Shown piece after piece: positions 1 through 64,000 of a stretch of DNA of 64,000 nt. The position numbers and the translations under genes were made by a program. This DNA comes from Acutalibacteraceae bacterium. Lineage in GTDB: Bacteria > Bacillota > Clostridia > Oscillospirales > Acutalibacteraceae. Location: the NCBI GenBank assembly GCA_045595725.1, contig JAZOAY010000007.1:595-64594 (forward strand). Reading direction: 5' to 3'. Below the pieces are notes generated by a model, which saw only the letters and a program-made list of their open reading frames with translations, had not been told where the DNA came from and searched no databases. Positions within the stretch are counted from its first letter, which is position 1, and each line of letters opens with the position of its first letter.

Positions 1-451
1 AGTTATAATAAATATCGTATATATTTTCATTATCTGTATTTTGGTGAACAAAAACTGTGTCAACATTATATAATATTTTATGTCTGTTTCCCCAATAAGT
101 GTAGGTTATAACATTTACAAGAGTAAAAACAATTGCTAATATTGTAAGTATGGATAATGCCGTTTTTACTCGCGCTTCTTTTGCTTTTTGTAATGCCTCG
201 ATCACTATTTTTTCTGATTGTGAACCCACATTTGTGTTTCCTGAATATTCTCCGTCAAGTAATTCAATTACAGAAACATCTAATGTTCTTGCAAGTAAAG
301 TAAGCGATGAAATATCAGGGGCACCATTACCTGTTTCCCATTTGGAGACAGCTTTATCAGTAACGTTAAGTTTTTCTGCAAGTTGTTTTTGAGTTAGGTT
401 CATTTCTTTTCTTCGTTGCGAAATGAACTTGCCTGTCTTTCTGTTGTCCAT
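1..451 (-). CDS. XRE-family helix-turn-helix regulator with hydrophobic C-terminal segment (3' end runs off the window)
   Basis: Reverse-strand ATG at 449-451 reads MDNRKTGKFISQRRKEMNLTQKQLAEKLNVTDKAVSKWETG..., a classic HTH_3 motif. The N-terminus is paralogous to 12488..13378. It is absent from the ORF track because it is open at the window edge. The listed + ORF 150..392 is its antisense shadow. Confidence 0.8.
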   Translation of the reverse strand, partial: MDNRKTGKFISQRRKEMNLTQKQLAEKLNVTDKAVSKWETGNGAPDISSLTLLARTLDVSVIELLDGEYSGNTNVGSQSEKIVIEALQKAKEARVKTALSILTILAIVFTLVNVITYTYWGNRHKILYNVDTVFVHQNTDNENIYDIYYN

Positions 452-698
452 ATTTTCACCTTCTTTCTTATATCAATTATATCACACAATGCAAAGATAA
501 ACACTCCACTAACGGTAGATTTTGAATTCTATAATGAATTTGTTTTATGATGGGGTTCAAAAATGAGTACGAATACCAAACCAAAAACCATCCGAACTTC
601 GGGTGGTTTTTTCTTGTAAAAAATGTATTTTGTTTTTCTTTAATTATTTCAATTTACAGATATGAAAATTTCTGAATTATTGAAATTTAAAAAATCTT

Positions 699-1679
699 AT
701 GATAGAATTTTATCAAGAATATATTGGAGGATGTGAAATTAAAATTCTTGATAACAGCGATAAACATTTATTGCCGATTTTACCTGCAATTATTTTTACG
801 AAATTAAATAAGAAATCAGAAAAAATCAAATTTATTGGCGGTGGCAGTTTTGGCAGAGTTTATAAGGTTGTGCTTTCTGATAGTGAAATTATCGCTGTAA
901 AAGCTTACAGAATACAAGGTTCTCAATATAAAGAAGCAGAGCAATTGAAACTTTTGTCCGAAAATACAAGCGTGAAAATGCCAAAGGTACTTTTTACTTA
1001 TCATGATGATGAAACAGCAATTTTAGCTATGACCTTTGTTGAAGGGCAGAATGTGTTAAATCCGATATTTTTACTGAAAAGTAAGAGTCAAAAACAAAAA
1101 TTTGCTGATGATGTTGTTTCGGGTATGCTTGAATGGCACAGAGTTACAAACGATAAATTTGGATTTTTGTCAAAACCTGCGTATAACAGTTGGTACGATT
1201 TTTATAAAGCAGAAATGCAGGAGCCTTGGCTTAAAGGTCTTGAAAAAATGTCTGATAATGGTAAGTTCAGCCGTAAAAATCTCAATTTTCTCAAAGAAGC
1301 ATCTGAAATTTTTGATTGTGTTTGTCCAAAGGATGCAACACCTGTGCTTATTCACGGTGACCTTAATATAATGAACATAATGGCTGACACCAAAACAATG
1401 CAAGTTAATGGGTTTATTGACCCCTGCGGTACGATGTGGGCAGACAGAGAATATGATTTGTTTCAGCTTCGGAATATGTGGGGTGATGCATATGGTCTGT
1501 ATGAAACATATAAGAAGAAGGTTGCACTCAGTGATTTTGTTGATTTCAGAGTTGCATATTATGGTGCAATGAACGAGGCACATTGCCGTCTTGGCGGCGG
1601 TCTTATTATGCCGTTATGGGAAATTTTATGTAATAATCACTTGGATAAAGAGATAAAAAAGATAAAAGAAAAGATGTGA
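699..1679 (+). CDS. APH / fructosamine-kinase-like phosphotransferase family protein
   Basis: GGGSFGRVYK glycine loop, catalytic LIHGDLNIMN motif and IDP...DREYDL motif, typical of the aminoglycoside/fructosamine kinase fold. Confidence 0.7.
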   Translation: MIEFYQEYIGGCEIKILDNSDKHLLPILPAIIFTKLNKKSEKIKFIGGGSFGRVYKVVLSDSEIIAVKAYRIQGSQYKEAEQLKLLSENTSVKMPKVLFTYHDDETAILAMTFVEGQNVLNPIFLLKSKSQKQKFADDVVSGMLEWHRVTNDKFGFLSKPAYNSWYDFYKAEMQEPWLKGLEKMSDNGKFSRKNLNFLKEASEIFDCVCPKDATPVLIHGDLNIMNIMADTKTMQVNGFIDPCGTMWADREYDLFQLRNMWGDAYGLYETYKKKVALSDFVDFRVAYYGAMNEAHCRLGGGLIMPLWEILCNNHLDKEIKKIKEKM

Positions 1680-1683
1680 TTTA

Positions 1684-2415
1684 ATGAACATAGGAGAACT
1701 TGTAACCGTTAAGACGATTGAGAATAAAAACACTCCTGATGAAAAGCATACACCGTATAGTGCTGAAATACGTTTGCTTTCATGTGTTCAGCAAGGTGAT
1801 ATTGATTCACTGATAGCACAGCTTGAAAATATTGATTCTATTATTGTTATGGGAAGAATGTCTGATGATGATTTAATGCAGCATAAATATATGGCTGTAA
1901 GCACAATTACTCTTGCCACCCGATATGCTATCCAGGGTGGACTTAACGAAACTAAAGCCTATGAATTTTCAGACAGAGTAATAAAAATAATTGATAAGCT
2001 TACTGATAAAAATGAAATATTTATGTGCTTAGGTGTTGAAATTGTAAACCTTACTCAGGATGTAAAAAAGAATAAAAAACAACCTGAATTTTCACCGCAT
2101 ATAAGAAACTGCATGAAATATATAAATGAAAATCTTTCTCAGAAAATTGCTGTTTCTGATGTTGCAAAAAATTGTGGCATTTCAGCAGATTATTTATCAC
2201 AGATATTCAAGAAAGAAATAGGCGAAAACCTGAGTTCTTATATTGTAAGACAAAAACTGGAAAAGGCAAAAACAATGCTTCTTAACGGGCTTTCATCAAA
2301 AGATATATGTGTCGAGATAGGGTTTTCTTCACAGGCATATTTTGTAACAGTTTTTAAAAGATTTTATAAGATGACGCCATCTGAATATATCAAAATCACA
2401 AGAAGTAATTATTAA
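1684..2415 (+). CDS. AraC-family transcriptional regulator
   Basis: C-terminal dual HTH (VSDVAKNCGISADYLSQIFKKEIGENLSSYIVRQKLEKAKTMLL...IGFSSQAYFVTVFKRFYKMTPSEY). Starts 4 nt after the kinase stop. Confidence 0.85.
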   Translation: MNIGELVTVKTIENKNTPDEKHTPYSAEIRLLSCVQQGDIDSLIAQLENIDSIIVMGRMSDDDLMQHKYMAVSTITLATRYAIQGGLNETKAYEFSDRVIKIIDKLTDKNEIFMCLGVEIVNLTQDVKKNKKQPEFSPHIRNCMKYINENLSQKIAVSDVAKNCGISADYLSQIFKKEIGENLSSYIVRQKLEKAKTMLLNGLSSKDICVEIGFSSQAYFVTVFKRFYKMTPSEYIKITRSNY

Positions 2416-2581
2416 AAGCTCCAGTAGTTTCTTCTATGAGAATACCAATATTTTATTAAACATGTTATTTTGTATCTGGTGATGGCAATTAATGAAAATG
2501 TGTTTATGAATTTGTCTATTGATTTTAGAGTGGAAATAATGTAAACTTGTGAAATGACGATATTAATTTGGAGTAATTATT

Positions 2582-3397
2582 ATGGCAAAATCAAAGAAAT
2601 CAGTTAAACATAAAAAGAAATATCCACCTTTATCAAAGCAGGATAAGTTTATATATAGTTGTTTTGAAGTAATAGGTGCGATTATCGTTATAACTTCAAT
2701 GGATATATATAAAATTTTTGCACATCTAATTACTTTCAAAAAGACAGAAATATTAGCATATGAAGAAAGATGGTCAGTGTTATTACTTTTTCCTGTTATT
2801 TTTTTCTTGTTGTTTTTGGTATTGAAACCAACTTGGAAAAAGCTTCCGATTATAGGAAATAAAAAAATTGATTATTTTAACAGGACTAAATTTAAAGCTG
2901 TTTTCCCGGTGTTTGACGACAGATATAAAAATAATGAAGAATATTTGAAAAACAGAAAAATTTTCTTTAAAAAATCAGTTATATATTTTTGTGTTTTTAT
3001 AAGTCTTTTGTCAATTGGTTGTATGGGGTGTATCGGTCGTCACGAATTCAATGAAAACGGAATTGTGACATATAGTATTCTGAATAATAAAACAGCAGAA
3101 TATTCCTATGACGAAGTTGAAAGCTTTCGTGTCAGTGCTGATAGGAATAGTGTAAGAAGTACGAGAGGCATACATTACTATACTTATGGTATGAGCTTGA
3201 CTATGAATATGAATAACGGTGAAACTTTTACGGCAAGTTATGACAGAGCAAGGGATGTATATGCACTCGAAAAAATAAAAAATCAGCTCAAGGATAAAAA
3301 GAAAACTGTAGATACATATTATCTTCAGGACTTTATAGACAGATACGATTTCACAGACGACGAGTTGCAAGTTATTGACAAAATTTTTGAAGAATAA
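2582..3397 (+). CDS. hypothetical membrane protein
   Basis: Long ORF with several hydrophobic segments. No recognisable family motif. Confidence 0.5.
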   Translation: MAKSKKSVKHKKKYPPLSKQDKFIYSCFEVIGAIIVITSMDIYKIFAHLITFKKTEILAYEERWSVLLLFPVIFFLLFLVLKPTWKKLPIIGNKKIDYFNRTKFKAVFPVFDDRYKNNEEYLKNRKIFFKKSVIYFCVFISLLSIGCMGCIGRHEFNENGIVTYSILNNKTAEYSYDEVESFRVSADRNSVRSTRGIHYYTYGMSLTMNMNNGETFTASYDRARDVYALEKIKNQLKDKKKTVDTYYLQDFIDRYDFTDDELQVIDKIFEE

Positions 3398-3441
3398 TCA
3401 GGCTCTGTTTTATGGTGAAACGTTCGGGTTTTATACTACTC

Positions 3442-3469
3442 TTGCATTTTTTCATATTTATGTTATAAT
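3442..3469 (+). promoter_or_regulatory. sigma-A-type promoter (TTGCAT, 16 nt spacer, extended TGtTATAAT)
   Basis: TTGCAT at 3442-3447 and TG-n-TATAAT at 3461-3469. The predicted start is about 10 nt before the leader RBS. Confidence 0.55.
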
Positions 3470-3499
3470 CATTTAAAATTCTATTTGGAGGAAAATGGT

Positions 3500-3535
3500 A
3501 TGTTCTTTATCTTTAGACGACGCAGACGAAGATAG
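3500..3535 (+). CDS. candidate leader peptide MFFIFRRRRRR (11 codons, six consecutive Arg)
   Basis: GGAGG at 3487-3491 lies 8 nt before the ATG at 3500. Reading: atg ttc ttt atc ttt aga cga cgc aga cga aga tag. It sits between a promoter and a terminator upstream of the methyltransferase. Confidence 0.45.
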   Translation: MFFIFRRRRRR

Positions 3536-3613
3536 CTTGTATCTTGTATTGGGTACAGGCTTGAAAGCTATGTGCCTGATAGAGTGATAAAGAAAAGTTT
3601 ACCTTTTATATTA

Positions 3614-3649
3614 CTGTTAATGGCACAAAGCTATTAACAGTATTTTTTA
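3614..3649 (+). terminator. intrinsic terminator / attenuator hairpin upstream of the methyltransferase
   Basis: CTGTTAAT (3614-3621) pairs with ATTAACAG (3633-3640), followed by TATTTTTTAT. It lies inside the 5' leader, 19 nt before the ATG at 3668. Confidence 0.6.
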
Positions 3650-3667
3650 TTTGGAGGAATAACAAAA

Positions 3668-4414
3668 ATGAACAGTTTTAAATATAAGACATTATTCAAT
3701 GTAATTTCAGAGCAAACAGATTTACCTGATAATGCGGTGATTGCGGATTTAGGTTGTAAAGATGCAACATTTCTTTTGGCTTTTCAAAAAGCCTTTCCAA
3801 ACAAAATCAAGTCAGCTGTGGGCGTAGATATAACTGACAAATGGTTTAACAATGTTAAATATAAAAAGCCGATTAAGCTTAAGGTTATGAATTGCTCAAA
3901 GAAACTTAACTTTGCTGATAATACGTTTGATTTTATCTTTACAAAAGATATGTTTGAATGTGTGCTGGATAAAGACTTTTTAGTGAGTGAAATTTATAGA
4001 ATTTTAAAACCCGGCGGAGTTGTTATTTGTGTAAACTGTGATTGGGACAGTATTATATATAACGGTGAAAATAAAGAGCTTATTTCAAATGTGATTCACT
4101 CTTATGCCGTAACAAAACAACCATGGATGGAAGACCTTGACAGTTGGATAGGCAGAAGAATGTACGGATTTTTTAACAAAAGCAATTTATTTAAAAATAC
4201 AGTAGGTGTTCACAATGTTGTTGAAACCGAATATAAAGAGGGCACTTTTGGTTATGATTTAAGCAAAGATATTGCGTGGCTTTATAAGGAAGAAACAGGA
4301 AAATTAAATAAAGAAGAGTATGATGAGTTTATTGAGAATTTGAAAAAAGCACATCAAGAAGGAACTTATATTTTTTCAAAACCTTATTACATTTATAAAG
4401 GTATTAAATTGTAA
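3668..4414 (+). CDS. class I SAM-dependent methyltransferase
   Basis: Motif I VIADLGCKD and post-I/II ILKPGGVVI, Methyltransf_11-like. GGAGG RBS at 3653-3657. Confidence 0.8.
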   Translation: MNSFKYKTLFNVISEQTDLPDNAVIADLGCKDATFLLAFQKAFPNKIKSAVGVDITDKWFNNVKYKKPIKLKVMNCSKKLNFADNTFDFIFTKDMFECVLDKDFLVSEIYRILKPGGVVICVNCDWDSIIYNGENKELISNVIHSYAVTKQPWMEDLDSWIGRRMYGFFNKSNLFKNTVGVHNVVETEYKEGTFGYDLSKDIAWLYKEETGKLNKEEYDEFIENLKKAHQEGTYIFSKPYYIYKGIKL

Positions 4415-4680
4415 TTTTTATCGAATAAACATTTCTGAGTCCGTAGCAATATTGGGTTAAATGTTTTACAATATAGCTATAGCAACTCAGATTCGGACGG
4501 AGGGTTATTTTGTGAAACTTTTGCTTTTAGCCGACATGGAAACTGATTTTGGTATAGTATTGGAAAGTTGCGATGCTGAGATTAGTCGTATATCTTTAAA
4601 AGATGCATTTGATATTTGTTTTGATGTTTACGATGCTTAGGTTGTTTCTGGCGAAATAAAGTACTTTTTTCGGAAGTGTT

Positions 4681-5991
4681 TTATTTTTTGTTCAAATCGT
4701 CTGTTGCGGGATTGTCTATGAGTTCGCCGCTTTCGGTAAATCTTGAACCGTGGCAGGGGCAATCCCATGAATGTTCTTCTTTGTTGTATCTGAGGGCACA
4801 ACCAAGATGGGGACATCTGGGAACAGTAGGGGTAATAATTCCCGTAACAGAATGAAATATATTTGAAAAAAGTTGCGCATTGAGAATTGAGCGTGTGGAA
4901 GAAAAAACATCAGCGCATGGATTGTGTACACCTGTTATCATATCACTTAAAATTTCAGATGCAACCATCGAAGATGTCATTCCCCATTTGTTGAAACCTG
5001 TAGCCACATAGATGTCTTCGGAAAGTTTTGAATATTTACCGATATAGGGAATGGAGTCGAGGCTTATGCAGTCCTGTGTGGCAAAATGATAACCGATTTC
5101 AGCCTGAGGGAAATTATCTGTACAGAATTTTTCGAGAACTTTATATCCGCCACCATTTTTTCCTGTTCTGTGGTCACCGCCACCTATGAGAAGATAATTT
5201 TTATAATTTCTGAATGAAAATCCGTTTTCTTTATCCTCAAGATACATTCCGTTAACATCAGGTGCATTTTTTGCAGCAACAACGTAGGAGCGATGCTGAT
5301 ATAATTTCAGGGGATATAAACCATGTTTGTTTATTATGGGAAAATGTGTTGCAATAATTATTTTTTCTGCAGTTATACTTCCGTTTTCACAAAGTACTTT
5401 TTTCGGCATGAATTCAGTAACTTTTGAGTTTTCATAAATTCTTAGACCTTTTGCTGCGGAAAACATAAATTTAAGTGGATGAAATTGAGCCTGTCTGCTG
5501 ATTTTTACTGCTCCGGAGCATTCTACCGGTAACGGAATATCAGAAAGAAACTCAGCGTCAACACCCAATTTTTCATAGGCTCTTATTTCGTTTTCAATTT
5601 TTTTACGATCTGTTCCCGAATAAATATATGCATCTTTTTCTTCAAAATCACAAGAAAAAGTGTCACTCATTTCACGAAATTTTTCAAGTGCATTTTTGTT
5701 TGCTGTCAGATATTGATGCGCTTTTTCTGTACCAAAATTTTTTATAAGTTTATCGTAAAGAATACCATGCTGAAAAGTTATTTTTGCGGTGGTGTTTTTA
5801 GTTACACCTGAACCGATAGTTTTTGCTTCAAGCAGAATACAGTCCACACCTCTGTCGGTCAGTTCTTTAATACACAAAATTCCTGCAAGACCGCCGCCTA
5901 CAATTACCACATCTGTTTTTAAATCACCTTGAAGCATGGGAAAACTTACTCTTTCAGAAGTATCACTCCATAAAGAATTCAAAAAAATCAC
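4681..5991 (-). CDS. FAD-dependent oxidoreductase fused to a C-terminal Rieske [2Fe-2S] domain (YhfW-like architecture)
   Basis: N-terminal VVIVGGGLAG dinucleotide fold. C-terminal CPHLGC...CPCHGSRF Rieske motif. The true start is probably the TTG at 5982, downstream of a GAGAGGTG RBS. Confidence 0.85.
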   Translation of the reverse strand: MIFLNSLWSDTSERVSFPMLQGDLKTDVVIVGGGLAGILCIKELTDRGVDCILLEAKTIGSGVTKNTTAKITFQHGILYDKLIKNFGTEKAHQYLTANKNALEKFREMSDTFSCDFEEKDAYIYSGTDRKKIENEIRAYEKLGVDAEFLSDIPLPVECSGAVKISRQAQFHPLKFMFSAAKGLRIYENSKVTEFMPKKVLCENGSITAEKIIIATHFPIINKHGLYPLKLYQHRSYVVAAKNAPDVNGMYLEDKENGFSFRNYKNYLLIGGGDHRTGKNGGGYKVLEKFCTDNFPQAEIGYHFATQDCISLDSIPYIGKYSKLSEDIYVATGFNKWGMTSSMVASEILSDMITGVHNPCADVFSSTRSILNAQLFSNIFHSVTGIITPTVPRCPHLGCALRYNKEEHSWDCPCHGSRFTESGELIDNPATDDLNKK

Positions 5992-6124
5992 CTCTCATTT
6001 CATTTTGCTCAGTTTTATTGTAAAAATGAAATAAATTATTTTTTTTGAAAACTTTTACATTAAAAAATATGTGATAAAGGGTGTTTTATTTTTAAATATG
6101 TGATATAATGTCCCCGGTGATTTT

Positions 6125-7519
6125 ATGAGTACTTTAAAAAATAATTTAATAGGCGACAGAAAATTTTACCGCCGTGTTATAGCAATTGTACTTCCGCTTA
6201 TTATCCAGAATACAATTACTAATGTTGTAAGTCTTCTTGATAACGTTATGGTGGGAAGTGTGGGTACACTTCAAATGTCTTCAGTTGCAATTGTTAATCA
6301 GCTTATCTTTGTTTTCAACCTCTGTATTTTCGGTGGTCTTGCAGGTGCAGGTATTTTTTCTACTCAGTTTGCAGGTGCGGGAGATAATGACGGTGTGCGT
6401 CATTGTTTCAGAATGAAAGTTTATATCGGCAGTGCAATGTTTATCCTTGCTTCTCTTGTTTTTACTTTTTTATCCGAACCGCTGATTTCTTCGTATCTTG
6501 CAGAAGATACTTCTTCTGCAGATGCTTCAGCCACGTTAGGGTATGGCATTGATTATCTGAGAATTATGATAATAGGACTGCTGCCTTTTACTGTTTCACA
6601 GATTTATGCAAGTTCACTCCGAGAACTTGGTGAAACAAAGCTTCCGATGATTGCAAGCATTGTTTCAATTTTTGTAAATCTTATTTTTAACTATCTCCTG
6701 ATTTTCGGTAAATTCGGTTTCCCTTGTCTTGGTGTTTCAGGTGCGGCAATTGCAACTGTTATGTCACGTTTTGTGGAGGCAATTATAATTGTAGCTGTCG
6801 TAAGTATCAGAAAAAAAGACTTTCCGTTTATCAAGGGCGCTTTCAGCAGCTTTTATATTCCGGGGAAACTTTCAAAAGACATTTTTACGAAGGGAATGCC
6901 CTTGCTTGTAAATGAATTTCTTTGGTCTGCAGGTATGGCGGTACTTTTGCAATGCTACTCCGTCAGAGGTCTTGATGTTGTGGCGGCAGTAAACATTTCA
7001 AACACAATCAACAATCTTTTCAATGTGATTTATATTTCCATGGGAAGTGCCGTGGGAATAATTGTGGGTCAGCATTTAGGTGCAGATAATATAAAAGAAG
7101 CAAAGGTTTCTGTATGGCGACTTATTGCCCTTTCAATTGCAACATGCCTTGTTATGGGCGGTTTTATGGCAGCACTTGCACCATTTATTCCGGAAATTTA
7201 CAATACTGAACCCCATGTGAAAGAAATGGCAACAAAATTCCTTTTTGTTGTGTCGGGACTTATGCCTGTTTTTTCTTTTGCACATTGTTGTTACTTTACT
7301 CTTCGCTCGGGAGGAAGAACAATTCTTACATTTGTTTTTGACAGTGTTTTTACATGGGGACTTGTGGTTCCCTTTGCATACTGTCTTGCAAAATTCACAT
7401 CACTTCCAATTGTTCCGTTGTATCTTGCGGTAAGTTCACTTGAACTTGTAAAATGTGTGGTAGGATTTATTCTTGTGAAAAAGGGACTATGGATAAGAAA
7501 TATTGTAAGTGATAAATAA
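6125..7519 (+). CDS. MATE-family efflux transporter
   Basis: About 12 TM segments. The N-terminal motif PLIIQNTITNVVSLLDNVMVG is typical of MATE/NorM proteins. Confidence 0.85.
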   Translation: MSTLKNNLIGDRKFYRRVIAIVLPLIIQNTITNVVSLLDNVMVGSVGTLQMSSVAIVNQLIFVFNLCIFGGLAGAGIFSTQFAGAGDNDGVRHCFRMKVYIGSAMFILASLVFTFLSEPLISSYLAEDTSSADASATLGYGIDYLRIMIIGLLPFTVSQIYASSLRELGETKLPMIASIVSIFVNLIFNYLLIFGKFGFPCLGVSGAAIATVMSRFVEAIIIVAVVSIRKKDFPFIKGAFSSFYIPGKLSKDIFTKGMPLLVNEFLWSAGMAVLLQCYSVRGLDVVAAVNISNTINNLFNVIYISMGSAVGIIVGQHLGADNIKEAKVSVWRLIALSIATCLVMGGFMAALAPFIPEIYNTEPHVKEMATKFLFVVSGLMPVFSFAHCCYFTLRSGGRTILTFVFDSVFTWGLVVPFAYCLAKFTSLPIVPLYLAVSSLELVKCVVGFILVKKGLWIRNIVSDK

Positions 7520-7564
7520 AAAAGTATCACCGTAATTCTAAGAAAAAGAATTACGGTGAATTTT

Positions 7565-8416
7565 TTATTTAATATAAAGTGTGTCGTTTTCTTCTTTAAG
7601 GTCGAACATTACAGGTCTTTCAAGGGGATTTTCATTAGGTGAATGGAGAATAAGTTTCAGTTCATTTTCACGTGTTCTGAAAATCATTCCATGACCGCCA
7701 TCTTTCTCGAACAGAAGTCTGTCATCGTGAATCCATTTTCCGTCGATATGACCGTTGTCGGAGTAAATCATTGCCTGACAGTAATCGTGGTTATAAAAGC
7801 TTGACCAGATAAGAATAAGTTTTCCGTTTTCTGTTCTGTAAGCAAACGGTCCGTCTGTAACAAAGGTTTCTCTTGTTTTGTCAACCCAGCAAGGATCTGA
7901 TGCTTTAAAAAGATAAATGGGTTCACCTACAGCCTTCTTAAGGTCGTCACTCAGTTCAACTGCCCACACTTCACCGTCTTTCACCTGTACCCATTCATGA
8001 CAGAAAACAATGTAAGGTTTTCCGTTATCAACCACAAAAGTTCCGTCAAGGCACATCCATTCTTCGGGAGTTACAGGGCCATTGCTATGAGGGACAAAAG
8101 GACCTTCAGGTTTTTCTGATTTCAGAATCTGAGTACCTCTCATTCGCGTATCGCTGAAAAAACTTACAAACATGTAAAAACTGCCTTTGTAAAAGTGCAC
8201 TTCAGGTGCCCAGAAATTTTTGTCTGCCCAGAAGTTTTCAGGAGGAAGAAAAACATCTTTTATTTCTGTCCAGTTTTCTAAATCATCACTTACATAAACG
8301 TCAAGACCCGTGCTTTTGTCAGTCCATGCCTCACTTCCTCTTGTGCCGTACATGTAATATTTATTATCATGTAAAAGAACAAATGGGTCTCTTATATTAA
8401 TATCTGCAAATTTCAT
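7565..8416 (-). CDS. glycoside hydrolase family 43 protein
   Basis: IRDPFVLLHDNKYYMYGT and FWAPEV motifs of GH43. The start is taken at the ATG at 8416, preceded by a GAGGTG RBS. Confidence 0.8.
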   Translation of the reverse strand: MKFADINIRDPFVLLHDNKYYMYGTRGSEAWTDKSTGLDVYVSDDLENWTEIKDVFLPPENFWADKNFWAPEVHFYKGSFYMFVSFFSDTRMRGTQILKSEKPEGPFVPHSNGPVTPEEWMCLDGTFVVDNGKPYIVFCHEWVQVKDGEVWAVELSDDLKKAVGEPIYLFKASDPCWVDKTRETFVTDGPFAYRTENGKLILIWSSFYNHDYCQAMIYSDNGHIDGKWIHDDRLLFEKDGGHGMIFRTRENELKLILHSPNENPLERPVMFDLKEENDTLYIK

Positions 8417-8539
8417 TTTTATCACCTCAGAAAATTTTATCATATAAGAAAAAATATTTCAATAACCCATGGTATTTATCCCTTGAAAAAAAGAATCTAA
8501 TCAAGTATAATACTAAAAATCCCTTTTAAGGAGAATATT

Positions 8540-9709
8540 ATGTCAGCACTTCTTATTGTTATTTACATAGTTTTTGTGTCATTGGGACTGCCTGATTCAC
8601 TTTTCGGAGTTGCATAGCCTGTTGTTCACGGTGAATTCGGTGTTGCAGAAAGTTTTGCTTCTGCTTACAGTATTATCACAGGTGTCTGCACGGGCGGTGT
8701 AAGTTTTGTTGCAGGAAAAATGTTGAGAAAATTCGGCACGGCAAAGGTGACCTTGTTCTCAACTTTCCTTACTGTTATTGCACTTCTGGGAATGAGCTTT
8801 TCGCCAAATATTGTTGTGATGATGGTCTTTGCAATAATGCTCGGTTACGGTGCAGGTGCAATTGACACAGGTCTTAACAATTTCATATCTCTCCATTATG
8901 AAGCAAGACACATGAACTGGCTTCATTGCTGTTGGGGTCTCGGTGTTACAATCAGTCCGCTTATTATGTCGCGATTTCTTACTGATGAAATCGGCTCATG
9001 GAGAAACGGCTACAGAGTTGTTGCACTTCTTCAGCTTTCAATTACTGTGATAATTTTTCTTTCACTTAAAAAATGGGAAGCGAAAGAAAAAGAAGTCGCA
9101 CCTGCAGAAGAAGAAAATCAGGGCGGAGGTAAACTTTTTGATTTGCTGAAAATGAAAGGTGTAATTACAAGCATTCTTTCAATGGGGCTTTACTGCGGCA
9201 TGGAATTCTCCCTTGGCACATGGGGTGCAACTTATGCAGTAAATTCATTTAAAATTTTTCCTGATGAAGCAGCAAAATGGATGTCGCTTTATTGGGGAGG
9301 TATTATGCTTGGAAGAGTAATTTCAGGTTTTGTTTCCATGAAAATCAGTGACAAAAATCTTGTCCGTGGCGGTATTATAACATCATTTCTCGGTATTATA
9401 ATTTTTGCATTGCCTCTTGGAAAGCTTTCATTGCTCGGTTTTCTTCTTATCGGCATCGGTTTCGGACCAATATTCCCGAGTATTCTCCACAGCGTCCCCG
9501 AAAGATTCGGAACAACTTATTCGGCCGACCTTACAGGATATCACATGGGCGGTGCATACGGATTTGGTTTTGCATTTCAACTTATTTATGGGTACGTTGC
9601 AACGGCAACAACATTTAAAATTACACCATTTTTCCTGATAATACTCTGTGCGGGAGTTTTCCTTGCGAATGAGAAAACGTTGAGGACTCTGAAAAAATTC
9701 AAATCATAA
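8540..9709 (+). pseudogene. MFS transporter interrupted by an in-frame TAG at codon 26
   Basis: AAGGAG RBS, then ATG at 8540: MSALLIVIYIVFVSLGLPDSLFGVA*PVVHGEF.... It continues in the same frame into ORF 8720..9709. The TAG at 8615-8617 replaces what looks like the conserved Trp of an A-W-P motif. Confidence 0.75.
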
Positions 9710-9722
9710 CATGGGAAAAAAG

Positions 9723-9757
9723 GTTCCCCTTGAACACAAGGGGAACTGTTGTTTTTG
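9723..9757 (+). terminator. intrinsic terminator after the MFS gene
   Basis: GTTCCCCTT-GAACAC-AAGGGGAAC hairpin followed by TGTTGTTTTT. Confidence 0.75.
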
Positions 9758-9808
9758 CAAGAAAATGAATGAGGAGATTTTAGCTTGAAATATTTTTCAT
9801 ATTATTAC

Positions 9809-10153
9809 CTATTTCAAAAAATATCCCAGACCCATTAGCAGATATAAAGGTCCGAAGCAATAAACCATGAACATTTCCTGATGCTCGACTTTTGTTTTGA
9901 AACAGTCTGTAAGAAGTAAACATTCAAAAACATATGCTATTGCACCGAGACAATATGCTACACCTTTAAGTAAATGATATATATCATCAAAGAAAAACGA
10001 TAAAATGAAAAGTATTGCTGCAACGGCCACTAGAAAATTTCTCAGTACCAGCATTATGTAGTCAAGTTTCGGGTGGTCTGCGTGAGTCAGTTCTTTTTTA
10101 TCTGGAATTGTTTTGTCAACTGTACGTTTGATTTCTTTCAGAATTTTCGGCAT
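9809..10153 (-). CDS. hypothetical small membrane protein
   Basis: 114-aa ORF with 3 hydrophobic segments and an AGGAG-type RBS. Confidence 0.5.
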   Translation of the reverse strand: MPKILKEIKRTVDKTIPDKKELTHADHPKLDYIMLVLRNFLVAVAAILFILSFFFDDIYHLLKGVAYCLGAIAYVFECLLLTDCFKTKVEHQEMFMVYCFGPLYLLMGLGYFLK

Positions 10154-10409
10154 ATCTTTTCTCCTTTTTTATTATCTGAAAAAAGTATAGCATGATGATA
10201 TACTTTTTGCAACAGAAATTCCGTATGTCTGAAATACAATATCTTACGCACATTCGTGAAATTTTCTCTTTGTCATACGGCAGTATAACTGCAGAGAAGA
10301 TTTCCTGACAGCACACAACCTATTGCATTTCAGATGCAGAAGCTGAACTATGTGTTGCCATTGATTTGAATTTTTGATATAATGTAAAAAATTGTTCAGA
10401 GGTAATTTT

Positions 10410-12338
10410 ATGAGGTCAAAGGAAAGTGTAATCGGAATACTTGCCCATGTTGATGCGGGTAAAACAACGCTTACGGAAGCAGTTCTTTACAGGACAGGTG
10501 CTATCCGTAAATTTGGTCGTGTTGATAAAAAAGATTCTCATTTTGATTCCCATGAACTTGAAAGAAGCCGTGGAATTACTATTTTTTCAAAGCAGAATCC
10601 GTTTACTCTCGGCGGTAAAAACTTTACTCTTGTAGATACTCCCGGACATGTTGACTTTTCTGCAGAAATGGAAAGAACGCTCAGCGTTCTTGATTATGCT
10701 GTGCTTGTTATTGACGGAATAAGTTCTGTCCAGAGTCATACAGAAACCATATGGCAGTTACTTAGTGAATATAATGTTCCCGTTTTTATTTTTGTGAATA
10801 AAACAGACAGAGATGGTTTTGATAAATCAATTCTGCTGAATGATTTAAAAGCAAGATTCAGCGATTTCTGTATAGATTTCACTCAGGAAAAAGAAAGTTT
10901 TGATGAAGAAATTTCCATGATAAATGAAGAAATTCTTGAAGCATTTCTTGAGGGAAATACTGATGAAAAATTTATTGTAAAAGAAATTGCAAAAGCAGTT
11001 TCAAAGAGAGAAGTTTTTCCATGCTTTTTTGGTTCTGCTTTGCAGGACGAAGGTGTTGACAAACTTCTCGAGGGCATTGAAAAATATACTTTCACGAAAG
11101 ATTATTCCGATGTTTTCAGTGCACAGGTGTATAAAATTCTTCACGACAGTCAGGGAAACAGAGTAAGTTTTCTGAAAGTTACAGGCGGTTCTGTTAAAGT
11201 TAAAATGACTGTTGGTGAAGAAAAAATTGACACGGTAAAAATATATTCGGGAGAAAAAAGTGAAACCGTAAAAGAAATTTATGCAGGAAGTGTCTGTGCC
11301 GTAACAGGGTTAACGTCAGTTTCTGCGGGAGAAAAGATTGACATAAACGGTGTGAAATCAAATTCAAGGATGAAACTCAATCCTTTACTTTCTGCTCAGG
11401 TTATTATTTCTGACGGAACCGACATTCACACGGCTTACAGAAAACTCAGTGTAATCGGAGAAGAGCTTCCCGAACTTTCTGTTCACATTCTGAATATTGC
11501 AAATGAAGAACAAATCGTCATAAGAGTAATGGGAAGAATTCAGCTTGAAGTTCTCAAAGCACTTGTGAAAGAGCGTTTTTCTATGGATATTGACTTCGGT
11601 CCCTGCAGAATTCTTTACAAAGAAACCGTAAAAACTCCTGTAATGGGTTACGGTCACTTTGAACCGTTGCGTCATTATGCAGAAACACAACTTCGCATTG
11701 AACCCGGTGAAAGAGACAGTGGAATTGTAATTGAAAATGAATGCAGTCTTGAAGTTCTTGACTCCAATTTTCAGAATCTTGTTCTTACACATATAGGCGA
11801 AAAAGAGCATGTGGGAATTCTGACCGGTTCGCCTCTGACGGATGTAAAAATTATCCTGACGGCAGGTCGCTCCCATCTTAAACATACTGAGGGCGGTGAC
11901 TTCAGAGAGGCAACCTACAGGGCAATAAGACAAGGTCTTGAAAAGGCGGAAAACATTCTCCTTGAGCCTTATTATTCTTTCACTTTGCGTGTGCCTGTAA
12001 ATTCCATGGGTAGGGCGATTTCTGATATTCAGAAAATGAACGGCGAATTTTCTCCTCCTGAAATGAATGAGACGGAAGCGATTATAAAAGGTGCGGGACC
12101 TGTTTCGGAATTTATGAATTATCCGGAAGAAGTTGTTTCATACACTTCAGGAAAAGGAATGATTTCCTTGAGAGAAAACGGTTACAGACCTTGCCACAAT
12201 TCAGAAGAAGTGATTGCAAAAATCGGTTATGAAAAAGAACGTGATATGGAAAATACCTCATCTTCCGTTTTCTGCTCACACGGAGCAGGTTTTGAAGTGA
12301 AATGGTTTGATGTTGACAACATGAGGCATATAAAGTAA
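10410..12338 (+). CDS. translation-factor GTPase, Tet(M)/Tet(O)-like EF-G paralogue
   Basis: G1 AHVDAGKTT, G3 DTPGH and G4 NKTD motifs. Length (about 640 aa) and N-terminal domain layout match ribosomal-protection-type proteins. The start is taken at the ATG at 10410 after GAGGT. Confidence 0.8.
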   Translation: MRSKESVIGILAHVDAGKTTLTEAVLYRTGAIRKFGRVDKKDSHFDSHELERSRGITIFSKQNPFTLGGKNFTLVDTPGHVDFSAEMERTLSVLDYAVLVIDGISSVQSHTETIWQLLSEYNVPVFIFVNKTDRDGFDKSILLNDLKARFSDFCIDFTQEKESFDEEISMINEEILEAFLEGNTDEKFIVKEIAKAVSKREVFPCFFGSALQDEGVDKLLEGIEKYTFTKDYSDVFSAQVYKILHDSQGNRVSFLKVTGGSVKVKMTVGEEKIDTVKIYSGEKSETVKEIYAGSVCAVTGLTSVSAGEKIDINGVKSNSRMKLNPLLSAQVIISDGTDIHTAYRKLSVIGEELPELSVHILNIANEEQIVIRVMGRIQLEVLKALVKERFSMDIDFGPCRILYKETVKTPVMGYGHFEPLRHYAETQLRIEPGERDSGIVIENECSLEVLDSNFQNLVLTHIGEKEHVGILTGSPLTDVKIILTAGRSHLKHTEGGDFREATYRAIRQGLEKAENILLEPYYSFTLRVPVNSMGRAISDIQKMNGEFSPPEMNETEAIIKGAGPVSEFMNYPEEVVSYTSGKGMISLRENGYRPCHNSEEVIAKIGYEKERDMENTSSSVFCSHGAGFEVKWFDVDNMRHIK

Positions 12339-12487
12339 AAAAGCACACTCTACTGAAGAGAAAAATGTCATTCTACCAACGGTAGGGTGACTTTTCTTAT
12401 GAACCGAGATATACTTTTGTCAGAAAACAAAAATGCAAAGGAGGTTTTCTTATGAAAGTAAAAATCAGATTAAAAGGAGGCATTGTT

Positions 12488-13378
12488 ATGGATACTGTTA
12501 TTACGGGCAGATTTATTTCCGAATTGAGAAAAGAAAAAGGTTTGACCCAGGCAGAACTGGCTGAAAGGCTTAACGTAACAGACAAGGCCGTTTCAAAATG
12601 GGAGACGGGCAGAAGTGCACCTGATGTATCGTTGCTTATTCCTTTGTCAGAAATTCTTGAGGTTACCGTTACAGAGATTTTAAAGGGTGAAAGAATCAGT
12701 ACAGAAGTTTTGTCCGAGGCAAGTAATGAGGTGATTGTAAAAGCAATTAAGGAGAAAAAACATATCAGTAAACGGTTTTTGTTGATTGCAGGAATTATAA
12801 TATTTGTGTTAATCTGTCTTAAGGCACTTTCATATCCTGCGAGTCACTTTTTAAATTCTGCCACTCCAAATGACGACGTTGATATTTCGGAAAAAACAGA
12901 ACAATATATAGATAATTATTATGAAGAAGATCATAAAAACATGCAAAAACCGGGAGAATATATAGAAACTTACGGCGAAAATGGAGAAAATTTAAAAATT
13001 ATAAAAAGGGTAGAAAAAGATGATCTTTATTTCTTCCTTATGCAAAGCGAAACGAGAAAAGTTATGGCAATTTTTGAAAAAGATAAAATCTTCGAGGACA
13101 GAATTTATCTTTCGAATTTTTATGATTTTACCGAACACCCAGATTTCATTTTTCACTGGATTGGTGATACGAATCCTCGGAGTAAAGAAGAAGGCAAAAC
13201 ATTTGATGTCCATTACGGGTACGACATAAAGGATAAGGAATATGATTATACTTACCACGGAGTTAGATATACAAACGAAATAGAAGAAGACGGAATTCTT
13301 TTTGAAGTGTTTGTTGATGACAAAATAAAGGGTGAGGATACACATGCACGACTTGTTCATTACAAATCTTTAGACTGA
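12488..13378 (+). CDS. XRE-family HTH regulator with a central TM segment and an extracytoplasmic C-terminal domain
   Basis: MDTVITGRFISELRKEKGLTQAELAERLNVTDKAVSKWETG. TM segment LLIAGIIIFVLICL. AAGGAGG RBS 7 nt upstream. Confidence 0.8.
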   Translation: MDTVITGRFISELRKEKGLTQAELAERLNVTDKAVSKWETGRSAPDVSLLIPLSEILEVTVTEILKGERISTEVLSEASNEVIVKAIKEKKHISKRFLLIAGIIIFVLICLKALSYPASHFLNSATPNDDVDISEKTEQYIDNYYEEDHKNMQKPGEYIETYGENGENLKIIKRVEKDDLYFFLMQSETRKVMAIFEKDKIFEDRIYLSNFYDFTEHPDFIFHWIGDTNPRSKEEGKTFDVHYGYDIKDKEYDYTYHGVRYTNEIEEDGILFEVFVDDKIKGEDTHARLVHYKSLD

Positions 13379-13404
13379 TAAAACGAATTTGTAAGCAAAA
13401 AATT

Positions 13405-13444
13405 CAAAAAGGACCTTGCCACAAGTGTGGCAGGGTCCTTTTTC
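13405..13444. terminator. bidirectional intrinsic terminator
   Basis: AGGACCTTGCCA-CAAGTG-TGGCAGGGTCCT with an A-run on the left and a T-run on the right. It lies between the + regulator gene and the - tRNA. Confidence 0.75.
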
Positions 13445-13520
13445 TGGTGGAGCATAGCGGAGTTGAACCGCTGACATTTTGCTTGCGAAGCAAACATTCT
13501 ACCAACTGAATTAATGCCCC
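13445..13520 (-). tRNA. tRNA-Ala (anticodon CGC)
   Basis: The reverse complement GGGGCATTAATTCAGTTGGTAGAATGTTTGCTTCGCAAGCAAAATGTCAGCGGTTCAACTCCGCTATGCTCCACCA folds as a cloverleaf. It has the G3:U70 Ala identity pair, anticodon loop TTCGCAA and an encoded CCA. Confidence 0.92.
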
Positions 13521-13575
13521 ATATTTTAACACGGTCTGCACCTTTCGGGACAGACCGTGTTTTTGTGTATTTAAC

Positions 13576-14301
13576 TTATTTAAGAAGACTTGCTGCTGCT
13601 TTGTCAACGAAGAATGTAACATTTTTGTGGTTCTGAAGAATTGAAGCGGGGCACTGAGGAGTAACTTCACCGTTTACTGCAGCTGCTATTGCCTTTGCTT
13701 TTGCTTCACCTGTTGCGATGAGAACGATTTCTTCTGAACGCATGATGCTGCCGATACCCATTGTCATAGCGTATCTGGGCATTGCCTGTTCGCCGAAATA
13801 TTTCTGGTTGCTGTCAATTGTACTCTGTGTAAGAGTAACCTTGAAAGCTTCGTCTGTGAATTCATCAGCAGGTTCGTTAAAACCAATGTGACCGTTTGTG
13901 CCGATACCGAGAATCTGAACTTTAATTCCGCCGGCTGCTTTGATAGCTTCAGCATATCTTGCGCTTTCTGCATCATAGTCTTCAGCGTTGCCGTCGAGGA
14001 AGTTGATATTTTCTGCCTGAACGTCAATTTTGTCAAAAAGATTTTCGTGCATGAATGTGTGATAACTGTTTTTGTCATCAACAGGAAGATCACAATATTC
14101 ATCAAGGTTAAATGTTTTCATGTTCTTGAAAGAAATGTTGCCTTTGTTGAATTCGTTTACTATGTATTCGTAAGTGGGAACGGGAGATGCGCCTGTTGCA
14201 AATCCGATTGCACATGAAGGCTCGTCAGCCACTCTTTTGATAATAATTCTGCCGACTGCTTCTGCAATCTGTTCTGCTGTTTCGTAAACCTGTACTTTCA
14301 T
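13576..14301 (-). CDS. nagB: glucosamine-6-phosphate deaminase
   Basis: GFATGASP, FNLDEY and GIGTNGHIGFNEP motifs; 241 aa. Confidence 0.92.
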   Translation of the reverse strand: MKVQVYETAEQIAEAVGRIIIKRVADEPSCAIGFATGASPVPTYEYIVNEFNKGNISFKNMKTFNLDEYCDLPVDDKNSYHTFMHENLFDKIDVQAENINFLDGNAEDYDAESARYAEAIKAAGGIKVQILGIGTNGHIGFNEPADEFTDEAFKVTLTQSTIDSNQKYFGEQAMPRYAMTMGIGSIMRSEEIVLIATGEAKAKAIAAAVNGEVTPQCPASILQNHKNVTFFVDKAAASLLK

Positions 14302-14410
14302 TTTTCATTCCTCCGCAATTTTGATGAACAAATTATATCACATTTTAAAATTTTTTTCCATATAATGCAAAAAATTAAGAAAATTTTTTAAAAATTAAGA
14401 AAAAGCCGGG

Positions 14411-14438
14411 AGTTAAGTCCGAATTTTTGGACTTAACT
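14411..14438. promoter_or_regulatory. 28-bp palindrome in the nagB divergent intergenic region (candidate operator)
   Basis: AGTTAAGTCC-GAATTTTT-GGACTTAACT, perfect 10-bp arms. Confidence 0.35.
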
Positions 14439-14449
14439 GAACACAAAAA

Positions 14450-14463
14450 CGAACATTTGTGTT
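14450..14463. promoter_or_regulatory. degenerate LexA-like box overlapping the -35 element
   Basis: CGAACATTTGTGTT. The left half matches the Cheo box CGAAC; the right half is GTGT instead of GTTC. Confidence 0.3.
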
Positions 14464-14489
14464 GACAAATGAAAAATTTGTGTTATAAT
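14462..14489 (+). promoter_or_regulatory. strong sigma-A-type promoter (TTGACA, 16 nt spacer, TGtTATAAT)
   Basis: TTGACA at 14462-14467 and extended -10 TGTTATAAT at 14481-14489. Confidence 0.65.
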
Positions 14490-14499
14490 GGTGACATAA

Positions 14500-14513
14500 A
14501 GAACAAACGTTCA
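14500..14513. promoter_or_regulatory. candidate LexA (Cheo) box GAAC-N4-GTTC
   Basis: AGAACAAACGTTCA lies about 10 nt downstream of the -10 element, upstream of the 82-aa membrane protein gene. Confidence 0.5.
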
Positions 14514-14568
14514 GCATAAATTTACATAAGAGGCTACATAAGACCTCAGATGAAAGGAAGTAATAAAT

Positions 14569-14817
14569 ATGTCACTTAGTTTAACACTTTTAATCGTTTT
14601 CGGAGTAATTTTTGCAGCAGCACTTTTTGCAGGTTTCCTTTATGAGAAAGAGCTCAAAGAGTTTGAAAGAATTCTTGTAAGATATCTGAAACTTAAAGCA
14701 AAGGCACGTAAAGCGGGTGTCAGCGTAGAAGATTACGTAAAAGCAAAGAAAATGCAGAAAGTAACACAGACAAAAAATTATTCAAACGTTGTCAGCTTTG
14801 ACAATTGGGTTGCGTAA
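14569..14817 (+). CDS. small single-pass membrane protein (82 aa)
   Basis: AAAGGAAG RBS. N-terminal TM LTLLIVFGVIFAAALFAGFL followed by a charged helical tail. Confidence 0.6.
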   Translation: MSLSLTLLIVFGVIFAAALFAGFLYEKELKEFERILVRYLKLKAKARKAGVSVEDYVKAKKMQKVTQTKNYSNVVSFDNWVA

Positions 14818-14832
14818 ACGGAGTAATAAAGT

Positions 14833-15198
14833 ATGATAAAGAGGATGCCTACACATTGCGGTGACGATACATGTTCTTCATGTGTTGTGGCGGGGGATTA
14901 CATTTTTCTTGCGCATCATGCAGGGGGACAAGATGTATATGATATTGTCCATCAGACGAGAGCAGTTATTGAAAATATGGCAGAAACGCTGTCAAGTGTA
15001 GGTGCAACACTTGACGATGTGGTACAGGTTAATTATTACATAAAAAATGTTGACGATTTCCGAAAAGGTGCAGATGTTTTCAGAGAGTATTTTAAAAACG
15101 GTGCACCTGCGAGAATGACGGTCGTAACGGAATTTATCAATGATATGTGTCTCTGTCAGATGGACGGAATTGCGTACAAACCGAATAACAGAACGTAA
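14833..15198 (+). CDS. RidA/YjgF-family protein
   Basis: About 120 aa with the typical LDDVVQVNYYIKN...F...ARMTV pattern. Confidence 0.75.
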   Translation: MIKRMPTHCGDDTCSSCVVAGDYIFLAHHAGGQDVYDIVHQTRAVIENMAETLSSVGATLDDVVQVNYYIKNVDDFRKGADVFREYFKNGAPARMTVVTEFINDMCLCQMDGIAYKPNNRT

Positions 15199-15309
15199 AA
15201 AACGGGTAACTTTTGTTGCCTGTTTTTTTATACGCAAATCCGATTGCGATTTTGTCATGCTTGTTTTAAGGCTGATGCTTTGGGTAACAGATGAAATTAA
15301 CAGACCTAA

Positions 15310-15383
15310 CGTAGGGGCGTCGTTTCGGCGCCCGAATGAAATTATGCAGATACCAATGCGGGACGGGAAACCCGTCCCCTACG
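15310..15383. repeat. GC-rich double-hairpin intergenic element bounded by CGTAGGGG / CCCCTACG
   Basis: Hairpins GGGCGTCG-TTT-CGGCGCCC and GGGACGGG-AAA-CCCGTCCC. An outer 8-bp inverted repeat. It lies between two convergent terminators. Confidence 0.6.
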
Positions 15384-15413
15384 ATATAATTATTGGTTTG
15401 TGTATTTGAAAAT

Positions 15414-15454
15414 CAAAAAAATAACCGCCCAACCCTGAGAAAGTTAGCGGTTAT
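15414..15454 (-). terminator. intrinsic terminator of the ylbJ / small Cys-rich gene pair
   Basis: ATAACCGC...GCGGTTAT stem with a T7 run on the minus strand. Confidence 0.65.
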
Positions 15455-15491
15455 TTTCACTAATCAATAATTATGGTTTCTATCAAGAAAA

Positions 15492-15710
15492 TTACAACCT
15501 GAAATCTTCAAACGTATATTCAGGGAGTTCAGGTGCTTTTCGAGGTTCTCTGCGCAGGGGGTCGTATTTAAAAGAACGGCACTTGTAATCAGGTTGAAGA
15601 ATGCCCTTTTTGTGGCAGAGAATCATATCGCTGTCAGCGGCTTTTTGTCCGTGAACACAAATTGCACAACAGTACTCTTCTTTTGTTATGGTAGTCTGCT
15701 TTTTATCCAT
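15492..15710 (-). CDS. small Cys-rich protein (putative zinc-binding)
   Basis: 72 aa with a CCAIC...C...C pattern. It lies directly downstream of ylbJ on the same strand. Confidence 0.55.
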   Translation of the reverse strand: MDKKQTTITKEEYCCAICVHGQKAADSDMILCHKKGILQPDYKCRSFKYDPLRREPRKAPELPEYTFEDFRL

Positions 15711-15735
15711 GGGAATTCACTCCTTTGCATTTATT

Positions 15736-16809
15736 TTAGCACATTTTCTTGTGAGTATCAAGGTCTAAAACAAAAATTGCGCACATAATGAGAAGTCCTG
15801 CGGCAGCAGGCGCGCTTACGGCAAAAGTTTGTGAGATGACAGATGTTCCTGACGAAAAAACTGAAATTTCACAAGGAAAGATTTTTACAAGTCCCGCACA
15901 CATAAGTGAACTGAGCATTGAGTGAAGAAGTCTTCCGCAGAAAAAATAACGGAGTTTAAGTTCTGCTTTTCTCACATATGGTAAAACCTGACAATGAACA
16001 CAGAGTCCGCCCCAACCGATAACGGCAGACAAAATTACAGGATTTGCAGATTTTGCGAAACTTTTGCAACCGAGGGAAACTTCGGATATTGCATTGAAAA
16101 TAGTTGACATATTTTCACTTTCAAATTTTGTTGATGCAATATTGAGAAAACAGGAAAAAATAAGAATCCATCCGCAAATAGAAAACATTGATTTTGATGC
16201 ACCGTAAACCGATGTTACAAGAGCCTCTGAAAAATCAGGGGTTTTTGACACGGTTTTATTTTTTTCTCTGCAATCGGGTAAAATAAATCGTGAAAGGATT
16301 GTAATTATCAATGAAGCAAATGTGAGAGATGCATAAATTATTACTCCTGCTTTCAATGATGACAGCATCATTGTACCTACTGCACATATTACAAAGGCGG
16401 GTCCTGCGTTTACTGAAGAAAGCATGATTCTCTTTGCTTCGTCCGGGTGAATTTTATTTTGAGAAAGAAGCTTTGATGCCATTGAGCATCCTGTGGGAAA
16501 ACCTGACCACAGGGAGAAAAAAACAACCATACCTGCAGCAGGTGAAAGCCCTAATAACTTTTTAAAAAACTTTTCACTCTTTTTGCCCGTAAGGTCAAGA
16601 ATTCCGCTTGATACCGCAAAGGAAGAAATAACAAGAAAAGGAAAAAGTGACGGTATCATTGTACCTGCACAAAGTTCAAGCCCTTTCCGTATTCCCTCAG
16701 CAGAAAACAAGGGGAATTTTAATAATAAAAATACTGAAAAAGTACACAGAAGTATATATATAAATATTTTTATTTTTTTGTCTGCTAAAAATTTTTTCAA
16801 AGTCATCAC
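15736..16809 (-). CDS. ylbJ: sporulation integral membrane protein YlbJ (nucleoside-recognition domain)
   Basis: GLELCAGTMIPSLFPFLVISS motif, multi-TM, about 357 aa. Confidence 0.8.
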   Translation of the reverse strand: MMTLKKFLADKKIKIFIYILLCTFSVFLLLKFPLFSAEGIRKGLELCAGTMIPSLFPFLVISSFAVSSGILDLTGKKSEKFFKKLLGLSPAAGMVVFFSLWSGFPTGCSMASKLLSQNKIHPDEAKRIMLSSVNAGPAFVICAVGTMMLSSLKAGVIIYASLTFASLIITILSRFILPDCREKNKTVSKTPDFSEALVTSVYGASKSMFSICGWILIFSCFLNIASTKFESENMSTIFNAISEVSLGCKSFAKSANPVILSAVIGWGGLCVHCQVLPYVRKAELKLRYFFCGRLLHSMLSSLMCAGLVKIFPCEISVFSSGTSVISQTFAVSAPAAAGLLIMCAIFVLDLDTHKKMC

Positions 16810-16876
16810 CTATTCAAATATATGAATATAAAGGAGAAATAAAACATATTTTTACATAGAAAGAGGGAGATGAAAT

Positions 16877-17149
16877 ATGGCAGGTAAATTTAATTTAGGC
16901 GAAAAACTTACCGAAGAATTAGGTATACCGAAAACTATTGTAAACGGGTATAACCATATCGAACTTTTCGGAAACCGTGAAGCAATTGTTAATGAGTGCG
17001 AGGGGATTATTGAATATAGTGAAAAGAGAATAAAACTCAACATAGGAAAAAATACGATTCTTTTTTGCGGAAGTGATTTATGTATGAAAGAATACGGCTC
17101 TTCGCAGGCTGTGATTTCGGGCAATATTCTTACAATAGAATTCGGGTGA
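16877..17149 (+). CDS. yqfC: sporulation protein YqfC (YabP family)
   Basis: 90 aa with a ...IELFGNREAIVNECEGIIEYSEKRIKL... pattern. It immediately precedes yqfD. Confidence 0.85.
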   Translation: MAGKFNLGEKLTEELGIPKTIVNGYNHIELFGNREAIVNECEGIIEYSEKRIKLNIGKNTILFCGSDLCMKEYGSSQAVISGNILTIEFG

Positions 17150-17158
17150 GGTGAGGGT

Positions 17159-18352
17159 ATGTTCTGGGAAAATTTTCTTGATTTTTTAAAAGGGTATATT
17201 GTTTTTGTGGGCGAAGGAGGATTTCCCGAAAGATTTATTAATCTGTGTTCAGGAAACAAAATTGATATCAGAAACCTGAAAATGCAAAATGATACAATTA
17301 CAGCTGAGTGCGGAGTTAAATCTTACGTAAAAATCAGAAAAGCTGCAAAAAAATCAGGAATGAAAGTCCGTATTATCAGCAAACACGGACTACCTTTTTT
17401 TATTCACAGAAACAGAAAAAGAACGGGAATAATTTTCGGACTTGTTTTCATGGTGATTATGACAATGCTTTTGTCAGAAAGAATATGGGTCATATCTGTT
17501 TCAGGGAATGAAAATATTCCGTCAGAAGATATTATAAGTTCTTTTCACGGACTGGGTGTTAAAACAGGTGTAAAAAAAGACAGCCTTAATGTAAAAGAAA
17601 TTGCTTCAAAGGCGTTGACAGAAGTTGATGGCCTTATGTGGAATGCAGTAAATATTGACGGTTGCAGAGTGACAATTGAAATTAAAGAACAGGTAAAAAA
17701 AGAAATAGTACCGGAAGAAGATGAAACACCGTCAAATATTGTAGCATCCAATTCAGGACAGATTATAAAAATAGAAAATTTTATCGGATCATCTGTTGTG
17801 ACTTCAGGAAGTGCTGTTGAAAAAGGAGACATAATAGTAAGCGGTGCGGTAATAAATAAAGATGAAAGTGTAAGTTTCTGCAAAGCAGATGCAAATGTAA
17901 TTGCAAGGACCAAAAATACTGTTACCGCTACCATGCCTTATATTCAGGACATGAGAGTTTATTATAAAGTAAAACAGAAAAATTTTATAACATTTTTTTC
18001 TGTTACTATTCCGGTTAATTACGTAAAGACACCGAAAGGAGAGTATGATTTTTCGCGGACGGAAGATTTCCTTTCCGCGGATGGGATGAAAATACCGGTA
18101 GGGATAACAAAAGAAAAGTTCAGTCCTTTTGAAAAGAAAAAAATGCGGCTTAATTCATCTGCTGTAAAACTCATGTGTGCTGAAAAATATTTTTCTGAAA
18201 TTGATAAGACCTTTGATGATATTCATACAGAAAGTATGACGTTCGAAACCGGGAATGAAAAAAATTTTTTTGTTTTATCATCAACCTTTGACTGCATTGA
18301 AAATATAGCAGAAAGTGTTCCTATGGACTTGATACTGAATAAAGACATATAA
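17159..18352 (+). CDS. yqfD: sporulation protein YqfD
   Basis: About 397 aa, one central TM, conserved position between yqfC and phoH. Confidence 0.85.
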   Translation: MFWENFLDFLKGYIVFVGEGGFPERFINLCSGNKIDIRNLKMQNDTITAECGVKSYVKIRKAAKKSGMKVRIISKHGLPFFIHRNRKRTGIIFGLVFMVIMTMLLSERIWVISVSGNENIPSEDIISSFHGLGVKTGVKKDSLNVKEIASKALTEVDGLMWNAVNIDGCRVTIEIKEQVKKEIVPEEDETPSNIVASNSGQIIKIENFIGSSVVTSGSAVEKGDIIVSGAVINKDESVSFCKADANVIARTKNTVTATMPYIQDMRVYYKVKQKNFITFFSVTIPVNYVKTPKGEYDFSRTEDFLSADGMKIPVGITKEKFSPFEKKKMRLNSSAVKLMCAEKYFSEIDKTFDDIHTESMTFETGNEKNFFVLSSTFDCIENIAESVPMDLILNKDI

Positions 18353-18446
18353 AAATGAAAAAATTTCAGAAAATATTCACAAAAATAGTGACATATACAG
18401 ATGAAAATGGTATAATAGTTAGGAATAAGTTGTCGGAGGTCTCATT

Positions 18447-19409
18447 TTGTACGAGCAGATAATTAATGTGGACAGAATGGAACAGGCGGTAAGTCTGTTC
18501 GGTAGTTTTGATGAAAATATTAAAATGATTGAAAATGAATTTTCAGTTGCCGTTGTAAGCCGCGGAAGTGAACTTAAAGTTACGGGAGAAGCCGAGAATG
18601 TTTCAAAGGCGTCAAAGGCTATTAACGGATTGCTGACTCTCATCAACAAAGGAGAAACCTTGTCTGAGCAGAACATCAGATATGTTATTTCCCTTGTAGG
18701 AGAGGGGAATGAGGACAAGCTTGAAAGCATGTCTTCCGATTGCATCTGCATTTCTGCAAAAGGAAAACCCATTAAACCCAAAACCCTTGGTCAGAAAAGA
18801 TATACACAGGCAATCCGCGACAACACAATTGTTTTCGGTGTAGGTCCTGCAGGTACAGGTAAAACTTATCTTGCTGTTGCAATGGCGGTTACCGCTTTCA
18901 GACAGAAGCAGATAAACAGGATTATTCTGACTCGTCCTGCTGTTGAAGCAGGTGAAAAACTGGGCTTTCTTCCCGGCGACCTTCAACAGAAAGTTGATCC
19001 TTATCTCAGACCTCTTTATGATGCTCTTTTTGACATGCTTGGTGCTGAGAGTTTCCAGAAGTATCAGGAAAGAGGAGCCATTGAGGTTGCTCCACTTGCA
19101 TATATGCGAGGAAGAACACTTGATGACAGCTTTATAATTCTTGACGAAGCGCAGAATACAACAAGGGAACAGATGAAAATGTTCCTTACACGTTTGGGAT
19201 TTAATTCTAAAATGGTAATTACCGGTGACGTGACTCAGGTTGACCTGCCTGACGGAAAAAAATCAGGTCTGGTTGAAGTTATTAAAATTCTTAAAAATAT
19301 TGACGATATTGATACTGTACGTTTCAGTGAAAAGGATGTTGTGAGACACAGACTTGTTCAGGACATCGTAAAAGCCTATGAAAGAAGCGAACAGAGAGGT
19401 AACAATTGA
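18447..19409 (+). CDS. phoH: PhoH-family ATPase
   Basis: Walker A GPAGTGKTYLAV and Walker B FIILDEAQN; TTG start. Confidence 0.9.
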   Translation: MYEQIINVDRMEQAVSLFGSFDENIKMIENEFSVAVVSRGSELKVTGEAENVSKASKAINGLLTLINKGETLSEQNIRYVISLVGEGNEDKLESMSSDCICISAKGKPIKPKTLGQKRYTQAIRDNTIVFGVGPAGTGKTYLAVAMAVTAFRQKQINRIILTRPAVEAGEKLGFLPGDLQQKVDPYLRPLYDALFDMLGAESFQKYQERGAIEVAPLAYMRGRTLDDSFIILDEAQNTTREQMKMFLTRLGFNSKMVITGDVTQVDLPDGKKSGLVEVIKILKNIDDIDTVRFSEKDVVRHRLVQDIVKAYERSEQRGNN

Positions 19410-19422
19410 GGGAGTGTAGAAA

Positions 19423-19935
19423 ATGAAAGAAAGAGGAAAGGTAAAAGTTATAATCAGCAACGACCAGAAGGTGCATAAAATTCCGACAGGTATTCATCTT
19501 CTTGTAAGACAGTGCTGTATTGCTGTGCTTACAATGGAAAATCTTCTGTCACCTGCTGAGATAAGCGTAAGATTTGTTGACAATGAAGAAATTCATAAAC
19601 TCAACAAACAGTACAGAGATGTGGACCGTCCGACAGATGTTTTGTCTTTCCCGTTGGGAATTGACGGCGTTTATGATATAAATAATGATACAGGTGCGCA
19701 GATGCTTGGAGACATTGTAATTTCCCTTGAAAAGGCAATGGAACAGGCAGAGGCTTACGGCCATTCTCTCAGACGTGAAGTGGCTTTCCTCACAGTTCAT
19801 TCAATGCTACATCTTCTCGGTTATGACCATGAAAACGGTGGTATTGAAGCCGTACATATGAGAGAGAAAGAAGAAACAGTTCTTACTCAGCTGGGACTTA
19901 AGAGAAACGGCAGTTACTATATGGGTGACGAATAA
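19423..19935 (+). CDS. ybeY: rRNA maturation RNase YbeY
   Basis: HSMLHLLGYDH zinc motif. Confidence 0.9.
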   Translation: MKERGKVKVIISNDQKVHKIPTGIHLLVRQCCIAVLTMENLLSPAEISVRFVDNEEIHKLNKQYRDVDRPTDVLSFPLGIDGVYDINNDTGAQMLGDIVISLEKAMEQAEAYGHSLRREVAFLTVHSMLHLLGYDHENGGIEAVHMREKEETVLTQLGLKRNGSYYMGDE

Positions 19936-20409
19936 ATGAAAGGTTTGCTCAGAAGTTTTGTGTATGCGGGAAACGGCATAATATGGTGTCTTAAAAACGA
20001 AAGAAACATGAGAGCACATTTTTCTCTTTGTGTTTACATGTATGCATATCTCCTTGTTTATGATTTCTTTGTTCTGACAAAAACAGAGTGGGCAATAATT
20101 CTTCTTTGCAATGCTCTTGTTTTTTCTTTGGAAATTGTAAATACGGCGGTTGAAAAAGCCGTTGACCTCGCAATACAGACGAAAAATCCTCTTGCAAAAA
20201 TTTCAAAAGATGCTGCAGCAGGAGCGGTCCTTGTTTCTGCAATATTTTCAGTAATAGTGGGTATTATAATTCTTTTTCAGCCCGAAGCATTCAAAGCAAT
20301 GGCAGAATATTACAAGGAAAGAATTTATCTTTTGGTGATTCTTGCAATAAGTCTTTTTCTTACCTTTGTCTTTATTATAAAAGGAATACCTTGCGGTAAA
20401 AAGAAATAA
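19936..20409 (+). CDS. dgkA: diacylglycerol/undecaprenol kinase family protein
   Basis: ERNMRAHF and EIVNTAVEKAVD motifs, 3-4 TM. Confidence 0.85.
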   Translation: MKGLLRSFVYAGNGIIWCLKNERNMRAHFSLCVYMYAYLLVYDFFVLTKTEWAIILLCNALVFSLEIVNTAVEKAVDLAIQTKNPLAKISKDAAAGAVLVSAIFSVIVGIIILFQPEAFKAMAEYYKERIYLLVILAISLFLTFVFIIKGIPCGKKK

Positions 20410-20417
20410 TAAAATTC

Positions 20418-20445
20418 AGCCGTATTTTTATATACGGCTTTTTTC
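20418..20445 (+). terminator. hairpin plus T-run between dgkA and era
   Basis: AGCCGTAT...ATACGGCT followed by TTTTTT. Confidence 0.55.
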
Positions 20446-20457
20446 AGGAGTAAAATT

Positions 20458-21354
20458 ATGAATACTAAAACAGCATTTATTGCAATTGTAGGTTGTCCCA
20501 ATGTAGGAAAATCTTCAATACTTAACAAAATGATAGGGCAGAAAATTGCCATTGTATCAAATAAACCTCAGACAACAAGAACAAAGATTGTAGGTGTTCT
20601 GACAGAGGGTGAAACCCAGCTTGTGTTTACAGATACCCCCGGTTTCCACAGACCCCACAACAAACTTGGCGAAAAAATGGTAAAGGCAGTCAGCGACAGT
20701 ATTTCAGGAGTTGATGCATGCCTTTTTGTTATTGAGCCTAAAGGTGAACTCCGTCAGGCGGAAACTGAACTTATTGAGAAGTTTAAAAAAGAAAAAATGC
20801 CTGTTATCCTTGCTATAAATAAAGTCGATACTCTTGCAGATAAAACAGAGCTTATGTCAAGAATCATGGAAATGTCAAAGCTTTACGATTTCACATCAAT
20901 TGTGCCTGTTTCTGCACAGAATGGTGCAAACATCAAAGAGCTTGTAGATGAATTGAAAGGACTTGCTTTTGAGTCAATTCACTTTTTCCCCGAGGATACT
21001 CTCACCGACCAGCCTGAGAGAGTTATTGCTGCGGAAATTATCAGAGAAAAAATTCTCAGAAGAATGAATAAAGAAGTTCCTCACGGTATTGCCGTCAGCG
21101 TGGAAAAAATGAGAGAAAGAGATAATTCCGACCTGCTTGATGTTGAAGCAATTATTTATTGTGAAAAAGAAAGTCATAAGGGAATGGTTATCGGTAAAAA
21201 AGGTGAAACTCTTAAAACTATTTCCACAAGAGCAAGAGAAGACATGGAGAAATTTTTTGACTGCCGTATAAATCTTCAGTGTTGGGTAAAAGTCAAAGAA
21301 GACTGGCGAAACAGAGAAGGGTTAATTCATAACTTCGGACTTGATAACGAGTAA
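20458..21354 (+). CDS. era: GTPase Era
   Basis: GCPNVGKSS, DTPG and NKVD motifs with a C-terminal KH domain. Confidence 0.93.
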   Translation: MNTKTAFIAIVGCPNVGKSSILNKMIGQKIAIVSNKPQTTRTKIVGVLTEGETQLVFTDTPGFHRPHNKLGEKMVKAVSDSISGVDACLFVIEPKGELRQAETELIEKFKKEKMPVILAINKVDTLADKTELMSRIMEMSKLYDFTSIVPVSAQNGANIKELVDELKGLAFESIHFFPEDTLTDQPERVIAAEIIREKILRRMNKEVPHGIAVSVEKMRERDNSDLLDVEAIIYCEKESHKGMVIGKKGETLKTISTRAREDMEKFFDCRINLQCWVKVKEDWRNREGLIHNFGLDNE

Positions 21355-21519
21355 AATCGGCAATAATGCACCATCTTGTCACATTCTTGCTGATTTTAGA
21401 AAACAGAGGTATAACGCACCAACCTGTCCCTTTTTTATCGTTTGGAATATATAACTTTAAAAATTTTCCAAGATTAAATTTCCTTTTTCTGCAGAAATTA
21501 TTTGCAGGAGGGGATACGG

Positions 21520-21702
21520 ATGAAAAACGGAGACACATTGTGGAACAAGTTTGTTCTCAGCGGAAAAGTTGATGACTATTTAACTTATTGTGAAAATAAA
21601 AAGAGAGAGGAAAAAGCCTGTGATGATAAACACGGACGGTCTGATAATCAGAGAAAAAAGTTCGGGCGAACAGAACAGAACGGTAACGGTTCTTACACGT
21701 GA
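21520..21702 (+). CDS. yqzL: YqzL-family small protein
   Basis: AGGAGGGG RBS. MKNGDTLWNKFVLSGKVDDYLTYCENKK... matches the YqzL W..F..TG....YL pattern. It holds the conserved slot between era and recO. The 3' end overlaps recO. Confidence 0.6.
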   Translation: MKNGDTLWNKFVLSGKVDDYLTYCENKKREEKACDDKHGRSDNQRKKFGRTEQNGNGSYT

Positions 21703-22348
21703 ATACGGTATTATCAGGGCGTATGTTTACGGGGCTAAAAAGATCGGCTCACGAACAGGCTCCGCTACTCAGCTTTTTGCTTTTTCTGATTTCGGAATTG
21801 CTGAAAAGCGAGGCTCTTACATAATTGAAGCAGCAAAACCGAAAGAAGTATTTTTTAATCTGAGAAACGATGTAAAGAAAATTGCACTTGCTCAGTATTT
21901 TGCAGAGCTTTGTGAAACTCTTGCACCTGAAAAAGAAAACACAGAAGAATACCTGAAACTTATTCTTAATTCTCTTATGCTACTGATGAATGAGAAGCGG
22001 GATGAGAAACTTATAAAATCAGTTTTTGAGCTGTCAATTCTTTCTCTGGGCGGTTACATGCCCAATATTATTGCCTGTGATAAATGCGGAAAATATGAAG
22101 ATGAAAACATGTTTTTTGACACAACAAACGGCAACATTTTTTGTGAGGGTTGCGGAAATTTCGGAATGAAAGTTCCCATGAGTGTGATTTCTGCAGTAAG
22201 ATACATTGTTCTCAGCGACAGACAGAAAATTTTTAATTTTAATCTTAACGAGTCAAGCTTTGAAACTCTTTCGCAGTTGACGGAAAAATATACTTTGTCA
22301 ATGCTTCAGAGAAAATTCAAAACACTTGATTTTTACCATTTATTATGA
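21623..22348 (+). CDS. recO: DNA repair protein RecO
   Basis: MINTDGLIIREKSSGEQNRTVTVLTREYG N-terminal OB-fold pattern and a C-terminal CxxC...CxxC zinc motif. The start could instead be the GTG at 21620. Confidence 0.88.
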   Translation: MINTDGLIIREKSSGEQNRTVTVLTREYGIIRAYVYGAKKIGSRTGSATQLFAFSDFGIAEKRGSYIIEAAKPKEVFFNLRNDVKKIALAQYFAELCETLAPEKENTEEYLKLILNSLMLLMNEKRDEKLIKSVFELSILSLGGYMPNIIACDKCGKYEDENMFFDTTNGNIFCEGCGNFGMKVPMSVISAVRYIVLSDRQKIFNFNLNESSFETLSQLTEKYTLSMLQRKFKTLDFYHLL

Positions 22349-22363
22349 AAGGAAGGGTGTTAA

Positions 22364-24757
22364 ATGAGTTTCAGACAAAGAGATTTGAATGCCCTTGAAT
22401 TGCCTAAAGTTCTTGAAATGCTTGCAGACCATACTGCATGCCCTGATGCCAGAGAAACTGCACTCTCTCTTAAACCGGAAACATCTCTTGAAATGGCACA
22501 GTCATTGCTTAACCAGACGAAAGATGCACACATGCTTCTTGCACGTTTCGGAGGTCCTGCTTTCGGGGGACTTAAAAATGTAAATAATGCACTCAGTCGC
22601 GCAGATGCAGGCAGTGTTCTTAGTATGAAAGAACTTCTTGATATTGCATCTGTACTTCATGTTATCCGTTCAATTGTAACATGGAGGAGCACCAACTCAG
22701 GCGTTGAAACTTTACTTGATGTTTTCTTTGATGCACTCAGTCCCAATAAATTTCTTGAAGATGCAATTACAAATGCAATTGTTTCTGAGGAGGAAATGAG
22801 CGACAATGCATCGCCTCTTCTTCAGACAATCAGAAGAAAAATAAGAAATCAGGAATCAAATATCAGGGAAAAACTGGACAAACTTATCCGTTCATCGTGC
22901 AATCAGAAATATCTGCAGGAAAATATTATTACAATGCGAAACGGCAGATTTGTTGTTCCTGTTAAAAATGAGTACAGAAGCGAAATTTCAGGTCTTGTAC
23001 ACGATACATCTTCTTCCGGTGCAACGGTGTTCATTGAACCTGCGGCAGTAGTTGAAGCAAACAACGAAATTAAAGTTCTTCAGGCTCAGGAACGTGACGA
23101 AATAGAAAGAATTCTTGCGGAACTTTCAGCTCAATGCGGTGAGTTTGCAAATTCAATTAAAAACAGTTATGAATGTGCAATTGAACTGAATGTTATTTTT
23201 GCCAAAGCTCAGCTTGCTTACAGAATGAACGCATCTGTTCCTATGCTCAATGACGAAGGAATTATTGAACTTAATAATGCACGTCATCCCCTTATTTCAA
23301 AGGACAAGGTTGTTCCGGTCAATATAAGGCTCGGTGAAGATTTTGATACTCTTGTTATTACAGGTCCGAATACCGGCGGTAAGACGGTTTCGATAAAAAC
23401 CCTGGGGCTTATGTCACTTATGGCAATGTGCGGACTTATGCTTCCTGTTTCTGACAGAAGCCGAGTTTCTGTTTTTGACAGTGTTCTTGCTGATATAGGT
23501 GACGAACAGAGCATCGAACAGTCACTTTCCACATTCAGCTCACACATGACGAACATAATTGAAATTCTCAAAATCGCAGATGACAGAAGCCTTGTTCTCA
23601 TTGACGAACTCGGTGCAGGTACAGACCCCATTGAAGGTGCGGCACTTGCAACTTCAATTCTTGAAACACTTCATTTGAAAGGTGCAAAGATTGGTGCCAC
23701 AACTCACTATGCAGAACTTAAATCTTATGCAGTTGACACCGCAAGAGTTGAAAACGGTTCATGTGAATTTGATGTTCAGTCTCTGAGACCTACTTATAAA
23801 CTTCTTATTGGTGTTCCGGGCAAATCAAATGCATTTGCTATTTCTGAAAGATTGGGAATGTCTTCTGAAGTTGTAGAAAGAGCACGCAAGTTGGTAGATA
23901 CTGAAAGCACGCGCTTTGAAGATGTTTATGACAAACTCGAAGCAACACGCAAAGCAATGGAAGAAGAACGTGAAAAAGCATCACGTGTTCTTGCTGATGC
24001 AGAGAGAATGAAAGCCGAGGCAATAAAACAAAAAGAAGAAATTTCATCTTTACGTGAAAAAGAAATTGAAAAAGCACGTAACGAAGCAGTTAAAATCGTT
24101 GACGGTGCAAGACGAGAGTCCTATGCTCTCCTTAATGAACTTGATAAACTGAAAAAAGAACAGAAAAAAGTTAAGGATGCAGCCGACCTGGCCCGTCGTG
24201 CACGTTCTGCTGTCAAAAAGGGTATGGAAGCCCTTGACAGTGCAGCAGATCCCGTTATGAACCTTGCAGAGGATGAAGATTATGTTCTTCCCAGAGAATT
24301 GAAAATCGGGGATAATGTTATAATCGCAAGTCTTGCAAAGCAGGCGGAAGTAACATCGCTTCCCGATAAAAAAGGTGAAGTGGGAGTTGTTGCAGGTGCA
24401 ATAAAAACACGTGTTCATGTTTCTGATTTAAGACTTGTTGAAAAACAGGTGCAAAAGAAACAACCTGTCAAGAGAAACAACAGTTCAAATTTTGAAGCGA
24501 GAAGTACTGCAAAGGCGGAAACTAAAGTCGACCTGAGAGGTATGACTGCTGACGAAGCCATTATGACTCTCGACAGGTATATAGACACGGCTTACCGTCT
24601 TGGTATTTCAGAGTTTACCGTTGTTCACGGTAAAGGAACAGGAGTACTGAGAAGTGCTGTTCAGCAGTATCTTAAAGGTAATTCTTTTATCAAAAACTAT
24701 CGTCTCGGTGTTTATGGTGAGGGAGAGACAGGAGTTACAATTGTTCAGCTGAAATAA
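22364..24757 (+). CDS. mutS2: endonuclease MutS2
   Basis: Walker A GPNTGGKT, a long coiled-coil and a C-terminal Smr domain (DLRGMTADEA...VVHGKGTGVLR). Confidence 0.93.
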   Translation: MSFRQRDLNALELPKVLEMLADHTACPDARETALSLKPETSLEMAQSLLNQTKDAHMLLARFGGPAFGGLKNVNNALSRADAGSVLSMKELLDIASVLHVIRSIVTWRSTNSGVETLLDVFFDALSPNKFLEDAITNAIVSEEEMSDNASPLLQTIRRKIRNQESNIREKLDKLIRSSCNQKYLQENIITMRNGRFVVPVKNEYRSEISGLVHDTSSSGATVFIEPAAVVEANNEIKVLQAQERDEIERILAELSAQCGEFANSIKNSYECAIELNVIFAKAQLAYRMNASVPMLNDEGIIELNNARHPLISKDKVVPVNIRLGEDFDTLVITGPNTGGKTVSIKTLGLMSLMAMCGLMLPVSDRSRVSVFDSVLADIGDEQSIEQSLSTFSSHMTNIIEILKIADDRSLVLIDELGAGTDPIEGAALATSILETLHLKGAKIGATTHYAELKSYAVDTARVENGSCEFDVQSLRPTYKLLIGVPGKSNAFAISERLGMSSEVVERARKLVDTESTRFEDVYDKLEATRKAMEEEREKASRVLADAERMKAEAIKQKEEISSLREKEIEKARNEAVKIVDGARRESYALLNELDKLKKEQKKVKDAADLARRARSAVKKGMEALDSAADPVMNLAEDEDYVLPRELKIGDNVIIASLAKQAEVTSLPDKKGEVGVVAGAIKTRVHVSDLRLVEKQVQKKQPVKRNNSSNFEARSTAKAETKVDLRGMTADEAIMTLDRYIDTAYRLGISEFTVVHGKGTGVLRSAVQQYLKGNSFIKNYRLGVYGEGETGVTIVQLK

Positions 24758-24853
24758 TGGGTTGATTGCAGAATTGTTAATAAAATTTTAACATTGACGA
24801 AATTGTAATTAATTGGTATAATATAAAAAATGACTTTTCAGGAGGTAAAAAAT

Positions 24854-26209
24854 ATGGCTGAAAAAAGAAGTAGCTTTACCGGTAAAATCGGCTTTGTTCT
24901 TGCTGCAGCAGGCTCAGCGGTAGGTCTCGGTAACATCTGGAGATTCCCTTATCTCGCAGCAAAATACGGCGGAGGAATTTTCCTGCTTGTTTATGTGGTA
25001 CTTGCAGTTACATTCGGTTTTGCTCTTATGTGTGCTGAAATTGCAATCGGCAGAAAAACAGGACAGAGTGCAATCGGTGCATATAAACAGCTTGACAAAA
25101 GATTTTCATTTATAGGTTGGCTGGGAGCTATTGTTCCTGTTATAATCCTTCCTTATTATTCAGTAATCGGCGGTTGGGTTTCAAAATATCTGTGGGTTTT
25201 TGCTACAGGCGGTGCGGCAGATGCTGCAAAGGACGGATATTTTGATACATTTATTACACAGCCTGTTGAACCTATAGGTTGGTTCCTTCTTTTCCTTGGT
25301 CTTACTGCACTTGTTGTTCTTTTTGGTGTGGAAAAGGGTGTTGAGAAAGTAAGTAAGGTTATGATGCCTATACTTGTTGTGCTTACAATTTTTGTGGCAA
25401 TTTATTCAATGACTCTTCCCGGTGCAATGGAAGGTGTAAAATATTATTTCACTCCCAATATCAAAGACCTTTCAGTCAATACATTTCTTGCAGCAATGGG
25501 ACAGCTTTTCTATTCAATGTCACTTGCAATGGGCATAATGATTACATACGGTTCTTACATGAAGAAAGATGTAAGCATTGAAAAATCAGTAAGACAGATT
25601 GAACTTTTTGACACAGGTATTGCCTTCATGGCAGGTCTTATGGTTATTCCTGCTGTTTTTGCTTTCTCAGGCGGAGATAAGGCTGCTCTCGGCAAAGGCC
25701 CCGGTCTCATGTTCGTTACTCTTCCCAAAGTTTTTGAAGCAATGAAGGGCGGTACAATCGTAGGTATTGTTTTCTTTGTTCTTGTTCTTTTTGCTGCACT
25801 TACATCCTCAATTTCTCTTATGGAAACTGTTGTTTCAATTGTCAGAGATAAGCTTGGTTGGGGAAGAAAAGTTACATGTCTGGTTGTTTTCGTCGGATGT
25901 ATTATTCTCGGCGTACCTTCAGCGTTGGGCTATGGTTCATGGGCAGATATCACAGTGTTCGGTATGGCATTCCTTGATTTCTTCGATTTCATCAGTAACA
26001 GTATTATCATGCCGATTGTTGCTCTTCTTACTTGTATCTTTATCGGATATGTGCTCAAACCTAAGGCTCTTATTGAAGAAATGGAAATCGGCGGTAAATT
26101 TGGAGCAAAGAAACTGTTTACTGTTGTAATTAAATATATAGCACCTATTTTCATTGTGCTTATTCTTGTTTCTTCAGTTCTTGATGTTCTCGGAATTGTG
26201 AAAATCTAA
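24854..26209 (+). CDS. sodium-dependent transporter, SNF (neurotransmitter:sodium symporter) family
   Basis: GLGNIWRFPYLAAKYGGG motif, about 11-12 TM. AGGAGG RBS before the ATG at 24854. Confidence 0.88.
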   Translation: MAEKRSSFTGKIGFVLAAAGSAVGLGNIWRFPYLAAKYGGGIFLLVYVVLAVTFGFALMCAEIAIGRKTGQSAIGAYKQLDKRFSFIGWLGAIVPVIILPYYSVIGGWVSKYLWVFATGGAADAAKDGYFDTFITQPVEPIGWFLLFLGLTALVVLFGVEKGVEKVSKVMMPILVVLTIFVAIYSMTLPGAMEGVKYYFTPNIKDLSVNTFLAAMGQLFYSMSLAMGIMITYGSYMKKDVSIEKSVRQIELFDTGIAFMAGLMVIPAVFAFSGGDKAALGKGPGLMFVTLPKVFEAMKGGTIVGIVFFVLVLFAALTSSISLMETVVSIVRDKLGWGRKVTCLVVFVGCIILGVPSALGYGSWADITVFGMAFLDFFDFISNSIIMPIVALLTCIFIGYVLKPKALIEEMEIGGKFGAKKLFTVVIKYIAPIFIVLILVSSVLDVLGIVKI

Positions 26210-26216
26210 AAAGTTA

Positions 26217-26260
26217 CTCTGCCTTGTCGATACTCTGAAACGGCAAGGCAGAGTTTTTGT
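26217..26260 (+). terminator. intrinsic terminator after the SNF transporter
   Basis: CTCTGCCTTG...CAAGGCAGAG followed by TTTTTGTGTTTTTTT. Confidence 0.8.
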
Positions 26261-26279
26261 GTTTTTTTACAAAAAACAC

Positions 26280-26297
26280 AGTTAGTCAACACTAACT
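26280..26297. promoter_or_regulatory. upstream operator-like palindrome AGTTAGT-N4-ACTAACT
   Basis: AGTTAGTCAACACTAACT. It shares half-sites with the 26376 palindrome. Confidence 0.45.
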
Positions 26298-26340
26298 CAA
26301 AGACAAAAACGACAAAAATGAAAAAACAGTTGGAAATTTA

Positions 26341-26369
26341 TTGACTTTTCAATTGTTTTTTATTATTAT
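26341..26369 (+). promoter_or_regulatory. feoAB promoter (TTGACT, 17 nt spacer, TATTAT)
   Basis: TTGACT at 26341-26346 and TATTAT at 26364-26369. Confidence 0.55.
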
Positions 26370-26375
26370 ATATAT

Positions 26376-26393
26376 AGTTAGTTATAACTAACT
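26376..26393. promoter_or_regulatory. perfect 18-bp palindrome at the predicted feoAB transcription start (metalloregulator operator candidate)
   Basis: AGTTAGTTATAACTAACT, immediately downstream of the -10 element. Confidence 0.55.
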
Positions 26394-26422
26394 CGCAAAA
26401 AATACATCCGGGGGGATGAAAA

Positions 26423-26647
26423 ATGAGAAGTTTAAGAGATGTAAAAATCGGCTCTACTGCCAAAGTTATCAAACTTCACGGTGAAGGTGCAATAAAACGA
26501 CGTATTATGGATATGGGAATTACAAAAGGTGTGGAAATTTATGTACGCAAAGCAGCACCGCTCGGAGACCCTATTGAAGTGATGGTAAGAGGTTATGAGC
26601 TTTCTCTGAGAAAAGCAGATGCCGAAATGATAGAAATTGAAGATTGA
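26423..26647 (+). CDS. feoA: ferrous iron transport protein A (FeoA)
   Basis: 74 aa, SH3-like FeoA pattern (KVIKLHGEG...RRIMDMGITKG...). Confidence 0.9.
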   Translation: MRSLRDVKIGSTAKVIKLHGEGAIKRRIMDMGITKGVEIYVRKAAPLGDPIEVMVRGYELSLRKADAEMIEIED

Positions 26648-26666
26648 TTTCAGAAAGGAAATTCAG

Positions 26667-28853
26667 ATGGATTTAAAAATTGCTCTCGCAGGTAATCCTA
26701 ACTGCGGTAAAACCACACTTTTTAACATTCTCACAGGCTCAAATCAGTATGTAGGTAACTGGCCCGGTGTTACTGTTGAACATAAAGAGGGTAAACTGAA
26801 AAAATACGATGGAGTAGTAATTACAGACCTTCCCGGTATTTATTCTCTTTCGCCCTATACTCTCGAAGAGGTTGTTGCAAGAAACTATCTTGTAGGCGAA
26901 AGGCCTGATGCAATTCTTAATCTTGTTGACGGCACAAATCTTGAAAGAAACCTTTATCTGACAACCCAGTTGATGGAACTTGGTATTCCTGTTGTTGTGG
27001 CAATAAACATGATGGATATTGTCAGAAAAAAAGGGGACAGAATTGATATTGAAAAATTGGGCCTTAAACTTGGTTGCAAAGTGGTCGAATTGTCTGCGCT
27101 TAAAGGTGATGGCGCTTTTGAAGCGGCTGAAGCGGCAATTCTTGCAGCACAGAGCAAAAAGCATGAGCCTTCTCATATTTTCTCAGGTGAAGTAGAACAC
27201 TCTCTCGCTCATATTGAAGAAGCAGCCGTACATAATCTTCCTCTCAGCCAACAGAGATGGTATGCAATTAAAATTTTTGAGCGTGACAGTAAAGTTATTG
27301 AGCAATTAAAACTTGACAAAAGTATTGTTGAGCATATTGAAAAAGATATAGTTCATGTAGAAACAGAATTTGATGATGATGCAGAGAGTATTATCACTAA
27401 CGAAAGGTATCTTTACATAGACAGAATATTGAAAGGATGCTATGACAAAAAGAGTATCGGCAGACTTTCAACATCAGATAAAATCGATAAAGTGCTTACG
27501 AACAGAATTCTTGCGCTTCCCATATTTGCACTTATTATGTTGCTTGTGTATACACTTTCAATCGGTACAATCGGGGACTGGACTGTTGTGTTCATGAATG
27601 ATGGTCTGTTCGGTTCTTTTGCGGAATGTGCAAGTGCAGGAGACCTCCCTGCATTCATGGCAAACTGGCTCAGCGTTCCCGAGCTTCTTGACAGGGTTCT
27701 TCTTGCAAAGGATGGTTCAAGTGTAATTGCACCGTGGCTTTACAGTCTTATTCAGGAAGGTATTGTAGGCGGTGTAGGTGCGGTCCTTGGATTTGTTCCT
27801 CAGATGCTGGTGCTTTTCCTTCTGCTGTCTCTTCTTGAAGACTGCGGTTATATGTCGCGTGTTGCATTTATTATGGACAGAATTTTCAGAAAATTCGGCC
27901 TTTCGGGAAAAAGCTTTATTCCCATGTTGGTAGGTTCAGGTTGTAGCGTTCCCGGCATTATGGCTTCACGAACAATCGATCAGGATCGAGACAGGAAAAT
28001 GACAATTATGACTACTGCATTTATCCCCTGCGGTGCAAAAATGCCAATAGTAGGTATGATTGCAGGTGCACTTTTCTCAGGTAGTTCACTAATTGCAACG
28101 TCAGCATACTTCCTTGGAGTGGCTGCAGTTATAATTTCAGGTCTTATTCTTAAAAAGACAAAACCCTTTGCAGGTGATGCAGCTCCCTTTGTTATGGAAC
28201 TTCCCTCATATCATATGCCCGTAGCATCAAATGTTCTCAGAACAACATGGGAAAGAGGCTGGTCTTTCATAAAACGTGCCGGTACCGTTATTCTTGCGGC
28301 AAGCGTTATTATCTGGGTGCTTAACAGTCTTTCTTTTGAGGGCGGTTTCCACTATATCACAGGTGAGGAAGATTCGATTCTTAATATTTTAGGAAGTCTC
28401 CTTGCTGTTGCATTCAAACCTCTTGGTTTCGGTAACTGGCAGGCAGCGGTTGCAACAATTCTTGGCCTTGTGGCTAAAGAAGAGGTTGTTGGTGTATTCG
28501 GTGCTCTTTCATCAATGGGTGAAAACGATTATGTAAGCATGGGTATTGAATTTTTCGGCGGCAGCAAGCTTTCGGGTTATTCATTTATGATATTCAACCT
28601 TCTTTGTGCTCCTTGTTTTGCAGCAATGGGTGCGATCAAAAGAGAAATGAACAATGGCAAATGGACAGCGGCAGCAATAGGATATATGACTTCTTTTGCC
28701 TACGTTGTTTCGCTTATTGTTTATCAGCTCGGAACATTCTGTATGACAGGTGTATTCACTTTCTGGACAGCAGTTGCAATTTTACTTGTGGCGTTTGTTC
28801 TTTACATGCTTTTCAGAAAGAATAAATACGAAACAAAATCTCTTAAAAAATAA
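26667..28853 (+). CDS. feoB: ferrous iron transport protein B (FeoB)
   Basis: N-terminal G-domain GNPNCGKTTLFN and DLPG, followed by a polytopic membrane domain. Confidence 0.93.
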   Translation: MDLKIALAGNPNCGKTTLFNILTGSNQYVGNWPGVTVEHKEGKLKKYDGVVITDLPGIYSLSPYTLEEVVARNYLVGERPDAILNLVDGTNLERNLYLTTQLMELGIPVVVAINMMDIVRKKGDRIDIEKLGLKLGCKVVELSALKGDGAFEAAEAAILAAQSKKHEPSHIFSGEVEHSLAHIEEAAVHNLPLSQQRWYAIKIFERDSKVIEQLKLDKSIVEHIEKDIVHVETEFDDDAESIITNERYLYIDRILKGCYDKKSIGRLSTSDKIDKVLTNRILALPIFALIMLLVYTLSIGTIGDWTVVFMNDGLFGSFAECASAGDLPAFMANWLSVPELLDRVLLAKDGSSVIAPWLYSLIQEGIVGGVGAVLGFVPQMLVLFLLLSLLEDCGYMSRVAFIMDRIFRKFGLSGKSFIPMLVGSGCSVPGIMASRTIDQDRDRKMTIMTTAFIPCGAKMPIVGMIAGALFSGSSLIATSAYFLGVAAVIISGLILKKTKPFAGDAAPFVMELPSYHMPVASNVLRTTWERGWSFIKRAGTVILAASVIIWVLNSLSFEGGFHYITGEEDSILNILGSLLAVAFKPLGFGNWQAAVATILGLVAKEEVVGVFGALSSMGENDYVSMGIEFFGGSKLSGYSFMIFNLLCAPCFAAMGAIKREMNNGKWTAAAIGYMTSFAYVVSLIVYQLGTFCMTGVFTFWTAVAILLVAFVLYMLFRKNKYETKSLKK

Positions 28854-28865
28854 GGAGTAAAAATC

Positions 28866-29024
28866 ATGACATGGCAGACAATTGTTGTGGCAATAATTGT
28901 TGCAGTAATTTTCTTGGCAATTGTTGTCAAAGGTATAATAAATAAGAAAAAAGGTAAAAGTTCATGTGCCTGCGGTTCATGCGGCGGATGCGCAAACAAA
29001 GACTTTTGCCACAGCGGAAAATAA
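28866..29024 (+). CDS. FeoB-associated Cys-rich membrane protein
   Basis: 52 aa: MTWQTIVVAIIVAVIFLAIVVKGIINKKKGKSSCACGSCGGCANKDFCHSGK. One TM plus a Cys cluster. It is below the ORF-track size cut-off. Confidence 0.8.
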   Translation: MTWQTIVVAIIVAVIFLAIVVKGIINKKKGKSSCACGSCGGCANKDFCHSGK

Positions 29025-29032
29025 TATCGGAT

Positions 29033-29067
29033 ACGGAAGTCGGAAACATGTCTGACTTCCGTTTTTC
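29033..29067 (+). terminator. intrinsic terminator of the feo operon
   Basis: ACGGAAGTC...GACTTCCGT followed by TTTTT. Confidence 0.8.
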
Positions 29068-29123
29068 TATTGATTTTCCTTATGAAATATGGTTTAATAT
29101 ACAGGAGAAAGGGGATTATCGGT

Positions 29124-30404
29124 ATGTTTAAAATTTTATCTGCAATTTTTGCTCTTATAACTTTACTTTTGCCATCTGCACAGATACCTGAAAGGAAATG
29201 CGACCCTGTTTACAGCGGTACATTCATTCAGTCTTGGATGAGTTCTTATTGGGACGCAGACAGATGGGCAGAAGAAGTTGAAAATATGGAAAATGCAGGT
29301 ATTGAATACCTGATTCTTCAGGACACGGCAAATATGGCTTCTGACGGAACATGGACTGTTTATTATCCGTCTGAGCTTGAACTTTTCGACACAACAGAAA
29401 GTTATTGTGACGTTATTAAATCTGCACTTGAGGCTTGTAAGGACAGTAACATCAAAGTTTTTGTGGGCCTTGCAATGTTTGATGACTGGTGGGTTGAGTC
29501 TGCCATTACTTCTGATTACATTAAGGTCTGCACAGTTATGGCTGATATGGCAGAAGAAATTTCAGAAAAATATGATGGCGTTTACGGGTTTTATTTTACT
29601 CCTGAAATCAACAACATGCCTACAATGAAACTGTCATTAGGCAATATTATAAAAGGGCTGAATATCTTAATTGAAAAAATTCCTGAGAATAAACCTCTTA
29701 TGCTCAGTCCTTATTATACTGAATATATTTCCGTTCCTATGGTTCTTGCAGCAGAGCCTATGTGGGTGAAAATGATTAACAAGGTTAATTTCCGTGACGG
29801 TGATATTATTGCGCCTCAGGATGCTGTTGGTGCTCAGTGGATACAGGAAAATGACCTTGAAAAAATATGGAAGATGTACCGCACTGCAGTTGATACAAGT
29901 GATAAGGATATAAAGCTGTGGGCAAACTGTGAGAACTTTACGTTGGCAAGAGCTAAGAGTGTTATCAGTGGAATTTTTGTTCCGCCTGCAACACTTAATG
30001 TAAATTCAGTTCCTTGTACGATTGACCGTTTTGCACGTCAGCTTGATGTGGCATCAAGGTATTGTGAAAATATTATTACTTTTTCTTATAATCACTATCA
30101 CAGTCCCTCTTATGTAAATCCTGCATTTGAAAAAACTTATCTTGATTATGTAAATAATGGTTTTGAGGTAGAAACTGAGAAGCCGTCAACACCTTCAATT
30201 CTTATGAATGAAAATAATGTTCTTTCATGGGAAAAAGCAGAAGACAATATTGGTATTTCTCATTATGTGATATACAGAGACAATAAGGCTGTTGCATTTA
30301 TTGAAGAAACAGCAACACATGAATATGTGATTGCTGATGACGGAGAATATTCAATTGAAGCAGTTGATGCTGCAGGAAATGTTTCAGAAAGAGGTTACTT
30401 TTGA
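29124..30404 (+). CDS. secreted DUF4434-like glycosidase-fold protein with a C-terminal Fn3-like domain
   Basis: Signal peptide MFKILSAIFALITLLLPSAQ. GTFIQSWM...W..E...M...GIEYLILQDT pattern. Confidence 0.55.
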   Translation: MFKILSAIFALITLLLPSAQIPERKCDPVYSGTFIQSWMSSYWDADRWAEEVENMENAGIEYLILQDTANMASDGTWTVYYPSELELFDTTESYCDVIKSALEACKDSNIKVFVGLAMFDDWWVESAITSDYIKVCTVMADMAEEISEKYDGVYGFYFTPEINNMPTMKLSLGNIIKGLNILIEKIPENKPLMLSPYYTEYISVPMVLAAEPMWVKMINKVNFRDGDIIAPQDAVGAQWIQENDLEKIWKMYRTAVDTSDKDIKLWANCENFTLARAKSVISGIFVPPATLNVNSVPCTIDRFARQLDVASRYCENIITFSYNHYHSPSYVNPAFEKTYLDYVNNGFEVETEKPSTPSILMNENNVLSWEKAEDNIGISHYVIYRDNKAVAFIEETATHEYVIADDGEYSIEAVDAAGNVSERGYF

Positions 30405-30970
30405 TGAAAGAAAATTTTAAAAAAGCGCTGAAATTATTTTTAGTGTTCTTTAAAATAGGTGCATTCACTTTCGGCGGAGGGTATGCAATGGTACCTATAA
30501 TTCAGTCTGAAGTTGCAGAAAAAAGAGGTTGGATAAAAAACGAGGATATCCTTGATATTCTTGCAATTTCAGAGTCTACACCGGGACCTATTGCAATTAA
30601 CTCAGCAACATTTGTAGGTTATCAGGTTGCAGGGGTCTTCGGCTCGGTTATGGCAACTCTTGGCGTTGTTCTGCCTTCGCTTATAATAATTTCAATTGTG
30701 TCATATTTCTTCAAACAATTTCTAGAGTTCAAGGTTGTGAAATATGCTTTCCTGGGAATTCGTGCAGGCGTTCTTGCTCTTATTGTCAAGGCTGCAAAAA
30801 ATATGATGAAGGCTTGTCCGAAAAATGCAATTGCATACACAATTGTCGGTCTTGCATTCATCCTTACAGCAGTTTTTGATATCAATGTTTTTGCTGTTAT
30901 TATCGGAAGTGCGGTTTCGGGACTGGTTTATTCACTTCTTACAAATAAAAGAAAGGGGGAAGGAAAATGA
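30401..30970 (+). CDS. chrA: chromate transporter family protein (half-size, N-type)
   Basis: FKIGAFTFGGGYAMVPIIQ motif. ATGA start/stop overlap with the upstream gene. Confidence 0.85.
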   Translation: MMKENFKKALKLFLVFFKIGAFTFGGGYAMVPIIQSEVAEKRGWIKNEDILDILAISESTPGPIAINSATFVGYQVAGVFGSVMATLGVVLPSLIIISIVSYFFKQFLEFKVVKYAFLGIRAGVLALIVKAAKNMMKACPKNAIAYTIVGLAFILTAVFDINVFAVIIGSAVSGLVYSLLTNKRKGEGK

Positions 30971-31572
30971 TTTTTCTTGAACTTTTTCTCACTTTCTTCA
31001 AAATAGGTGCGTTCACTTTCGGCGGAGGTTATGCGATGCTTCCGCTAATTCAGTCGGAAGCACTTTCAAACGGCTGGCTTACAATGGAAGAACTTATTGA
31101 TTTTATTGCAGTCAGCGAATCAACACCCGGCCCGTTTGCAATAAACATGGCAACTTTCGTTGGTACTCAGATGGGCAAAGAATTTTTCGGTATCGGTGGA
31201 GGCATTTTAGGTGCAGTGTGTGCCACGCTCGGTGTTGTAATGCCCTCATTTATTGTTATTCTTTTTGTTGCAAAGTTCTATCAGAAATTCAAGGAAAATA
31301 AAATTGTAGCAGGATGTCTCGGCGGACTTAAGCCTGCGGCAATAGGCCTTATCTGTGCAGCGGTTATTTCAATCGGGAAAACAGTTTTCTTCCCCGAAGC
31401 TGTTGCACTTTCAGTAATTGCAAGTTATACATTCATTTTTTCAATACTTCTTTTTGCAGTAATGTTATTCCTTGCACTTAAGAAAAAAATGAATCCCATT
31501 CTTGTTATCGTCATTTCTGCAGTTGCGGGAATAGGCGCAGGATATCTGGGAGAATATTTGGGTTGGTTATAA
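30967..31572 (+). CDS. chrA: chromate transporter family protein (half-size, C-type)
   Basis: FKIGAFTFGGGYAMLPLIQ motif. 4-nt overlap with the first half-size gene. Confidence 0.85.
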   Translation: MIFLELFLTFFKIGAFTFGGGYAMLPLIQSEALSNGWLTMEELIDFIAVSESTPGPFAINMATFVGTQMGKEFFGIGGGILGAVCATLGVVMPSFIVILFVAKFYQKFKENKIVAGCLGGLKPAAIGLICAAVISIGKTVFFPEAVALSVIASYTFIFSILLFAVMLFLALKKKMNPILVIVISAVAGIGAGYLGEYLGWL

Positions 31573-31599
31573 ATTTATTTATAGTGAGGAGAAACAATT

Positions 31600-32298
31600 A
31601 TGATATTTTGGATAGTTTTCAGTTTGTGTATAGCAGTTACTGCATTTTTTACAATCAAAAGAACAGTAAATGTAAAATACTCTGATCTTGCTGTTAAAGT
31701 TGCTACAAGCTCACTTTTTGTTGCTACAGGCATTGCTGCAATAATCAGTAATCCACATGTTAATCTTACTTTTGCTCTTATGGTTGTTATGGGCGGAGTT
31801 TTCGGTGTTCTCGGAGATGTTTTTATTGAACTGAAATGGCTTCAGAAAGAGGGCAATGATACATTTTTTAACTTAGGATTTGTTACCTTTATGATTCAGC
31901 ACGTTATACTTGTTTCGGCTGTTTTTATCCATTATCCGATGACACTTGTTAATGCACTTATTTGTTTCACAGCTCCTTTGGCGGTTCTTGTTCTTTCAGG
32001 AGGTCTTGCCAAGATTTTTAAAATGGAGATGGGTAAATTTAAGGTTATTGCAAATGCTTACGGCGCACTTGCATCAATGACTTTTTCTGTGGGTTTCATG
32101 ACCATGAATAATTATGGTATGGAGTTGTCACAGATTCTTTTCTTTGTCGGTGGTGTATTATTTTTCGTTTCAGACCTTATTCTCAGTCAGATTTTCTTTG
32201 TAAAGGGAAAATGTACGAGATTGAGGGTTGTACTTAATCATATTACATACTACGGTGCACAGATTCTGATTGCATCATCGCTTTTCTTTATGAAATAA
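31600..32298 (+). CDS. YhhN/lysoplasmalogenase-family membrane protein
   Basis: About 8 TM with the paired GD/SD motifs FGVLGDVFIE and FFVSDLILS. Confidence 0.6.
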   Translation: MIFWIVFSLCIAVTAFFTIKRTVNVKYSDLAVKVATSSLFVATGIAAIISNPHVNLTFALMVVMGGVFGVLGDVFIELKWLQKEGNDTFFNLGFVTFMIQHVILVSAVFIHYPMTLVNALICFTAPLAVLVLSGGLAKIFKMEMGKFKVIANAYGALASMTFSVGFMTMNNYGMELSQILFFVGGVLFFVSDLILSQIFFVKGKCTRLRVVLNHITYYGAQILIASSLFFMK

Positions 32299-32309
32299 AA
32301 ATTTAAAAC

Positions 32310-32355
32310 GAAAAGACCGCTGACAGTTTTTGTGCCGTCAGCGGTCTGAGTTTTA
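32310..32355. terminator. bidirectional terminator between convergent genes
   Basis: AGACCGCTGAC...GTCAGCGGTCT flanked by A-rich and T-rich runs. Confidence 0.75.
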
Positions 32356-32362
32356 TTAGATT

Positions 32363-33613
32363 TTATTTAAGATGTTCTGCTACATCACGGTCGAAGTGAC
32401 CTGTGTCTACGTAAGAGTTCTGAGTCTGTATTTTTTCTCCCCATTTACGTGCGATTTCTTCATAGGAATCTGTCTTGATTTTTGCTCTTTCAAAGCCGTC
32501 CTGAGCACCTTTCAGACACCAGTCTGATTCCCACATTCCGTGGTTTGCAGCTTTGTATGTCCAGAGGAACCAGCTGTAATCGTACTTTTTGAGAGACCTG
32601 AAGCAGCCTTCCCATGTTGTTTCCTGATGAGGATAAAATTCGCCCATCATGAGAGGAACTGTTGGGTGTAAAAATCTTGTGAGAAGAAGGAAAAATGCAA
32701 AGATGAAGTCAGAGTTATTATAGAAATGAACCTGATAAACTACATTCTCCCATCCTCTTGCCCATGCCCACGGAAGAGCAAAGCCTGTCCAAATTGCTTC
32801 CATTGTAATGAGGTGGTCTGCGTCAACTGCACGGACTGTATCGTAAAGACGAAGATAAATTGATTCGTTATTTATTCTTCTTGTAAGCTCACCACATTCA
32901 ACATCACACATCGGCTCGTTGAGAAGGTCATACATTGCAACTGCAGGATTGCCTTTGAAGCGGGTCGCAATTTCTGTCCATAGTTCATCTGTAAGCTGGC
33001 GGTAGAATTCACCTTCTTCAGTTTTATCATAAAGACCGCAGCTGTGACCTTTGCCGCTGTGGGGAGCATCACTCTGGAAACCGGGAGCACCGTGCATGTC
33101 AAGAACAACATAAATTCTTCTTTCTGAACATTCGTCTACTACCCATTCAAGTTTTGACAAATCCCAATTGCCGTTTTCATCAAGAATTTTTGTACCTTTA
33201 TCGTCAGAATAAAAGTTTCTGTACCAGAATGGCACACGTACTGCGTTGAAGCCCATTTCCTTTATAACATCAAGGTCATATTCTGTAATGAAATTATCTT
33301 CATAAGTGTTCATCAGTTCATAGGCTTTTTCTACACCGAAACGGTCGATAAGAGTTTCGAGCATCTCATGATGGTCTGCAACTTCTTCATAGGGGCAGAG
33401 CCAGTCTTCCTGAATAAGCCATCCGCCGAGATTTACGCCTTTGAGAATGACTTTTTCACCGTTCTGATTAACAATGTCTGTGCCGTCAATGGTGAGAAAA
33501 TCTTCTTCTGTAAAACTGTCTGTTGTTTCTGTAGGTTTTTCAGATGCAAGTGCAACTGTTCCTATCTGCAGAACAAAAACTAAACATAAAATAATTGATA
33601 AGAATTTTTTCAT
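32363..33613 (-). CDS. secreted glycoside hydrolase family 5 protein
   Basis: Signal peptide. GVNLGGWL, NAVRVPF, DMHGAPG and LLNEP (acid/base Glu) motifs. Confidence 0.85.
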   Translation of the reverse strand: MKKFLSIILCLVFVLQIGTVALASEKPTETTDSFTEEDFLTIDGTDIVNQNGEKVILKGVNLGGWLIQEDWLCPYEEVADHHEMLETLIDRFGVEKAYELMNTYEDNFITEYDLDVIKEMGFNAVRVPFWYRNFYSDDKGTKILDENGNWDLSKLEWVVDECSERRIYVVLDMHGAPGFQSDAPHSGKGHSCGLYDKTEEGEFYRQLTDELWTEIATRFKGNPAVAMYDLLNEPMCDVECGELTRRINNESIYLRLYDTVRAVDADHLITMEAIWTGFALPWAWARGWENVVYQVHFYNNSDFIFAFFLLLTRFLHPTVPLMMGEFYPHQETTWEGCFRSLKKYDYSWFLWTYKAANHGMWESDWCLKGAQDGFERAKIKTDSYEEIARKWGEKIQTQNSYVDTGHFDRDVAEHLK

Positions 33614-33676
33614 TTTTATTACCTCCTTGTACTTTAATGATAATGTTTTTTGTCATCAAAGTCAAGGAGTTTTTTA

Positions 33677-34357
33677 TCAGTCAAATATGTAAGCGAGAAC
33701 TTCTTGAGAAAGGTCGGATGAATATGCTCTTATGGGACCGTGCTGATATTTTCCGTCTTTGAAGAAGAAAATTGTGTTGTCCAATCCGTGGGAATTTTTG
33801 TCAAGAACAATAAGCAGTCTTTCAAAGTTATATTCATTCAGAGTGTGACCCCTGAAACCACTCAGAACCTGCATGTCATTATAATAAATTTCAATGCAGA
33901 GGTTTTCATTTTTTATTTCTTCTATATAACCTTCCTCAATAGCAAGCTTTAAAATACCCCATTTGTCATTCTTGGTGGATTTGTTGATTATTTTTATCAC
34001 CTCATCACACATCACATTGTCCTTGGCGATGGTCTGTGGCTTTCCGTTGTGGTAAAAAATTATCTGCTCAGGCTTATAAAGGAAGTTTATTGAACCATCA
34101 GGGTGACAGGTTGTTGATACTCTTGTGGGATCGGAAACAGGGTCAGTCGGCACATCTGTTTTTTCCGTTTCCGGAATAACACATGGAGGTTCGGTTGTTG
34201 CTTCTTTTTCTGTTTTCTTTTCTGCGGTGGGTTCTTGTGCAGTTGTTTTGTTCTGAACAGTAGGCTTGTCAATCCGGCTTTCGTTTCTGTTACACGCAGA
34301 AAATAAAACTGTACTCATGAGTAATGCAAAAGCTATCATTAGGATTTTTTTATTCAT
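33677..34357 (-). CDS. lipoprotein, function unknown
   Basis: AGGAGG RBS. MNKKILMIAFALLMSTVLFSAC lipobox and a T/E/P-rich linker. Confidence 0.65.
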   Translation of the reverse strand: MNKKILMIAFALLMSTVLFSACNRNESRIDKPTVQNKTTAQEPTAEKKTEKEATTEPPCVIPETEKTDVPTDPVSDPTRVSTTCHPDGSINFLYKPEQIIFYHNGKPQTIAKDNVMCDEVIKIINKSTKNDKWGILKLAIEEGYIEEIKNENLCIEIYYNDMQVLSGFRGHTLNEYNFERLLIVLDKNSHGLDNTIFFFKDGKYQHGPIRAYSSDLSQEVLAYIFD

Positions 34358-34370
34358 AAAAATACCTCCT

Positions 34371-35204
34371 TTAACAGATAGTTTTTGCAATTCTCACCGC
34401 CTCTTCATAGTCAGAATGAAAAACTATTCTGTAGTTTAAATTATTTTTTCTGTATGTAATTTCAGATGAATTGTTTTTGCTTTCAACTGAAACTGACAGA
34501 CCGTTTACATTGATAACATTATTTTCTTTTATGCTTTCTGAAGATTTTTCTATTGTAATATTATAGATTTTTTCTTTTGAGCTGATTTCAATTTCTGCTA
34601 TGCTTTTTGCAGAGCTTCTGTTAAGTATTTTCCCGTTTTCAAAAACAATTACAGGTAAAAGTAAATTGTCAAATCCGTTTTCAGCAAGAAACTTTCTTAT
34701 GCTGTTTTCAATATTTTCTTCCGGAGAAAGAGTGTGACTGCCTTTTAATTCTTCGGAAATTTTTGTTGTTTCGTTTCCCTTTGTTGAAGGTGCGGGTTTT
34801 GTTTCTGTGGGAATGCTGTCAGTTTTGTCAGGCATTGTTGTTGAGGGAGATGTGGTAGTTTTGATGATGTGGACGGTAGGTGCTGTTATGTTATCGGTAG
34901 GTTTCATTTCGGGCTTGCTGCTTGTGAGACCGGGGAATACAGCAGTCATTGCAAAAACAAGCACTGCGGCTGTTGCGATAAGCAATGCCACATTTGAAAA
35001 AGATCTTTTTTTCGGCTTAGAGTTTTTATTTTCATGTTTTTCGCTGAGTGCATCGAGACAGAGCTCGATTAACTCGGTGTCCATATCCTCTTCCGATTTT
35101 GCCAGTTCAGTTTCCATAATTTTCTCAATTTCTTCTTTTGAAAAACTGAAACTGTTATCTTTGAGAAGTTCCGCTATATGAGAACTTTTTATCACAGTAA
35201 TCAT
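34371..35204 (-). CDS. single-pass membrane protein, candidate anti-sigma factor
   Basis: It lies directly downstream of the sigma factor gene. Acidic N-terminal cytoplasmic segment, TM VALLIATAAVLVFAMTAVF and an extracytoplasmic domain. Confidence 0.5.
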   Translation of the reverse strand: MITVIKSSHIAELLKDNSFSFSKEEIEKIMETELAKSEEDMDTELIELCLDALSEKHENKNSKPKKRSFSNVALLIATAAVLVFAMTAVFPGLTSSKPEMKPTDNITAPTVHIIKTTTSPSTTMPDKTDSIPTETKPAPSTKGNETTKISEELKGSHTLSPEENIENSIRKFLAENGFDNLLLPVIVFENGKILNRSSAKSIAEIEISSKEKIYNITIEKSSESIKENNVINVNGLSVSVESKNNSSEITYRKNNLNYRIVFHSDYEEAVRIAKTIC

Positions 35205-35238
35205 CCTTCATTTATATAGTCTGAATTTTTTTAAAATG

Positions 35239-35748
35239 TTACGAAGTAAATTTTTTAATTTCTTTTATAATTTTATGCTTTAATCTGAAAACCTGTTGTC
35301 TTAGAGCGTTTTCGGAAATATTCAGTTCACTTGCAATGTCTTTCTGTTTTATTTTTTTAATATAAAAATCTTCAATAAGCTTTCTTTCACTGTCTGTCAG
35401 CGAGGTGAGAATCTTGTTTGCATATTTATCAATTTCTTCATCTGAAACGGGAAGTTCAAATTCAACTGTTGCGGTAACGCTGTTTTCCTCAAAGGGGACA
35501 ATGTTTGCTTTGCTTTTTTCCTCTGTCTTGTATATGTCATTAATTTTATTGAGAGCAATTTTTGTCAGATAAGCTTTTGGATAATCAATCTTTTTTGAAT
35601 CCATCAATGCCCTGAGCAGTGCGAGAAAAACCTCCTGCATGCAGTCGTCGATCAAGTCAGGTGTACTTTTCAGTTTATATTCGCAGAATTTTCTTATGTA
35701 TGACTGGTGTTCTAACCAGATTTTTTCAGCTTGTTTTATAGGTTCCAA
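35239..35748 (-). CDS. sigma-70 family (ECF-type) RNA polymerase sigma factor
   Basis: Region 2-like DLIDDCMQEVFLALL and region 4 HTH KQKDIASELNISENALRQQVFRLKHKI. Confidence 0.8.
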   Translation of the reverse strand: MEPIKQAEKIWLEHQSYIRKFCEYKLKSTPDLIDDCMQEVFLALLRALMDSKKIDYPKAYLTKIALNKINDIYKTEEKSKANIVPFEENSVTATVEFELPVSDEEIDKYANKILTSLTDSERKLIEDFYIKKIKQKDIASELNISENALRQQVFRLKHKIIKEIKKFTS

Positions 35749-35892
35749 AAGTTTTCACCTCTCTGACAAAAAAGCTAAGATTATTTTAATAATAACTGTT
35801 TTTCTGAAAAAGTCAACTGCAATCGTCAAAATTTATGTCAATACCAGTATTTCAGTAAAGTCCCGAAAATGTCTCTTTACCCACCTTCATGT

Positions 35893-35921
35893 TTGAAAAA
35901 CAGAAAAATCTCGTCTACACT
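35893..35921 (+). promoter_or_regulatory. candidate promoter (TTGAAA, 17 nt spacer, TACACT)
   Basis: Found by eye: TTGAAA at 35893-35898 and TACACT at 35916-35921. Confidence 0.4.
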
Positions 35922-35933
35922 AAAAAACGTAAA

Positions 35934-35947
35934 CGAACATTTGTTCG
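35934..35947. promoter_or_regulatory. near-consensus Firmicutes LexA (Cheo) box
   Basis: CGAACATTTGTTCG, against the B. subtilis consensus CGAACATATGTTCG. It lies about 12 nt downstream of the candidate -10 element and 31 nt before the TTG start at 35978. Confidence 0.6.
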
Positions 35948-35977
35948 GTTACAAAAACGGAAAGGAGAAATAAAAAT

Positions 35978-36598
35978 TTGACAAAAAAACCTGTAAGTTT
36001 ATCACATTTTTCTTCAGAGGAGTTACTGACTGCTGCAGGACAGTTTAACACTCTTTATGACAAAGAGATTGAAACACCGGCTGAGTACATTCACCGTAAA
36101 CGTGAACGTGATATGAGAAAGGTTATCGCCTTTGTGATGGAAAATGAACTTGACAAAACAAAACATGAAATTTTCACAAAAGTATTTTTTGGCGGTGAAA
36201 AAATTTCCGATATCGCAGAAAAGATGGGCATTACTCCCTCAGGTGTTTATAAGCACTATGAAAATGCATTCAGAATTATCGGAGAAAGCCTTAAATACGT
36301 AAATTTTTATCAGAACGTCAGTAAGCATGACAGAATGAAAACGCTGGAAAGCATGAAAAACAATGCACTTTCTGCTTTTAAAGAATTGTCTTATCCCGCT
36401 GTTACCATGCGTCTTTCGAGACTTATGGAAAGGGAGAATATAAGAACGGAAATGCTTTGCCGTTCGTTGGGTTTTGATAAAAAACATTTGGAAGAAATTT
36501 TTTGCGGAAAAATTCATCCGTGTACAGATGAAATTGTTTTGCTTGCAGGTTTTTTCGGAGTTTCTACAGATTACATTTTAAAGGGGGATTTGTCTTGA
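35978..36598 (+). CDS. dual-HTH regulator (sigma-70 region-4-like HTH plus C-terminal XRE-like HTH)
   Basis: FFGGEKISDIAEKMGITPSGVYKHYENAFRII, then LCRSLGFDKKHLEEIFCGKIHP...LLAGFFGVSTDYILKG. TTG start after AAAGGAG. Confidence 0.6.
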   Translation: MTKKPVSLSHFSSEELLTAAGQFNTLYDKEIETPAEYIHRKRERDMRKVIAFVMENELDKTKHEIFTKVFFGGEKISDIAEKMGITPSGVYKHYENAFRIIGESLKYVNFYQNVSKHDRMKTLESMKNNALSAFKELSYPAVTMRLSRLMERENIRTEMLCRSLGFDKKHLEEIFCGKIHPCTDEIVLLAGFFGVSTDYILKGDLS

Positions 36599-36810
36599 TA
36601 AAAACACTTAAAGAACTCGGCGAGGAATATGTTGAAGAAATTGAACTGCTTGATGAAAAAATCGAAAGATACCGTAACAGACTGAAAAAGGCTTTTGAAG
36701 AATGTAACAGTGATGAGATTTTTACAGTTCAAAGACTTTTGCGTGTTTTTTACGGACAAAGATGTGAAATGATGGAAACTGCACGTAAACTTCTTTATTA
36801 TTACTCCTGA
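36595..36810 (+). CDS. small helical protein, translationally coupled to the regulator
   Basis: TTG start overlaps the upstream stop. AAGGGGGA RBS. 71 aa, coiled-coil-like. Confidence 0.5.
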   Translation: MIKTLKELGEEYVEEIELLDEKIERYRNRLKKAFEECNSDEIFTVQRLLRVFYGQRCEMMETARKLLYYYS

Positions 36811-36827
36811 GGCGGAAAGGAAAAATA

Positions 36828-38588
36828 ATGACAGAGTTATTTATAACAATGAATTCTTCGGGCACTTTTACCATGCCGCCAAGTATGGGAAGAATTGAAG
36901 AATACTGTGCAAGGACACTAAGAATTGCACTTAATGCTGATTTTCTGTCATCATCAATCAGTTACTACACTTTAAGCTTTGAACCTTATTCGTTATCAAG
37001 AAAAATCATAACAGAAAATATTTACAGAGATTCTTCAACTTCCGAAGGCATTTATTATGCTGACGGATGTATTTTTTGTCCTGTTTATGATTATATCGCA
37101 GTTTCACCGGTTGTTTCAGTTCAAATAGATGCATATGAAACAGATTCGTTGGGAAATGTTACAGCCATTATAAAATCCGGTATTTTCAATCTGGAATTTG
37201 CACCGTCTCTCACAGGTGAAGGAATGAAGCTCCAGACCGTGAGACCTGATGTAAAGTTTTATGAAAATGTAAAAAATGCTGTTGATAAAGCAATGGAAAC
37301 ATTAACAATAAGCGGTGAAAAAATTGACAGTTATTCAATTACAGGACGCAAAATAGGGCTTAATGCGGTTGGTACACCGCATTTGCAGGATTCGGCAGTA
37401 ACTGCGGTGAAGATAAAAAACGGAGCTGTAAAAACCGAGTGTGTGTCGGATGAATGCATAACAAAAGAAAAATTAGCGAAAGTAAGTGTCACAGAGGAAA
37501 AAATAGTAGAAAACGCAGTTACAACAGATAAAATTGCTGATAAAAATGTCACATCGGTAAAGCTTGCAGATGGTTCTGTTACTAATGTAAAACTTGCAAC
37601 ATATAGCGTCAGTGAAGAAAAAATCAGGCCTTTTGCTGTTACAACATCAAAACTCGACAACGGTGCGGTTACACCTGCAAAACTCGACAGGGAGTATATT
37701 ACTCATCATCAGAGTCTGGAAGGTTACGCTACGGAAAATTGGGTAAAAGAACAGAATTATCTTACAAAAGATGAAACCCTTGATGTTTATGCAACGGAAG
37801 ATTGGGTGAAGGAGCAGAAATATCTGACAGAACACCAGAGCCTTTTCGGATACGCTACAGAAGATTGGGTATACGAGCAGAATTATCTTTCTTCAACCGA
37901 GGGACTTGCAACTGAAGATTGGGTTAAAAAGCAGGAGTATCTTACAGAACATCAAAGTCTTGAGGGCTATGCCACGGAAGAATGGACAAGAGAGCAGAAT
38001 TATCTTAAAGAACATCAGAGCCTTGAGGGCTATGCAACTGAGCAGTGGGTTGAAAGTAAAGGATATCTTACCTCAGATGACGACTTTCTCAAAGATGTGG
38101 ATTTGCCTGAGAAACTCAGCGAATTGGAAAATGACGTTGCTGTTTCTTACAATACTCAGACTCTTACCGAGGAACAGAAGCAAATTGCAAGAGAAAACAT
38201 CGGTGCAGTAAAGAGTGAAGAAGGTAAAGTTCTTTCAAGTAATGATTTTACGGATGAAGATAAAGAAAAACTTGATGCTTCGCTTACGGAGCATCAGGAT
38301 ATTTCAATGAAAGCCGATGTGTCTTCGCTGGCAACAGTGGCTTTTTCCGGTTCATATAAAGACCTTTCTGATTTGCCTGAAAATAATTTTATTACGAACG
38401 AATTTAAAGCAAATTACGATAAGGCATATGAGCATGCTGTTTCCGAACATGCGCCGTCTGAAGCAGAAGAAAATGTTATCGAAAGCATAACCGTAAACGG
38501 AAACCCTGCAGAGGTAAACGAAAAAAATGTTTCTCTTTGTATTATTGGTTTTGATAAAAAAGAAACAGTATTTATGGAGGTGTTTTAA
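36828..38588 (+). CDS. phage tail-fibre / receptor-binding-like protein with two internal repeat arrays
   Basis: About ten 10-aa repeats of the V-T-x-x-K-L/I type, then about six YATEDWVKEQNYLTEHQSLEG-type repeats. No signal peptide. Confidence 0.7.
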   Translation: MTELFITMNSSGTFTMPPSMGRIEEYCARTLRIALNADFLSSSISYYTLSFEPYSLSRKIITENIYRDSSTSEGIYYADGCIFCPVYDYIAVSPVVSVQIDAYETDSLGNVTAIIKSGIFNLEFAPSLTGEGMKLQTVRPDVKFYENVKNAVDKAMETLTISGEKIDSYSITGRKIGLNAVGTPHLQDSAVTAVKIKNGAVKTECVSDECITKEKLAKVSVTEEKIVENAVTTDKIADKNVTSVKLADGSVTNVKLATYSVSEEKIRPFAVTTSKLDNGAVTPAKLDREYITHHQSLEGYATENWVKEQNYLTKDETLDVYATEDWVKEQKYLTEHQSLFGYATEDWVYEQNYLSSTEGLATEDWVKKQEYLTEHQSLEGYATEEWTREQNYLKEHQSLEGYATEQWVESKGYLTSDDDFLKDVDLPEKLSELENDVAVSYNTQTLTEEQKQIARENIGAVKSEEGKVLSSNDFTDEDKEKLDASLTEHQDISMKADVSSLATVAFSGSYKDLSDLPENNFITNEFKANYDKAYEHAVSEHAPSEAEENVIESITVNGNPAEVNEKNVSLCIIGFDKKETVFMEVF

Positions 38589-40150
38589 TGCTTATATATA
38601 CTTTAAATGATGACGGACTGTCTTATTCTGCGGCAGAGGAGACAGATGCTTCCGTTACAAGAGTTGAAGTTCCTGATACATATAACGGATTACCTGTAAC
38701 TGAAATCTCGGCAATTTTTAATCACTGCAGTAACCTTGAAGAAATCATTGCAGGTCACAACGTCAGGGACATCTGTCATGGAAGTCTTGATTTCCCGTCT
38801 CTTAAACGCCTGTATTTGGGAAAAGGAATTGAAAAGATTAACGGTCCGCTGAATGAATCGGGAAACTTCACCGATATTTTTTACAGCGGAACAGAAGATG
38901 AATGGCAGAATGTGCGTTGGTTCTTTGTGGATGACCAGGAAACCGTTATAGGAAAGATAAACAAACATTTCGGTATTCTCGGTAAAAGTGTAATTCTCTC
39001 TTTCGATGAAGAAAAGCTTTTTCCATATACCCATTGGGATTGTATTAAGGGTAAACCTGAAGCAATCAATTCGGAAAAAGTTTCATACGAAAACAGTATA
39101 AGCGGTCTTGAAGCAAATAATGTTAAAGATGCAATTGATAAACTTAATGCCAAGCACTTCGATGCAACGGCACTTTCTTCATGGAAGGAATTACTTCATC
39201 TTGTGCGTTCGGGAAAAGCGCATGATTTTATAAAGATAGGTGACCAATTGGTTTCTGTGAAAGACGGTAAAGAACTTGTGTGGGATGTTATCGGGATTGA
39301 TGCTGATGTGCCTGTTGAAGAAAAGCATAAACATTCTGTTACACTCCAGCTCAGAGATTGTTACATTGTTATGCCGTTTTCTGTTCCTGAGGCTTCATAT
39401 TTTTCGGTAACAAGGCTTGCGCCGGGGCAGTATTATCTGAAAATGAATAACTATTCTTCTGCATCTAAGTATTACGCTTTTACTCTTGATGAAGAACTTC
39501 CTTTAGGCGGTCTGATAAGAATCAGCCAGAATAAGGTTTATCTTTACAGAACGAAAACTGAAAATTATTACAAATCTTTTGATGTTGATTTATCGTCAGA
39601 AAATGAGGAAGACATGAGCGGTACGCTACTTGAACAGGAAAACTATCATATTCATACAGATATGGGTAATGTGAATTATGAACAGTCTGATATAAGAAAG
39701 TGGCTCAATTCGGCAGAGGTCGACTGGTGGTATCACAGTAACGGTCGTTCTCTGGCACCGTTGGATTATTTATCAATTCCCGGTTTCTGTAAGGATATGG
39801 ATGAAGATTTTCTTAGTGCCATAAATCCTGTTAAAAAGAAAACTGTTAATGCAGAGGGAACGGAAGTTATAACGGAAGATAAATTCTTTCTTTTATCTGC
39901 AGAAGAAGTGTACGCTCGTAGTGGTAATTGGTATGAATATTATCAAGAGAATTCTTCACTTTCATCATCGGGAGTAACAGAAGACAGCGCAAGAATTAAA
40001 ATGTATGAGGCCGCACCATGCACTTGGGTTTTGAGAACGACTTCAGGAGACAGAGGTTACATGAGAGTTCTTACTAACGGTAGTGTATCCTATGTAAAAG
40101 CAGCGAAAGTAAACACTTTTGGTATTGCACCGGCTTGTTGTATTTGTTAA
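38588..40150 (+). CDS. phage-associated protein with BspA-type LRR N-terminus and a DUF6273-like C-terminus
   Basis: FNHCSNLEEI / LKRLYLGKGIEKI LRR-like N-terminus. C-terminal DKFFLLSAEEVY and CTWVLRTTSG motifs. Confidence 0.55.
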   Translation: MLIYTLNDDGLSYSAAEETDASVTRVEVPDTYNGLPVTEISAIFNHCSNLEEIIAGHNVRDICHGSLDFPSLKRLYLGKGIEKINGPLNESGNFTDIFYSGTEDEWQNVRWFFVDDQETVIGKINKHFGILGKSVILSFDEEKLFPYTHWDCIKGKPEAINSEKVSYENSISGLEANNVKDAIDKLNAKHFDATALSSWKELLHLVRSGKAHDFIKIGDQLVSVKDGKELVWDVIGIDADVPVEEKHKHSVTLQLRDCYIVMPFSVPEASYFSVTRLAPGQYYLKMNNYSSASKYYAFTLDEELPLGGLIRISQNKVYLYRTKTENYYKSFDVDLSSENEEDMSGTLLEQENYHIHTDMGNVNYEQSDIRKWLNSAEVDWWYHSNGRSLAPLDYLSIPGFCKDMDEDFLSAINPVKKKTVNAEGTEVITEDKFFLLSAEEVYARSGNWYEYYQENSSLSSSGVTEDSARIKMYEAAPCTWVLRTTSGDRGYMRVLTNGSVSYVKAAKVNTFGIAPACCIC

Positions 40151-40161
40151 AGGAGGTTTTT

Positions 40162-40311
40162 ATGTTAAAGGTTAAAACGGTTTTACAGCAACTTATTGAT
40201 GAGAGAAAGAAAAATGCTTTTCTTTTAATGAAACTTGAAAAAATATTGTCCGATATTGATTACGTTGCCATGATGTGTGATGTTGAACTTGAGGAGGATA
40301 AGAATGAGTAA
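40162..40311 (+). CDS. small phage-module protein (49 aa)
   Basis: AGGAGG RBS at 40151-40156. MLKVKTVLQQLIDERKKNAFLLMKLEKILSDIDYVAMMCDVELEEDKNE. Below the ORF-track cut-off. Confidence 0.5.
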   Translation: MLKVKTVLQQLIDERKKNAFLLMKLEKILSDIDYVAMMCDVELEEDKNE

Positions 40312-40444
40312 AAAATACGGTAAAGTAAAAGAGTACTATGAAAAAGGTTTGTGGAATGAGGACAGAGTAGCAAATGCCGTCCTCAAAGGTTGGATTACGA
40401 TAGAGGAATTCAGAGAAATTACGGGGGCAAGGTATGATATTTAA
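40304..40444 (+). CDS. xkdX: XkdX-family phage protein
   Basis: MSKKYGKVKEYYEKGLWNEDRVANAVLKGWITIEEFREITGARYDI matches the XkdX pattern YY.KG.W...V...V.KG.IT.EEF..ITG. It overlaps the previous ORF by 8 nt. Confidence 0.75.
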   Translation: MSKKYGKVKEYYEKGLWNEDRVANAVLKGWITIEEFREITGARYDI

Positions 40445-40507
40445 TCTTATGAAAATAACTTCGCTTTACGCAGCATTCTTTTATTTTCTTCTGATGGGAG
40501 CATTTGC

Positions 40508-40807
40508 ATGACGGAGTGGCAGACGGGAATAATCTGTACTTTGGCAGGTCTTGTGATGTCTTTTGTTTTTTCTTTGCTTACACACAGACGTAATGAAAAA
40601 AACGACCTTAAAAATGCAGGTGAAATGCGAGGTGTTCTGCAATCTGATGTGGGTTACATAAAAGCAGGTGTTGATGATCTGAAAAGAGAAAACAAGGCAA
40701 CAAATCTGAAAATTGATACTGTTTCGGAAAGAGTAACGCGTGTCGAAGAAAGTTGCAAACAGGCTCACAAAAGAATTGATGAACTGAAAGAAAATGAATA
40801 CATGTAA
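40508..40807 (+). CDS. N-terminally anchored coiled-coil membrane protein (holin or lysis-accessory candidate, BhlA/UviB-like topology)
   Basis: TM GIICTLAGLVMSFVFSLL followed by a heptad-rich tail. It occupies the position between XkdX and the endolysin. Confidence 0.45.
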   Translation: MTEWQTGIICTLAGLVMSFVFSLLTHRRNEKNDLKNAGEMRGVLQSDVGYIKAGVDDLKRENKATNLKIDTVSERVTRVEESCKQAHKRIDELKENEYM

Positions 40808-40819
40808 GGAGAAAGCAAA

Positions 40820-41179
40820 ATGAAAATAATTGAATTTTTAATTACAAACTGGAGTGATGTTACACTTGTCATTTCTGTTTTGTTTATTATAATTTACTCA
40901 TCCTTTACTAACAGAATTGACTATCTTAGAGCAGAACTTTTTTCTCTTGTTACAGAAGCTGAAAAAATTTATGGCGGAAAAACAGGTCAGACGAAACTCA
41001 TGTATGTTGTCAGAAAAATTTATTCAAGGATGCCTGTGGCTCTGAAACTTTTTCTCAGCGAAAAGCAACTGGAAAAAATCATTGAAAATGTTCTTGTAAA
41101 GGCAAAAAAATCATGGAGTGAAAATAAAAAAGTTCTGATAGAAGGTGAAGCTGCCGATGGTGAAAACTTATTCGTTTAA
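40820..41179 (+). CDS. small membrane protein (holin candidate)
   Basis: N-terminal TM VTLVISVLFIIIYSSF. It lies immediately upstream of, and overlaps, the endolysin gene. Confidence 0.4.
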   Translation: MKIIEFLITNWSDVTLVISVLFIIIYSSFTNRIDYLRAELFSLVTEAEKIYGGKTGQTKLMYVVRKIYSRMPVALKLFLSEKQLEKIIENVLVKAKKSWSENKKVLIEGEAADGENLFV

Positions 41180-41795
41180 AAAAGACGGAGACAAAAGACT
41201 CTCTGAAAATTTCAGAGTAAAAGAATTCAGAAGTCGTGATGGTGCTGATAAAATTCTTATAGATGAAAATCTCGTAAAACTTCTTCAGAAAATGCGTGAT
41301 AAATTCGGTGAAATAATAATTTCATCTGCATACAGAACTGCCTCTTACAACAGAAAAGTAGGCGGTGTTTCAAACTCACAACATCTTTACGGACTTGCTG
41401 CTGATGTTACAATCAAGGATAAAAGAAAACTTCTTGAAGCGGCACAGTATGCAGAAAAAATCGGTTTTAAAGGTGTGGGTCTTGATGACAAATATCAGAA
41501 CTTTCTTCATCTGGATACAAGAAAGAACAAGTCTTTTTTCAGATACAGAGCAAACGGTTCAACCTATTCTGTTTCTTCATTTTTTACAACATTGAAAATC
41601 GGCTCGAAAGGTGATGAAGTAAAACTTCTTCAGAAAAAGTTGAACAAACTCGGATTTACAGATGCTTCGGGAAAAGAATTAGTTACAGATGGAATTTTCG
41701 GTAAAAACACAGAATATGCACTTAAAAAGTTTCAGAAAAAAATGAGTCTTGTGACAGATGGTATTGCAGGACCGAAAACATGGCGTAAATTATAA
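41157..41795 (+). CDS. endolysin: peptidase M15 catalytic domain plus PG_binding_1 domain
   Basis: SAYRTASYNRKVGGVSNSQHLYGLAADV (H-x6-D zinc site) and the C-terminal motif GSKGDEVKLLQKKLNKLGF...DGIFGKNTEYALKKFQ...DGIAGPKTW. Confidence 0.85.
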   Translation: MVKTYSFKKDGDKRLSENFRVKEFRSRDGADKILIDENLVKLLQKMRDKFGEIIISSAYRTASYNRKVGGVSNSQHLYGLAADVTIKDKRKLLEAAQYAEKIGFKGVGLDDKYQNFLHLDTRKNKSFFRYRANGSTYSVSSFFTTLKIGSKGDEVKLLQKKLNKLGFTDASGKELVTDGIFGKNTEYALKKFQKKMSLVTDGIAGPKTWRKL

Positions 41796-42078
41796 TTTTC
41801 AACGAAAAATACCCTCCGTCAAAATCCAAGATTTTGCCACCTCCCCTTGCATTTTCAAGGGGAGGCTGAAACCGAAGGAAACAGATAAATTATAATTTGT
41901 CTGTGCATTTATGGTAAGCCTTGCCTCCATCTGATGAGAGAGGTGGATTTTGCGAAGCAAAAGACGGAGGGAGAGAAAACAAGGTTTAACTACCCCTCAG
42001 TCAGCCTTACGGCTGACAGCTCCCCTGACAAGTGGAGCCAACTGTTACAGTTAGTTTCAGCAAGATAAATTATAATTT
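41786..42078. repeat. nested palindromic GC-rich element(s) delimited by three copies of TAAATTATAATTT
   Basis: Core copies at 41786-41798, 41886-41898 and 42066-42078. An imperfect palindrome of about 160 bp (41812-41971) is centred on copy 2, with arms CCCTCCGTC/GACGGAGGG, CCACCTC/GAGGTGG and GGAGGC/GCCTCC. Confidence 0.6.
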
Positions 42079-42085
42079 ACTTCAG

Positions 42086-42121
42086 ATCGGAAACGTAATT
42101 GTGCGTTTCCGATTTTTTTTA
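42086..42121 (+). terminator. intrinsic terminator (probably the original terminator of the lysis operon)
   Basis: ATCGGAAACG-TAATTGTG-CGTTTCCGAT followed by T8. Confidence 0.8.
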
Positions 42122-42195
42122 TTAAAACTATTGCATTTGAGATGAAGAATCTGTTACAATGAATTTGATTAAAAGTATAAAAACGAGGTGTTTTT

Positions 42196-43827
42196 ATGAA
42201 AAAATTAATTTCAATTTTCTTGTGTGCATTAATTGCATTTTCCTGCATGGCAATTTCTGTTTCAGCAGAAAGTTTTGCTCCGACCTATTATATTGACAGC
42301 GTAGGTGGTGACGATGCAAACACAGGTCTCAGTGAAGACAGCGCATGGAAAACAATAAACCATGGAGAATGGGTTTTTATTCCGGGTACAAAAGTACTTT
42401 TTAAACGTGGCGGTGTTTATGAACTGGAAGTGACCCTTACTGTTTCAGGCACTAAAGAAAATCCCATTGTGATTTCATCTTACGGTGATGAAAATGAGGA
42501 TAAACCTGTTCTCAGAACCGACAGTCACAATGAAGTTTTTGATTTTGTCGACTGTGATTACGTTACAGTTTCGGACCTTGCAATTACTGCTCCCAACGGT
42601 GGAGGTATCTGGATAAGAGGGCTTAACAAACAGTCAAACGGAATGACAATTGAAAATGTTGATTTCTATGATATGCAGAATTATGACCGTCATGTACGTG
42701 ACCCGTTCGGCTCAGGTGCTGCAGATGCACGTGCGGCAATTATCACAAACGGTCTTTGGGGACCTGACGGTTATTACCGTAATACGGTTAACGACCTTAC
42801 AATTAAAAACTGTAGCGTAGAAAATTGTGCAAACGGATTTATTATCTGGGGCATTCCCAAGGGTAATCCTGCTGAAAATCCAGGACATTATGAAGGCGTA
42901 TATAACAGAGGCGTACTTATTGACGGTTGTTATTTCAACAATATGTATGCTGAAGCAGTAGTACTCGGCGTGTGTGACGGAGGTGTTGTCACCAACTGTA
43001 CTTCACTTAATACATGTCTCGGCGGTCAGGAACCTTTACCGGACGGAGGGGTTGAATATTTCACAGCTTCAATGTGGTTCTGGGGATGCAAAAACTGTGT
43101 TATTGAACATTCAGAAATCGCAGGTCAGAGAAACTTCGGTGACGGCATGACAGTTGACTTTGACTCTGATTCAAATTATTGCACATATCAGTATGTCTAC
43201 TCACACGATAATATGAGATTTGTGTGTAACAATGCAATCGGAGGCAGACCTCAGGCGGGTAATACTGTTCGTTATTGCCTTTCCGTAAATGATAACCTTG
43301 GCAGAAACAGTCTTGCCAGCGGTTCAGGTGAAGTTGAATTCAGTTTTTATAACAACACTATTGTAAACGCTCAGGAATTACATACCGTAAATGTTGAAAG
43401 CGGTATTGTTGCAAATAACATTTTCACTTTTATGCCGGGTTATTACGTTTACTACAATGACCGTAATCTTAATGCAAAAACTGATTTCACAAACAACTGT
43501 TATTATATGGCACCTAACCCTCCCTTTGATTTGCTTTCAATGAATACAAGACCTGATTTTGCAGGTGACGACATGACTGATGTGAACAGTTTTAAACTTA
43601 TAAAAGGTTCTAAACTTATCGGTGGCGGTATAGAAAGAGACGACATCGAAAAAATGGAATACGATTTCTTCGGTGAAAAGGTTACTTCAACAAATATCGG
43701 ATGTTACGGCGGTGATGGTGTTGAGGGTGAACTTGACAGATACGATATCATTGACATAATGGTTGATGTGTTCAGATTCTTCGGTGGTTTATGGTCAAGA
43801 GTTCTTGACGGAAGTTTATTTAACTGA
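42196..43827 (+). CDS. secreted right-handed parallel beta-helix (pectin-lyase-fold) protein
   Basis: Signal peptide MKKLISIFLCALIAFSCMAISVSA. Repeated N/G-x-x-I/V beta-helix rungs (IKNCSVENCANGFIIWG and others). Confidence 0.7.
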   Translation: MKKLISIFLCALIAFSCMAISVSAESFAPTYYIDSVGGDDANTGLSEDSAWKTINHGEWVFIPGTKVLFKRGGVYELEVTLTVSGTKENPIVISSYGDENEDKPVLRTDSHNEVFDFVDCDYVTVSDLAITAPNGGGIWIRGLNKQSNGMTIENVDFYDMQNYDRHVRDPFGSGAADARAAIITNGLWGPDGYYRNTVNDLTIKNCSVENCANGFIIWGIPKGNPAENPGHYEGVYNRGVLIDGCYFNNMYAEAVVLGVCDGGVVTNCTSLNTCLGGQEPLPDGGVEYFTASMWFWGCKNCVIEHSEIAGQRNFGDGMTVDFDSDSNYCTYQYVYSHDNMRFVCNNAIGGRPQAGNTVRYCLSVNDNLGRNSLASGSGEVEFSFYNNTIVNAQELHTVNVESGIVANNIFTFMPGYYVYYNDRNLNAKTDFTNNCYYMAPNPPFDLLSMNTRPDFAGDDMTDVNSFKLIKGSKLIGGGIERDDIEKMEYDFFGEKVTSTNIGCYGGDGVEGELDRYDIIDIMVDVFRFFGGLWSRVLDGSLFN

Positions 43828-43840
43828 GAGGTGTTCTGAT

Positions 43841-44938
43841 ATGGCAGCAAAAGAGCAAAGAACTTACAAAAGTTTCTGGGAATGGGACGAAAAATCAAAA
43901 CAGAAGGAGTATACAGAAAAAACTCCGCTTCTTGGTAATGACGGCACACTCCTTGCAAAAGGTTGGGCGAGAAGAAATGTTTTTGATTATGACAGAACAA
44001 AGTCAACTCCGGGAAACAGAAAAAAAGAATGGGATTTCTATCAACTTTCCAACGGCAAATTTATGGTGCAGATAAGTTTTGCAAACATCTCAATCGGTGG
44101 TTATGTTTCTGCAAAACTTGTGGACCTGAGAAACAAAAAAGTGATTGTGGATGCAATGTCTCCTTTCCTTGGCGGCAAAAAATATGTGCCTAATCCCAAG
44201 GGTGATGTTCCCAACAATTTCAAAGCGAAAATCGGTGGTGCCGAGTTTGAGTTTGATACAAAAGAAACAGAAAGAACTCTGTATTTCAAAATGAATGCCA
44301 AAGGCAAGGATGTTGTGTGCAAATTCCACATGGATATTATGCCGGGACTTGAAAACATTACAACGGTTCTTCCTTTCAAAGGTTATCCTACAAAGTATTT
44401 CATGACAACGAAGCAGATGTGTATGCCCTGCAGTGGTACGTTTGAATACGGTGATGAAATTTATAATTTCAGTAAGGAGGACACATTTGCATCTCTTGAC
44501 TGGGGCAGAGTAAATACACCTTACAGAATGGTTTGGTATTGGGGTAGCGGTTCAACATATCTTGTCGATGAAAACGGTGAAAAGCACCTTTTCGGATTTG
44601 AAATAACATGGGGTATCGGTGATGAATCAAATGCAACGGAAACTTGTCTTTTCTATGACGGAAAAGCACACAAATTCGGTGCAATTGACGTTGAAACTTT
44701 CCCGAAACCCGATAAATACATGCAACCATGGAAGTTTATTTCAGAGGACGGCAGATTTAATCTGACGATGGAACCTTTTTATGACCATCATTCAGACCTG
44801 AACGTTGCAAATCTTGCACGTATGCATTCACATCAGGTTCACGGTCTGTGGAGTGGTGACGTTACTCTTGATGACGGAACAAAACTTGAAATCAAGGATA
44901 TGTACGCTTTCTGCGAATATGTAGAAAATAAATGGTAA
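43841..44938 (+). CDS. DUF2804 domain protein (copy 1)
   Basis: MAAKEQRTYKSFWEWDEKSKQKEYTEKTPLL...GWARRNVFDYDR... A GAGAGGTG RBS lies 14 nt after the upstream stop. Paralogue of 58318..59424. Confidence 0.7.
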   Translation: MAAKEQRTYKSFWEWDEKSKQKEYTEKTPLLGNDGTLLAKGWARRNVFDYDRTKSTPGNRKKEWDFYQLSNGKFMVQISFANISIGGYVSAKLVDLRNKKVIVDAMSPFLGGKKYVPNPKGDVPNNFKAKIGGAEFEFDTKETERTLYFKMNAKGKDVVCKFHMDIMPGLENITTVLPFKGYPTKYFMTTKQMCMPCSGTFEYGDEIYNFSKEDTFASLDWGRVNTPYRMVWYWGSGSTYLVDENGEKHLFGFEITWGIGDESNATETCLFYDGKAHKFGAIDVETFPKPDKYMQPWKFISEDGRFNLTMEPFYDHHSDLNVANLARMHSHQVHGLWSGDVTLDDGTKLEIKDMYAFCEYVENKW

Positions 44939-44975
44939 AGAAAATGCCCACGGTTTATACCGTGGGCATAATTTG

Positions 44976-45440
44976 TTATTCTTTTTTCTTTTTACTGAAT
45001 ACCACAAGTTTTGAAAAGAAGTAGTTAAGCACCACAACGATAACTGCAAGGAGAATTTTTGAAATCATTTTTCCGCCGAGAACAAAACCGAAAATGTCGA
45101 GTTGGTACTTGTCAAATCCGAGTAAATCAATCAGTGCAAAAAGTCCTGCTTCTTCAATGACTAAAGAAAAAACTCTTGCTGCAAAGAATGAAAAAATTTC
45201 TTTGCATATTTTTTTTGTCTGCCATGTGCGGCTTTCAAAAACAAAAAGCTTGTTTGTAATGTACGCAAAAACAACTGAAACAAACCATGCAATAATGTTT
45301 GAAATAAGATAACGTTCTTCACTTAAAACAACATTGAAAAATTTAAATGCAGCAAAATTTACAAGAGTTGTTAATGCGCCAAAGAATACATACAGAATAA
45401 GTTCTTTGTATTTAATAAACAAATCATGAATTTTCTTCAT
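44976..45440 (-). CDS. GtrA-family membrane protein
   Basis: 154 aa, 4 TM. YVFFGALTTLVNFAAF and NKLFVF motifs. Confidence 0.8.
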   Translation of the reverse strand: MKKIHDLFIKYKELILYVFFGALTTLVNFAAFKFFNVVLSEERYLISNIIAWFVSVVFAYITNKLFVFESRTWQTKKICKEIFSFFAARVFSLVIEEAGLFALIDLLGFDKYQLDIFGFVLGGKMISKILLAVIVVVLNYFFSKLVVFSKKKKE

Positions 45441-46371
45441 AGGTTAAAATCTCTTTCGCTATATAAATAGGTCTGTTTTTGACCTGAGTGTGGATTTTGC
45501 CGATGTAAATTCCCATAAAACCAAGGAAAACACAAAGTATTGCAAAAAGTAAAAGCACAAGGCAAGCAATGAAACCGAGACCGCAGTTTTTATTAAATCC
45601 AAGTTCGGCAACAAGAAAACAAATAAAAAGAAGCACATCAAAAATTCCCAAGCCGATACCGAAATAAAGAGGTAATTTCAGAGGAAGGTCGGTATAAGCC
45701 ATGATGCCGTCAAAAGCATATTTAAGCAGCTTCTTAAATGACCATTTCGTTTCTCCGCTTTCTCTCTCCATAACTTCGTAGGGAATAGAATATGTGTTGA
45801 AACCAATCCAAGAAAAAATGCCTTTTGAGAAACGGTGGTATTCAGCCAGAGAAATAATAGTTTCAACAACATTTCTTCTCATTGTTCTGAAATCACTTGC
45901 ATCTTCAATAAGATTTACTTCACTTACCTTGTTGATGACAGAGTAAAAGCTTGTTTTTATTTTGCTGAGAAGTGCAGAATCTTTTCTCTTTTCCTGAAAA
46001 GCGGCAACCATGTCATACTGAGAATTTTCGTCAAGGATTTTACCCATCTGAACAGCAACCTCAGGGCGCTGTTGCATGTCCGCATCAATAATTGTGGTGT
46101 ATTCACCCTTTGAGGCTTTAAGTCCTGCATACATTGCAGCTTCTTTACCGAAATTTCTTGAGAAATTTATTATTTTGATTTTAACATCTTTGTTGTTTTC
46201 AAAGATTTTTCTTAAATTTTCACTTGTTTTGTCACGGCTTCCGTCGTTAACAAAAATAAGTTCAAAATTATCTGTGTATCCCTTCATTGCTTCTCTCGCA
46301 GCATTAAAAAATATTTCAACATTGCCTTCTTCATTGAAGCAGGGGATAACCAGAGAGTGTTTTACAGACAT
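45424..46371 (-). CDS. family 2 glycosyltransferase (GtrB / polyprenyl-phosphate glycosyltransferase type) with two C-terminal TM segments
   Basis: SLVIPCFNEE, VNDGSRD and IDADMQ (DxD) motifs. It overlaps the gtrA-like gene. Confidence 0.85.
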   Translation of the reverse strand: MSVKHSLVIPCFNEEGNVEIFFNAAREAMKGYTDNFELIFVNDGSRDKTSENLRKIFENNKDVKIKIINFSRNFGKEAAMYAGLKASKGEYTTIIDADMQQRPEVAVQMGKILDENSQYDMVAAFQEKRKDSALLSKIKTSFYSVINKVSEVNLIEDASDFRTMRRNVVETIISLAEYHRFSKGIFSWIGFNTYSIPYEVMERESGETKWSFKKLLKYAFDGIMAYTDLPLKLPLYFGIGLGIFDVLLFICFLVAELGFNKNCGLGFIACLVLLLFAILCVFLGFMGIYIGKIHTQVKNRPIYIAKEILTYEENS

Positions 46372-46458
46372 ATCTTCAACACCTTTTCGGTTAGTAAGTT
46401 TATTTTATACTTTATGGATGGTATTTGTCAATAGATTTATATTTTGTTTACGGTAAGT

Positions 46459-47592
46459 TTAATTTTTCTTTTCAAGTAAGGTGACGCATTCAACATGATT
46501 TGTTTGGGGGAACATGTCATATGGGCAGATATTTTTAACTTTGTATCCGCCTTTAACAAGTGTGTATAAATCTCTGCCTTGTGTTTCGGGGTTACATGAA
46601 ATGTAAACGATTTTTTTTGGATTCAATTTCAAAACAGAATGTAAAAATTTGGGTGTGCTTCCCATTCTCGGCGGGTCAAGAAAAACTACGTCTGCTTTGT
46701 TTTCTTCAGCATAACTTTTCAAAAAATCTGATGCATCTGCACAATAAAATTCAATATTTTTTATTCCGTTTATTTCCGCATTTTCTTTTGCATTTTCAAC
46801 TGCATCCCTGACAGCTTCAACGGAAATTACTTTTTTTGCTTTTTTGCTTGCAATAAGTCCGATTGTACCTATTCCGCAGTAAGCATCAATGACAGTTTCT
46901 TTTCCTGAAAGATTAGCCAGTTCAATTGCCTTTGTGTAAAGTTTTTCTGTCTGGACAGGGTTTATCTGATAAAAAGAGTTTGCGGAAATTTTAAACCTCA
47001 GTCCGCACAGGATATCTTCTATGTAAGGCTTTCCGAAAAGGACTTTTTGCTTTTTGCCAAGAACAAGTTTGTCAGATTTCCCGATTGTCTGAATGATTGA
47101 AGTAATCTGAGGATGAAGCGAAACCAGGTCTTTGACAAAATTATTTCTTTGGTCAAATTTTTCTTCTCTCGTTGCAAGAACGACCATGATTTCTCCGCTT
47201 TTAAATCCGGAACGGATAAGAACATGATGTAAAAAACCTGTTTCGTTGGCAGGGTTATAAACAAAAATTCTATATTTCTTGATTAACTTTTTGATGTCGG
47301 CAATAATTTCTCCAGCTTTTTCATTTTCAAGAAGACAGGATGTAACTCCCACAATTCCTCCTGTAGAGGACTGATAAATTCCTGAAAAAAGATTGCCGTG
47401 TCTGTCTTTTCTAAAAACAGTCTGAACTTTATTTCTGTAATGGTAGGGGTTGTCCATGGGGATGATTTTTTCGACTCTGCCGTATTTACCCAATGAACGG
47501 ACACATTTGATTTCCTTGAAACGGAGTTGCTCAGGGTAGTCCATGTTCATCAGCTGACAACCGTTACATTTTTTATAAACGCTGCATTTCAT
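46459..47592 (-). CDS. RlmD/TrmA-family RNA (uracil-5-)-methyltransferase
   Basis: N-terminal C..C..C Fe-S cysteines (CSVYKKCNGCQL), SAM motif DAYCGIGTIG and the catalytic ISCNP motif. Confidence 0.85.
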   Translation of the reverse strand: MKCSVYKKCNGCQLMNMDYPEQLRFKEIKCVRSLGKYGRVEKIIPMDNPYHYRNKVQTVFRKDRHGNLFSGIYQSSTGGIVGVTSCLLENEKAGEIIADIKKLIKKYRIFVYNPANETGFLHHVLIRSGFKSGEIMVVLATREEKFDQRNNFVKDLVSLHPQITSIIQTIGKSDKLVLGKKQKVLFGKPYIEDILCGLRFKISANSFYQINPVQTEKLYTKAIELANLSGKETVIDAYCGIGTIGLIASKKAKKVISVEAVRDAVENAKENAEINGIKNIEFYCADASDFLKSYAEENKADVVFLDPPRMGSTPKFLHSVLKLNPKKIVYISCNPETQGRDLYTLVKGGYKVKNICPYDMFPQTNHVECVTLLEKKN

Positions 47593-47647
47593 AAGAATTC
47601 ACCTCTGTAGGTTTATGTTTTAAGTATACCACAGAGGTGAATTTTTA

Positions 47648-48253
47648 TCAATCTTTGTCAAAATGATTTTTTATACTTTCATAAATTTCTATAATTTTAA
47701 AGCGTGGTTCATATCGTGGGTCTGATTCAACAAGTTTTACTTCATCTTCGTTGAAAAATAGATTTATGTCAGGTTGAGAAGCGGGAATACACAGAGGAGG
47801 AAACATTACACACCACCAGTTTTTGCCGGAACTTTCTCCGATAAGCACGCGCACAGCTTTGTATTTTCCTGCAGGAAGAGTTACATTTTCATATGTTCGT
47901 GTGGTGAAAAATTCATCTGTCACTGTAATTTCAACAGGATAATCAAATCCGTTTTCACGGATGACTTTCTCGGCGGTTTCAATTAAGATTTCTTTTTCGT
48001 TTTTTATTTTTTCTTCTGCATTTTCTTTTGTGACAGAGCCGTCAAAAATGTTTTTTCCTGTCGTCAGAAGAGCATCTCTAACTTTTATTTTTAATTGTTG
48101 ATCTTCTTCGGAATCTGAATTTGCAAGAACATGAAGACGAAGAACATCGCTTCTTATTTCATCACAAGTTTCTGCAAAACCTGTTATGCTGAAAATAATT
48201 GTAAAAACAAAACCTGCTAAAAGAGAGAGTCTGAACATTTTAAATTTTTTCAT
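47648..48253 (-). CDS. spoIIR: stage II sporulation protein R
   Basis: Signal peptide plus LRLHVLANSDSEEDQQLKIKVRDALL and WWCVMFPPLC motifs. The start is taken at the ATG at 48253. Confidence 0.88.
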   Translation of the reverse strand: MKKFKMFRLSLLAGFVFTIIFSITGFAETCDEIRSDVLRLHVLANSDSEEDQQLKIKVRDALLTTGKNIFDGSVTKENAEEKIKNEKEILIETAEKVIRENGFDYPVEITVTDEFFTTRTYENVTLPAGKYKAVRVLIGESSGKNWWCVMFPPLCIPASQPDINLFFNEDEVKLVESDPRYEPRFKIIEIYESIKNHFDKD

Positions 48254-48302
48254 AAAAAAACACTGTCCTTTCACAAAAGAGTGTGGACAGTGTTCTGTGA
48301 TT

Positions 48303-49169
48303 TTATTCAATTATTTCCAAAGAATACGGAACGGGTGTTGCAATGAATACGTTGTTTGTAATGGCTTTTAATTTTTCTGCACAGTTTTCTGCATCTTTTT
48401 CATTTTCAAAAATTCCGTAAACAGTTGGACCGCTTCCACTCATGAGAGAAAGTTTTGCGTTGTTTGCTCTCATGATTTTTTTGATTTCAACTCTTTCGGG
48501 AACTTCAATTACCTGTTCAAAAACGTTTGCCGCAAGTTTACACATTCCGTCAAAGTCACCGTTTGCTGCTGCAATGAGCATTTTGTCTTTTTTTGGTTTT
48601 CTGATATATGAAGCGTTGTCAAAACTTGCAAAAGCTTCTTTTGTGGAAACACCCATTTGGGGCTTTGCAAGAACGAAATAACATTGAGGAATGTCATCAA
48701 GTGGTGACAGGACGTCACCGATATTTTGCGCAAGACAGGTGCCGCCTACAATACAGAAAGGAACGTCTGCTCCGACTTTTCTGCCGATTCTGCAAAGTTC
48801 TCTCTCAGTAAGTCCGGCATTAAAAAGTTCGTTGAGTGCTTTTATTACTGCCGCACCGTCAGCACTTCCTCCGGCTAACCCTGCTTCAGAAGGAATGTTT
48901 TTTTCAATGTGGATATGAATTCCGCAGTTTTCAATTCCCGTTTTATCAAAGAAGGCAAGAGCCGCTTTGTAAGCAATGTTTTTTTCATTTGTGGGAATTC
49001 CCTCTTTTGAACAGGTGAGGGTGATTTTTTCCGAATCATTCTTTTCAACCGTCACAGTGTCATAGAGAGAAACTGACTGCATAATCATCCACAGATTATG
49101 ATATCCGTTGGGAAGTGTACCCAAAATGTCGAGCATTAAATTTATTTTTGCAAAAGCCTTGATTTTCAT
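48303..49169 (-). CDS. ispE: 4-diphosphocytidyl-2-C-methyl-D-erythritol kinase
   Basis: AKINLMLDI start and the GHMP kinase motif PSEAGLAGGSADGAA. Confidence 0.92.
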   Translation of the reverse strand: MKIKAFAKINLMLDILGTLPNGYHNLWMIMQSVSLYDTVTVEKNDSEKITLTCSKEGIPTNEKNIAYKAALAFFDKTGIENCGIHIHIEKNIPSEAGLAGGSADGAAVIKALNELFNAGLTERELCRIGRKVGADVPFCIVGGTCLAQNIGDVLSPLDDIPQCYFVLAKPQMGVSTKEAFASFDNASYIRKPKKDKMLIAAANGDFDGMCKLAANVFEQVIEVPERVEIKKIMRANNAKLSLMSGSGPTVYGIFENEKDAENCAEKLKAITNNVFIATPVPYSLEIIE

Positions 49170-49180
49170 ATTAATCAGTC

Positions 49181-49993
49181 CTATTCAATGGGAATGAGTA
49201 CAGGCTCTCTTGATTGGAAAAGCGCAATTGATGTGAAACCGCAGTCAAGAGCAAGCTGCATTCCTCTGTCAATGCCTGCACCAACATGTTCTGCAAAGTG
49301 GGAGTCTGAACCAAGTGTGATAAATTCACCGCCGAGGTCTTTGAAACGTTTTACAACATCTTTATCAGGCATTGTTCTGCCTATTTTCTGACGGTAGCCT
49401 GATGTGTTGATTTCAAGAGCCTTACCTTTTTCAATAAGTGTCTTAAGAATTTCGTCAATGATATCGCTGTAACGGTTAAGGTCAACTGTGTAACCCTGAT
49501 CACCTACCATATATCTTAAAGGATACGTAAGGTGTGCAAGTGTATCAAATTTGCCCCAACGAGCAAGTTCAAGTTCTTCTTCAAAATATTCATCAAGAAG
49601 TTTGTAGATATCGTAACTGTCATATTTCAGTTCACAGAAGTCAGGCATGTCACGGAGATTATGAATTGAGCCGATTACCTGGTCGTAATTGAATCTTGAA
49701 ATAATATATTCTGCAGTTTTTACGTCATAAGTGGGCTGACCGAGTTCAATGCCTGTGTTTACAAGAAGTTTACCGAGAAAAGCAGATTTTGCTTTTGAAA
49801 CTTCAAAGAAAGAATGAAAATCCGACTGGTCAAAATGTCTTTCTTTGTAGAAATCAACTTCACAATGGTCTGTGAATGTAACTGAACGAAGACCTGCTTT
49901 TTCTGCTGCTTCGCACATGAACATTGCGGAATGATTTCCGTCAAAAGAATTGTCGGTGTGAACATGCATGTCGAGAATGTTTTTGAATGCCAA
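49181..49993 (-). CDS. PHP-domain histidinol-phosphatase-family protein
   Basis: DMHVHTDNSFDG and further metal-binding His/Asp motifs (TDH, GSIH, GSDSH). TTG start. Confidence 0.8.
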   Translation of the reverse strand: MAFKNILDMHVHTDNSFDGNHSAMFMCEAAEKAGLRSVTFTDHCEVDFYKERHFDQSDFHSFFEVSKAKSAFLGKLLVNTGIELGQPTYDVKTAEYIISRFNYDQVIGSIHNLRDMPDFCELKYDSYDIYKLLDEYFEEELELARWGKFDTLAHLTYPLRYMVGDQGYTVDLNRYSDIIDEILKTLIEKGKALEINTSGYRQKIGRTMPDKDVVKRFKDLGGEFITLGSDSHFAEHVGAGIDRGMQLALDCGFTSIALFQSREPVLIPIE

Positions 49994-50137
49994 GTAAGGT
50001 CGTCCCTTCTGAATAAATCTATTATGCCACTATTTTACTCTACAAATAAGAAAAATGCAATAACAAAAGATAAATTTGCAATTAAAATGATATTGTGATA
50101 TAATTAACAAGTTAAAATATTTTCAGAAGGTGATTTT

Positions 50138-50407
50138 ATGAGAGCAGTAGTAACAGTTGTAGGAAAGGACATGGTTGGTATCCTTTCAAAGGTAGCGGGA
50201 ATATGTGCTGAAAACAAAATGAATGTTATTGAAGTTTCTCAGACTATTCTTCAGGATATGTTCTGCATGATTATGCTTGTTGAAACTGCGGATGAAAGTG
50301 CAAATTTTGCAGCCTTTGCCGATTCGCTCAAGGCTGAGGGCGAAAAGCTGGGTCTTGTTATTCATGCAATGCATGAGGATGTTTTCAATTCCATGCACAG
50401 AATATAA
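50138..50407 (+). CDS. ACT domain protein (UPF0237 family)
   Basis: 89 aa: MRAVVTVVGKDMVGILSKV... It is the conserved partner of the UPF0210 gene. Confidence 0.85.
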   Translation: MRAVVTVVGKDMVGILSKVAGICAENKMNVIEVSQTILQDMFCMIMLVETADESANFAAFADSLKAEGEKLGLVIHAMHEDVFNSMHRI

Positions 50408-50422
50408 AGGAGTTGTGATTAA

Positions 50423-51778
50423 ATGATTAACACAGGCGATATTCTTGAAACTATAGGCATGATTCAGAATGAACACCTTGATATCAGAACAATCACAATG
50501 GGTATCTCACTTCTTGACTGTTGTTCAGGTGACATTGATGTTTCATGCACAAAAATTTACGATAAAATCACACGTCTTGCATCTAATCTTGTGAGAACAG
50601 GCGAAGATATAGAAAAGGAATACGGTATTCCCATTATCAACAAAAGAATTTCAGTAACTCCTATTGCCATGATTCTTGCTTCATCAGGCGGAGACCCGGT
50701 AAAATATGCTCTCACTCTTGAAAAGGCATCCAGAGAAGTCGGCGTTAACTTTATCGGCGGTTACTCAGCTCTTGTGCAGAAAGGTTTTGCACAGGGCGAT
50801 GAGGCACTTATCAGAAGTATTCCCGAGGCACTTTCCCGTACAGACCATATCTGTTCAAGTGTTAACATCGGTTCAACAAAAACGGGCATCAACATGGATG
50901 CAGTAAAACTTATGGGTAACGTTATCAAAAGTGCCGCTTATGCTACCGAGGACAGAGATTGCATCGGTGCTGCAAAACTGGTTGTTTTTTGTAACGCTCC
51001 CGATGATAACCCATTTATGGCAGGTGCTTTCCACGGTGCAGGTGAAGCAGACTGTGTAATTAACGTAGGTGTTTCAGGTCCCGGTGTTGTAAGAAGTGCA
51101 TTGACAAAAATTCCCGATGCAAATATTACAGAAGTTGCAGACATGGTGAAGAAAACCGCATTTAAAATTACAAGAATGGGACAGCTCGTGGCTTCTGAAG
51201 CATCAAAAAGACTTGGTGTGCCTTTCGGTATTGTTGACCTGTCACTTGCTCCTACTCCTGCGGTAGGTGACTCGGTTGCATATATTCTTGAAGAAATGGG
51301 ACTTGAGCAGTGCGGTGCTCACGGCACAACCGCATGTCTTGCTCTGCTTAACGACGCGGTTAAAAAAGGCGGTGTAATGGCTTCCTCTCATGTCGGCGGT
51401 CTTTCAGGTGCATTCATTCCTGTCAGCGAAGATGCGGGTATGATAAATGCTGCAAGAAGCGGATGTCTCACACTTGAAAAACTTGAAGCCATGACTGCTG
51501 TATGCTCGGTAGGTCTTGATATGATTGTTGTACCCGGTGACGTAACACCTGAAATTATTTCTGCAATTATTGCAGACGAAGCAGCAATCGGAATGATTAA
51601 CTCGAAAACGACGGCTGTCAGACTTATTCCTGCAATCGGTAAGGAAGTCGGCGATGAACTTAACTTCGGCGGTCTCCTCGGCAGCGGTCCTGTAATGAGA
51701 GTAAATACTGCATCTCCCGAAAAATTCATTTCACGTGGCGGAAGAATCCCTGCGCCTATTCAAAGTCTCAAAAATTAA
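50423..51778 (+). CDS. PFL-like UPF0210 (DUF711) family protein
   Basis: 451 aa. [29 protein letters not shown]-terminus characteristic of UPF0210. Confidence 0.85.
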
Positions 51779-51793
51779 ATTTAAAGTTTTGAT

Positions 51794-51943
51794 CGAACTT
51801 TTTCAAAAGTTCGTGGGTTCAAGGGGCAACGCCCTTGTCGCAATCCGCAGAGTGCGAAACTCCTATGCGTCAGAAAGCGCAGGAGGGTAGAAAAACAATT
51901 AATGAATTGTTTTTCGCAGGGAACCCTCGCCGAGGGGTCCCTG
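51794..51943. repeat. array of at least five unrelated GC-rich / perfect hairpins in an intergenic region
   Basis: Hairpins at 51794-51813 (9 bp), 51820-51837 (6 bp), 51860-51885, 51890-51915 (11 bp, perfect) and 51917-51943 (10 bp, one mismatch). Confidence 0.55.
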
Positions 51944-51958
51944 AAATATAAATAGTCA

Positions 51959-51998
51959 AGTCCCACCGTACTGTTATAATGCACGATGGGACTTTTTT
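51959..51998. terminator. bidirectional terminator between UPF0210 and GH30
   Basis: AGTCCCACCGT...ACGATGGGACT followed by T6. It abuts the GH30 stop codon. Confidence 0.65.
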
Positions 51999-51999
51999 G

Positions 52000-53409
52000 T
52001 CACATATTAACTTTTACCGTTACAATACTCTTTGCAGGAATGTTAATTTCTGCTTTGAATTTTCCATTGTAAATTTTTTCGCAGTTGTGACTTTCATCTG
52101 TCAGATAAATTTCTGTAGTTCCGAGAAGTCCGTTAATTTTTAAATTTTCTTCTGCTTCTTCAGGATTTACTATTACAATAACAGTTGTGTTTTCTTTTGT
52201 GAATGCAACTGTTTTTATTTTTGTTTCTTCCTCAAAATTATCGAAAATTCTGACTCGTGTCATGCCTTTTTCAATAAAAGATGTGAAATGTTTAAACGCA
52301 TAATAGCGGTTGTATGTAACGAGTTCTCCGTCAACTCTGTCAAGGAGTCCGTCACCATTAACTGCTGTCCAGCTTTGCCATGAAACTGCATTCATTTTTG
52401 TCAGGTCGTCAACTATGATTTGTGCCATGTGAAGACCGCTGTCAATTGTTCTGCTGTCAATTGTGAGAGGAAGTTCGCACCACTCACTCATTTCGTATTT
52501 TTTATCGGGATAATCTTCCTTGAATTTATTTCCCACTTGTTCTTTTTCTTCTGCCTTTGTATCCATCCAATATGAATGACCTGCAAATGAATCACAGAAA
52601 TCATTTAAAATTTCACTTGCAAAAAATTTCTCAACATATTGGTAATGTGCCCATGTCATTTCTCCGCTTTCAGGGCCGCTTAATTTATAGGGTGAATTTC
52701 TTTTCTGCATTTCTGTTGCGAAAAGTTCAAGCAGTTCAATTGTTTCATCAATTTCGTAGTGGCAACCTTCCTGGCCTACCCAATCACCGCCCCATGACCA
52801 TTGCGGTTCATTGATGGGCGAAATTGCATAAATCGGATAGCCCTGAGAAACAAACCAATCGGCGATTGTGAGAACGTAATCTACAAATGCCTGATAATTT
52901 TCTTTCGGAAGATTGGATGAATATTCGGTAAGACCGCCTGAGGCATGACCGCTTTTTGTCATTGAAAAATGAGGACTGTTGCAGAAAAGAATAACTTTTT
53001 CTGCACCGTATTTTACTGCAAGGTCAAGCATGCGTCGTGCGTTTTTATCGCGTGTGAAATCGTATTCGTATTCTCCTGTTTCTTTGTTTATAACATAGAA
53101 ACTTTCAGTTCTTCTTGATGTATCCCAAACTCTGCAATCAGGATTATCTGCTTCACCGCCACCGATATTATAACGGAAAATTTTAAGCCCTAAGCCATCT
53201 TCCTTATCATATAATTTTTTAGCAATTTCGTCAGCCATTGTTTCGTCTTCAATTGTCTGTGCCCACCAGCAGGAACTTGTGCCGAATTCTTCAAAAGTCT
53301 GATATTTTTTTGTTTTGTCAATCAAAATTTCATGCCTCCCCGTAAGTCCTGAACACCACATAAAGATAAACTGGATTATTGCAAGAATAAAGGAAATAAT
53401 TTTCATCAT
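52000..53409 (-). CDS. glycoside hydrolase family 30-like protein
   Basis: FGTSSCWWAQ, NEPQW and MSEWCE (catalytic Glu contexts) with a C-terminal beta-sandwich. N-terminal signal/anchor. Confidence 0.7.
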   Translation of the reverse strand: MMKIISFILAIIQFIFMWCSGLTGRHEILIDKTKKYQTFEEFGTSSCWWAQTIEDETMADEIAKKLYDKEDGLGLKIFRYNIGGGEADNPDCRVWDTSRRTESFYVINKETGEYEYDFTRDKNARRMLDLAVKYGAEKVILFCNSPHFSMTKSGHASGGLTEYSSNLPKENYQAFVDYVLTIADWFVSQGYPIYAISPINEPQWSWGGDWVGQEGCHYEIDETIELLELFATEMQKRNSPYKLSGPESGEMTWAHYQYVEKFFASEILNDFCDSFAGHSYWMDTKAEEKEQVGNKFKEDYPDKKYEMSEWCELPLTIDSRTIDSGLHMAQIIVDDLTKMNAVSWQSWTAVNGDGLLDRVDGELVTYNRYYAFKHFTSFIEKGMTRVRIFDNFEEETKIKTVAFTKENTTVIVIVNPEEAEENLKINGLLGTTEIYLTDESHNCEKIYNGKFKAEINIPAKSIVTVKVNM

Positions 53410-53544
53410 TTTATTTTACCTCTCGGAAAATATTTGTAAAATCATTGTACATTAAGAGTAAACTTTTTGCAAGTAAATTGTTGACAAAATGTTTTCCTGT
53501 TGATAAAGTTAATGTTATAGTATTCTTTTGATTGAGGGATAAAT

Positions 53545-54051
53545 ATGATTAATAATACATTTGAAATACTGAATCAATACAGCGGCGACTTTTCTGATCC
53601 GCCTTTGAAAATCCGTGAAGCGGGCAGAGGTGTTCTGATTGAAAACAATAAAATTCTTCTGACTTACGAGACAAACACAGGGGTTTATATGACTCCGGGA
53701 GGAGGTCTTGAAGAAGGCGAAACTCTTTCGGAATGCTGTGAGAGAGAGTTAAGGGAAGAATCAGGCATAAAAGTGAAACCATTGAAACAGTTTCTGAGAA
53801 TAAATGAATACTGTCCCGAATGTATGTATGTGAGTAACTATTTTATCTGCGAAAAGGTTGGTGAATGTGAAAATTCACTTACAGAAGTTGAAGTGGAACA
53901 CGGTGTCGTTCCTCGATGGATTGATATAGAAGAAGCACTTGAAATTTTCGGCGAATATCCCTCAAAGAGACGTGATATTTCAAGTTTATACCAGAGAGAA
54001 TATACAATGCTTAATAAATATCTTAAACTTAAAAAAGCAATTGACAGATGA
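53545..54051 (+). CDS. NUDIX hydrolase
   Basis: Nudix box GGGLEEGETLSECCERELREESGI. Confidence 0.88.
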   Translation: MINNTFEILNQYSGDFSDPPLKIREAGRGVLIENNKILLTYETNTGVYMTPGGGLEEGETLSECCERELREESGIKVKPLKQFLRINEYCPECMYVSNYFICEKVGECENSLTEVEVEHGVVPRWIDIEEALEIFGEYPSKRRDISSLYQREYTMLNKYLKLKKAIDR

Positions 54052-54098
54052 AAGTAAAAGACAGTATAATGTAAACAGAAAATCAAGGAGGCGCAAAC

Positions 54099-56240
54099 AT
54101 GTTACAACAAAAGATTATTGCATTTTTTACAGCACTCATAACACTTTTATCTTTGTGGTTTTGCCCTGCAAAGCCTGAAGAGGGAGTTTTCAGTGAAAAT
54201 TCCTCTGTTGAAAAAGTACAATTTGATGAAGGGGATTTTGAGATGAAAGAATATGATCTTGTAGTTTCTCCTGAGGGAAGTGATGCAAATGAAGGTACGG
54301 AAAATTCAACTCTTGCAACACTTGCAGGTGCAAAACAAAAATTAAAATCTCTCAAAAATAAATTGCCCGAAAATACAACCGTTACAGTCTGGTTCAAAGA
54401 GGGAAAATACATAATTGATGAAGAAATAGGTTTCACATCCGATGATTTTTCAGGAGTTGTTTTCAGAAGTATGCCCGGTGAAGACGTTGTTTTCACAGGT
54501 GGGATGGAAATTTCAGATTGGACTGAGGGTGAAATAAACGGTGTGAAAGCACTTGTGTCAGACATTGATACAGATAAAATTTATTTCCGTTCTCTTTTCA
54601 AAGACGAAAGAAGACTTCCTGTCAGCACATGGCCTGAGGAAGGATGCTTTACTGCAAAGACTGCAGATATAAAAGATGCTCTTAATCCTGAAGATACAGC
54701 AGGATACTTTAAACTTCATACGGCTTTTTATGCAAATGAAAACGAAATAATGGATTTTGCAAACGTAAGAGATGTTAATGTCCGTATCATGCACAAATGG
54801 TGTGATGATATTCTTCCTCTGCGTTCAGTTGACACAAAAACAGGCAGAGTTGAAGTGAGAAAACCAGCTGCAATGACAATTGAGGTTGAGGATAACTACG
54901 TTTATGAAAATGTGCGTGAAACTGTAAACAAGGCAGGAGAATGGTATCTTGACAGAAGTGAAAAGAAGCTTTATTACATCCCCTGTGACGGCGAAACTGC
55001 AGAAAATCTTGTGCTTTCAGCGCCTGTTACAGAAAAATTCATGTCCTTCCACGGTGCTGAAGATATAAAGTTCAGCGGCATTAGATTCATAAACACAGAC
55101 TGGGATTTTGTATCAGGTACTCTTAATATCTGGCCTATTGACAAGGCAAATCCCAATTATGAACATATTGAATTTGAGCCCACACATCCTCAGGCATCTT
55201 ACGAAGTGCCCGGTGCTATCGAGATAAACAATTCAGAAAACATTTCTTTTGAAAACTGTATTTTCCGCAGTATTTCAAACACGGCAGTTATGTTCAGAGG
55301 GGACTCTCAGAACTGCTATATTGATGCATGTTACTTTGATGAAATCGGCGGTAATGCAGTTTTCATAAACGGAGCTTTGGTTGTTCCTGCAATTACTAAA
55401 AAGATTTCAGTTACAAACTGTGAAATTAACGAATACGGCAGGATTTACAACCATTCTATCGGTGTGCTTCTTTGTCATGCTTCAGACTGTATAATTGCAA
55501 ACAACGAAATTCACGATGGATGGTACACAGCGGTTTCCGTCGGTTGGATATGGGGTTATGCAGAAAATCCCACAAACAATATTCAGGTGAAAGACAACCT
55601 TATCTATAATATCGGTAACGGTTGGCTTTCTGATATGGGTGGTATTTATACTCTCGGTATTCAGCCCGGTACAGTCCTCAGCGGTAATGTGATTTACAAC
55701 GTAGGTTGCTATGGCGGTAAACAGGGCTACGGCGGTTGGGGTATTTACCTTGACGAAGGTTCAACAGAAATTCTTGTTGAAAATAACCTTGTTTATGACT
55801 GCTCTTCCCAGGCGTTCCATCAGCATTACGGCAGGGATAATATGATAAGAAATAACATTCTTGCCTTCGGCGGTGAGGGTATATTCCGTATCACAAGAAA
55901 CGAAGAGCATAATTCACTTTTCCTCGAAAACAATATTCTTGTAAGTGACGGTAGAGTTATGTACTGGGAAACAACCAGTCCTGACTGGTTCAAGGATAAC
56001 AACAACCTCTATTGGGACTACGGCAACAAGGCTGTGTATTCGGGCACATCAACAAAGGTGTTTGAGAGAGAAACCATTGTCGATATGGTAGGTAAAGGAT
56101 ATTATAATAACGCCGTTTTTGCTGACCCCATTTTCAAGGATGCAGAAAACAGAGATTTTACTCTTGCAGAAAACTCACCCGCACTTGAAACAGGATTTAA
56201 ACCTTTTGCATATAAAGCGGGAACACCGTATGAATTTTAA
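54099..56240 (+). CDS. right-handed parallel beta-helix repeat protein with an N-terminal signal anchor
   Basis: Hydrophobic N-terminus. Many beta-helix rung motifs (NCIFRSISNTAVMF, NCEINEYG, ANNEIHDGWYTAVSVGW, GNVIYNVG). Confidence 0.7.
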   Translation: MLQQKIIAFFTALITLLSLWFCPAKPEEGVFSENSSVEKVQFDEGDFEMKEYDLVVSPEGSDANEGTENSTLATLAGAKQKLKSLKNKLPENTTVTVWFKEGKYIIDEEIGFTSDDFSGVVFRSMPGEDVVFTGGMEISDWTEGEINGVKALVSDIDTDKIYFRSLFKDERRLPVSTWPEEGCFTAKTADIKDALNPEDTAGYFKLHTAFYANENEIMDFANVRDVNVRIMHKWCDDILPLRSVDTKTGRVEVRKPAAMTIEVEDNYVYENVRETVNKAGEWYLDRSEKKLYYIPCDGETAENLVLSAPVTEKFMSFHGAEDIKFSGIRFINTDWDFVSGTLNIWPIDKANPNYEHIEFEPTHPQASYEVPGAIEINNSENISFENCIFRSISNTAVMFRGDSQNCYIDACYFDEIGGNAVFINGALVVPAITKKISVTNCEINEYGRIYNHSIGVLLCHASDCIIANNEIHDGWYTAVSVGWIWGYAENPTNNIQVKDNLIYNIGNGWLSDMGGIYTLGIQPGTVLSGNVIYNVGCYGGKQGYGGWGIYLDEGSTEILVENNLVYDCSSQAFHQHYGRDNMIRNNILAFGGEGIFRITRNEEHNSLFLENNILVSDGRVMYWETTSPDWFKDNNNLYWDYGNKAVYSGTSTKVFERETIVDMVGKGYYNNAVFADPIFKDAENRDFTLAENSPALETGFKPFAYKAGTPYEF

Positions 56241-56269
56241 TTGATATGTAAAATAGAATACAGTAATAG

Positions 56270-56335
56270 TCGCCGATTTGTAATTCTTGAGCATTAGCGA
56301 AGAATTTTGAATCGGCGATTGATATGTTTTCTTAC
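56270..56335 (+). terminator. compound hairpin plus T-rich tail after the beta-helix gene
   Basis: TCGCCGATT...AATCGGCGA outer stem (9 bp) and AATTCTT...AAGAATT inner stem, followed by TTGATATGTTTTCTT. Confidence 0.55.
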
Positions 56336-56641
56336 AGAAATATTTAGGGGTATTCGACGAAATTTTATAGTATATCAACGGCAACATCGTAGGGGAGGAT
56401 ATTCCCGTTCTGAAAAAATTGAAACCCGGATTTAATCCCAATTTTGTATTGTGTAAAAGGGAAAAGTTTTTTAGCAAAACGGAAGAGTGATTGTTTGAAT
56501 AAAAGGGCGTTGTTTATTGCGAAATGCTGAGTTGATTTTCCTTTTGATTTATGTTACAATAAAACCGCTAATACGTTGTATCGTTAATATCTTGACATAG
56601 AGGTTGTTATTAACAAAAATGAGGAAAGGTGTTGTTGTTCT

Positions 56642-58087
56642 GTGGACAGAACTTTAAAAGGCATCAAAACGCAAAATAACGTATCGTCTGTTCGATATTT
56701 TCAAGATCTTAATCCGTGGATGATTGTGGTTTTAGTGGTTGTTAATGTTCTTTTTCAACTTTCAGAAAGCGTTTCGCCTGTTTTTAAATATGCAGGAATA
56801 TGTGTTCTTTTTGCCATGTTGTTTTTTCTTGATAAAGACGATTATATTTATTTTTCGGTTTCTTTAATGAGTGTAATTAGTTTTGCAACGGTTTTCACAG
56901 TATCTGTGATTAATGTTATTACGGTCGTTTATTTTATAAGAGCATATATTTACGACAATAAATATATGCCCAAAAAAGAAAAGCGAAAATTTCCTTCGCA
57001 AATAATTATTGTGTGTGTAGTATGGATTATGTATTGCGTACAATACTTTTTTGAGGGGACAGATGGACTAAAGGCAGTTATCGTAGTTGTTAAACAGTTG
57101 TTGTTTTTGGTGTATATGGTAGATGTTTTTCGTGTTTGTAAAAGTCGAAAAGAAGTTAGAAAAAAACTTTTTACAATGGAAATATATTATGTTTTAGGCA
57201 TAATAATATCATCAATAATCAGTGTCGTTATGAATGGAAATCAGTCGTTACATAATACCAGGTTGATGTTAAACAGTGTAACGGGAGCAAATAGATACGG
57301 TCTTTTACTTGCGTTTTCAATGATTTTTATTCTGCTGGAATTTTTAAATGTAAAAAATGTTAAGGAATGGATTGTTTTGGCGGTTGCTGCAGGAATTGTT
57401 TTATATTTCTGTTTTGCGGTAAAATCAAGGAACTGCATGATTACAGTAGCCCTTTCTTTTGTTGCCACTGTATTTTATGGAATCAGCAAACCTAAAAGCA
57501 GACTATCGGCAATCATATTATTAGTGTCTGCAGTTTCGCTTTTTGTGTTAATTGTTACTGTTGGAAAAAATGCAAGAATCTATGATAACATTATGGGAAC
57601 TATTCATAGGTTTGTGAATCCCAGTGGTGAAGATATAACCAATGGAAGAACTGATTTGTGGGTAGATTATCTTAAAGCTTTTACTTCGGATATTCGTTTT
57701 TTTCTTTTGGGTAGTAGCAATAGAGATAATTTTGCTGACAAAGAGGCACATAATATTTATCTGGACATATTGACACAGTACGGTATAATAGGATTTTTTA
57801 TAGTATCTGTGGTTTACACAATGGTTTTTATTGAAATAAGCAAAGTAGTAAAGAGTTTTGGGAAAGTGAAAAGTGATTTGATTAGTTTTTTGCCTTTTTT
57901 TATGGTTTTCTTTATGGGCATAGCTTCTTCGCTAAGTTTGTTGACCACGAATCCTACGATTAATTTCTGTATGGGAGTTGCAATGATATATTCGTATCAG
58001 ATAGATGATGACAGTAATGCAGAGGAAGAAAAAGTGATAGATGAGAAAAAAACGAGAGTAAGTCTCAGAAGAAAGTTGCGTATGTAA
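56642..58087 (+). CDS. O-antigen ligase / polymerase (Wzy_C) family membrane protein
   Basis: At least 10 TM. GRTDLWVDYL...AHNIYLDILTQYGIIGFFIV motif typical of Wzy_C. GTG start is uncertain. Confidence 0.7.
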   Translation: MDRTLKGIKTQNNVSSVRYFQDLNPWMIVVLVVVNVLFQLSESVSPVFKYAGICVLFAMLFFLDKDDYIYFSVSLMSVISFATVFTVSVINVITVVYFIRAYIYDNKYMPKKEKRKFPSQIIIVCVVWIMYCVQYFFEGTDGLKAVIVVVKQLLFLVYMVDVFRVCKSRKEVRKKLFTMEIYYVLGIIISSIISVVMNGNQSLHNTRLMLNSVTGANRYGLLLAFSMIFILLEFLNVKNVKEWIVLAVAAGIVLYFCFAVKSRNCMITVALSFVATVFYGISKPKSRLSAIILLVSAVSLFVLIVTVGKNARIYDNIMGTIHRFVNPSGEDITNGRTDLWVDYLKAFTSDIRFFLLGSSNRDNFADKEAHNIYLDILTQYGIIGFFIVSVVYTMVFIEISKVVKSFGKVKSDLISFLPFFMVFFMGIASSLSLLTTNPTINFCMGVAMIYSYQIDDDSNAEEEKVIDEKKTRVSLRRKLRM

Positions 58088-58228
58088 TAACTGCACCTGA
58101 ACACCAAGTTTTTGTGTTTTTTATGTAGAAAAGGTGTTTGTATGGGATTTTAGTAAAACGATTTATAGTATATTTTAAGAACTGTTGTTTTGGCAATTTG
58201 CAAGTTGATATCGCTGATACTATAAAAT

Positions 58229-58282
58229 ATTGTTGCAGCTACGAAATTTTGTCCAACGACAATATTTCGTAGCTGCAACAAT
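58229..58282. repeat. 25-bp-stem hairpin (one mismatch, CAAC loop) between convergent genes
   Basis: ATTGTTGCAGCTACGAAATTTTGTC-CAAC-GACAATATTTCGTAGCTGCAACAAT. No adjacent T-run. Confidence 0.7.
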
Positions 58283-58317
58283 AATTATCTCCGTACGAAC
58301 ATTACTATTACAATTTG

Positions 58318-59424
58318 TTACCACCTGTTTTCCACATATTCGCAGAAGGTGAACATATCTTTTATTTCAATTTTTGTTCCGTCATCAAGGATGACATTAC
58401 CATTCCACATTCCGTAGACCTGATGACAGTTCATTCTGCCTACTTTGAAATCTACATCTGAGTGGTTGTCAAGAGTGGGGGTCATTGTCATGTTGAATCT
58501 GCCGTCCTCGGAAATAAAATTCCACGGTTCCATAAACCTGCCTTTAGGAAATGTCTCGACATCAACTGCCCCGATTTTGTGGATTTTTCCGTCATAGAAA
58601 ATACATGTCTCCGTAGCGTTTGATTCGTTGCCGATTGCCCATGTGATTTCAAAACCAAAAAGATGTTTTTCTCCGTTTTCATCAACAAGATATGTTGAAC
58701 CGCTACCCCAATACCAGACCATTTTGTGTATTGTATTTACTCTGCCCCAGTCAAGAGAACAGAAGGATTTATCTTTCGAAAATTCATACACATAGTCACC
58801 GTAAACAAATTTACCTCCGCAGGGCATACAAAGCTGTTTTGTGGTCATGAAGTATTTTGTGTCATCTTCGTCAAAGGGAAAAACGGTTGTGATACTTTCA
58901 AGACCCTCGGGAATATCCATTGAAGCGGTAACCTCAACCGGTGTTCTTTTGTAAGTGCCTTTGTACCAAAGAGTTCTTTCTTTTTCTTTTGTATTGAAAT
59001 CAAATTCGGTTTTTCCTATTTTATCTTTGAATCGGCTTGGTGCATCAGGAATTGAATGTGATACATGCCTGTTTGCACCTGCAAAATACTGAACAGAATC
59101 ACAGATTATTTCGCCTGTTTTCAGGTCAACAAGTTTAGCTGCAACGTATCCGCCGATATTGATGTTTGCAAAGCTGATGAGTATCTGCATTTTATCATCG
59201 AAGATAGTGTAGAAATCCCATTCTTTACGGCTGATAATACCTTTCTTAACAAGATTACGATCGTATTCAAAAACATTTTTTCTTGCCCAACCTTTTGCAA
59301 GTACTGTGCTGTCAGGGTTGAGCAGGGGTGTAGGCTCGGTATATTCGATCTGCTTTGATTTTTCTTTCCACTCTGTGAAAGGGATATAGGTTCTTGCCAG
59401 TTCGCTACGGCTTTTTGTATCCAT
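58318..59424 (-). CDS. DUF2804 domain protein (copy 2)
   Basis: 368 aa. It shares long near-identical blocks with copy 1 (MVWYWGSGSTYLVDENGEKHLFGFEITW, NATETC.FYDGK.HK.GA.DVETFPK). Confidence 0.7.
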   Translation of the reverse strand: MDTKSRSELARTYIPFTEWKEKSKQIEYTEPTPLLNPDSTVLAKGWARKNVFEYDRNLVKKGIISRKEWDFYTIFDDKMQILISFANINIGGYVAAKLVDLKTGEIICDSVQYFAGANRHVSHSIPDAPSRFKDKIGKTEFDFNTKEKERTLWYKGTYKRTPVEVTASMDIPEGLESITTVFPFDEDDTKYFMTTKQLCMPCGGKFVYGDYVYEFSKDKSFCSLDWGRVNTIHKMVWYWGSGSTYLVDENGEKHLFGFEITWAIGNESNATETCIFYDGKIHKIGAVDVETFPKGRFMEPWNFISEDGRFNMTMTPTLDNHSDVDFKVGRMNCHQVYGMWNGNVILDDGTKIEIKDMFTFCEYVENRW

Positions 59425-59446
59425 TTAATCAACTCCGCGTATAAGT

Positions 59447-59478
59447 AAAAATCCCGAATGCATAAACATTCGGGATTT
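59447..59478 (-). terminator. intrinsic terminator abutting the tRNA-Lys 3' end
   Basis: AAATCCCGAATG-CATAAA-CATTCGGGATTT, 12-bp stem, with a T-run on the minus strand. Confidence 0.7.
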
Positions 59479-59554
59479 TGGTGATCCATCGGAGATTCGA
59501 ACTCCGGACACCTTGATTAAAAGTCAAGTGCTCTGCCGGCTGAGCTAATGGATC
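59479..59554 (-). tRNA. tRNA-Lys (anticodon TTT)
   Basis: The reverse complement GATCCATTAGCTCAGCCGGCAGAGCACTTGACTTTTAATCAAGGTGTCCGGAGTTCGAATCTCCGATGGATCACCA folds as a cloverleaf with anticodon loop CTTTTAA. A TTGACA-17-TATAAT promoter lies upstream on the minus strand. Confidence 0.92.
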
Positions 59555-59711
59555 ATATATTTGTGCTGAACACCTTGATATTATATAGTGTTTTTCAAAA
59601 TATGTCAAGAGATTTTTTTAAAAAATTTTTTATTGGCTGATTTTTTTACATTTTAACATATTTTTACCCTTTTGAGAGAAACTATTTATGAGTTTTTTAG
59701 GAGGATATGAT

Positions 59712-60386
59712 ATGTGGATCGTACTTATCAGGACTTTTTTGCTTTATTTTATTGTAATTATGGTTGTCCGGTTTATGGGAAAACGTCAGATAGGTCAGCT
59801 TCAACCTACAGAGCTTGTGGTGACAATACTTCTTTCTGAGATTGCGGCAATCCCTTTGGAAAATGATTCCGTACCACTTATCTATTCTTTGTCGGCAGTA
59901 ATTCTTCTTGCCTGTCTTGAAATAATTTCGTCTGGAATTGCCCTCAAAAGCGGGAAATACCGCCGTGCAGTTGAAGGTAATGCGGTTTTTATTATCAAAG
60001 AAGGAAAACTCGACGCAAAAGCTGTAAAAAAACTCCGTTATTCTATTGATGATATTATGGAAGGTCTGAGACAAAAGGATGTTTTTGACATAAGTGAAGT
60101 TGAATATGCTGTTGTGGAAACAAACGGAAATCTCAGCATTCTCCTCAAATCTGATAAAATCCCTCTTACTCCTTCTGACATGGAAATGAATAAAAAAGAA
60201 AAGGGCATTCCTGCTGTTGTTGTTGCTGACGGGAAATATATTTATTCCAATTTTTCTCTTTGCAGAACCAGTGAAGAAAAAATCGGAAAACTTCTTGAAA
60301 AAGAAAAAATGACAATTGACAAGGTTATGCTTATGACACTTGATAAAACAGGGAATAAATTTATTATTCCGAAGGAGGGGGAATAA
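59712..60386 (+). CDS. DUF421 (YetF-like) membrane protein
   Basis: AGGAGG RBS. RFMGKRQIGQLQPTELVVTILLSEIAA motif. Confidence 0.8.
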   Translation: MWIVLIRTFLLYFIVIMVVRFMGKRQIGQLQPTELVVTILLSEIAAIPLENDSVPLIYSLSAVILLACLEIISSGIALKSGKYRRAVEGNAVFIIKEGKLDAKAVKKLRYSIDDIMEGLRQKDVFDISEVEYAVVETNGNLSILLKSDKIPLTPSDMEMNKKEKGIPAVVVADGKYIYSNFSLCRTSEEKIGKLLEKEKMTIDKVMLMTLDKTGNKFIIPKEGE

Positions 60387-60760
60387 TGAAAAGATTTGTT
60401 ATTGCACTTACTTTACTTGTATTTATTGCCGTAGGAAGTTTTTTTGTAACCTCTTCTGCAAAAAAAGCTATAGAAGAAACAAAAGATGCACTCCTTTCCT
60501 GTGCAATAAAAGAGGAAAACATTTCCACTAATGTTGTTGAAATCAAAACAGCTTTGAACACGTGGGACAAAAACAAAAAAATCCTGTACGTATTCATGTT
60601 TCATGACGATTTTTCAGAAACAGAAAAAAACATGATAAAACTCAGGTATCTGACAGAATTTCCCGAACCTGGTGAAATTAAACGATTAAGCCGTGAAAGT
60701 GCTATGATGCTTGACAATCTTGCGGATGCTTTTTGCGTAAGTTTTGAAAATATCTTCTGA
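60386..60760 (+). CDS. DUF4363-like small protein
   Basis: N-terminal anchor, about 124 aa. It is the usual partner downstream of DUF421 genes. Start/stop overlap. Confidence 0.6.
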   Translation: MKRFVIALTLLVFIAVGSFFVTSSAKKAIEETKDALLSCAIKEENISTNVVEIKTALNTWDKNKKILYVFMFHDDFSETEKNMIKLRYLTEFPEPGEIKRLSRESAMMLDNLADAFCVSFENIF

Positions 60761-60854
60761 ATTGTAACCTTAATATATTTTAAGTTGATTTTCATAAATG
60801 TTTGTGATATAATTATTGAGTACAAATATGCTCATTTTGAAAGGAAGTAAAGAG

Positions 60855-61541
60855 ATGACCGGAAAAAGACTTATGTCGGCACTTATTCAGCTTATACCTG
60901 TGATTTTGGTTGTTACTTTTATTTTCGGTGCAATCGGCGGATATGTAAACTATTTTATCCTCGAACCCGAATATACTGCAACAACCTCTTTCTATGTAAT
61001 GGCACCTGTTGAAGAGGAAGCCGGAGCCGATAGTAATGCTATCATTACATATTATGAAAAGCTTGCTCTCGACTACAGTGAAATTGCAAAAAGTCGAAGT
61101 ATCACAAGTGAAGTTGCCAGAAATCTCGGACTTTCAGGCGGTCTTAATGACTATAAAATAGAAGTTGCTCCTGCAGAAGAAACACGTGTGATGGAACTTA
61201 CTGTTACAGGAGAAGACTCAAACCTTGTTAAGGATATTGCAGACGAAATGGTCAAGGTGTTCACTGAAACAGTGAAACGCGTTATCGGTGCAGAAAATGT
61301 TAATGTTATCGATTACGCTTATGTTGAAAGAACCGGGCCCATGAGAGCTCAGAACACAATTCTTTTTGCTCTCGCAGGTGCTATTATTACAGTTGGTATT
61401 ATCGTTCTCAAGGAATTTGCAGATACTACTTTCAGAACTGCCCAAGAGGTTGAAGAAATGCTTGATCTGCCCGTACTTGCACAGGTAAACAGAATCAAGA
61501 GTACCCAGGGTAAAGGCAAGAAGAAAAAGGAAAGCAAATAG
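60855..61541 (+). CDS. Wzz/CpsC-type polysaccharide chain-length / kinase-modulator protein
   Basis: Two TM segments flank a periplasmic-type domain, with a basic C-terminal tail. It lies directly upstream of the BY-kinase. Confidence 0.8.
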   Translation: MTGKRLMSALIQLIPVILVVTFIFGAIGGYVNYFILEPEYTATTSFYVMAPVEEEAGADSNAIITYYEKLALDYSEIAKSRSITSEVARNLGLSGGLNDYKIEVAPAEETRVMELTVTGEDSNLVKDIADEMVKVFTETVKRVIGAENVNVIDYAYVERTGPMRAQNTILFALAGAIITVGIIVLKEFADTTFRTAQEVEEMLDLPVLAQVNRIKSTQGKGKKKKESK

Positions 61542-61578
61542 AATCAGGGTTCTGAGTTTTTGAAAGGAAGGATATTTT

Positions 61579-62454
61579 ATGGCTAAGTTTAAAGGTAAAC
61601 CCGGCTACAGTTACGGATATGGTTACGGTTATGGCTACGGTTATGGTTATTATCCGGGTGAAAGTAATAATAACAAAGTTCATGAAGCAATTAAAACCCT
61701 GAGAAGTAACATTAAATTTTCAGGTATTGATAATCCCATAAAAACAATTGTTATCACCAGTAGTATTCCCGGTGAAGGAAAAAGTACAATTTCTCATTTC
61801 CTTGCAATTGAAATGGCAAAAGCAGGTAACAAAACACTTATCGTTGAATGTGACCTCCGTCGTCCTACACAGGGTAACCTTTTCAAGGTACGACCCAAGA
61901 AGGGTCTTACCAAATATCTTTCAGGAGAATGTACTCTTGAAGAAGCGGCATCTGTCACAAATACAGAAAACCTTTATTTCCTTGATGTTGACTCAAAGGT
62001 GGTTAATCCTGTTGAACTGTTAGGTTCAGACCGTTTCAAAAGAGCAATGGAAGAAATGAAAGAAAAGTTTGATATTGTTATTTTCGACACTCTTCCTCTT
62101 GTGAGTTTCATTGAAGGTGCTCTTGTTGCTGCAAATGCAGATGCTACAATTGTGGTTGTCCGTGCAGGATATACCCCTCAGAGGGCGGTTCTTGCAAGTC
62201 TTGATCAGCTTGAAAAAGCAAATGCTAAAATAATAGGTACTGTTCTGAACGGTATTGAAGAATCAGAATCAGGTCAATATTACGGCTACCGTAAATACAG
62301 CAAATACAACGAGCGTTATCACGGAAAATATGGTTATAATTATGACAGTTATGACAGTTATTATGCGGAAATAAACGAAAAAGAAGAAAAAGAAAAAGTT
62401 GAAGAAGAAAAGCAGGATTCTCAGAAAAACAATTTCAATGATCTGATTTTATAA
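61579..62454 (+). CDS. CpsD/CapB-family tyrosine kinase (BY-kinase) with Tyr-rich tails at both ends
   Basis: Walker A SSIPGEGKST, A' LIVECDLRRP and Walker B IVIFDTLP. C-terminal Y-cluster YYGYRKYSKYNERYHGKYGYNYDSYDSYY. N-terminal GYSY(GY)6Y. Confidence 0.88.
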   Translation: MAKFKGKPGYSYGYGYGYGYGYGYYPGESNNNKVHEAIKTLRSNIKFSGIDNPIKTIVITSSIPGEGKSTISHFLAIEMAKAGNKTLIVECDLRRPTQGNLFKVRPKKGLTKYLSGECTLEEAASVTNTENLYFLDVDSKVVNPVELLGSDRFKRAMEEMKEKFDIVIFDTLPLVSFIEGALVAANADATIVVVRAGYTPQRAVLASLDQLEKANAKIIGTVLNGIEESESGQYYGYRKYSKYNERYHGKYGYNYDSYDSYYAEINEKEEKEKVEEEKQDSQKNNFNDLIL

Positions 62455-62462
62455 GACAGGCG

Positions 62463-63152
62463 GTGGAATTGTTGACGGATATTCACAGTCACATACTTTT
62501 TGGTGTAGATGATGGTGCTCCTGATTATGAAGAATCGGTAAGAATGCTCAAAGAGGCAAAAAAGGCAGGTTTTGATACAATAATTGCCACACCTCATGTA
62601 AGGCGTCCGAATTTTGACAAAGGCCCCGTAAGAGAAAGCATGGCAGCACTCAGGCCTGTAGCTGAAAGCATAGGCATAAATCTTATTCAGGGATATGAGT
62701 ACAATATTTCAGCTCTTACAGATGACGGAATTGAGGGTGCATTACGTTTTTGCACAGAGGGAACAAAAACTATTCTTCTTGAAATGAAAGGTACACGCGT
62801 TGCATCAAACTGGGAGAGAATTGTAATTCATTTTCAGCAAGAAGGAGCGGATGTAATTATTGCTCACCCTGAAAGATATGCAGATATTCATTCAGACAGT
62901 GATATGGTTTCACGTATGCTGGAAGTAGGATGTAAATTTCAGATTGATCTTGCAGTTATGTTGGAGAGAAATATATTCAATAAAGAGAAAAAATGTGCCA
63001 GAAAACTTCTTGAAAGAGGTGCAGTACGCTGGTGTTCTTCCGATGCTCACAGGGCAGAGGATTATAAATATTTTGCGCAGGCTTTTCAAAAATACGGTGA
63101 TGAATTTTTTTGTATGCCTGACAGAAACTCGTACCCGGAATTGATAAAATAA
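62463..63152 (+). CDS. CpsB/CapC-family PHP tyrosine phosphatase
   Basis: [18 protein letters not shown] and AHPERY motifs. GTG start. Confidence 0.85.
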
Positions 63153-63174
63153 ATTGAGAAAGGATTTTCAAAAA

Positions 63175-64000
63175 ATGAGAAATCTCTATAAGAAAATCGT
63201 AAATGGTGAAGAAAAAATTTCACTGGTAGGTCTTGGTTATGTGGGAATGCCTATTGCTGTTGCTTTTGCAAAGAAAGTAAAGGTTGTGGGTTTTGATCTT
63301 AACGAGAGAAAAATAGACCTCTATAAATCCGGTGTTGATCCCACAAACGAAGTGGGTGATGAAGCTATTTCACAAACAACAGTTGACTTTACTTGCGATG
63401 AAACAAGACTTAAAGAGGCGAAATTCCATATTGTAGCAGTTCCTACACCTGTTAATAAAGATCACACACCTGACCTTACACCCGTTGAAGGTGCAAGCAG
63501 GATTGTAGGCAGAAACCTTGTGAAAGGTTCTGTTGTTGTTTACGAAAGCACAGTATATCCCGGAGTAACGGAAGATGTTTGTGTTCCCATTCTTGAAGAA
63601 GAATCGGGACTTAAATGCGGTGTTGACTTCAAGGTAGGTTACTCACCCGAAAGAATTAATCCCGGTGATAAGGAACACAGACTTGAAACAATTGTTAAAA
63701 TTGTTTCGGGTATGGACGAAGAAACACTTGAACTGGTAGCAAAAGTTTATTCGCTTGTTATTGATGCGGGTGTTTACAAAGCAGAAAGCATTAAAGTTGC
63801 TGAAGCTGCAAAAGTTATTGAAAACAGCCAGAGAGACATCAACATTGCTTTCATGAATGAGCTTTCAATCATCTTTAACAAGATGGGAATTGATACAGCG
63901 GCTGTTCTTAAGGCTGCAGGTACAAAATGGAACTTTCTCAAATTCTTCCCCGGTCTGGTAGGCGGACATTGCATTGGTGTTGATCCGTATTATCTTACAT
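63175..64000 (+). CDS. nucleotide-sugar (UDP-N-acetyl-hexosamine type) dehydrogenase, 3' end beyond the window
   Basis: The ATG at 63175 reads [31 protein letters not shown] (Rossmann GxGxxG). Later [12 protein letters not shown] carries the catalytic Cys. Open at the window edge. Confidence 0.85.

Follow-up and report, generated by a model that had tools for sequence, protein, structure and literature searches.

The DNA between positions 3,442 and 3,667 of the window (the whole 64,000-nucleotide stretch analysed, from an Acutalibacteraceae bacterium, GCA_045595725.1 JAZOAY010000007.1:595-64594) is best explained as a transcription attenuator of the leader-peptide (ribosome-mediated) type in which the availability of arginyl-tRNA is the signal, a reading to which a probability of roughly 0.7 is assigned. 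The structural features that characterize such attenuators were found at the locus: an open reading frame (ORF) with its own Shine-Dalgarno sequence, a cluster of codons for a single amino acid, an intrinsic terminator, and an antiterminator together with an anti-antiterminator that overlaps the ORF. Of the two mechanisms offered in the preliminary description, Arg-tRNA-sensing attenuation came first, and it is now the preferred explanation on the strength of sister copies that precede argS and of Asp and Met versions that precede aspS and metN. Coordinates of the features are collected in Table 1.

Table 1. Elements of the attenuator and the methyltransferase (MT) gene downstream of it, with positions counted from the first nucleotide of the window.
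Feature	Position	Strand	Description
Promoter	3442–3469	+	−35 TTGCAT 3442–3447, 16-nt spacer, extended −10 TGtTATAAT 3461–3469; read directly
Leader Shine-Dalgarno	3487–3491	+	GGAGG; 8 nt to ATG
Leader ORF	3500–3535	+	11 codons and TAG (3533–3535); MFFIFRRRRRR
Helix P1, 5′ strand (anti-antiterminator)	3503–3524	+	Inside leader ORF, codons 2–9; RNAalifold consensus
Six Arg codons	3515–3532	+	AGA CGA CGC AGA CGA AGA; proposed regulatory codons
Hairpin P2	3534–3561	+	11 bp, 3534–3544/3551–3561; begins inside stop codon
Switch segment	3566–3597	+	3571–3594, predicted P1 3′ strand (OFF); whole segment, predicted antiterminator 5′ strand (ON)
Region 2	3567–3576	+	GCTATGTGCC; within switch segment
Antiterminator, 3′ strand	3603–3632	+	Overlaps terminator 5′ arm, loop and top of 3′ arm
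Intrinsic terminator	3612–3652	+	13-bp stem 3612–3624/3630–3642, loop ACAAA, T-run TTTTTTATTT 3643–3652
MT Shine-Dalgarno	3653–3657	+	GGAGG
MT gene	3668–4414	+	248 aa, class I SAM-dependent methyltransferase; Pfam Methyltransf_11, 6.7e-14

The promoter was missing from the list produced by the consensus scan because only 3 of the 6 bases in its −35 hexamer agree with the consensus; the orthologous loci all carry a strong sigma-A-type promoter at the equivalent place, 20–30 nt 5′ of the leader Shine-Dalgarno sequence, while the DNA farther 5′ is unrelated among them. The spacing of the leader Shine-Dalgarno sequence is likewise kept across the orthologues, as (A)GGAGG with 7–9 nt to the start codon. 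The terminator is the sole terminator-like site between 2400 and 4800, and its T-run ends 15 nt before the ATG of the MT. The segment 3476–3667 had a far more stable fold than shuffled sequences (z = −5.0). The preliminary description had named the promoter, a leader consisting of GGAGG, an 8-nt spacer and an ORF encoding MFFIFRRRRRR with six Arg codons, a clean intrinsic terminator and a SAM methyltransferase gene; each was confirmed, the leader with coding-type substitutions among relatives, except that the terminator coordinates given there (3614–3649) were slightly off, the stem occupying 3612–3642 and the T-run extending to 3652. A comparison of 3300–3800 with Rfam using cmscan, at E values up to 10, gave only chance-level matches to unrelated families and no T-box, and a NusG pause motif (TTNTTT) 5′ of the terminator, sought by eye, was not convincingly present.

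The whole leader unit, including the short Arg-rich ORF, was located by nhmmer upstream of all 87 orthologous MT loci that have upstream DNA. Among 84 loci, the leader ORF occurs as 31 distinct sequences with the consensus MFFI[ST][IV]RRRRR followed by stop, and the differences are mainly synonymous or conservative (TTC/TTT, ATC/ATT, CGC/CGT, CGA/AGA/AGG, and I, V or M at codon 6). The number of consecutive Arg codons is six here and five in most relatives (3–5 in all relatives). In distant genera, the leaders retain a pattern of hydrophobic residues, I-R-x-R and a stop, as in MTFFIRRRRR, MTLSIIRCRRR, MTFFIRHRRR, MVFIIIRRRR, MFFIIIRRCR, MTFIIIRRRR and MAVRSLFIRRR, each directly followed by a stop codon. 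A longer, 30-codon frame from an ATG at 3496 was considered and rejected; its start is not conserved, one orthologue (L002) having no ATG there.

Arginine codons in this genome are used at 59% for AGA, 24% for CGT, 6.5% for AGG, 5.9% for CGC, 3.3% for CGA and 1% for CGG, and the tRNA-Arg genes found in it have the anticodons ACG, CCG and UCU. The leader employs the rare codon CGA twice and CGC once, and in Arg leaders generally a CGA is always the last sense codon or its neighbour. In the OFF fold described below, the CGA-CGC-A of the leader pairs with UGUG.C.C, which is invariant in region 2, and this pairing accounts in part for the choice of CGA and CGC. These rare codons could stem from RNA pairing rather than from tRNA sensing; slow decoding of CGA through an I:A pair may add sensitivity.

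Consensus folding of 79 sequences with RNAalifold returned P1, P2 and the terminator, P1 being a long imperfect helix formed by 3503–3524 and 3571–3594. Pairs were counted after 75 sequences had been aligned with MAFFT. On this alignment 96% of the cells of the OFF structure were paired (P1, 92–93%; P2, 99.7%; terminator, 98.8%), against 32–44% when partners were slid, and double-sided changes were present at 14 pairs. The core of the antiterminator, in which region 2 pairs with the terminator apex (GGCACAAAGC, 3622–3631), was 98% paired and includes one variable pair (AU 35, GU 19, GC 11, UA 4). At this position, nucleotides of the terminator loop covary with a site 55 nt upstream, a relationship that would be hard to explain without pairing. 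The inner helices of the antiterminator are ~90% paired in relatives. In a wider set that includes argS- and GNAT-linked copies, 30 of 43 OFF pairs had double changes, with compensatory double changes at all 9 P1a pairs (MT-, GNAT- and argS-type) and at all 13 terminator pairs, although these counts lean toward the model structure because the alignment was fitted to it. The covariation supports a model in which P1, P2, the antiterminator and the terminator are four mutually exclusive elements.

In calculated stability, the antiterminator hairpin (−23.6 kcal/mol) exceeds the terminator (−16.7 kcal/mol) and P1 (about −10.8 kcal/mol). The minimum free energy (MFE) structure of the full-length RNA consists of P1 (OFF) and the terminator. 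For an RNA ending at 3632, the MFE structure is the antiterminator, with 9 of the 10 core pairs, regardless of whether the leader is masked; in it the core extends to a hairpin of 3566–3597 with 3603–3632, which also engages the six 5′-most nucleotides of the terminator 5′ arm. Since the antiterminator is the MFE structure of the truncated RNA even with the leader unmasked, thermodynamics alone cannot decide the winner without the ribosome.

These results bear on the proposal in the preliminary description that the position of the ribosome on the leader could select between alternative folds. The proposal itself is in keeping with ON and OFF helices that are conserved, covarying and mutually exclusive. 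The heptamers on which it had been built are present (ATAGCTT at 3532–3538 and AAGCTAT at 3565–3571 and 3628–3634), but their suggested pairing is not conserved: because region 2 of the relatives reads TGCTRTGTGCC, the complementarity falls to 5 bp or less. A further candidate, an antiterminator formed by the P2 3′ arm and GCCTG at 3574–3578, was rejected, as variants with CCCGA, CCTTA or CCTAA break the pairing without compensation.

In the proposed mechanism, transcription would begin at the promoter at 3442–3469 and the 11-codon leader would be translated as RNA polymerase proceeds. With Arg-tRNA plentiful, the ribosome would reach the TAG codon and depart, after which codons 2–9 (3503–3524) could pair with 3571–3594 to form P1, with P2 at its tip, and so sequester the antiterminator 5′ strand. 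P1 would be expected to form first after the ribosome departs, because both of its strands have been made by the time the polymerase is at ~3600. The 5′ arm of the terminator would then stay free, and the stem at 3612–3642 with its T-run would end the transcript before the MT. A ribosome lingering on the Arg codons at 3515–3532 would instead cover the P1 5′ strand and free 3566–3597, which could nucleate the antiterminator once 3603–3617 has been transcribed, ahead of synthesis of the terminator 3′ arm. Pairing of 3566–3597 with 3603–3632 would leave neither the 5′ arm nor the loop of the terminator available, allowing readthrough into the MT. It is a reasonable guess that P2 is a pause hairpin that synchronizes ribosome and polymerase, as in trp. 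We infer this pausing role, the order of the folding events and the stalling by uncharged tRNA-Arg.

The same scaffold was found in front of other genes. A search of family DNA identified one genome from a different genus (G259) without an MT match in which the same attenuator, with the leader MFFIIMRRMR and stop, precedes a RimJ/L-type GNAT acetyltransferase (PF13302, 1.2e-32). Metagenomes were scanned with a pattern comprising only P2 and region 2, and the 75 matches were scored with a covariance model derived from 40 copies. This yielded 47 loci with Arg-type attenuators (the 49 scored rows include two Met-type copies), for which the downstream genes were read by hand: ~17 encode the MT, 2 a GNAT and ~22 a ~572-aa protein, the contig ending before a readable downstream gene at the remainder. 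The ~572-aa product is an arginine-tRNA ligase (TIGR00456, 383–403 bits; cut-off 262). Its leaders have the form M..SLSIRRRR and stop, with the same codons, ATT CGA CGC AGA CGA, before the stop codon. In a 99% complete genome from another family of the order (G671), the only argS carries the Arg attenuator; the argS of the genome analysed here has none.

Leaders for other amino acids occur on this scaffold. Those ending in NRDDDR and stop precede an aspartate-tRNA(Asn) ligase (NF003483, 541 bits), and those ending in VMMYMH or MMMYMC and stop precede a MetN-like ABC ATPase. The P2 sequence (GCUUGUAUC...GGUACAGGC) is also present in these aspS- and metN-linked attenuators; across the Arg, Asp and Met classes, sequence conservation covers both P2 and region 2 and includes two fixed U.G wobbles. 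Examples from each class were folded; in the MFE structures region 2 is paired to the regulatory codons themselves, P2 caps the helix and a terminator lies beyond it. For each of the three classes, the amino acid encoded in the leader agrees with what the downstream gene does, a hallmark of attenuation specific for an amino acid and not of drug sensing.

The MT is less readily connected with arginine, and no link was evident from Pfam, NCBIfam or the Foldseek neighbours. None of the NCBIfam models reached its cut-off, the RlmA model NF008300 scoring 19.4 bits (cut-off 303), and neither a Zn ribbon nor an RrnaAD domain was found. The AlphaFold model (pLDDT 91.8) has as its Foldseek neighbours the small-molecule methyltransferases 3mgg, LahSB, JHAMT, PEAMT and OxaG, LahSB being at rank 3 with weak sequence similarity (3e-8). 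As modeled, the fold is that of a small-molecule methyltransferase and not that of an rRNA methyltransferase. A separate RlmA-like gene elsewhere in the genome has a plain promoter and no leader.

A macrolide-type sensor was initially favoured because the peptide resembles that of tlrB and most variants contain R-x-R. According to this explanation, the unit is an antibiotic-inducible attenuator of the tlrB, erm or msr type, in which a drug-bound ribosome arrests at R-x-R (+x+) and opens the antiterminator, so that a resistance or detoxifying gene is expressed. In B. subtilis, tylosin stalls the ribosome at RYR of the tlrB (yxjB) leader, MIIQFIRYR followed by stops, to control the 23S rRNA G748 methyltransferase RlmA(II); a NusG-dependent pause and a hairpin that sequesters the Shine-Dalgarno sequence also take part (Yakhnin et al., 2019, PMC6851288). 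The likeness is considerable: a leader of 9–11 codons with a hydrophobic N terminus, I-R-x-R at positions 6–9 (I-R-R-R in the leaders studied here) directly followed by the stop codon(s), and an intrinsic terminator followed by the gene of a Methyltransf_11-type enzyme, termination being prevented by the stalled ribosome (in the present case, a prediction). The variants RCR, RHR, RRCR, RRMR and RRKR retain +x+, R-x-R is found in nearly all leaders, and the MT and GNAT genes are accessory, with a patchy distribution and variable surroundings. This explanation was weakened by the MT fold, which together with an RlmA score of 19 bits argues against an rRNA methyltransferase, and by the leaderless RlmA-like gene, and was overturned by the sister loci, since the same scaffold and leader precede argS (in one 99% complete genome, its single argS), and Asp- and Met-codon leaders precede aspS and metN. 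One leader (L008, ending in IRFMRR and stop) also lacks the R-x-R motif. Drug sensing is accordingly regarded as unlikely, and the resemblance to the tlrB peptide is probably convergent. The second mechanism of the preliminary description, a nascent-peptide or polycation stalling switch, is disfavoured by the RlmA score, the small-molecule-methyltransferase neighbours and the amino-acid-matched sister leaders and genes.

The rare CGA codons, invariably at or adjoining the last sense codon, would also be expected of a general sensor of translation speed, in which slowed elongation or termination (I:A wobble at CGA, a polybasic chain, release) leads to readthrough with no specificity for arginine, and the design needs only a ribosome dwelling on codons 2–9. 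The matching of Arg with argS, Asp with aspS and Met with metN argues for specificity, however, and pairing to the invariant UGUGCC accounts for the choice of CGA-CGC; a general sensor of this kind is regarded as unlikely. Least probable is an explanation in which the product of the short ORF is itself a functional peptide, such as a substrate or precursor on which the LahSB-like MT would act, with the terminator only setting stoichiometry: the peptide sequence is conserved and LahSB, to which the MT is weakly similar, is a RiPP C-terminal methyltransferase, but the same leader precedes argS and GNAT, the covarying antiterminator and the ORF-overlapping helix point to regulation, and 11 residues without leader/core organisation are atypical of a RiPP precursor.

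Arginyl-tRNA-sensing attenuation places the unit beside the leader-peptide attenuators known classically from pheST and the amino-acid operons of enterobacteria (trpL, hisL, pheL, leuL, thrL, pheM). As in those of the trpL, hisL and pheM type, a short translated ORF contains clustered codons for the amino acid that is sensed and the position of the ribosome would set the fold, and the RNA has four segments that form exclusive anti-antiterminator, antiterminator and terminator helices; at the sister loci, as at pheM-pheST, the gene controlled is the cognate aminoacyl-tRNA synthetase. The unit differs from them in the amino acid, arginine, in its host, a member of the Clostridia (Acutalibacteraceae, Oscillospirales), in a stop codon that abuts a conserved hairpin, in an antiterminator that invades the terminator loop, and in its target at this locus, which is an accessory MT and not an enzyme of biosynthesis or tRNA charging. 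T-box riboswitches, which precede argS and other aminoacyl-tRNA synthetase genes in Firmicutes, bind tRNA directly and need no translation. They would share with the unit the signal (uncharged tRNA) and the output (antitermination before aminoacyl-tRNA synthetase or transporter genes), whereas sensing in the unit would proceed through the translating ribosome, and no T-box was matched in 3300–3800.

His-codon leader peptides occur before hisS paralogues and hisZ in Bacilli, leaders for His being the only ones that Naville and Gautheret (2010) identified there (PMC2965389). These, too, are Firmicutes leader peptides that replace a T-box before a gene of the aminoacyl-tRNA-synthetase type, but they respond to another amino acid and their scaffold is unrelated, while a single scaffold serves Arg, Asp and Met here. 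From tlrB the unit is set apart by an MT that is not RlmA and by sister copies that control argS. In the Salmonella speF leader, the speed of the ribosome on consecutive Arg codons of the upstream ORF orf34 is reported to reflect the arginine level and to alter downstream transcription (PMC6386406), which is the feature shared with the unit; that system works by way of mRNA conformations and Rho-dependent events to govern ornithine decarboxylase in an enterobacterium, and it is not known to have an intrinsic terminator/antiterminator scaffold comparable to the present one.

Leader-peptide attenuation is textbook knowledge for Trp, His, Phe, Leu, Thr and Ile/Val in Proteobacteria, and in Firmicutes it is considered rare, T-boxes being the rule for sensing tRNA charging. 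A literature search, partial in coverage, returned neither an Arg-codon attenuator for argS nor a description of the scaffold, and the leader peptide strings had no match in literature text. One RNA scaffold with Arg, Asp or Met codons before argS, aspS and metN in uncultured gut Clostridia would amount to a modular, ribosome-based alternative to the T-box. For annotation, the final codons of the mini-ORF would predict the signal that is sensed, and two orphan enzymes, the MT and the GNAT, are assigned the cue of low Arg-tRNA, which makes their function testable. As a compact switch of 175 nt, the unit could also act as a reporter of arginine charging.

The MT is a patchy accessory gene with variable neighbourhoods, a distribution more typical of resistance and detoxification genes, and the patchy, mobile-looking occurrence of MT and GNAT suggests a conditional function. 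A broader reading is advanced tentatively and thought doubtful: the Arg scaffold would define a tRNA-Arg-charging stimulon of argS with the MT and the RimJ/L-type GNAT, the latter two neutralizing a natural arginine antimetabolite or ArgRS inhibitor of herbivore and human guts; separately, the shared hairpin and UGUGCC core would mark a modular, undescribed attenuator family that replaces T-boxes in some Clostridia. If such a stimulon existed, resistance would be induced by the starvation signal that the toxin causes and not by the toxin itself.

Nine of 61 relatives carry the MT, as do 15 of 401 genomes sampled from the family. Because the neighbouring genes are highly variable (the 160 nearest-neighbour proteins of the unit fall into 107 clusters), the promoter, leader and MT seem to behave as a self-contained accessory cassette. 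The genome analysed has one copy of the attenuator only, as determined by nhmmer and by a scan for the peptide pattern. A covariance-model search of 150 family genomes and a pattern search of 400 class genomes gave almost nothing new, so the scaffold appears to be restricted to a lineage. Within it, the Arg-type attenuator extends to other genera and to other families of the order, and in a genome from a third family (G529) it again precedes the MT.

Leaders of three classes, with Arg, Asp or Met codons, were found on the scaffold of hairpin P2 and UGUGCC core (see table for coordinates). In Asp-type metagenome loci such as L107, the leader end was encoded by GAC GAC GAT AGA TAG and was followed by a terminator; the downstream ligase scored 541 bits against NF003483, and these copies are candidate Asp/Asn-sensing attenuators. 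At L123 and L157, Met-rich leaders (MKGNIVVRETVMMYMH and MMMYMC, each before a stop) preceded the gene for a MetN-like methionine ABC transporter ATPase; these copies are candidate Met-sensing attenuators. Behind the Arg leader, a GNAT acetyltransferase took the place of the methyltransferase (MT) at L103, L138 and L140.

Features of the window and of the compared loci
Feature	Location	Strand	Details
XRE regulator	window 2-451	-	upstream of attenuator-MT unit
APH/fructosamine-kinase-like phosphotransferase	window 699-1679	+	upstream of unit
AraC-family regulator	window 1684-2415	+	upstream of unit
Short ORF	window, from about 4512 (GTG start)		about 42 codons; between MT and convergent oxidoreductase gene; GGAGGG 5′ of start
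Asp-type attenuators	L107, L124, L128, L139, L142, L160, L163, L169 (metagenome contigs)		hairpin and UGUGCC; leader end ...NRDDDR-stop
Cargo of Asp-type attenuator (example)	L107:2171-3523	-	non-discriminating aspartate-tRNA(Asn) ligase
Met-rich-leader attenuator	L123, about 712-836	-	hairpin and UGUGCC
Met-rich-leader attenuator	L157, about 13055-13192	-	hairpin and UGUGCC
Arg-leader attenuator with GNAT cargo	L103 (G259:C10), 1977-2140	-	leader MFFIIMRRMR-stop
GNAT cargo gene	L103 (G259:C10), 1440-1961	-	174-aa RimJ/RimL-type acetyltransferase, PF13302
P2-like hairpin and ORF end ...HTRRKR-stop	L097 (G273:C36), about 300-500 of locus		upstream of MT orthologue
RlmA-family 23S rRNA methyltransferase-like gene	L101 (window's genome G000, C124:12741-13535)	-	227 bits

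In L002, a homologue of the window's kinase-like gene lay 3′ of the MT, and in several loci the unit was flanked by XRE homologues. This suggests a variable accessory region. No terminator-like site was found 3′ of the MT stop codon (window 4415-4680), and a Pfam search with a 59-aa version of the short ORF downstream gave no match.

Upstream of the L097 MT orthologue (55% identity, from a high-GC genus), the ...HTRRKR ORF had no clear Shine-Dalgarno sequence or start and the T-run was weak, so this element may be a degenerate attenuator. The MT ORF spanned only 137-144 codons in metagenome contigs L141 and L154, with the attenuator intact, reflecting either truncated or frameshifted copies or assembly error.

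A simple promoter without any leader peptide preceded the RlmA-like gene. The product of this gene has a Zn-ribbon N-terminus, MTYFLCPVCGEKL, and the search output reported one TAA within the match.

Follow-up and report, generated by a model that had tools for sequence, protein, structure and literature searches.

A predicted LexA-controlled small membrane protein of Acutalibacteraceae as a candidate SOS division inhibitor

To our knowledge, a factor that temporarily halts cell division is part of each SOS system that has been studied in depth; such factors are lineage-specific and not findable by homology. An unannotated gene for an 82-residue membrane protein, located behind a promoter with LexA-type boxes in a 64,000-nucleotide stretch of an Acutalibacteraceae genome (the whole of which is referred to here as the window), raises the question of whether this family of Clostridia possesses such a factor. 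In C. difficile, a lexA mutant is filamentous, indicating that Clostridia have an SOS-linked division block, and no inhibitor was named (PMC4689574). An initial reading of the DNA letters (the sequence-only reading) had stated that Clostridia have no well-defined equivalent of the known Firmicute SOS division inhibitors, a statement consistent with this literature, where the C. difficile effector is unnamed (PMC4689574).

The 82-residue open reading frame (ORF) occupies positions 14569–14817 of the plus strand, and was assigned using the ORF listing, homologues, dN/dS, and family alignments. Its promoter is the best match in the region (12/12 in the promoter scan), with the −35 hexamer TTGACA at 14462–14467 and an extended −10 element, TGtTATAAT, at 14481–14489, both on the plus strand and separated by a 16-nt spacer. 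The hexamer is invariant in alignment A2, and the −10 element, also found by the promoter scan, is conserved across species. Based on the spacing, the start site is expected at approximately 14496. LexA-type box 1, CGAACATTTGTGTT (14450–14463), overlaps the −35 hexamer, while LexA-type box 2, AGAACAAACGTTCA (14500–14513), lies at approximately +5 to +18 from the predicted start; both boxes were evaluated by matrix score and conservation. The two operators are thus placed to occlude RNA polymerase, and the original description of a strong promoter flanked by two LexA-type boxes proved accurate for every element and its position. A ribosome-binding site read from the sequence, AAAGGAAG (14553–14560, plus strand), is positioned 8 nt 5' of the ATG, and its GAAAGGAnGTAAT part showed no variation in alignment A2. 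The promoter-and-operator block as a whole is invariant between species, while the flanking DNA and the synonymous sites are near saturation.

A RidA/L-PSP-family gene (14833–15198, plus strand; Pfam PF01042, E = 1e-13), with its own ribosome-binding site, begins 16 nt 3' of the 82-residue gene and is probably co-transcribed with it in this genome. The RidA/L-PSP gene follows the 82-residue gene in some relatives (L026, L027, and G182) and is absent in others (L025 and L028–L031); it is best described as an optional passenger. The transcription unit probably ends at an intrinsic terminator (15201–15229, plus strand), which was read by eye from the sequence. It consists of a 9-bp stem (ACGGGTAAC / GTTGCCTGT) with two G–U pairs, a TTTT loop, and a run of seven T residues, and is absent from the list produced by the rule-based scan.

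A LexA motif derived from the organism itself had been named beforehand as a test that could refute the assignment, and both boxes passed when scored with it. The position-weight matrix was trained on the other SOS promoters of the genus (lexA, recA, uvrB, ruvC, the Y-family polymerase, and the 35.9-kb module), with the locus of the 82-residue gene excluded from the training set. Box 1 scored 15.6 bits, within the training range of 14.7–21.2, and ranked 8th in the whole genome, or 7th when only intergenic sites are counted. In the same genome-wide scan, box 2 scored 12.3 bits (rank 30; 11th among intergenic sites), a modest value when taken alone. Two such boxes within 80 bp occur at just two loci in the 2.1-Mb genome, including that of the 82-residue gene. 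These scores invert the ranking given by the sequence-only reading: box 1, which had been called degenerate, fits the clade motif better than box 2, while the "core-perfect" box 2 does contain the GAAC-N4-GTTC core but is the weaker of the two. The bare core occurs 26 times in the genome against 25.7 expected, and twice in the window against 1.1 expected. Since its frequency does not exceed chance, a core match by itself proves nothing, and we rejected it as proof of a LexA site.

The operators of the genus read [C/T][G/A]AACAAATGTTTG at lexA, CGAACATTTGT[A/G]C at recA, and TAAACATTTGTTCG at uvrB, with the recA operators taking the form CGAACATTTGTAC or CGAACATTTGTGC. They fit the clostridial consensus GAAC-N4-GTT[T/C], to which the C. 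difficile LexA binds in vitro (PMC4234289). Box 1 is invariant in the genus but for one G-to-A change, which mirrors the variation in the recA operator, and its form CGAACATTTGTnTTGACA is retained in many other genera. In box 2, the GAAC and GTTC half-sites are fixed, while the spacer varies between species (AAAC, AAAT, GAAT). The AGAAC...GTTCT type represented by box 2 is found twice at the Y-family polymerase promoter. Box 2 occupies a roadblock position, like the recA box, and the recA and Y-family polymerase promoters share the layout seen here. The motif noted earlier as common to this promoter and the box at 35.9 kb is real, but is just the LexA box itself, recurring at recA.

The conservation of the box-plus-gene pair, suggested earlier as a check, was far stronger than expected. 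Both boxes are kept in all 14 gene copies of the genus, which derive from 13 of its 17 genomes and include both paralogues of G211. Among remote homologues from other Acutalibacteraceae genera, at least one box was detected in 36 of 38 loci and at least two boxes in 20 of 38, as compared with 3/354 and 0/354 control windows, respectively; a second box lies 3' of the −10 element in 20 of these 38 loci. The comparative case for membership of the 82-residue gene in the core LexA regulon is unusually clean, and these comparisons make control by LexA very probable. The family was detected in 118 of 401 Acutalibacteraceae genomes, representing 56 of 185 genera, and four of the 17 genus genomes lack it; possession of LexA is therefore no guarantee of its presence. 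In genomes of the genus, yabP and yqfD are found a few kb away from the gene; this synteny is confined to the genus, and no conserved neighbour genes, including an endolysin or bacteriocin, were found across 32 loci.

A palindrome, AGTTAAGTCC-N8-GGACTTAACT (14411–14438), is located upstream of the boxes. Its conserved core, GTCC-N8-GGAC (14417–14432), is centred approximately 72 nt upstream of the predicted start site. In the form GTMC-N8-GKAC, the palindrome is present upstream of 14/14 genus copies and 24/38 copies from other genera, always 30–34 nt before box 1, and only three other copies occur in approximately 108 kb of the same loci. Of 14 genus genomes, 11 also have this pattern ahead of the recA promoter, and it was not enriched genome-wide in five genomes. 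Where one half varies (A or C), the other shows no compensating change; the palindrome therefore reads as a protein site, not a hairpin, and we regard it as a third conserved cis-element and a candidate protein site. A terminator or hairpin was rejected here on the same grounds and because no gene end is nearby; look-alikes of the palindrome at C46 and C72 are true terminators. A nagB operator was also rejected, as the palindrome accompanies the small gene in genera without an adjacent nagB. The likeness of AAAAACGAACATT to the B. subtilis PurBox was dismissed by reasoning, since a partner at the correct spacing is missing and this 11-mer also occurs at recA. A HIRAN-domain gene, present in just three of the 17 genus genomes, also bears a copy of the palindrome.

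Together, these results provide Acutalibacteraceae with a LexA motif fit for use and with an initial outline of the regulon, comprising lexA with an M23 peptidase gene, recA, uvrBA, ruvC, the Y-family polymerase, the 35.9-kb fibre-and-lysis module, and the 82-residue gene. The SOS-controlled fibre-and-lysis module, with its LexA box, lies 21 kb away from the 82-residue gene in the same window. Among the top predicted LexA sites, the 82-residue gene is the only one encoding a small membrane protein. The lexA gene is on a separate contig (C153) and does not adjoin it. In other Firmicutes, yneA and sosA occupy the slot divergent from lexA. Here, the divergent neighbour of lexA encodes an M23 peptidase anchored by a transmembrane (TM) segment, conserved in 16/16 genus genomes in which lexA was found, and this peptidase, which shares the lexA operator region, is a rival candidate for the division inhibitor. 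No small LysM/YneA-like gene was found in the genome, where the sole LysM ORF is 528 aa.

The 82-residue ORF is a real gene under selection; it has 40 close homologues, with dN/dS values of 0.08–0.43 and dS from 0.3 to >1. The sequence-only reading had described a protein with one N-terminal TM helix and a charged tail, in agreement with a hydrophobic stretch at residues 3–24, an AlphaFold2 helix at 3–48, and a basic tail. The single TM helix spans approximately residues 3–24 at the N-terminus. It is followed by a conserved membrane-adjacent segment, GFLYEKELxEFE, in which E26 and E33 are invariant family-wide (family alignments A3 to A5). The AlphaFold2 model, which is of low confidence (pLDDT 68), contains helices 3–48 and 53–81 and no β-strand. 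Common to members of the family are a short N-terminus without charges, a single TM helix, a conserved acidic stretch by the membrane, and a variable, strongly basic tail. Their lengths range from 57 to 137 aa (median 82), with a hydrophilic tail of median 58 aa. The TM helix and the membrane-adjacent acidic stretch account for most of the conservation, while the tail drifts, being low in complexity and variable in length. A Glu within the TM helix is conserved in most genera, with Gly instead in the query genus. Lys and Arg are lacking N-terminal to the TM helix in 48/48 members and make up 27% of the tail. By the positive-inside rule, the tail is therefore predicted, with good likelihood, to be cytoplasmic and the two-residue N-terminus to be outside. 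The tails are otherwise unalignable, except at the C-terminus, which is almost always Val/Ala/Cys-Ala (...WVA in the 82-residue protein), with a terminal Ala in 43 of 51 members (VA 22, AA 12, CA 7).

The family matched no entry in Pfam, NCBIfam, PHROG, or PADLOC. A genus-only profile searched against 1.84 billion representatives retrieved five clusters; it took the addition of remote members to bring out the wider family. As judged from these comparisons, the protein founds a new family, found in Acutalibacteraceae only. In the query genus, residues 40–58 gave NikA-like matches in 9/15 members (best E 4e-4) and FitA-like matches in 7/15, all below the gathering cut-off. A ribbon-helix-helix reading of residues 33–62 was rejected, as the Pfam matches are sub-threshold, the AlphaFold2 model is strandless, and the stretch is absent in other genera. 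A supposed resemblance to DUF896/YnzC was also rejected, with no match at E up to 10.

We propose the 82-residue protein as a candidate SOS checkpoint effector that inhibits division, and put the probability of this reading at about 0.4. The locus would thus offer a concrete candidate SOS division factor in a large clostridial family of the gut and rumen. The reading is drawn by analogy from the conserved TM helix and membrane-adjacent stretch, as the TM helix of YneA acts on FtsW. The locus would form one LexA-repressed transcription unit, in which LexA dimers on both operators hold the consensus sigma-A promoter off in undamaged cells. Upon DNA damage, RecA-stimulated self-cleavage of LexA would free the promoter and produce a burst of the 82-residue membrane protein, which would insert so that the two-residue N-terminus is outside and the basic tail reaches into the cytoplasm. 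Its TM helix and the membrane-adjacent acidic helix might then dock on the divisome, through a SEDS protein, an FtsL/DivIC-type partner, or the FtsZ anchors, and pause septation while repair proceeds. The genome contains three or four SEDS genes, whose products are possible targets. The polybasic tail would anchor the protein to the acidic inner leaflet or bind an acidic partner. The C-terminal Val/Ala/Cys-Ala may be a tag that marks the protein for degradation by a cytoplasmic AAA+ protease of the ClpXP or FtsH type, a tentative assignment that draws on known ClpXP C-terminal motifs; degradation would lift the block quickly once LexA re-represses the gene. A more far-reaching version, which we consider speculative, is that the protein represents a new type of SOS effector acting at the cytoplasmic face, with a TM helix and acidic collar, a polybasic tail, and an Ala tag, and that its promoter and that of recA in the same genus are co-controlled by a second DNA-damage regulator bound at the palindrome, which precedes the LexA box by three helical turns.

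The gene could instead encode a membrane-active toxin or holin-like protein, also SOS-induced, whose TM oligomers depolarise or permeabilise the membrane and lead to dormancy, in the manner of TisB and DinQ, or help lysis and release for the fibre-and-lysis module. E. coli has LexA-controlled small hydrophobic proteins (TisB, DinQ), and an N-terminal TM helix with a highly charged tail is the general shape of the one-TM holins UviB and BhlA. Tight double-operator repression of a consensus promoter, together with a possible degradation tag, would suit a toxic product, and a lysis module with a LexA box lies in the same window. The TM Glu conserved in most genera would also fit such a protein, but is replaced by Gly in the query genus. 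Moreover, no holin or phage family was matched in Pfam (E up to 10), PHROGs, or PADLOC, the 32 loci lack an endolysin, bacteriocin, or other conserved neighbour, and proteins of 57–137 aa with a long hydrophilic tail are far larger than type I toxins, with no conserved sequence outside the promoter block that could encode an antisense or sRNA antitoxin. We regard this explanation as unlikely. A further reading, somewhat more doubtful, is an SOS-induced membrane tether, in which the polybasic tail holds DNA, RNA, or an acidic protein, such as the damaged nucleoid or a repair or regulatory factor, and any effect on division is indirect, via nucleoid occlusion, or does not exist. Low-complexity tails of variable length with 27% Lys+Arg are typical of non-specific polyanion binding, and the weak matches at residues 40–58 in the query genus point in the same direction. 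These ribbon-helix-helix-like residues are not conserved outside the genus, however, the AlphaFold2 model has plain helices with no β-strand, and conservation resides in the TM helix and acidic stretch, not in the tail. Furthermore, Arg-rich tails can simply bind acidic lipids, as in ChiZ (PMC7851954).

A DNA-damage checkpoint that acts on sporulation or a different developmental step instead of vegetative division, with the protein as a membrane-bound inhibitor of sporulation entry or progress, appears very improbable. The organism carries sporulation genes, with yabP and yqfD a few kb from the gene in the genus, and sporulation is poor in a lexA mutant of C. difficile (PMC4689574); but that synteny is genus-confined, no neighbour is conserved in other genera, and no protein feature points to a sporulation target. 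Similarly remote is the possibility that the gene lies outside the SOS regulon and encodes a constitutive small membrane protein, with the CGAAC-type boxes bound by another factor or reflecting mere promoter context. The chance frequency of bare GAAC-N4-GTTC would be compatible with this, as would the two positions at which box 1 differs from the textbook core and the palindrome, evidence that one or more further factors act at the locus. Against it, the same motif occurs at lexA, recA, uvrBA, ruvC, and the Y-family polymerase, the canonical SOS set, and the site scores within the range of those operators; boxes are enriched in 36/38 loci versus 3/354 control windows, and fixed half-sites with a variable spacer are the signature of a dimer that reads GAAC and GTTC.

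The known SOS division inhibitors of Gram-positive bacteria are small, lineage-specific, single-pass membrane proteins (PMC6851548). The TM helix of YneA acts on FtsW by binding TM7, and other inhibitors are predicted to act likewise, while YneA and SosA act through an extracellular C-terminus, their extracellular parts being essential (PMC6851548, PMC13396833). The resemblance to YneA and SosA drawn by the sequence-only reading holds for size and for the single N-terminal TM helix, but not for the tail, which is predicted to face inward, for a LysM domain, which is lacking, or for adjacency to lexA. Like YneA of B. subtilis and Listeria, the 82-residue protein is small and single-pass with an N-terminal TM helix, is LexA-repressed (as predicted here), and is expected to be removed by proteolysis. 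In contrast to YneA, it carries no LysM domain (no match at E up to 10 in the protein and 15 relatives), its tail is predicted to be cytoplasmic, its gene is not divergent from lexA, and the two share no sequence similarity. SosA of S. aureus, at 77 aa versus 82 aa, likewise has one N-terminal TM helix and no LysM domain, and both are lineage-restricted orphans with a conserved membrane-adjacent segment and a variable remainder. The extreme C-terminus of SosA is tied to turnover (PMC6851548), to which we liken that of the 82-residue protein, where the tag is a proposal. The SosA C-terminus is extracellular by experiment and is cleaved by the extracellular protease CtpA, and sosA adjoins lexA, whereas the polybasic tail here is predicted to be on the inside and its gene has no linkage to lexA. 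If the inward polybasic tail and the Ala tag are functional, then the design would be unlike that of YneA and SosA, with both action and removal inside the cell.

Among LexA-repressed small hydrophobic membrane proteins, TisB and DinQ of E. coli have tightly limited expression, as proposed here, but are <40 aa with sRNA antitoxins, while members of the present family are 57–137 aa and have tails that are long and hydrophilic, and alignment A2 showed no conserved region outside the promoter block that might specify an antisense RNA or sRNA. The one-TM holins UviB and BhlA are clostridial, damage-inducible proteins of approximately 60–90 aa with an N-terminal TM helix and then a charged helical tail, as here; UviB belongs to the UV-inducible bacteriocin locus of C. 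perfringens pIP404. The 82-residue gene, in contrast, is chromosomal, stands alone with no lysin or bacteriocin neighbour, and is vertically conserved, and its product showed no match to Pfam Holin_BhlA even at E up to 10 and no PHROG match.

A precedent for a basic cytoplasmic region next to a TM helix is provided by ChiZ (Rv2719c) of M. tuberculosis, an SOS-linked divisome protein in which an Arg-rich disordered cytoplasmic region by a single TM helix binds acidic membranes (PMC7851954). ChiZ differs in that its basic region is N-terminal, its LysM domain is outside the cell, and it comprises 165 aa without homology to the 82-residue protein. SidA and DidA of Caulobacter crescentus are small, damage-induced inner-membrane division inhibitors that contact late divisome proteins in the membrane; they belong to another phylum, share no homology with the 82-residue protein, and have no polybasic tail. 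DidA is under a second, LexA-independent regulator (PMC4211646), which parallels the extra palindrome operator at the 82-residue gene. A two-input promoter of this kind would be analogous to the pairing of LexA with DriD in Caulobacter and of LexA with PafBC in mycobacteria.

We located the small gene, an 82-codon ORF encoding a candidate SOS division inhibitor, at 14569-14817 on the forward strand. It follows a 267-nt intergenic stretch, delimited by reading 14000-15300, on whose other side lies the reverse-strand nagB (Glucosamine_iso domain match), with its 5' side ending at 14301. The forward-strand promoter comprises a −35 TTGACA (14462), a 16-nt spacer, and a −10 TATAAT (14489) with TG at −15/−14, a 12/12 match and the top site of the region in the promoter scan. 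Two LexA-type sites flank it: box 1, CGAACATTTGTGTT (14450-14463), overlaps the −35 element, and box 2, AGAACAAACGTTCA (14500-14513), begins about 4 nt past the inferred start site. All the coordinates that the sequence-only reading had assigned to this locus proved correct when the sequence, ORF list and promoter scan were read again. In the predicted 5' leader (14496-14600), whose length and sequence vary among relatives, the ribosome-binding site base-pairs with the beginning of the coding sequence (MFE −16.2 kcal/mol, z = −2.2). A forward-strand RidA/L-PSP gene (14833-15198) starts 16 nt past the small gene and is followed by a stem-loop with a T-run (15201-15229). This gene, which follows the small gene in some relatives only, is probably co-transcribed with it in this genome and seems to ride along with the SOS unit as an optional passenger.

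The bare core GAAC-N4-GTTC is uninformative by itself, with 2 copies in the window (1.1 expected) and 26 in the 2.11-Mb, 38% GC genome (25.7 expected). The motif was therefore derived from the organism's own SOS promoters. NCBIfam models located lexA, recA, uvrA and uvrB, whose upstream sequences were then read, as were those of lexA and recA in 30 relatives. Within the genus, the lexA operators read [C/T][G/A]AACAAATGTTTG, the recA operators, directly after the −10, CGAACATTTGT[A/G]C, and the uvrB operator TAAACATTTGTTCG. They share an invariant heart, AACAWWTGT, with outer positions looser than the textbook core, and the motif they suggest agrees with the clostridial consensus GAAC-N4-GTT[T/C], bound in vitro by the LexA of C. 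difficile (PMC4234289).

With a first matrix, for which just the lexA, recA and uvrB-type sites were used, box 1 came 12th in the genome. Among other high-scoring intergenic sites, matrix scan and inspection turned up two further predicted SOS promoters, that of a Y-family DNA polymerase gene, with two AGAACAAATGTTCT boxes around its −10 (G000:C136:11677-11712; G000 is the genome under study), and that of ruvC, with CGTACAAATGTGCT between −35 and −10 (G000:C114:4022-4035). The box preceding the regulator gene of the phage-like fibre-and-lysis module at 35.9 kb, CGAACATTTGTTCG (window 35933-35946), is the top LexA-type site of the entire genome (21.2 bits). The matrix was retrained with these three added to the first sites and the small-gene locus left out. 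Box 1 then scored 15.6 bits (training range 14.7-21.2), placing 8th genome-wide and 7th when only intergenic sites are counted; box 2, at 12.3 bits, came 30th and 11th on the two lists. These ranks come from a MAG (89% complete, 178 contigs), with intergenic sites called from a crude longest-ORF map. Only two loci in the genome, the small gene and the Y-family polymerase, carry two such sites within 80 bp. Both sites picked out by the sequence-only reading thus hold up against the organism's own motif. Its description of box 1 as degenerate has to be reversed: by the clade's motif box 1 is the stronger, because its GTGT right half matches GTGC / GTAC at recA. The predicted LexA regulon includes lexA, recA, uvrBA, the 35.9-kb module, the Y-family polymerase and ruvC.

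The small protein has 40 close homologues (63-100% identity). Contigs were fetched for six of these homologues, plus a genome of the genus, and in the alignment of their intergenic regions the block AAAACGAACATTTGTGTTGACAAAT -> TGnTATAAT -> AAGAACAAACGTTCAG was invariant, while the DNA to either side was scrambled. In the same comparisons, the coding sequence gave dS of 0.3 to >1 and dN/dS of 0.08-0.43, so the ORF is a real protein under purifying selection; judged from these alignments, the operator block is conserved far past neutral expectation. A genus-wide search found the small gene in 13 of 17 genomes, with two copies in G211, and each of the 14 copies retains the −10, box 2 and a box 1 fused with TTGACA. 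Between the constant GAAC and GTTC of box 2, the spacer is AAAC, AAAT or GAAT across the genus, a pattern that reads as the signature of a dimer recognizing half-sites.

A third conserved element, the palindrome GTMC-N8-GKAC (here GTCC-N8-GGAC; 14411-14438, core 14417-14432), accompanies 14/14 genus copies and 24/38 of those in other genera, with its start 30-34 nt ahead of box 1 (33 nt for 13 of the 14 genus copies). The remaining ~108 kb of the small-gene loci hold only three more palindromes; genome-wide it shows no enrichment. Most genus genomes also have the palindrome 26 nt ahead of the recA −35 (G000:C116:1903-1918), and in G171 and G251, from two further genera, it adjoins other LexA-box promoters. 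Its halves vary A/C without compensating changes, which rules out a hairpin and marks it, from the pattern of variation, as a protein site. An operator of nagB was also ruled out, nagB being adjacent in this genus only. We hypothesize that a second regulator acts through the palindrome on a subset of SOS promoters. A similar element, GTCC-N8-GTAC, occurs upstream of a stand-alone HIRAN-domain gene (G000:C42:9405-9804; Pfam E = 7e-6); since this gene is accessory, found in 3/17 genus genomes, the link is uncertain. The two diverged small-gene paralogues of G211 (L105, L111) each carry the palindrome, box 1 with the −35, the −10 and box 2, implying that promoter and ORF were duplicated as a unit.

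A profile built from the genus only matched just five clusters among 1.84 billion representatives. Weak single-sequence matches in three other Acutalibacteraceae genera were true relatives, with 30-40% identity and the same promoter design. With remote relatives added, a wider alignment (A4) matched 118 of 401 Acutalibacteraceae genomes (56 of 185 genera). The order-wide profile (A5) matched 12/26 Acutalibacteraceae genomes and, in 375 genomes of 29 other families, gave one dubious match only, interrupted by stop codons. This is a new family, restricted to the Acutalibacteraceae. At a threshold of at least 10 bits within 200 nt before the ORF, 36 of the 38 other-genus loci have at least one LexA-type site and 20 at least two, counts from related genomes that are not phylogenetically independent; control windows from these loci gave one site in 3/354 and two in 0/354. 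Many other-genus loci retain the exact composite CGAACATTTGTnTTGACA. The pairing of box and ORF noted from the sequence alone recurs at nearly all of these loci. No conserved neighbour genes were found between genera, so promoter and ORF move as a self-contained unit. Two loci of one genus, L128 (G372) and L131 (G069), are without LexA boxes and keep the palindrome, now near the −10; their products end in AAK or IAK rather than x-Ala. This lineage may have lost LexA control and a C-terminal tag together.

Neither the query nor its distant relatives matched a family in Pfam, NCBIfam, PHROG or PADLOC, and a PDB sequence search returned low-complexity noise. Features were described from alignments and statistics on 51 members, 57-137 aa long (median 82). 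The ORF list and family alignments agree with the earlier description of an 82-aa protein with one TM helix and a charged tail. Ahead of the TM helix lies an N-terminal flank of 3 residues (median), with Lys/Arg in 0/48 members. The TM helix carries a near-invariant Gly close to its inner end and, near its outer end, Glu in most genera and Gly in the query genus. The conserved membrane-adjacent helix approximates G-[FL]-x-x-E-x-K-[LVI]-[IA]-x-F-E, with both Glu invariant (E26 and E33 in the query). The tail (median 58 aa) is unalignable between genera and contains 27% Lys+Arg versus 12% Asp+Glu; by the positive-inside rule it is predicted to be cytoplasmic (N-out/C-in). AlphaFold2 with 15 sequences gave helices at 3-48 and 53-81 with modest confidence (pLDDT 68). 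The C-terminal residue is Ala in 43/51 members (VA 22, AA 12, CA 7).

From the cis-elements and their conservation we infer LexA binding, and estimate the probability that LexA controls the small gene at about 90%; a gene free of any LexA control would be very improbable. The consensus promoter would be closed by two LexA dimers, the first sitting on the −35 and the second acting as a roadblock over about +5 to +18; DNA damage would lead through LexA cleavage to a burst of small protein. As to what that protein does, we tentatively favor a checkpoint effector that, under SOS control, brings division to a pause, by analogy with the conserved small single-pass membrane proteins of Gram-positive LexA regulons, which proved to be such effectors (PMC6851548). 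YneA works on FtsW via its TM helix, and like action is predicted for other inhibitors (PMC13396833); in this family, the conserved part is the TM helix and the membrane-adjacent stretch. ChiZ provides a precedent for an Arg-rich cytoplasmic region beside the TM helix of such a protein (PMC7851954). The genome's three or four SEDS genes are possible targets, and a search of the genome found no YneA-like small LysM gene, which also favors the checkpoint reading.

The polybasic tail could also suit a tether that holds DNA, RNA or a protein at the membrane, a reading we consider doubtful. Somewhat less doubtful, although still unlikely, is a membrane-depolarising toxin or holin-like protein: tight repression and a charged residue within the TM helix fit it, but no holin signature, lysin neighbour or antitoxin was found. 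A sporulation checkpoint seems remote.

For the division checkpoint, recovery would need rapid clearance of the effector. Non-polar, -LAA-like C-termini are read by ClpXP and FtsH, and the conservation of Val/Ala/Cys-Ala at the end of a tail that otherwise drifts freely suggests that this C-terminus serves as a degradation tag. The proposed turnover would parallel the clearance pairs Lon-SulA and CtpA-SosA. A division-inhibitor role is plausible but unproven.

The lexA-divergent slot held by yneA and sosA in other Firmicutes is filled here by a gene for an N-terminal TM helix and a Peptidase_M23 domain (G000:C153:6956-7690; L001:2197-2931). The domain retains intact HxxxD and HxH motifs, the lexA operator region is common to both genes, and the M23 gene adjoins lexA in all 16 genus genomes where lexA was found. 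It may be an independent SOS cell-envelope effector, an SOS-controlled cell-wall enzyme. The likeness of the small protein to YneA and SosA, proposed from size and topology, stands for size and the single N-terminal TM helix, but unlike them the small protein has a tail predicted to face inward and no LysM domain, and its gene is unlinked to lexA. Its design differs from that of the known Firmicute division inhibitors.

Follow-up and report, generated by a model that had tools for sequence, protein, structure and literature searches.

The genome of an uncultured member of the gut Clostridia, an Acutalibacteraceae bacterium, carries a ten-gene phage leftover behind what appears, from its sequence, to be a DNA-damage switch. 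We put a probability of roughly 60% on the reading that this block is a chromosomally fixed, phage-derived lysis and release operon, which would be derepressed in the SOS response and would liberate two receptor-binding-type proteins that have no signal peptide.

Operon layout and predicted LexA control

Within the window (the whole 64-kb stretch of DNA that was analysed), the block encodes two regulators, two receptor-binding-type proteins, an XkdX pair and a membrane/lysis cassette, and its layout suggests transcription as a single operon. All nine ORFs of the original prediction are present as described and their annotations hold; the count rises to ten, since a conserved 25-aa hydrophobic ORF had been missed. 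Two start codons were revised, such that the 49-aa g5 likely begins at 40162 and the 46-aa XkdX protein at 40304. The features are as follows:

35893..35921, + strand: promoter-like site, TTGAAA (-35), 17 nt, TACACT (-10); consensus scan and cross-locus conservation
35934..35947, + strand: LexA-type (Cheo) box CGAACATTTGTTCG; exact match, starting 13 nt 3' of the -10
35978..41795, + strand: operon, tightly packed on one strand; ORF listing
35978..36598, + strand: g1, 206-aa regulator with a TTG start and two HTH regions
36595..36810, + strand: g2, 71-aa helical protein; 4-nt overlap with g1
36828..38588, + strand: g3, 586-aa fibre-like protein; PHROG, alignment, AF2, Foldseek
38588..40150, + strand: g4, 520-aa protein; Pfam, AF2, Foldseek
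40162..40311, + strand: g5, 49-aa ORF paired with XkdX; likely start
40304..40444, + strand: g6, XkdX-family protein, 46 aa from ATG; PF09693, 58.9 bits against a cut-off of 23.5
40434..40511, + strand: 25-aa hydrophobic mini-ORF MIFNLMKITSLYAAFFYFLLMGAFA between XkdX and g7
40508..40807, + strand: g7, 99-aa XhlA-like protein with an N-terminal transmembrane segment and a coiled coil; PHROG, topology
40820..41179, + strand: g8, 119-aa putative holin with one N-terminal transmembrane segment; PHROG, topology
41145..41795, + strand: g9, endolysin, Peptidase_M15_3 plus PG_binding_1; Pfam, 76.9 and 65.7 bits
42084..42115, + strand: strongest intrinsic-terminator-like hairpin 3' of the operon, a 14-bp stem followed by a T-run

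GAACN4GTT[CT] is the LexA box consensus for Bacillus and Clostridium (PMC4234289). The SOS box and promoter that had been predicted here both hold up, the box being an exact match at the spacing listed above. The longer pattern CGAACN4GTTCG has a single exact match within the 64 kb, at CGAACATTTGTTCG; the expectation is 0.01 per window, and 1 of 100 shuffles contained any match. Phylogenetic footprinting found GAACATTTGTTCG unchanged across 13 distinct loci, all of which also keep TTGAAAA and CTACACT around a spacer that varies, so that promoter and box are invariant while the neighbouring bases drift. The operon is probably repressed by host LexA, and both LexA binding and induction are predicted from sequence.

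Regulators and receptor-binding-type proteins

The first two genes match their earlier description as a dual-HTH regulator and a coupled 71-aa helical protein, as judged by Pfam, HTH matches and the 4-nt overlap. g1 joins a sigma-70 region-4-like HTH (aa ~30-105) to an XRE/P22-C2-like HTH (aa 145-204), and the Pfam match to Sigma70_r4_2 covers aa 56-97 at 27.4 bits, against a cut-off of 25.7. No sigma region 2 is present in g1, and by its domain content it is not a group-5 sigma factor; the UviA and TcdR precedents that had been proposed for this locus therefore stand as functional analogies, and kinship of the regulators does not. Orthologues of g1 form 34 clusters, nearly all of exactly 206 aa, with dN/dS of 0.11-0.27. 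For g2, dN/dS is 0.03-0.21, PDB and Pfam returned no match, and homologues (32-45% identity) come after g1-like genes in three other loci (L031, L032 and L033). Because the operon seems to need no activator, g1 and g2 are left without an evident task.

The two large proteins had been described as a tail-fibre-like protein with two repeat arrays and an LRR/DUF6273-like protein, both without a signal peptide. This description was borne out, and neither has a hydrophobic or signal-like N-terminus on the Kyte-Doolittle scale. In g3 a beta-sandwich conserved at the N-terminus (aa 1-~140) is followed by an array of ~11-residue repeats, a HQSLEGYATEDWVKEQNYLTE array with a 21-residue unit whose copy number varies, and a C-terminal part that is again conserved; both arrays are seen in the protein alignment and one in DNA. 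It matches PHROG tail-fibre families at E 1e-25 through the repeat region (aa 144-302). Across 33 aligned orthologues of 430-637 aa the N-terminal domain is the best conserved region, and its AF2 model (pLDDT ~75) finds its best Foldseek matches in the TP901-1 baseplate chain 4v96_AA (299 aa, E 9e-5), which we take to be BppU, and in the baseplate of phage NF5. Searches of 2.9 million IMG/VR contigs, 50,697 GenBank phages and PHROGs did not recover this domain. BppU-like N-terminal domains of phages dock onto the baseplate, and the conserved BppU-like N-terminus of g3 hints at a conserved partner outside the block.

g4 is built from an N-terminal LRR of the BspA/TpLRR type, a disordered linker and a C-terminal, C-type-lectin-like DUF6273 domain (63.5 bits in Pfam). 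Its AF2 model (mean pLDDT 76) matches TpLRR structures in the PDB and gut-phage DUF6273 proteins (E 4.5e-20) in Foldseek. In receptor-binding proteins of phages, DUF6273 is a lectin-like domain that DGRs hypermutate (PMC10743442, PMC11792537); no reverse transcriptase, Avd gene or template repeat was found near g4. We identified 36 full-length homologues at 45-70% identity, and phage relatives align to g4 only from about aa 100-220 onward, the LRR lying at its N-terminus. The ancestry of g4 to g6 lies in phages. In a temperate phage (L021) a g4-like gene follows tape-measure, Dit-like and Tal-like genes and precedes a DGR Avd gene, an endolysin and an integrase, and in two phage contigs (L020 and L027) the g5-XkdX pair, at 47-57% identity, lies 3' of a g4-like gene. 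Both large proteins are under purifying selection (dN/dS 0.07-0.19 for g3 and 0.09-0.25 for g4) at a dN 3-6 times that of the flanking host genes, and their C-terminal parts have been swapped between lineages.

Small ORFs and the lysis cassette

XkdX, two small N-anchored membrane proteins and an M15/PG-binding endolysin had been predicted downstream, and each was recovered with the domains and topology listed above. The additional mini-ORF MIFNLMKITSLYAAFFYFLLMGAFA overlaps both of its neighbours, the end of XkdX with its ATG and the start codon of g7 with its TGA. It is kept in frame at 13/13 loci, its ATG being conserved, and has a pooled dN/dS of 0.11-0.15 and a Kyte-Doolittle maximum of 1.76. 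g7, with a transmembrane segment at aa 8-24 (KD 2.45), matches phrog_1863 at E 3e-22 and XhlA and spanin families weakly, and a related motif was found in a small protein just before Holin_SPP1 in L032. In g8 the transmembrane segment spans aa 14-30 (KD 2.28); this protein matches phrog_15303 at E 7e-20 and holin PHROGs weakly at E ~1e-3, and is 43% identical to the equivalent gene in L033. Weak HMM matches and topology together make it a putative holin. g9 matches PHROG endolysins at E 2e-37 and is 67-82% identical across loci; its real start may be the ATG at 41157.

Conservation across related genomes

Twelve further species-level Acutalibacteraceae/Oscillospiraceae genomes (GTDB species representatives), as well as metagenome contigs, carry the intact block. 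With the exception of one lineage, its flanks are shared, with GH5 and ECF sigma genes to the left and beta-helix and DUF2804 genes to the right. The dN/dS values of the nine genes range from 0.03 to 0.31, pairs with unsaturated dS included, and module divergence tracks that of the flanks (Spearman 0.36-0.60), which argues for vertical descent. As had been reported for the window, Pfam scans detected no capsid, portal, terminase, tape measure, tube/sheath, replication gene or integrase in the 64 kb; the scan took in essentially all ORFs of at least 120 aa, and only host-type genes matched. In the related loci, flanks of up to 10 kb on each side likewise contained no virion gene, and no att-like repeats were found with the block; the tRNAs in the window all lie far from the operon.

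The original prediction had left two readings, the decayed end of a prophage or a domesticated release system. A search of related genomes, which had been suggested as a check, found the block always alone, with intact ORFs under purifying selection, and never inside a prophage. A decaying prophage end is rejected on account of the intact syntenic block, the lack of accompanying virion, integrase or att features, the dN/dS of 0.03-0.31 and the invariant promoter and box, and comparative sequence evidence favours the second reading: found intact at the same chromosomal spot in related species, the block looks like a working host system. One may still postulate an inert prophage 3' end that has simply not decayed yet, as g4-g9 all have phage relatives and the order of fibre, XkdX, holin and endolysin is that of a phage late operon. 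We consider this extremely improbable, however, given that all ten ORFs are intact in all 13 lineages wherever the contig reaches them, although g3 and g4 share 48-70% protein identity between these lineages. The low dN/dS, the invariant operator and ORF lengths fixed at 206, 71, ~520 and 99 aa likewise speak against an inert remnant.

A further scenario is that the block represents the fibre-and-lysis arm of a split domesticated particle, tailocin- or GTA-like, to which it would contribute regulators, receptor-binding proteins and lysis functions, with head and/or tail genes elsewhere in the genome; the fibre and lysis genes of the Rhodobacter RcGTA, for example, lie apart from its main structural cluster. 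The best-conserved part of g3 resembles siphophage baseplate proteins and is of a kind that docks onto the baseplate in phages, XkdX and its partner ORF otherwise occur in real tail modules, and g1/g2 could act at distant loci, since one co-transcribed operon offers them no evident target. This scenario nevertheless appears unlikely in view of the absence of virion genes in the window and around related loci, and of the g3 N-terminal domain from the IMG/VR, GenBank phage and PHROG searches. Moreover, the promoter/box combination was not found 5' of any phage structural cluster, and family members exist that have lysis genes and no fibres.

A wider family of g1 regulators

Sequence comparison indicates that g1 turns out to mark a wider, undescribed family of proteins of ~200-215 aa, whose distant members are 28-34% identical to g1 where aligned. 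In seven of the eight lineages examined, the g1 homologue heads a stand-alone peptidoglycan hydrolase (M15, Amidase_3 or GH25), accompanied in six of these seven by a holin (LLH-like, Holin_SPP1 or Phage_holin_5_2), and all of the modules are located among host genes. A LexA-type box is present at the promoter in 7/8 lineages; GAAC-N4-GTT[CT] lies inside or just after the promoters of L031, L033, L035, L039, L040 and L041. The box-less lineage (L032/L037) has a divergent HTH_3 plus Peptidase_S24 repressor gene. The link between g1 family, lysis genes and LexA-type box is thus recurrent. Receptor-binding-like cargo is optional, with L031 and L039 lacking it, and the conserved core of the family is a regulator and a lysis cassette.

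These comparisons bear on whether the box could be an operator of g1 itself or of another regulator, in which case the operon would not be inducible by DNA damage. With two HTH domains g1 could autoregulate, and such palindromes can serve other dimeric repressors. We regard this as distinctly unlikely, however, given that the half-sites are the exact Firmicutes LexA consensus and persist as GAAC/GTT[CT] even next to g1 homologues at 28-34% identity, with differing central 4 nt and a different placement with respect to the promoter, and that L032/L037 retain a g1 homologue with no box and carry an S24 self-cleaving-type repressor instead.

Lysis itself may alternatively be the function, the block then being an SOS-triggered altruistic suicide module that, for example, aborts prophage induction or phage infection, or releases DNA and nutrients, with the fibres as accessories, for example released decoys masking receptors on sibling cells. 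A family core of SOS box, regulator, peptidoglycan hydrolase and usually a holin, with cargo in some lineages only, would fit such a module. The receptor-binding-type proteins descend from phages of the same host group and so probably recognise the hosts' own surface, and several modules adjoin surface-glycopolymer genes (GtrA/GT2 in the window, Glyphos_transf in L039-L041). Nevertheless, no PADLOC defence model matched, bar a weak match in the repeat region, and throughout the window's clade purifying selection maintains intact g3 and g4 in all species, which argues that the cargo is not dispensable there. We regard lysis as the function as unlikely.

Comparison with known systems

The closest clostridial parallel is the UviA/UviB/Bcn5 locus of C. 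perfringens plasmid pIP404, which likewise unites a regulator, a signal-peptide-less cargo, a holin and an endolysin. Bcn5 is a UV-inducible bacteriocin for which damage-inducible release through holin and endolysin has been proposed (PMC9527704). UviA is a complete group-5 sigma factor, however, whereas g1 fuses a region-4-like HTH to an XRE HTH; the cargo there is an enzyme-like bacteriocin and here two phage receptor-binding-type proteins, and the holin families differ. In TcdR/TcdE/TcdL (C. difficile PaLoc) and type 10 secretion (Serratia ChiWXYZ and Yersinia entomophaga, both Gram-negative), a domesticated phage holin and a (remnant) endolysin release large signal-peptide-less proteins, as is predicted here, and production occurs in a sacrificed or specialised subpopulation. 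Their cargo consists of toxins or chitinases rather than phage-fibre types and no LexA box is involved; TcdL is a fragment, whereas g9 is a full endolysin that includes a cell-wall-binding domain.

Tailocins (R/F-type pyocins with PrtR/PrtN, monocins, diffocins, PBSX) are similar in being domesticated, chromosomally fixed phage modules that are induced by DNA damage (as predicted here) and have regulators of their own, rapidly evolving fibres and, at the end, a lysis cassette. The PrtR/PrtN layout is paralleled by the S24-repressor-then-regulator order of L031/L032, and the PBSX order by XkdX, XhlA-like, holin and lysin. What defines a tailocin, however, is a tube (sheathed or not) together with a tape measure and a baseplate, and neither the window nor any related locus encodes one of these components. 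The g3 N-terminal fold resembles the siphophage baseplate periphery (TP901-1 BppU/BppL), but no Dit, Tal or tape measure is present for docking. Similarly, g4 shares its C-terminal domain with the DUF6273 receptor-binding proteins that DGRs diversify in phages of Faecalibacterium and in other gut phages, but differs in its N-terminal LRR and in the lack of DGR components nearby.

The release route itself has a precedent in PblA and PblB of Streptococcus mitis phage SM1, signal-peptide-less tail/fibre proteins that exit only via the phage holin and lysin and afterwards attach to cell walls and serve as adhesins (PMC2920869). The SM1 prophage is complete and inducible, and PblA and PblB are also parts of its virion, whereas the present block is inherited vertically with no virion, and release is inferred from its genes.

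Proposed origin and mechanism

The favoured lysis/release operon would derive from the late operon of a temperate siphophage, whose distal end, with receptor-binding proteins, XkdX, holin and endolysin, became fused behind a dedicated regulator pair, with all packaging, head, tail and integration genes lost. DNA damage would stimulate LexA cleavage through RecA and free the promoter, whose transcript start the box is predicted to overlie. A single transcript would then yield the DNA-binding g1 and its small helical partner g2, which may determine commitment or timing, or regulate genes at other loci; g3 and g4, both cytoplasmic; and the g5/XkdX pair, the 25-aa peptide, the XhlA-like g7, the holin-like g8 and the M15 endolysin. 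Holin and endolysin are predicted to breach the producer's envelope and liberate g3 and g4, which would bind surface glycans or proteins on other cells. The cargo-less L031 and L039 modules show that fibre release is not the universal purpose of the g1 family. With a regulator and lysis cassette as its core and cargo optional, fibre release may not be the primary function of these modules.

A ten-gene phage-type block among host genes

Behind the promoter and its LexA-type box lie nine same-strand ORFs that overlap or are separated by tiny gaps, as the original prediction had described them; its count of nine genes rises to ten with a 25-aa hydrophobic ORF between the genes for XkdX (g6) and the XhlA-like protein g7. 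The ATG of this small ORF overlaps the end of XkdX and its stop codon overlaps the g7 ATG. All 13 loci have this ORF in frame with the ATG conserved, and pooling them gives a dN/dS of 0.11-0.15; it may encode a holin partner or antiholin-type peptide. The features of the window are as follows.

33677-35748, minus strand: divergent ECF-sigma operon (sigma factor, 277-aa and 237-aa proteins, the latter two without a Pfam match)
35893-35921, plus strand: sigma-70-type site TTGAAA-17 nt-TACACT, by sequence match
35934-35947: LexA-type box, CGAACATTTGTTCG
35978-41795, plus strand: the ten-gene block
40434-40511, plus strand: 25-aa hydrophobic ORF (MIFNLMKITSLYAAFFYFLLMGAFA), the tenth gene
41883-42078, plus strand: 196-nt segment with an exact copy of AGATAAATTATAATTT (palindromic core AAATTATAATTT) at either end
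42084-42115, plus strand: terminator-like hairpin
42196-44938, plus strand: first beta-helix protein and DUF2804 pair
44976-46371: GtrA and GT2 glycosyltransferase genes
54099-56240, plus strand, and 58318-59424, minus strand: second beta-helix and DUF2804 set

Matches in Pfam and PHROGs supported the earlier annotations of the block as a regulator, a fibre-like protein, a DUF6273 protein, XkdX, membrane proteins and an endolysin. The 206-aa regulator (g1) matches Sigma70_r4_2 and aligns to ECF sigma models only at positions 88-162 of 162, their C-terminal third, and its C-terminal half is an XRE/P22-C2-like HTH. Neither Pfam nor profile comparisons found a sigma region 2; with region 4 only, g1 was ruled out as a group-5 sigma factor of the TcdR/UviA/BotR/TetR kind, and PDB sequence searches with g1 and its profile returned generic HTH matches only (TetR family, P22 C2). 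The 71-aa g2 product has no match to anything, PDB included, and synonymous-site conservation gave no signal of a promoter embedded in g2. The 586-aa g3 protein matches tail-fibre PHROGs through its repeat region, the 520-aa g4 protein matches DUF6273 in Pfam (63.5 bits against a cut-off of 23.5), and g6 passes the gathering threshold of Phage_XkdX (PF09693; 58.9 against 23.5 bits); g3 and g4 lack a hydrophobic N-terminus, in agreement with the earlier reading that both lack a signal peptide. Each of the small proteins g7 and g8 has a single transmembrane segment, at its N-terminus. The g8 protein matches phrog_15303, of unknown function, at E 7e-20 and holin PHROGs only at E ~1e-3, with no Pfam holin match, and its gene adjoins that of the endolysin, a conserved position. 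That endolysin, g9, carries Peptidase_M15_3 (76.9 bits) and PG_binding_1 (65.7 bits), the kind of enzyme that T10SS-like release calls for. An Rfam scan of 35000-42500 gave no match, and PADLOC defence models matched the block only weakly, in the repeat region.

Essentially all other window ORFs of at least 120 aa were scanned against Pfam and returned host genes only: FeoB, ChrA, GH5, ECF sigma, DUF2804, GtrA/GT2, TrmA-like, SpoIIR, IspE-like, YqfD, PhoH, YbeY, Era, RecO, MutS2 and capsule genes. Pfam and PHROGs found no virion, packaging or replication genes and no integrase in the window, as had been noted from the sequence; genes for tube, sheath, tape measure and baseplate hub are absent both from the window and from flanks of up to 10 kb in the related loci. 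There are no att-like direct repeats flanking the block, no tRNA near it and no compositional break at it.

After the endolysin gene the window has a gap of 400 nt, where most related loci have 71-177 nt. Within this gap lies the 196-nt segment, which ends just before the terminator and folds far better than shuffled sequences (-68 kcal/mol, z -5.6; no Rfam match); a partial further copy of the AGATAAATTATAATTT motif lies at ~41787. The segment may have arisen by insertion of a small element, or may serve as a structured 3' UTR or sRNA. The theme of a beta-helix protein plus DUF2804 occurs twice in the window, directly right of the block and again ~10 kb further right, near capsule and O-antigen-ligase-like genes; for the first pair, the beta-helix call derives from a weak Beta_helix match in the orthologue in the related locus L001. 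The TTG start (43763) listed for the first DUF2804 ORF is probably too far upstream, because its homologues are 360-375 aa long. The GtrA and GT2 glycosyltransferase genes lie ~3 kb from the block.

The promoter and its box are conserved across species

The LexA box consensus for Bacillus and Clostridium is GAACN4GTT[CT] or CGAACN4GTTCG (PMC4234289). What had been called a near-consensus SOS box proved to be an exact CGAACATTTGTTCG, the sole exact CGAACN4GTTCG match in the 64 kb of the window; shuffles that preserve dinucleotides contain 0.01 on average. With one mismatch permitted the expectation is 1.07, which is non-significant, so that the case for the box depends on the exact match and on its conservation. 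The promoter proposed upstream was likewise recovered; the box thus starts 13 nt past the -10 element, over the likely transcript start.

Across 13 distinct loci the -35 (TTGAAAA), the -10 (CTACACT), the box GAACATTTGTTCG and the TTG start are invariant, the base before the box being C in 12 loci and A in one, while the spacer and flanking bases vary; this is a clean phylogenetic footprint. An operator that matches GAAC-N4-GTTC, overlaps or adjoins the promoter and is kept in orthologous promoters is part of what membership of a LexA regulon entails, and the box has each of these features. Pfam scans found no SOS genes in the window or the related loci. A scan of IMG/VR for the promoter-plus-box pattern returned five unrelated matches, apparently within coding sequence and with no module proteins near.

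The block is intact, stands alone and is mainly inherited vertically

We searched for the block through gene neighbourhoods and a scan of one genome per GTDB species, and found it in 12 further species-level MAGs labelled Acutalibacteraceae, Oscillospiraceae, Eubacteriales or Clostridia, two of whose names point to deer rectum. By protein, g1 has 34 orthologue clusters, nearly all of exactly 206 aa; g3 has ~50 homologues of 430-637 aa, mostly with full-length coverage, that differ mainly in repeat number; and g4 has 36 full-length homologues of 504-535 aa at 45-70% identity. An exact-sequence look-up of g4 returned no record. Gene order and intactness are kept in every locus long enough to show them. 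The same host genes flank the block in all lineages but one (L006/L016), where the left flank differs and the right flank is cut by the contig end. A metagenome scan with the adjacent beta-helix host gene, seeking empty sites, gave just one 2.3-kb fragment.

Flank proteins are far more conserved (GH5 88-91% identity, beta-helix 76-84%, DUF2804 82-93%) than those of the block (g1 47-82%, g3 48-63%, g4 48-70%, g7 68-97%, g9 67-82%). By the Nei-Gojobori method, dN/dS is 0.03-0.31 for all nine genes, pairs with unsaturated dS included; in dN, g3 and g4 exceed the flanks by a factor of 3-6, and in several pairs their dS is higher too. Block and flank divergence correlate (Spearman 0.36-0.60) and recover the same clades, which argues for a mainly vertical history with accelerated evolution and not for repeated insertion.

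One alternative in the original prediction was that the block is the decayed 3' end of a prophage, in which case syntenic strains might carry it at the end of a complete prophage with signs of decay. In the 12 further species it always stands alone and never within a prophage, and those loci long enough to judge show no frameshifts, truncations or relaxed selection; intact ORFs, low dN/dS and vertical inheritance contradict a decaying prophage end and all but rule out an inert remnant.

In the same genome pairs among the related loci (L001-L018), dS of g1, g3 and g4 is often 1.4-2.6 against 0.6-1.3 for adjacent host genes; this could reflect allelic exchange between lineages, older alleles under diversifying selection, or weaker codon bias. 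The divergent ECF-sigma operon also evolves fast across these loci (29-89% identity, dN/dS up to 0.5), and in several species that retain the block it is missing or replaced by one 264-310-aa gene. We rejected a functional tie between block and operon because of these absences.

The cargo resembles phage receptor-binding proteins

The AF2 model of g4 (mean pLDDT 76) has three predicted parts: an N-terminal BspA/TpLRR-type LRR, a disordered linker, and a C-terminal fold that matches DUF6273 proteins of gut sipho-, podo- and myoviruses. A Foldseek comparison with BFVD (E 4.5e-20, TM 0.45) places g4 with DUF6273 by a phage-shared fold as well as by Pfam. Distant relatives in phage contigs share 24-35% identity, mostly over aa ~175-520. 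In two such contigs (L020, L027) the g4-like gene is followed by the same pair of g5, a 49-aa ORF, and XkdX as in the block; in a third (L021) it comes after tape-measure, Dit-like and Tal-like genes and before a DGR Avd gene, lysis genes and an integrase. DUF6273 is a C-type-lectin-like domain hypermutated by DGRs in phage receptor-binding proteins (PMC10743442, PMC11792537). At 9599-11368 in L021, a temperate siphophage contig, Avd directly follows the g4-like DUF6273 gene, which makes the phage relatives of g4 hypermutation targets; among the window ORFs there are no DGR parts, reverse transcriptase or Avd, so that g4 itself does not qualify as a DGR target.

For g3, only the N-terminal beta-sandwich was modelled with some confidence (pLDDT ~75); the full-length model is poor elsewhere (pLDDT 55), as expected of a trimeric fibre, and was left uninterpreted. 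The best PDB matches of this domain are TP901-1 baseplate chain 4v96_AA (299 aa), which we take to be BppU, and the phage NF5 baseplate, at E 9e-5 and TM 0.29-0.50 on a model domain of that pLDDT. Within g3 this N-terminal domain is conserved best, and it can be recognised in L033 and L032 of the wider regulator family. It gave no tblastn match in 50,697 GenBank phages; its alignment against IMG/VR and its members against PHROGs returned nothing. The BppU-like anchor favours a rival reading that remains, in which the block is the fibre and lysis arm of a split tailocin- or GTA-like particle; there is no Dit gene in the locus.

Wherever a g3 homologue is carried (the window's clade, L032/L037 and L033), the g3-like and LRR proteins stand side by side, and from one of these three lineages to the next their C-terminal parts differ. 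This is the pattern of a two-component receptor-binding complex, in which the parts for assembly are conserved and those for binding vary.

The regulator heads lysis cassettes in other Clostridia

A g1 profile finds, in uncultured Clostridia, a wider family of ~200-215-aa proteins that share the two-domain layout of g1 (129 representatives at E <= 1e-10). Gene neighbourhoods were compared for eight lineages, one of them the clade of the window. All but one have the g1 homologue at the head of a gene group with a peptidoglycan hydrolase, set among host genes, and six of these seven also have a holin. A 78-94-aa ORF usually takes the g2 position, with 32-45% identity to g2 in L031-L033. A tblastn search of g1 against 50,697 GenBank phages gave no match, and distant family members matched phages through the generic XRE domain only.

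Gene content behind the g1 homologue and, unless stated otherwise, the small ORF in the other lineages
L031: Amidase_3, 66-aa protein, Holin_SPP1
L032/L037 (one lineage): g3-N-terminus-like 425 aa, LRR_5 442 aa, 63-aa protein, M15 endolysin, XhlA-like, Holin_SPP1
L033: g3-like 482 aa (35% identity), g4-LRR-like 402 aa, 109-aa protein, holin-like 116 aa (43%), M15 endolysin (58%)
L035: small ORF only; no hydrolase
L039: GH25 plus LysM, 111-aa protein, Phage_holin_5_2; without the small ORF
L040: DUF6273 protein on the opposite strand, 327-aa protein, Amidase_3, Holin_SPP1
L041: GH25, 309-aa protein; no holin annotated

The cargo-less relatives speak for another reading that remains, with lysis itself as the function and the cargo as an accessory.

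LexA-type boxes occur at the promoters of L031, L033, L035, L039, L040 and L041, with two each in L040 and L041. They lie in the -35/-10 spacer in L031 (TTGACA-ATCGAACAAGTGTTCGT-TATAAT), L040 and L041, and elsewhere just past the promoter or close upstream of the start codon. The half-sites GAAC and GTT[CT] are constant, while central bases, position and the regulator itself (28-34% identity where compared) all vary. The only lineage without a box, L032/L037, has instead a divergent gene for a repressor with HTH_3 and Peptidase_S24 (CI/LexA-like); L031 has both. These repressor genes, all divergent to the g1-like gene, are:

L031 9235-9825, minus strand
L032 4413-5006, minus strand
L037 3191-3784, minus strand

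The box is thus read here as probably a host LexA operator, with SOS control a defining property of the g1 family; an operator for some protein other than LexA remains as the rival account.

A motif, TATTATGA[AG]CTATTCTATTAAA, is shared by L031 and L032, where it lies between the two divergent genes; the window lacks it. Terminator-like hairpins with T-runs lie between promoter and start codon of the g1-like genes in L032 (~130-30 nt upstream of 5230; for example CCCGTTTTTTATGGGGGTGGGTCTTATTTTTTTTT), L037 (likewise upstream of 4006) and L039 (~85-60 nt upstream of 9001; for example AAAACCGCTTTTAGCGGTTTTTTT), which suggests a layer of attenuation or antitermination; the leader of the window's g1, unlike these, has no such hairpin. 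Genes with Glyphos_transf, presumably of teichoic-acid type, adjoin g1-led lysis modules in L039 (12105-15116), L040 (7844-8980) and L041 (11763-13962), and such neighbouring surface-glycopolymer genes, the window's GtrA and GT2 genes included, may hint at the target of the receptor-binding-type cargo.

Proposed function and relation to known systems

The best-supported reading, argued from sequence comparisons, is that the block is an SOS-derepressed, phage-derived lysis and release operon. From the observed gene content, conservation and regulatory footprint we infer its dynamic steps. DNA damage would remove LexA, and a single transcript would then yield the regulator pair, two cytoplasmic binding proteins, g5 and XkdX, and the membrane and lysis set; the holin and M15 endolysin would breach the producer's envelope, and the freed g3 and g4 proteins would act on other cells. 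An activator seems not to be required by the operon; g1 and g2 may form a circuit that sets commitment or timing, or may control genes elsewhere. Candidates for the extracellular role of the cargo are bacteriocin-like targeting, receptor masking, and adhesion of the kind mediated by the phage proteins PblA/PblB (PMC2920869).

The original prediction had named, as its second option, a domesticated damage-inducible release system; content, conservation and footprint agree with this, whereas the likeness to TcdR and UviA is functional only, since g1 has no sigma region 2. SOS-induced tailocins include the PrtR/PrtN pyocins and PBSX. Holin- and endolysin-dependent release is known from UviA/UviB/Bcn5, TcdR/TcdE/TcdL and the T10SS (PMC9527704). 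The block is functionally closest to these release systems and to the tailocins and yet, by its gene content, is not a member of any of them: its cargo is of phage receptor-binding type and not a toxin or enzyme, and unlike R-/F-type tailocins and PBSX it has no tube, sheath, tape-measure or baseplate genes in the locus. The PrtR/PrtN layout has a parallel in the S24 repressor divergent to the g1-like gene in L031, L032 and L037. Literature searches found no description of the block or the g1 family. The block would be a further variety of domesticated phage lysis module for damage-induced release; that the g1 family forms a distinct class of particle-free systems of fibre plus lysis is a realistic possibility, though less likely than not.

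A more far-reaching reading, to which we give a probability of roughly 0.3, is that the block is the best-preserved example of an undescribed clostridial SOS class, in which LexA- or S24-controlled g1/g2 drives a domesticated lysis cassette. In several lineages this cassette would be armed with tail-less phage-derived receptor-binding complexes (the g3 fibre plus an LRR/lectin protein) that are freed by altruistic lysis and act alone on neighbours; they might serve as fibre bacteriocins without a particle, in kin recognition or adhesion, or as decoys that mask receptors.

If this is true, it would be a new route of phage domestication, in which the host keeps only receptor-binding proteins and lysis machinery, without a particle, and wires them straight to its own SOS switch. 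The regulator family, whose ~205-aa members combine a region-4-like and an XRE domain and come with a small partner, would then be a marker for SOS-triggered lysis cassettes in uncultured Clostridia of gut and rumen. Since fluoroquinolones, mitomycin and inflammation-derived oxidants are inducers of the SOS response, exposure to them would make these abundant commensals burst and shed lectin and LRR proteins, with effects on population dynamics, on the interplay of phages and hosts, and possibly on the binding of host glycans. In turn, the g3/g4 pairs, which evolve fast, would constitute a natural library of narrow-specificity binders for Oscillospirales surfaces.
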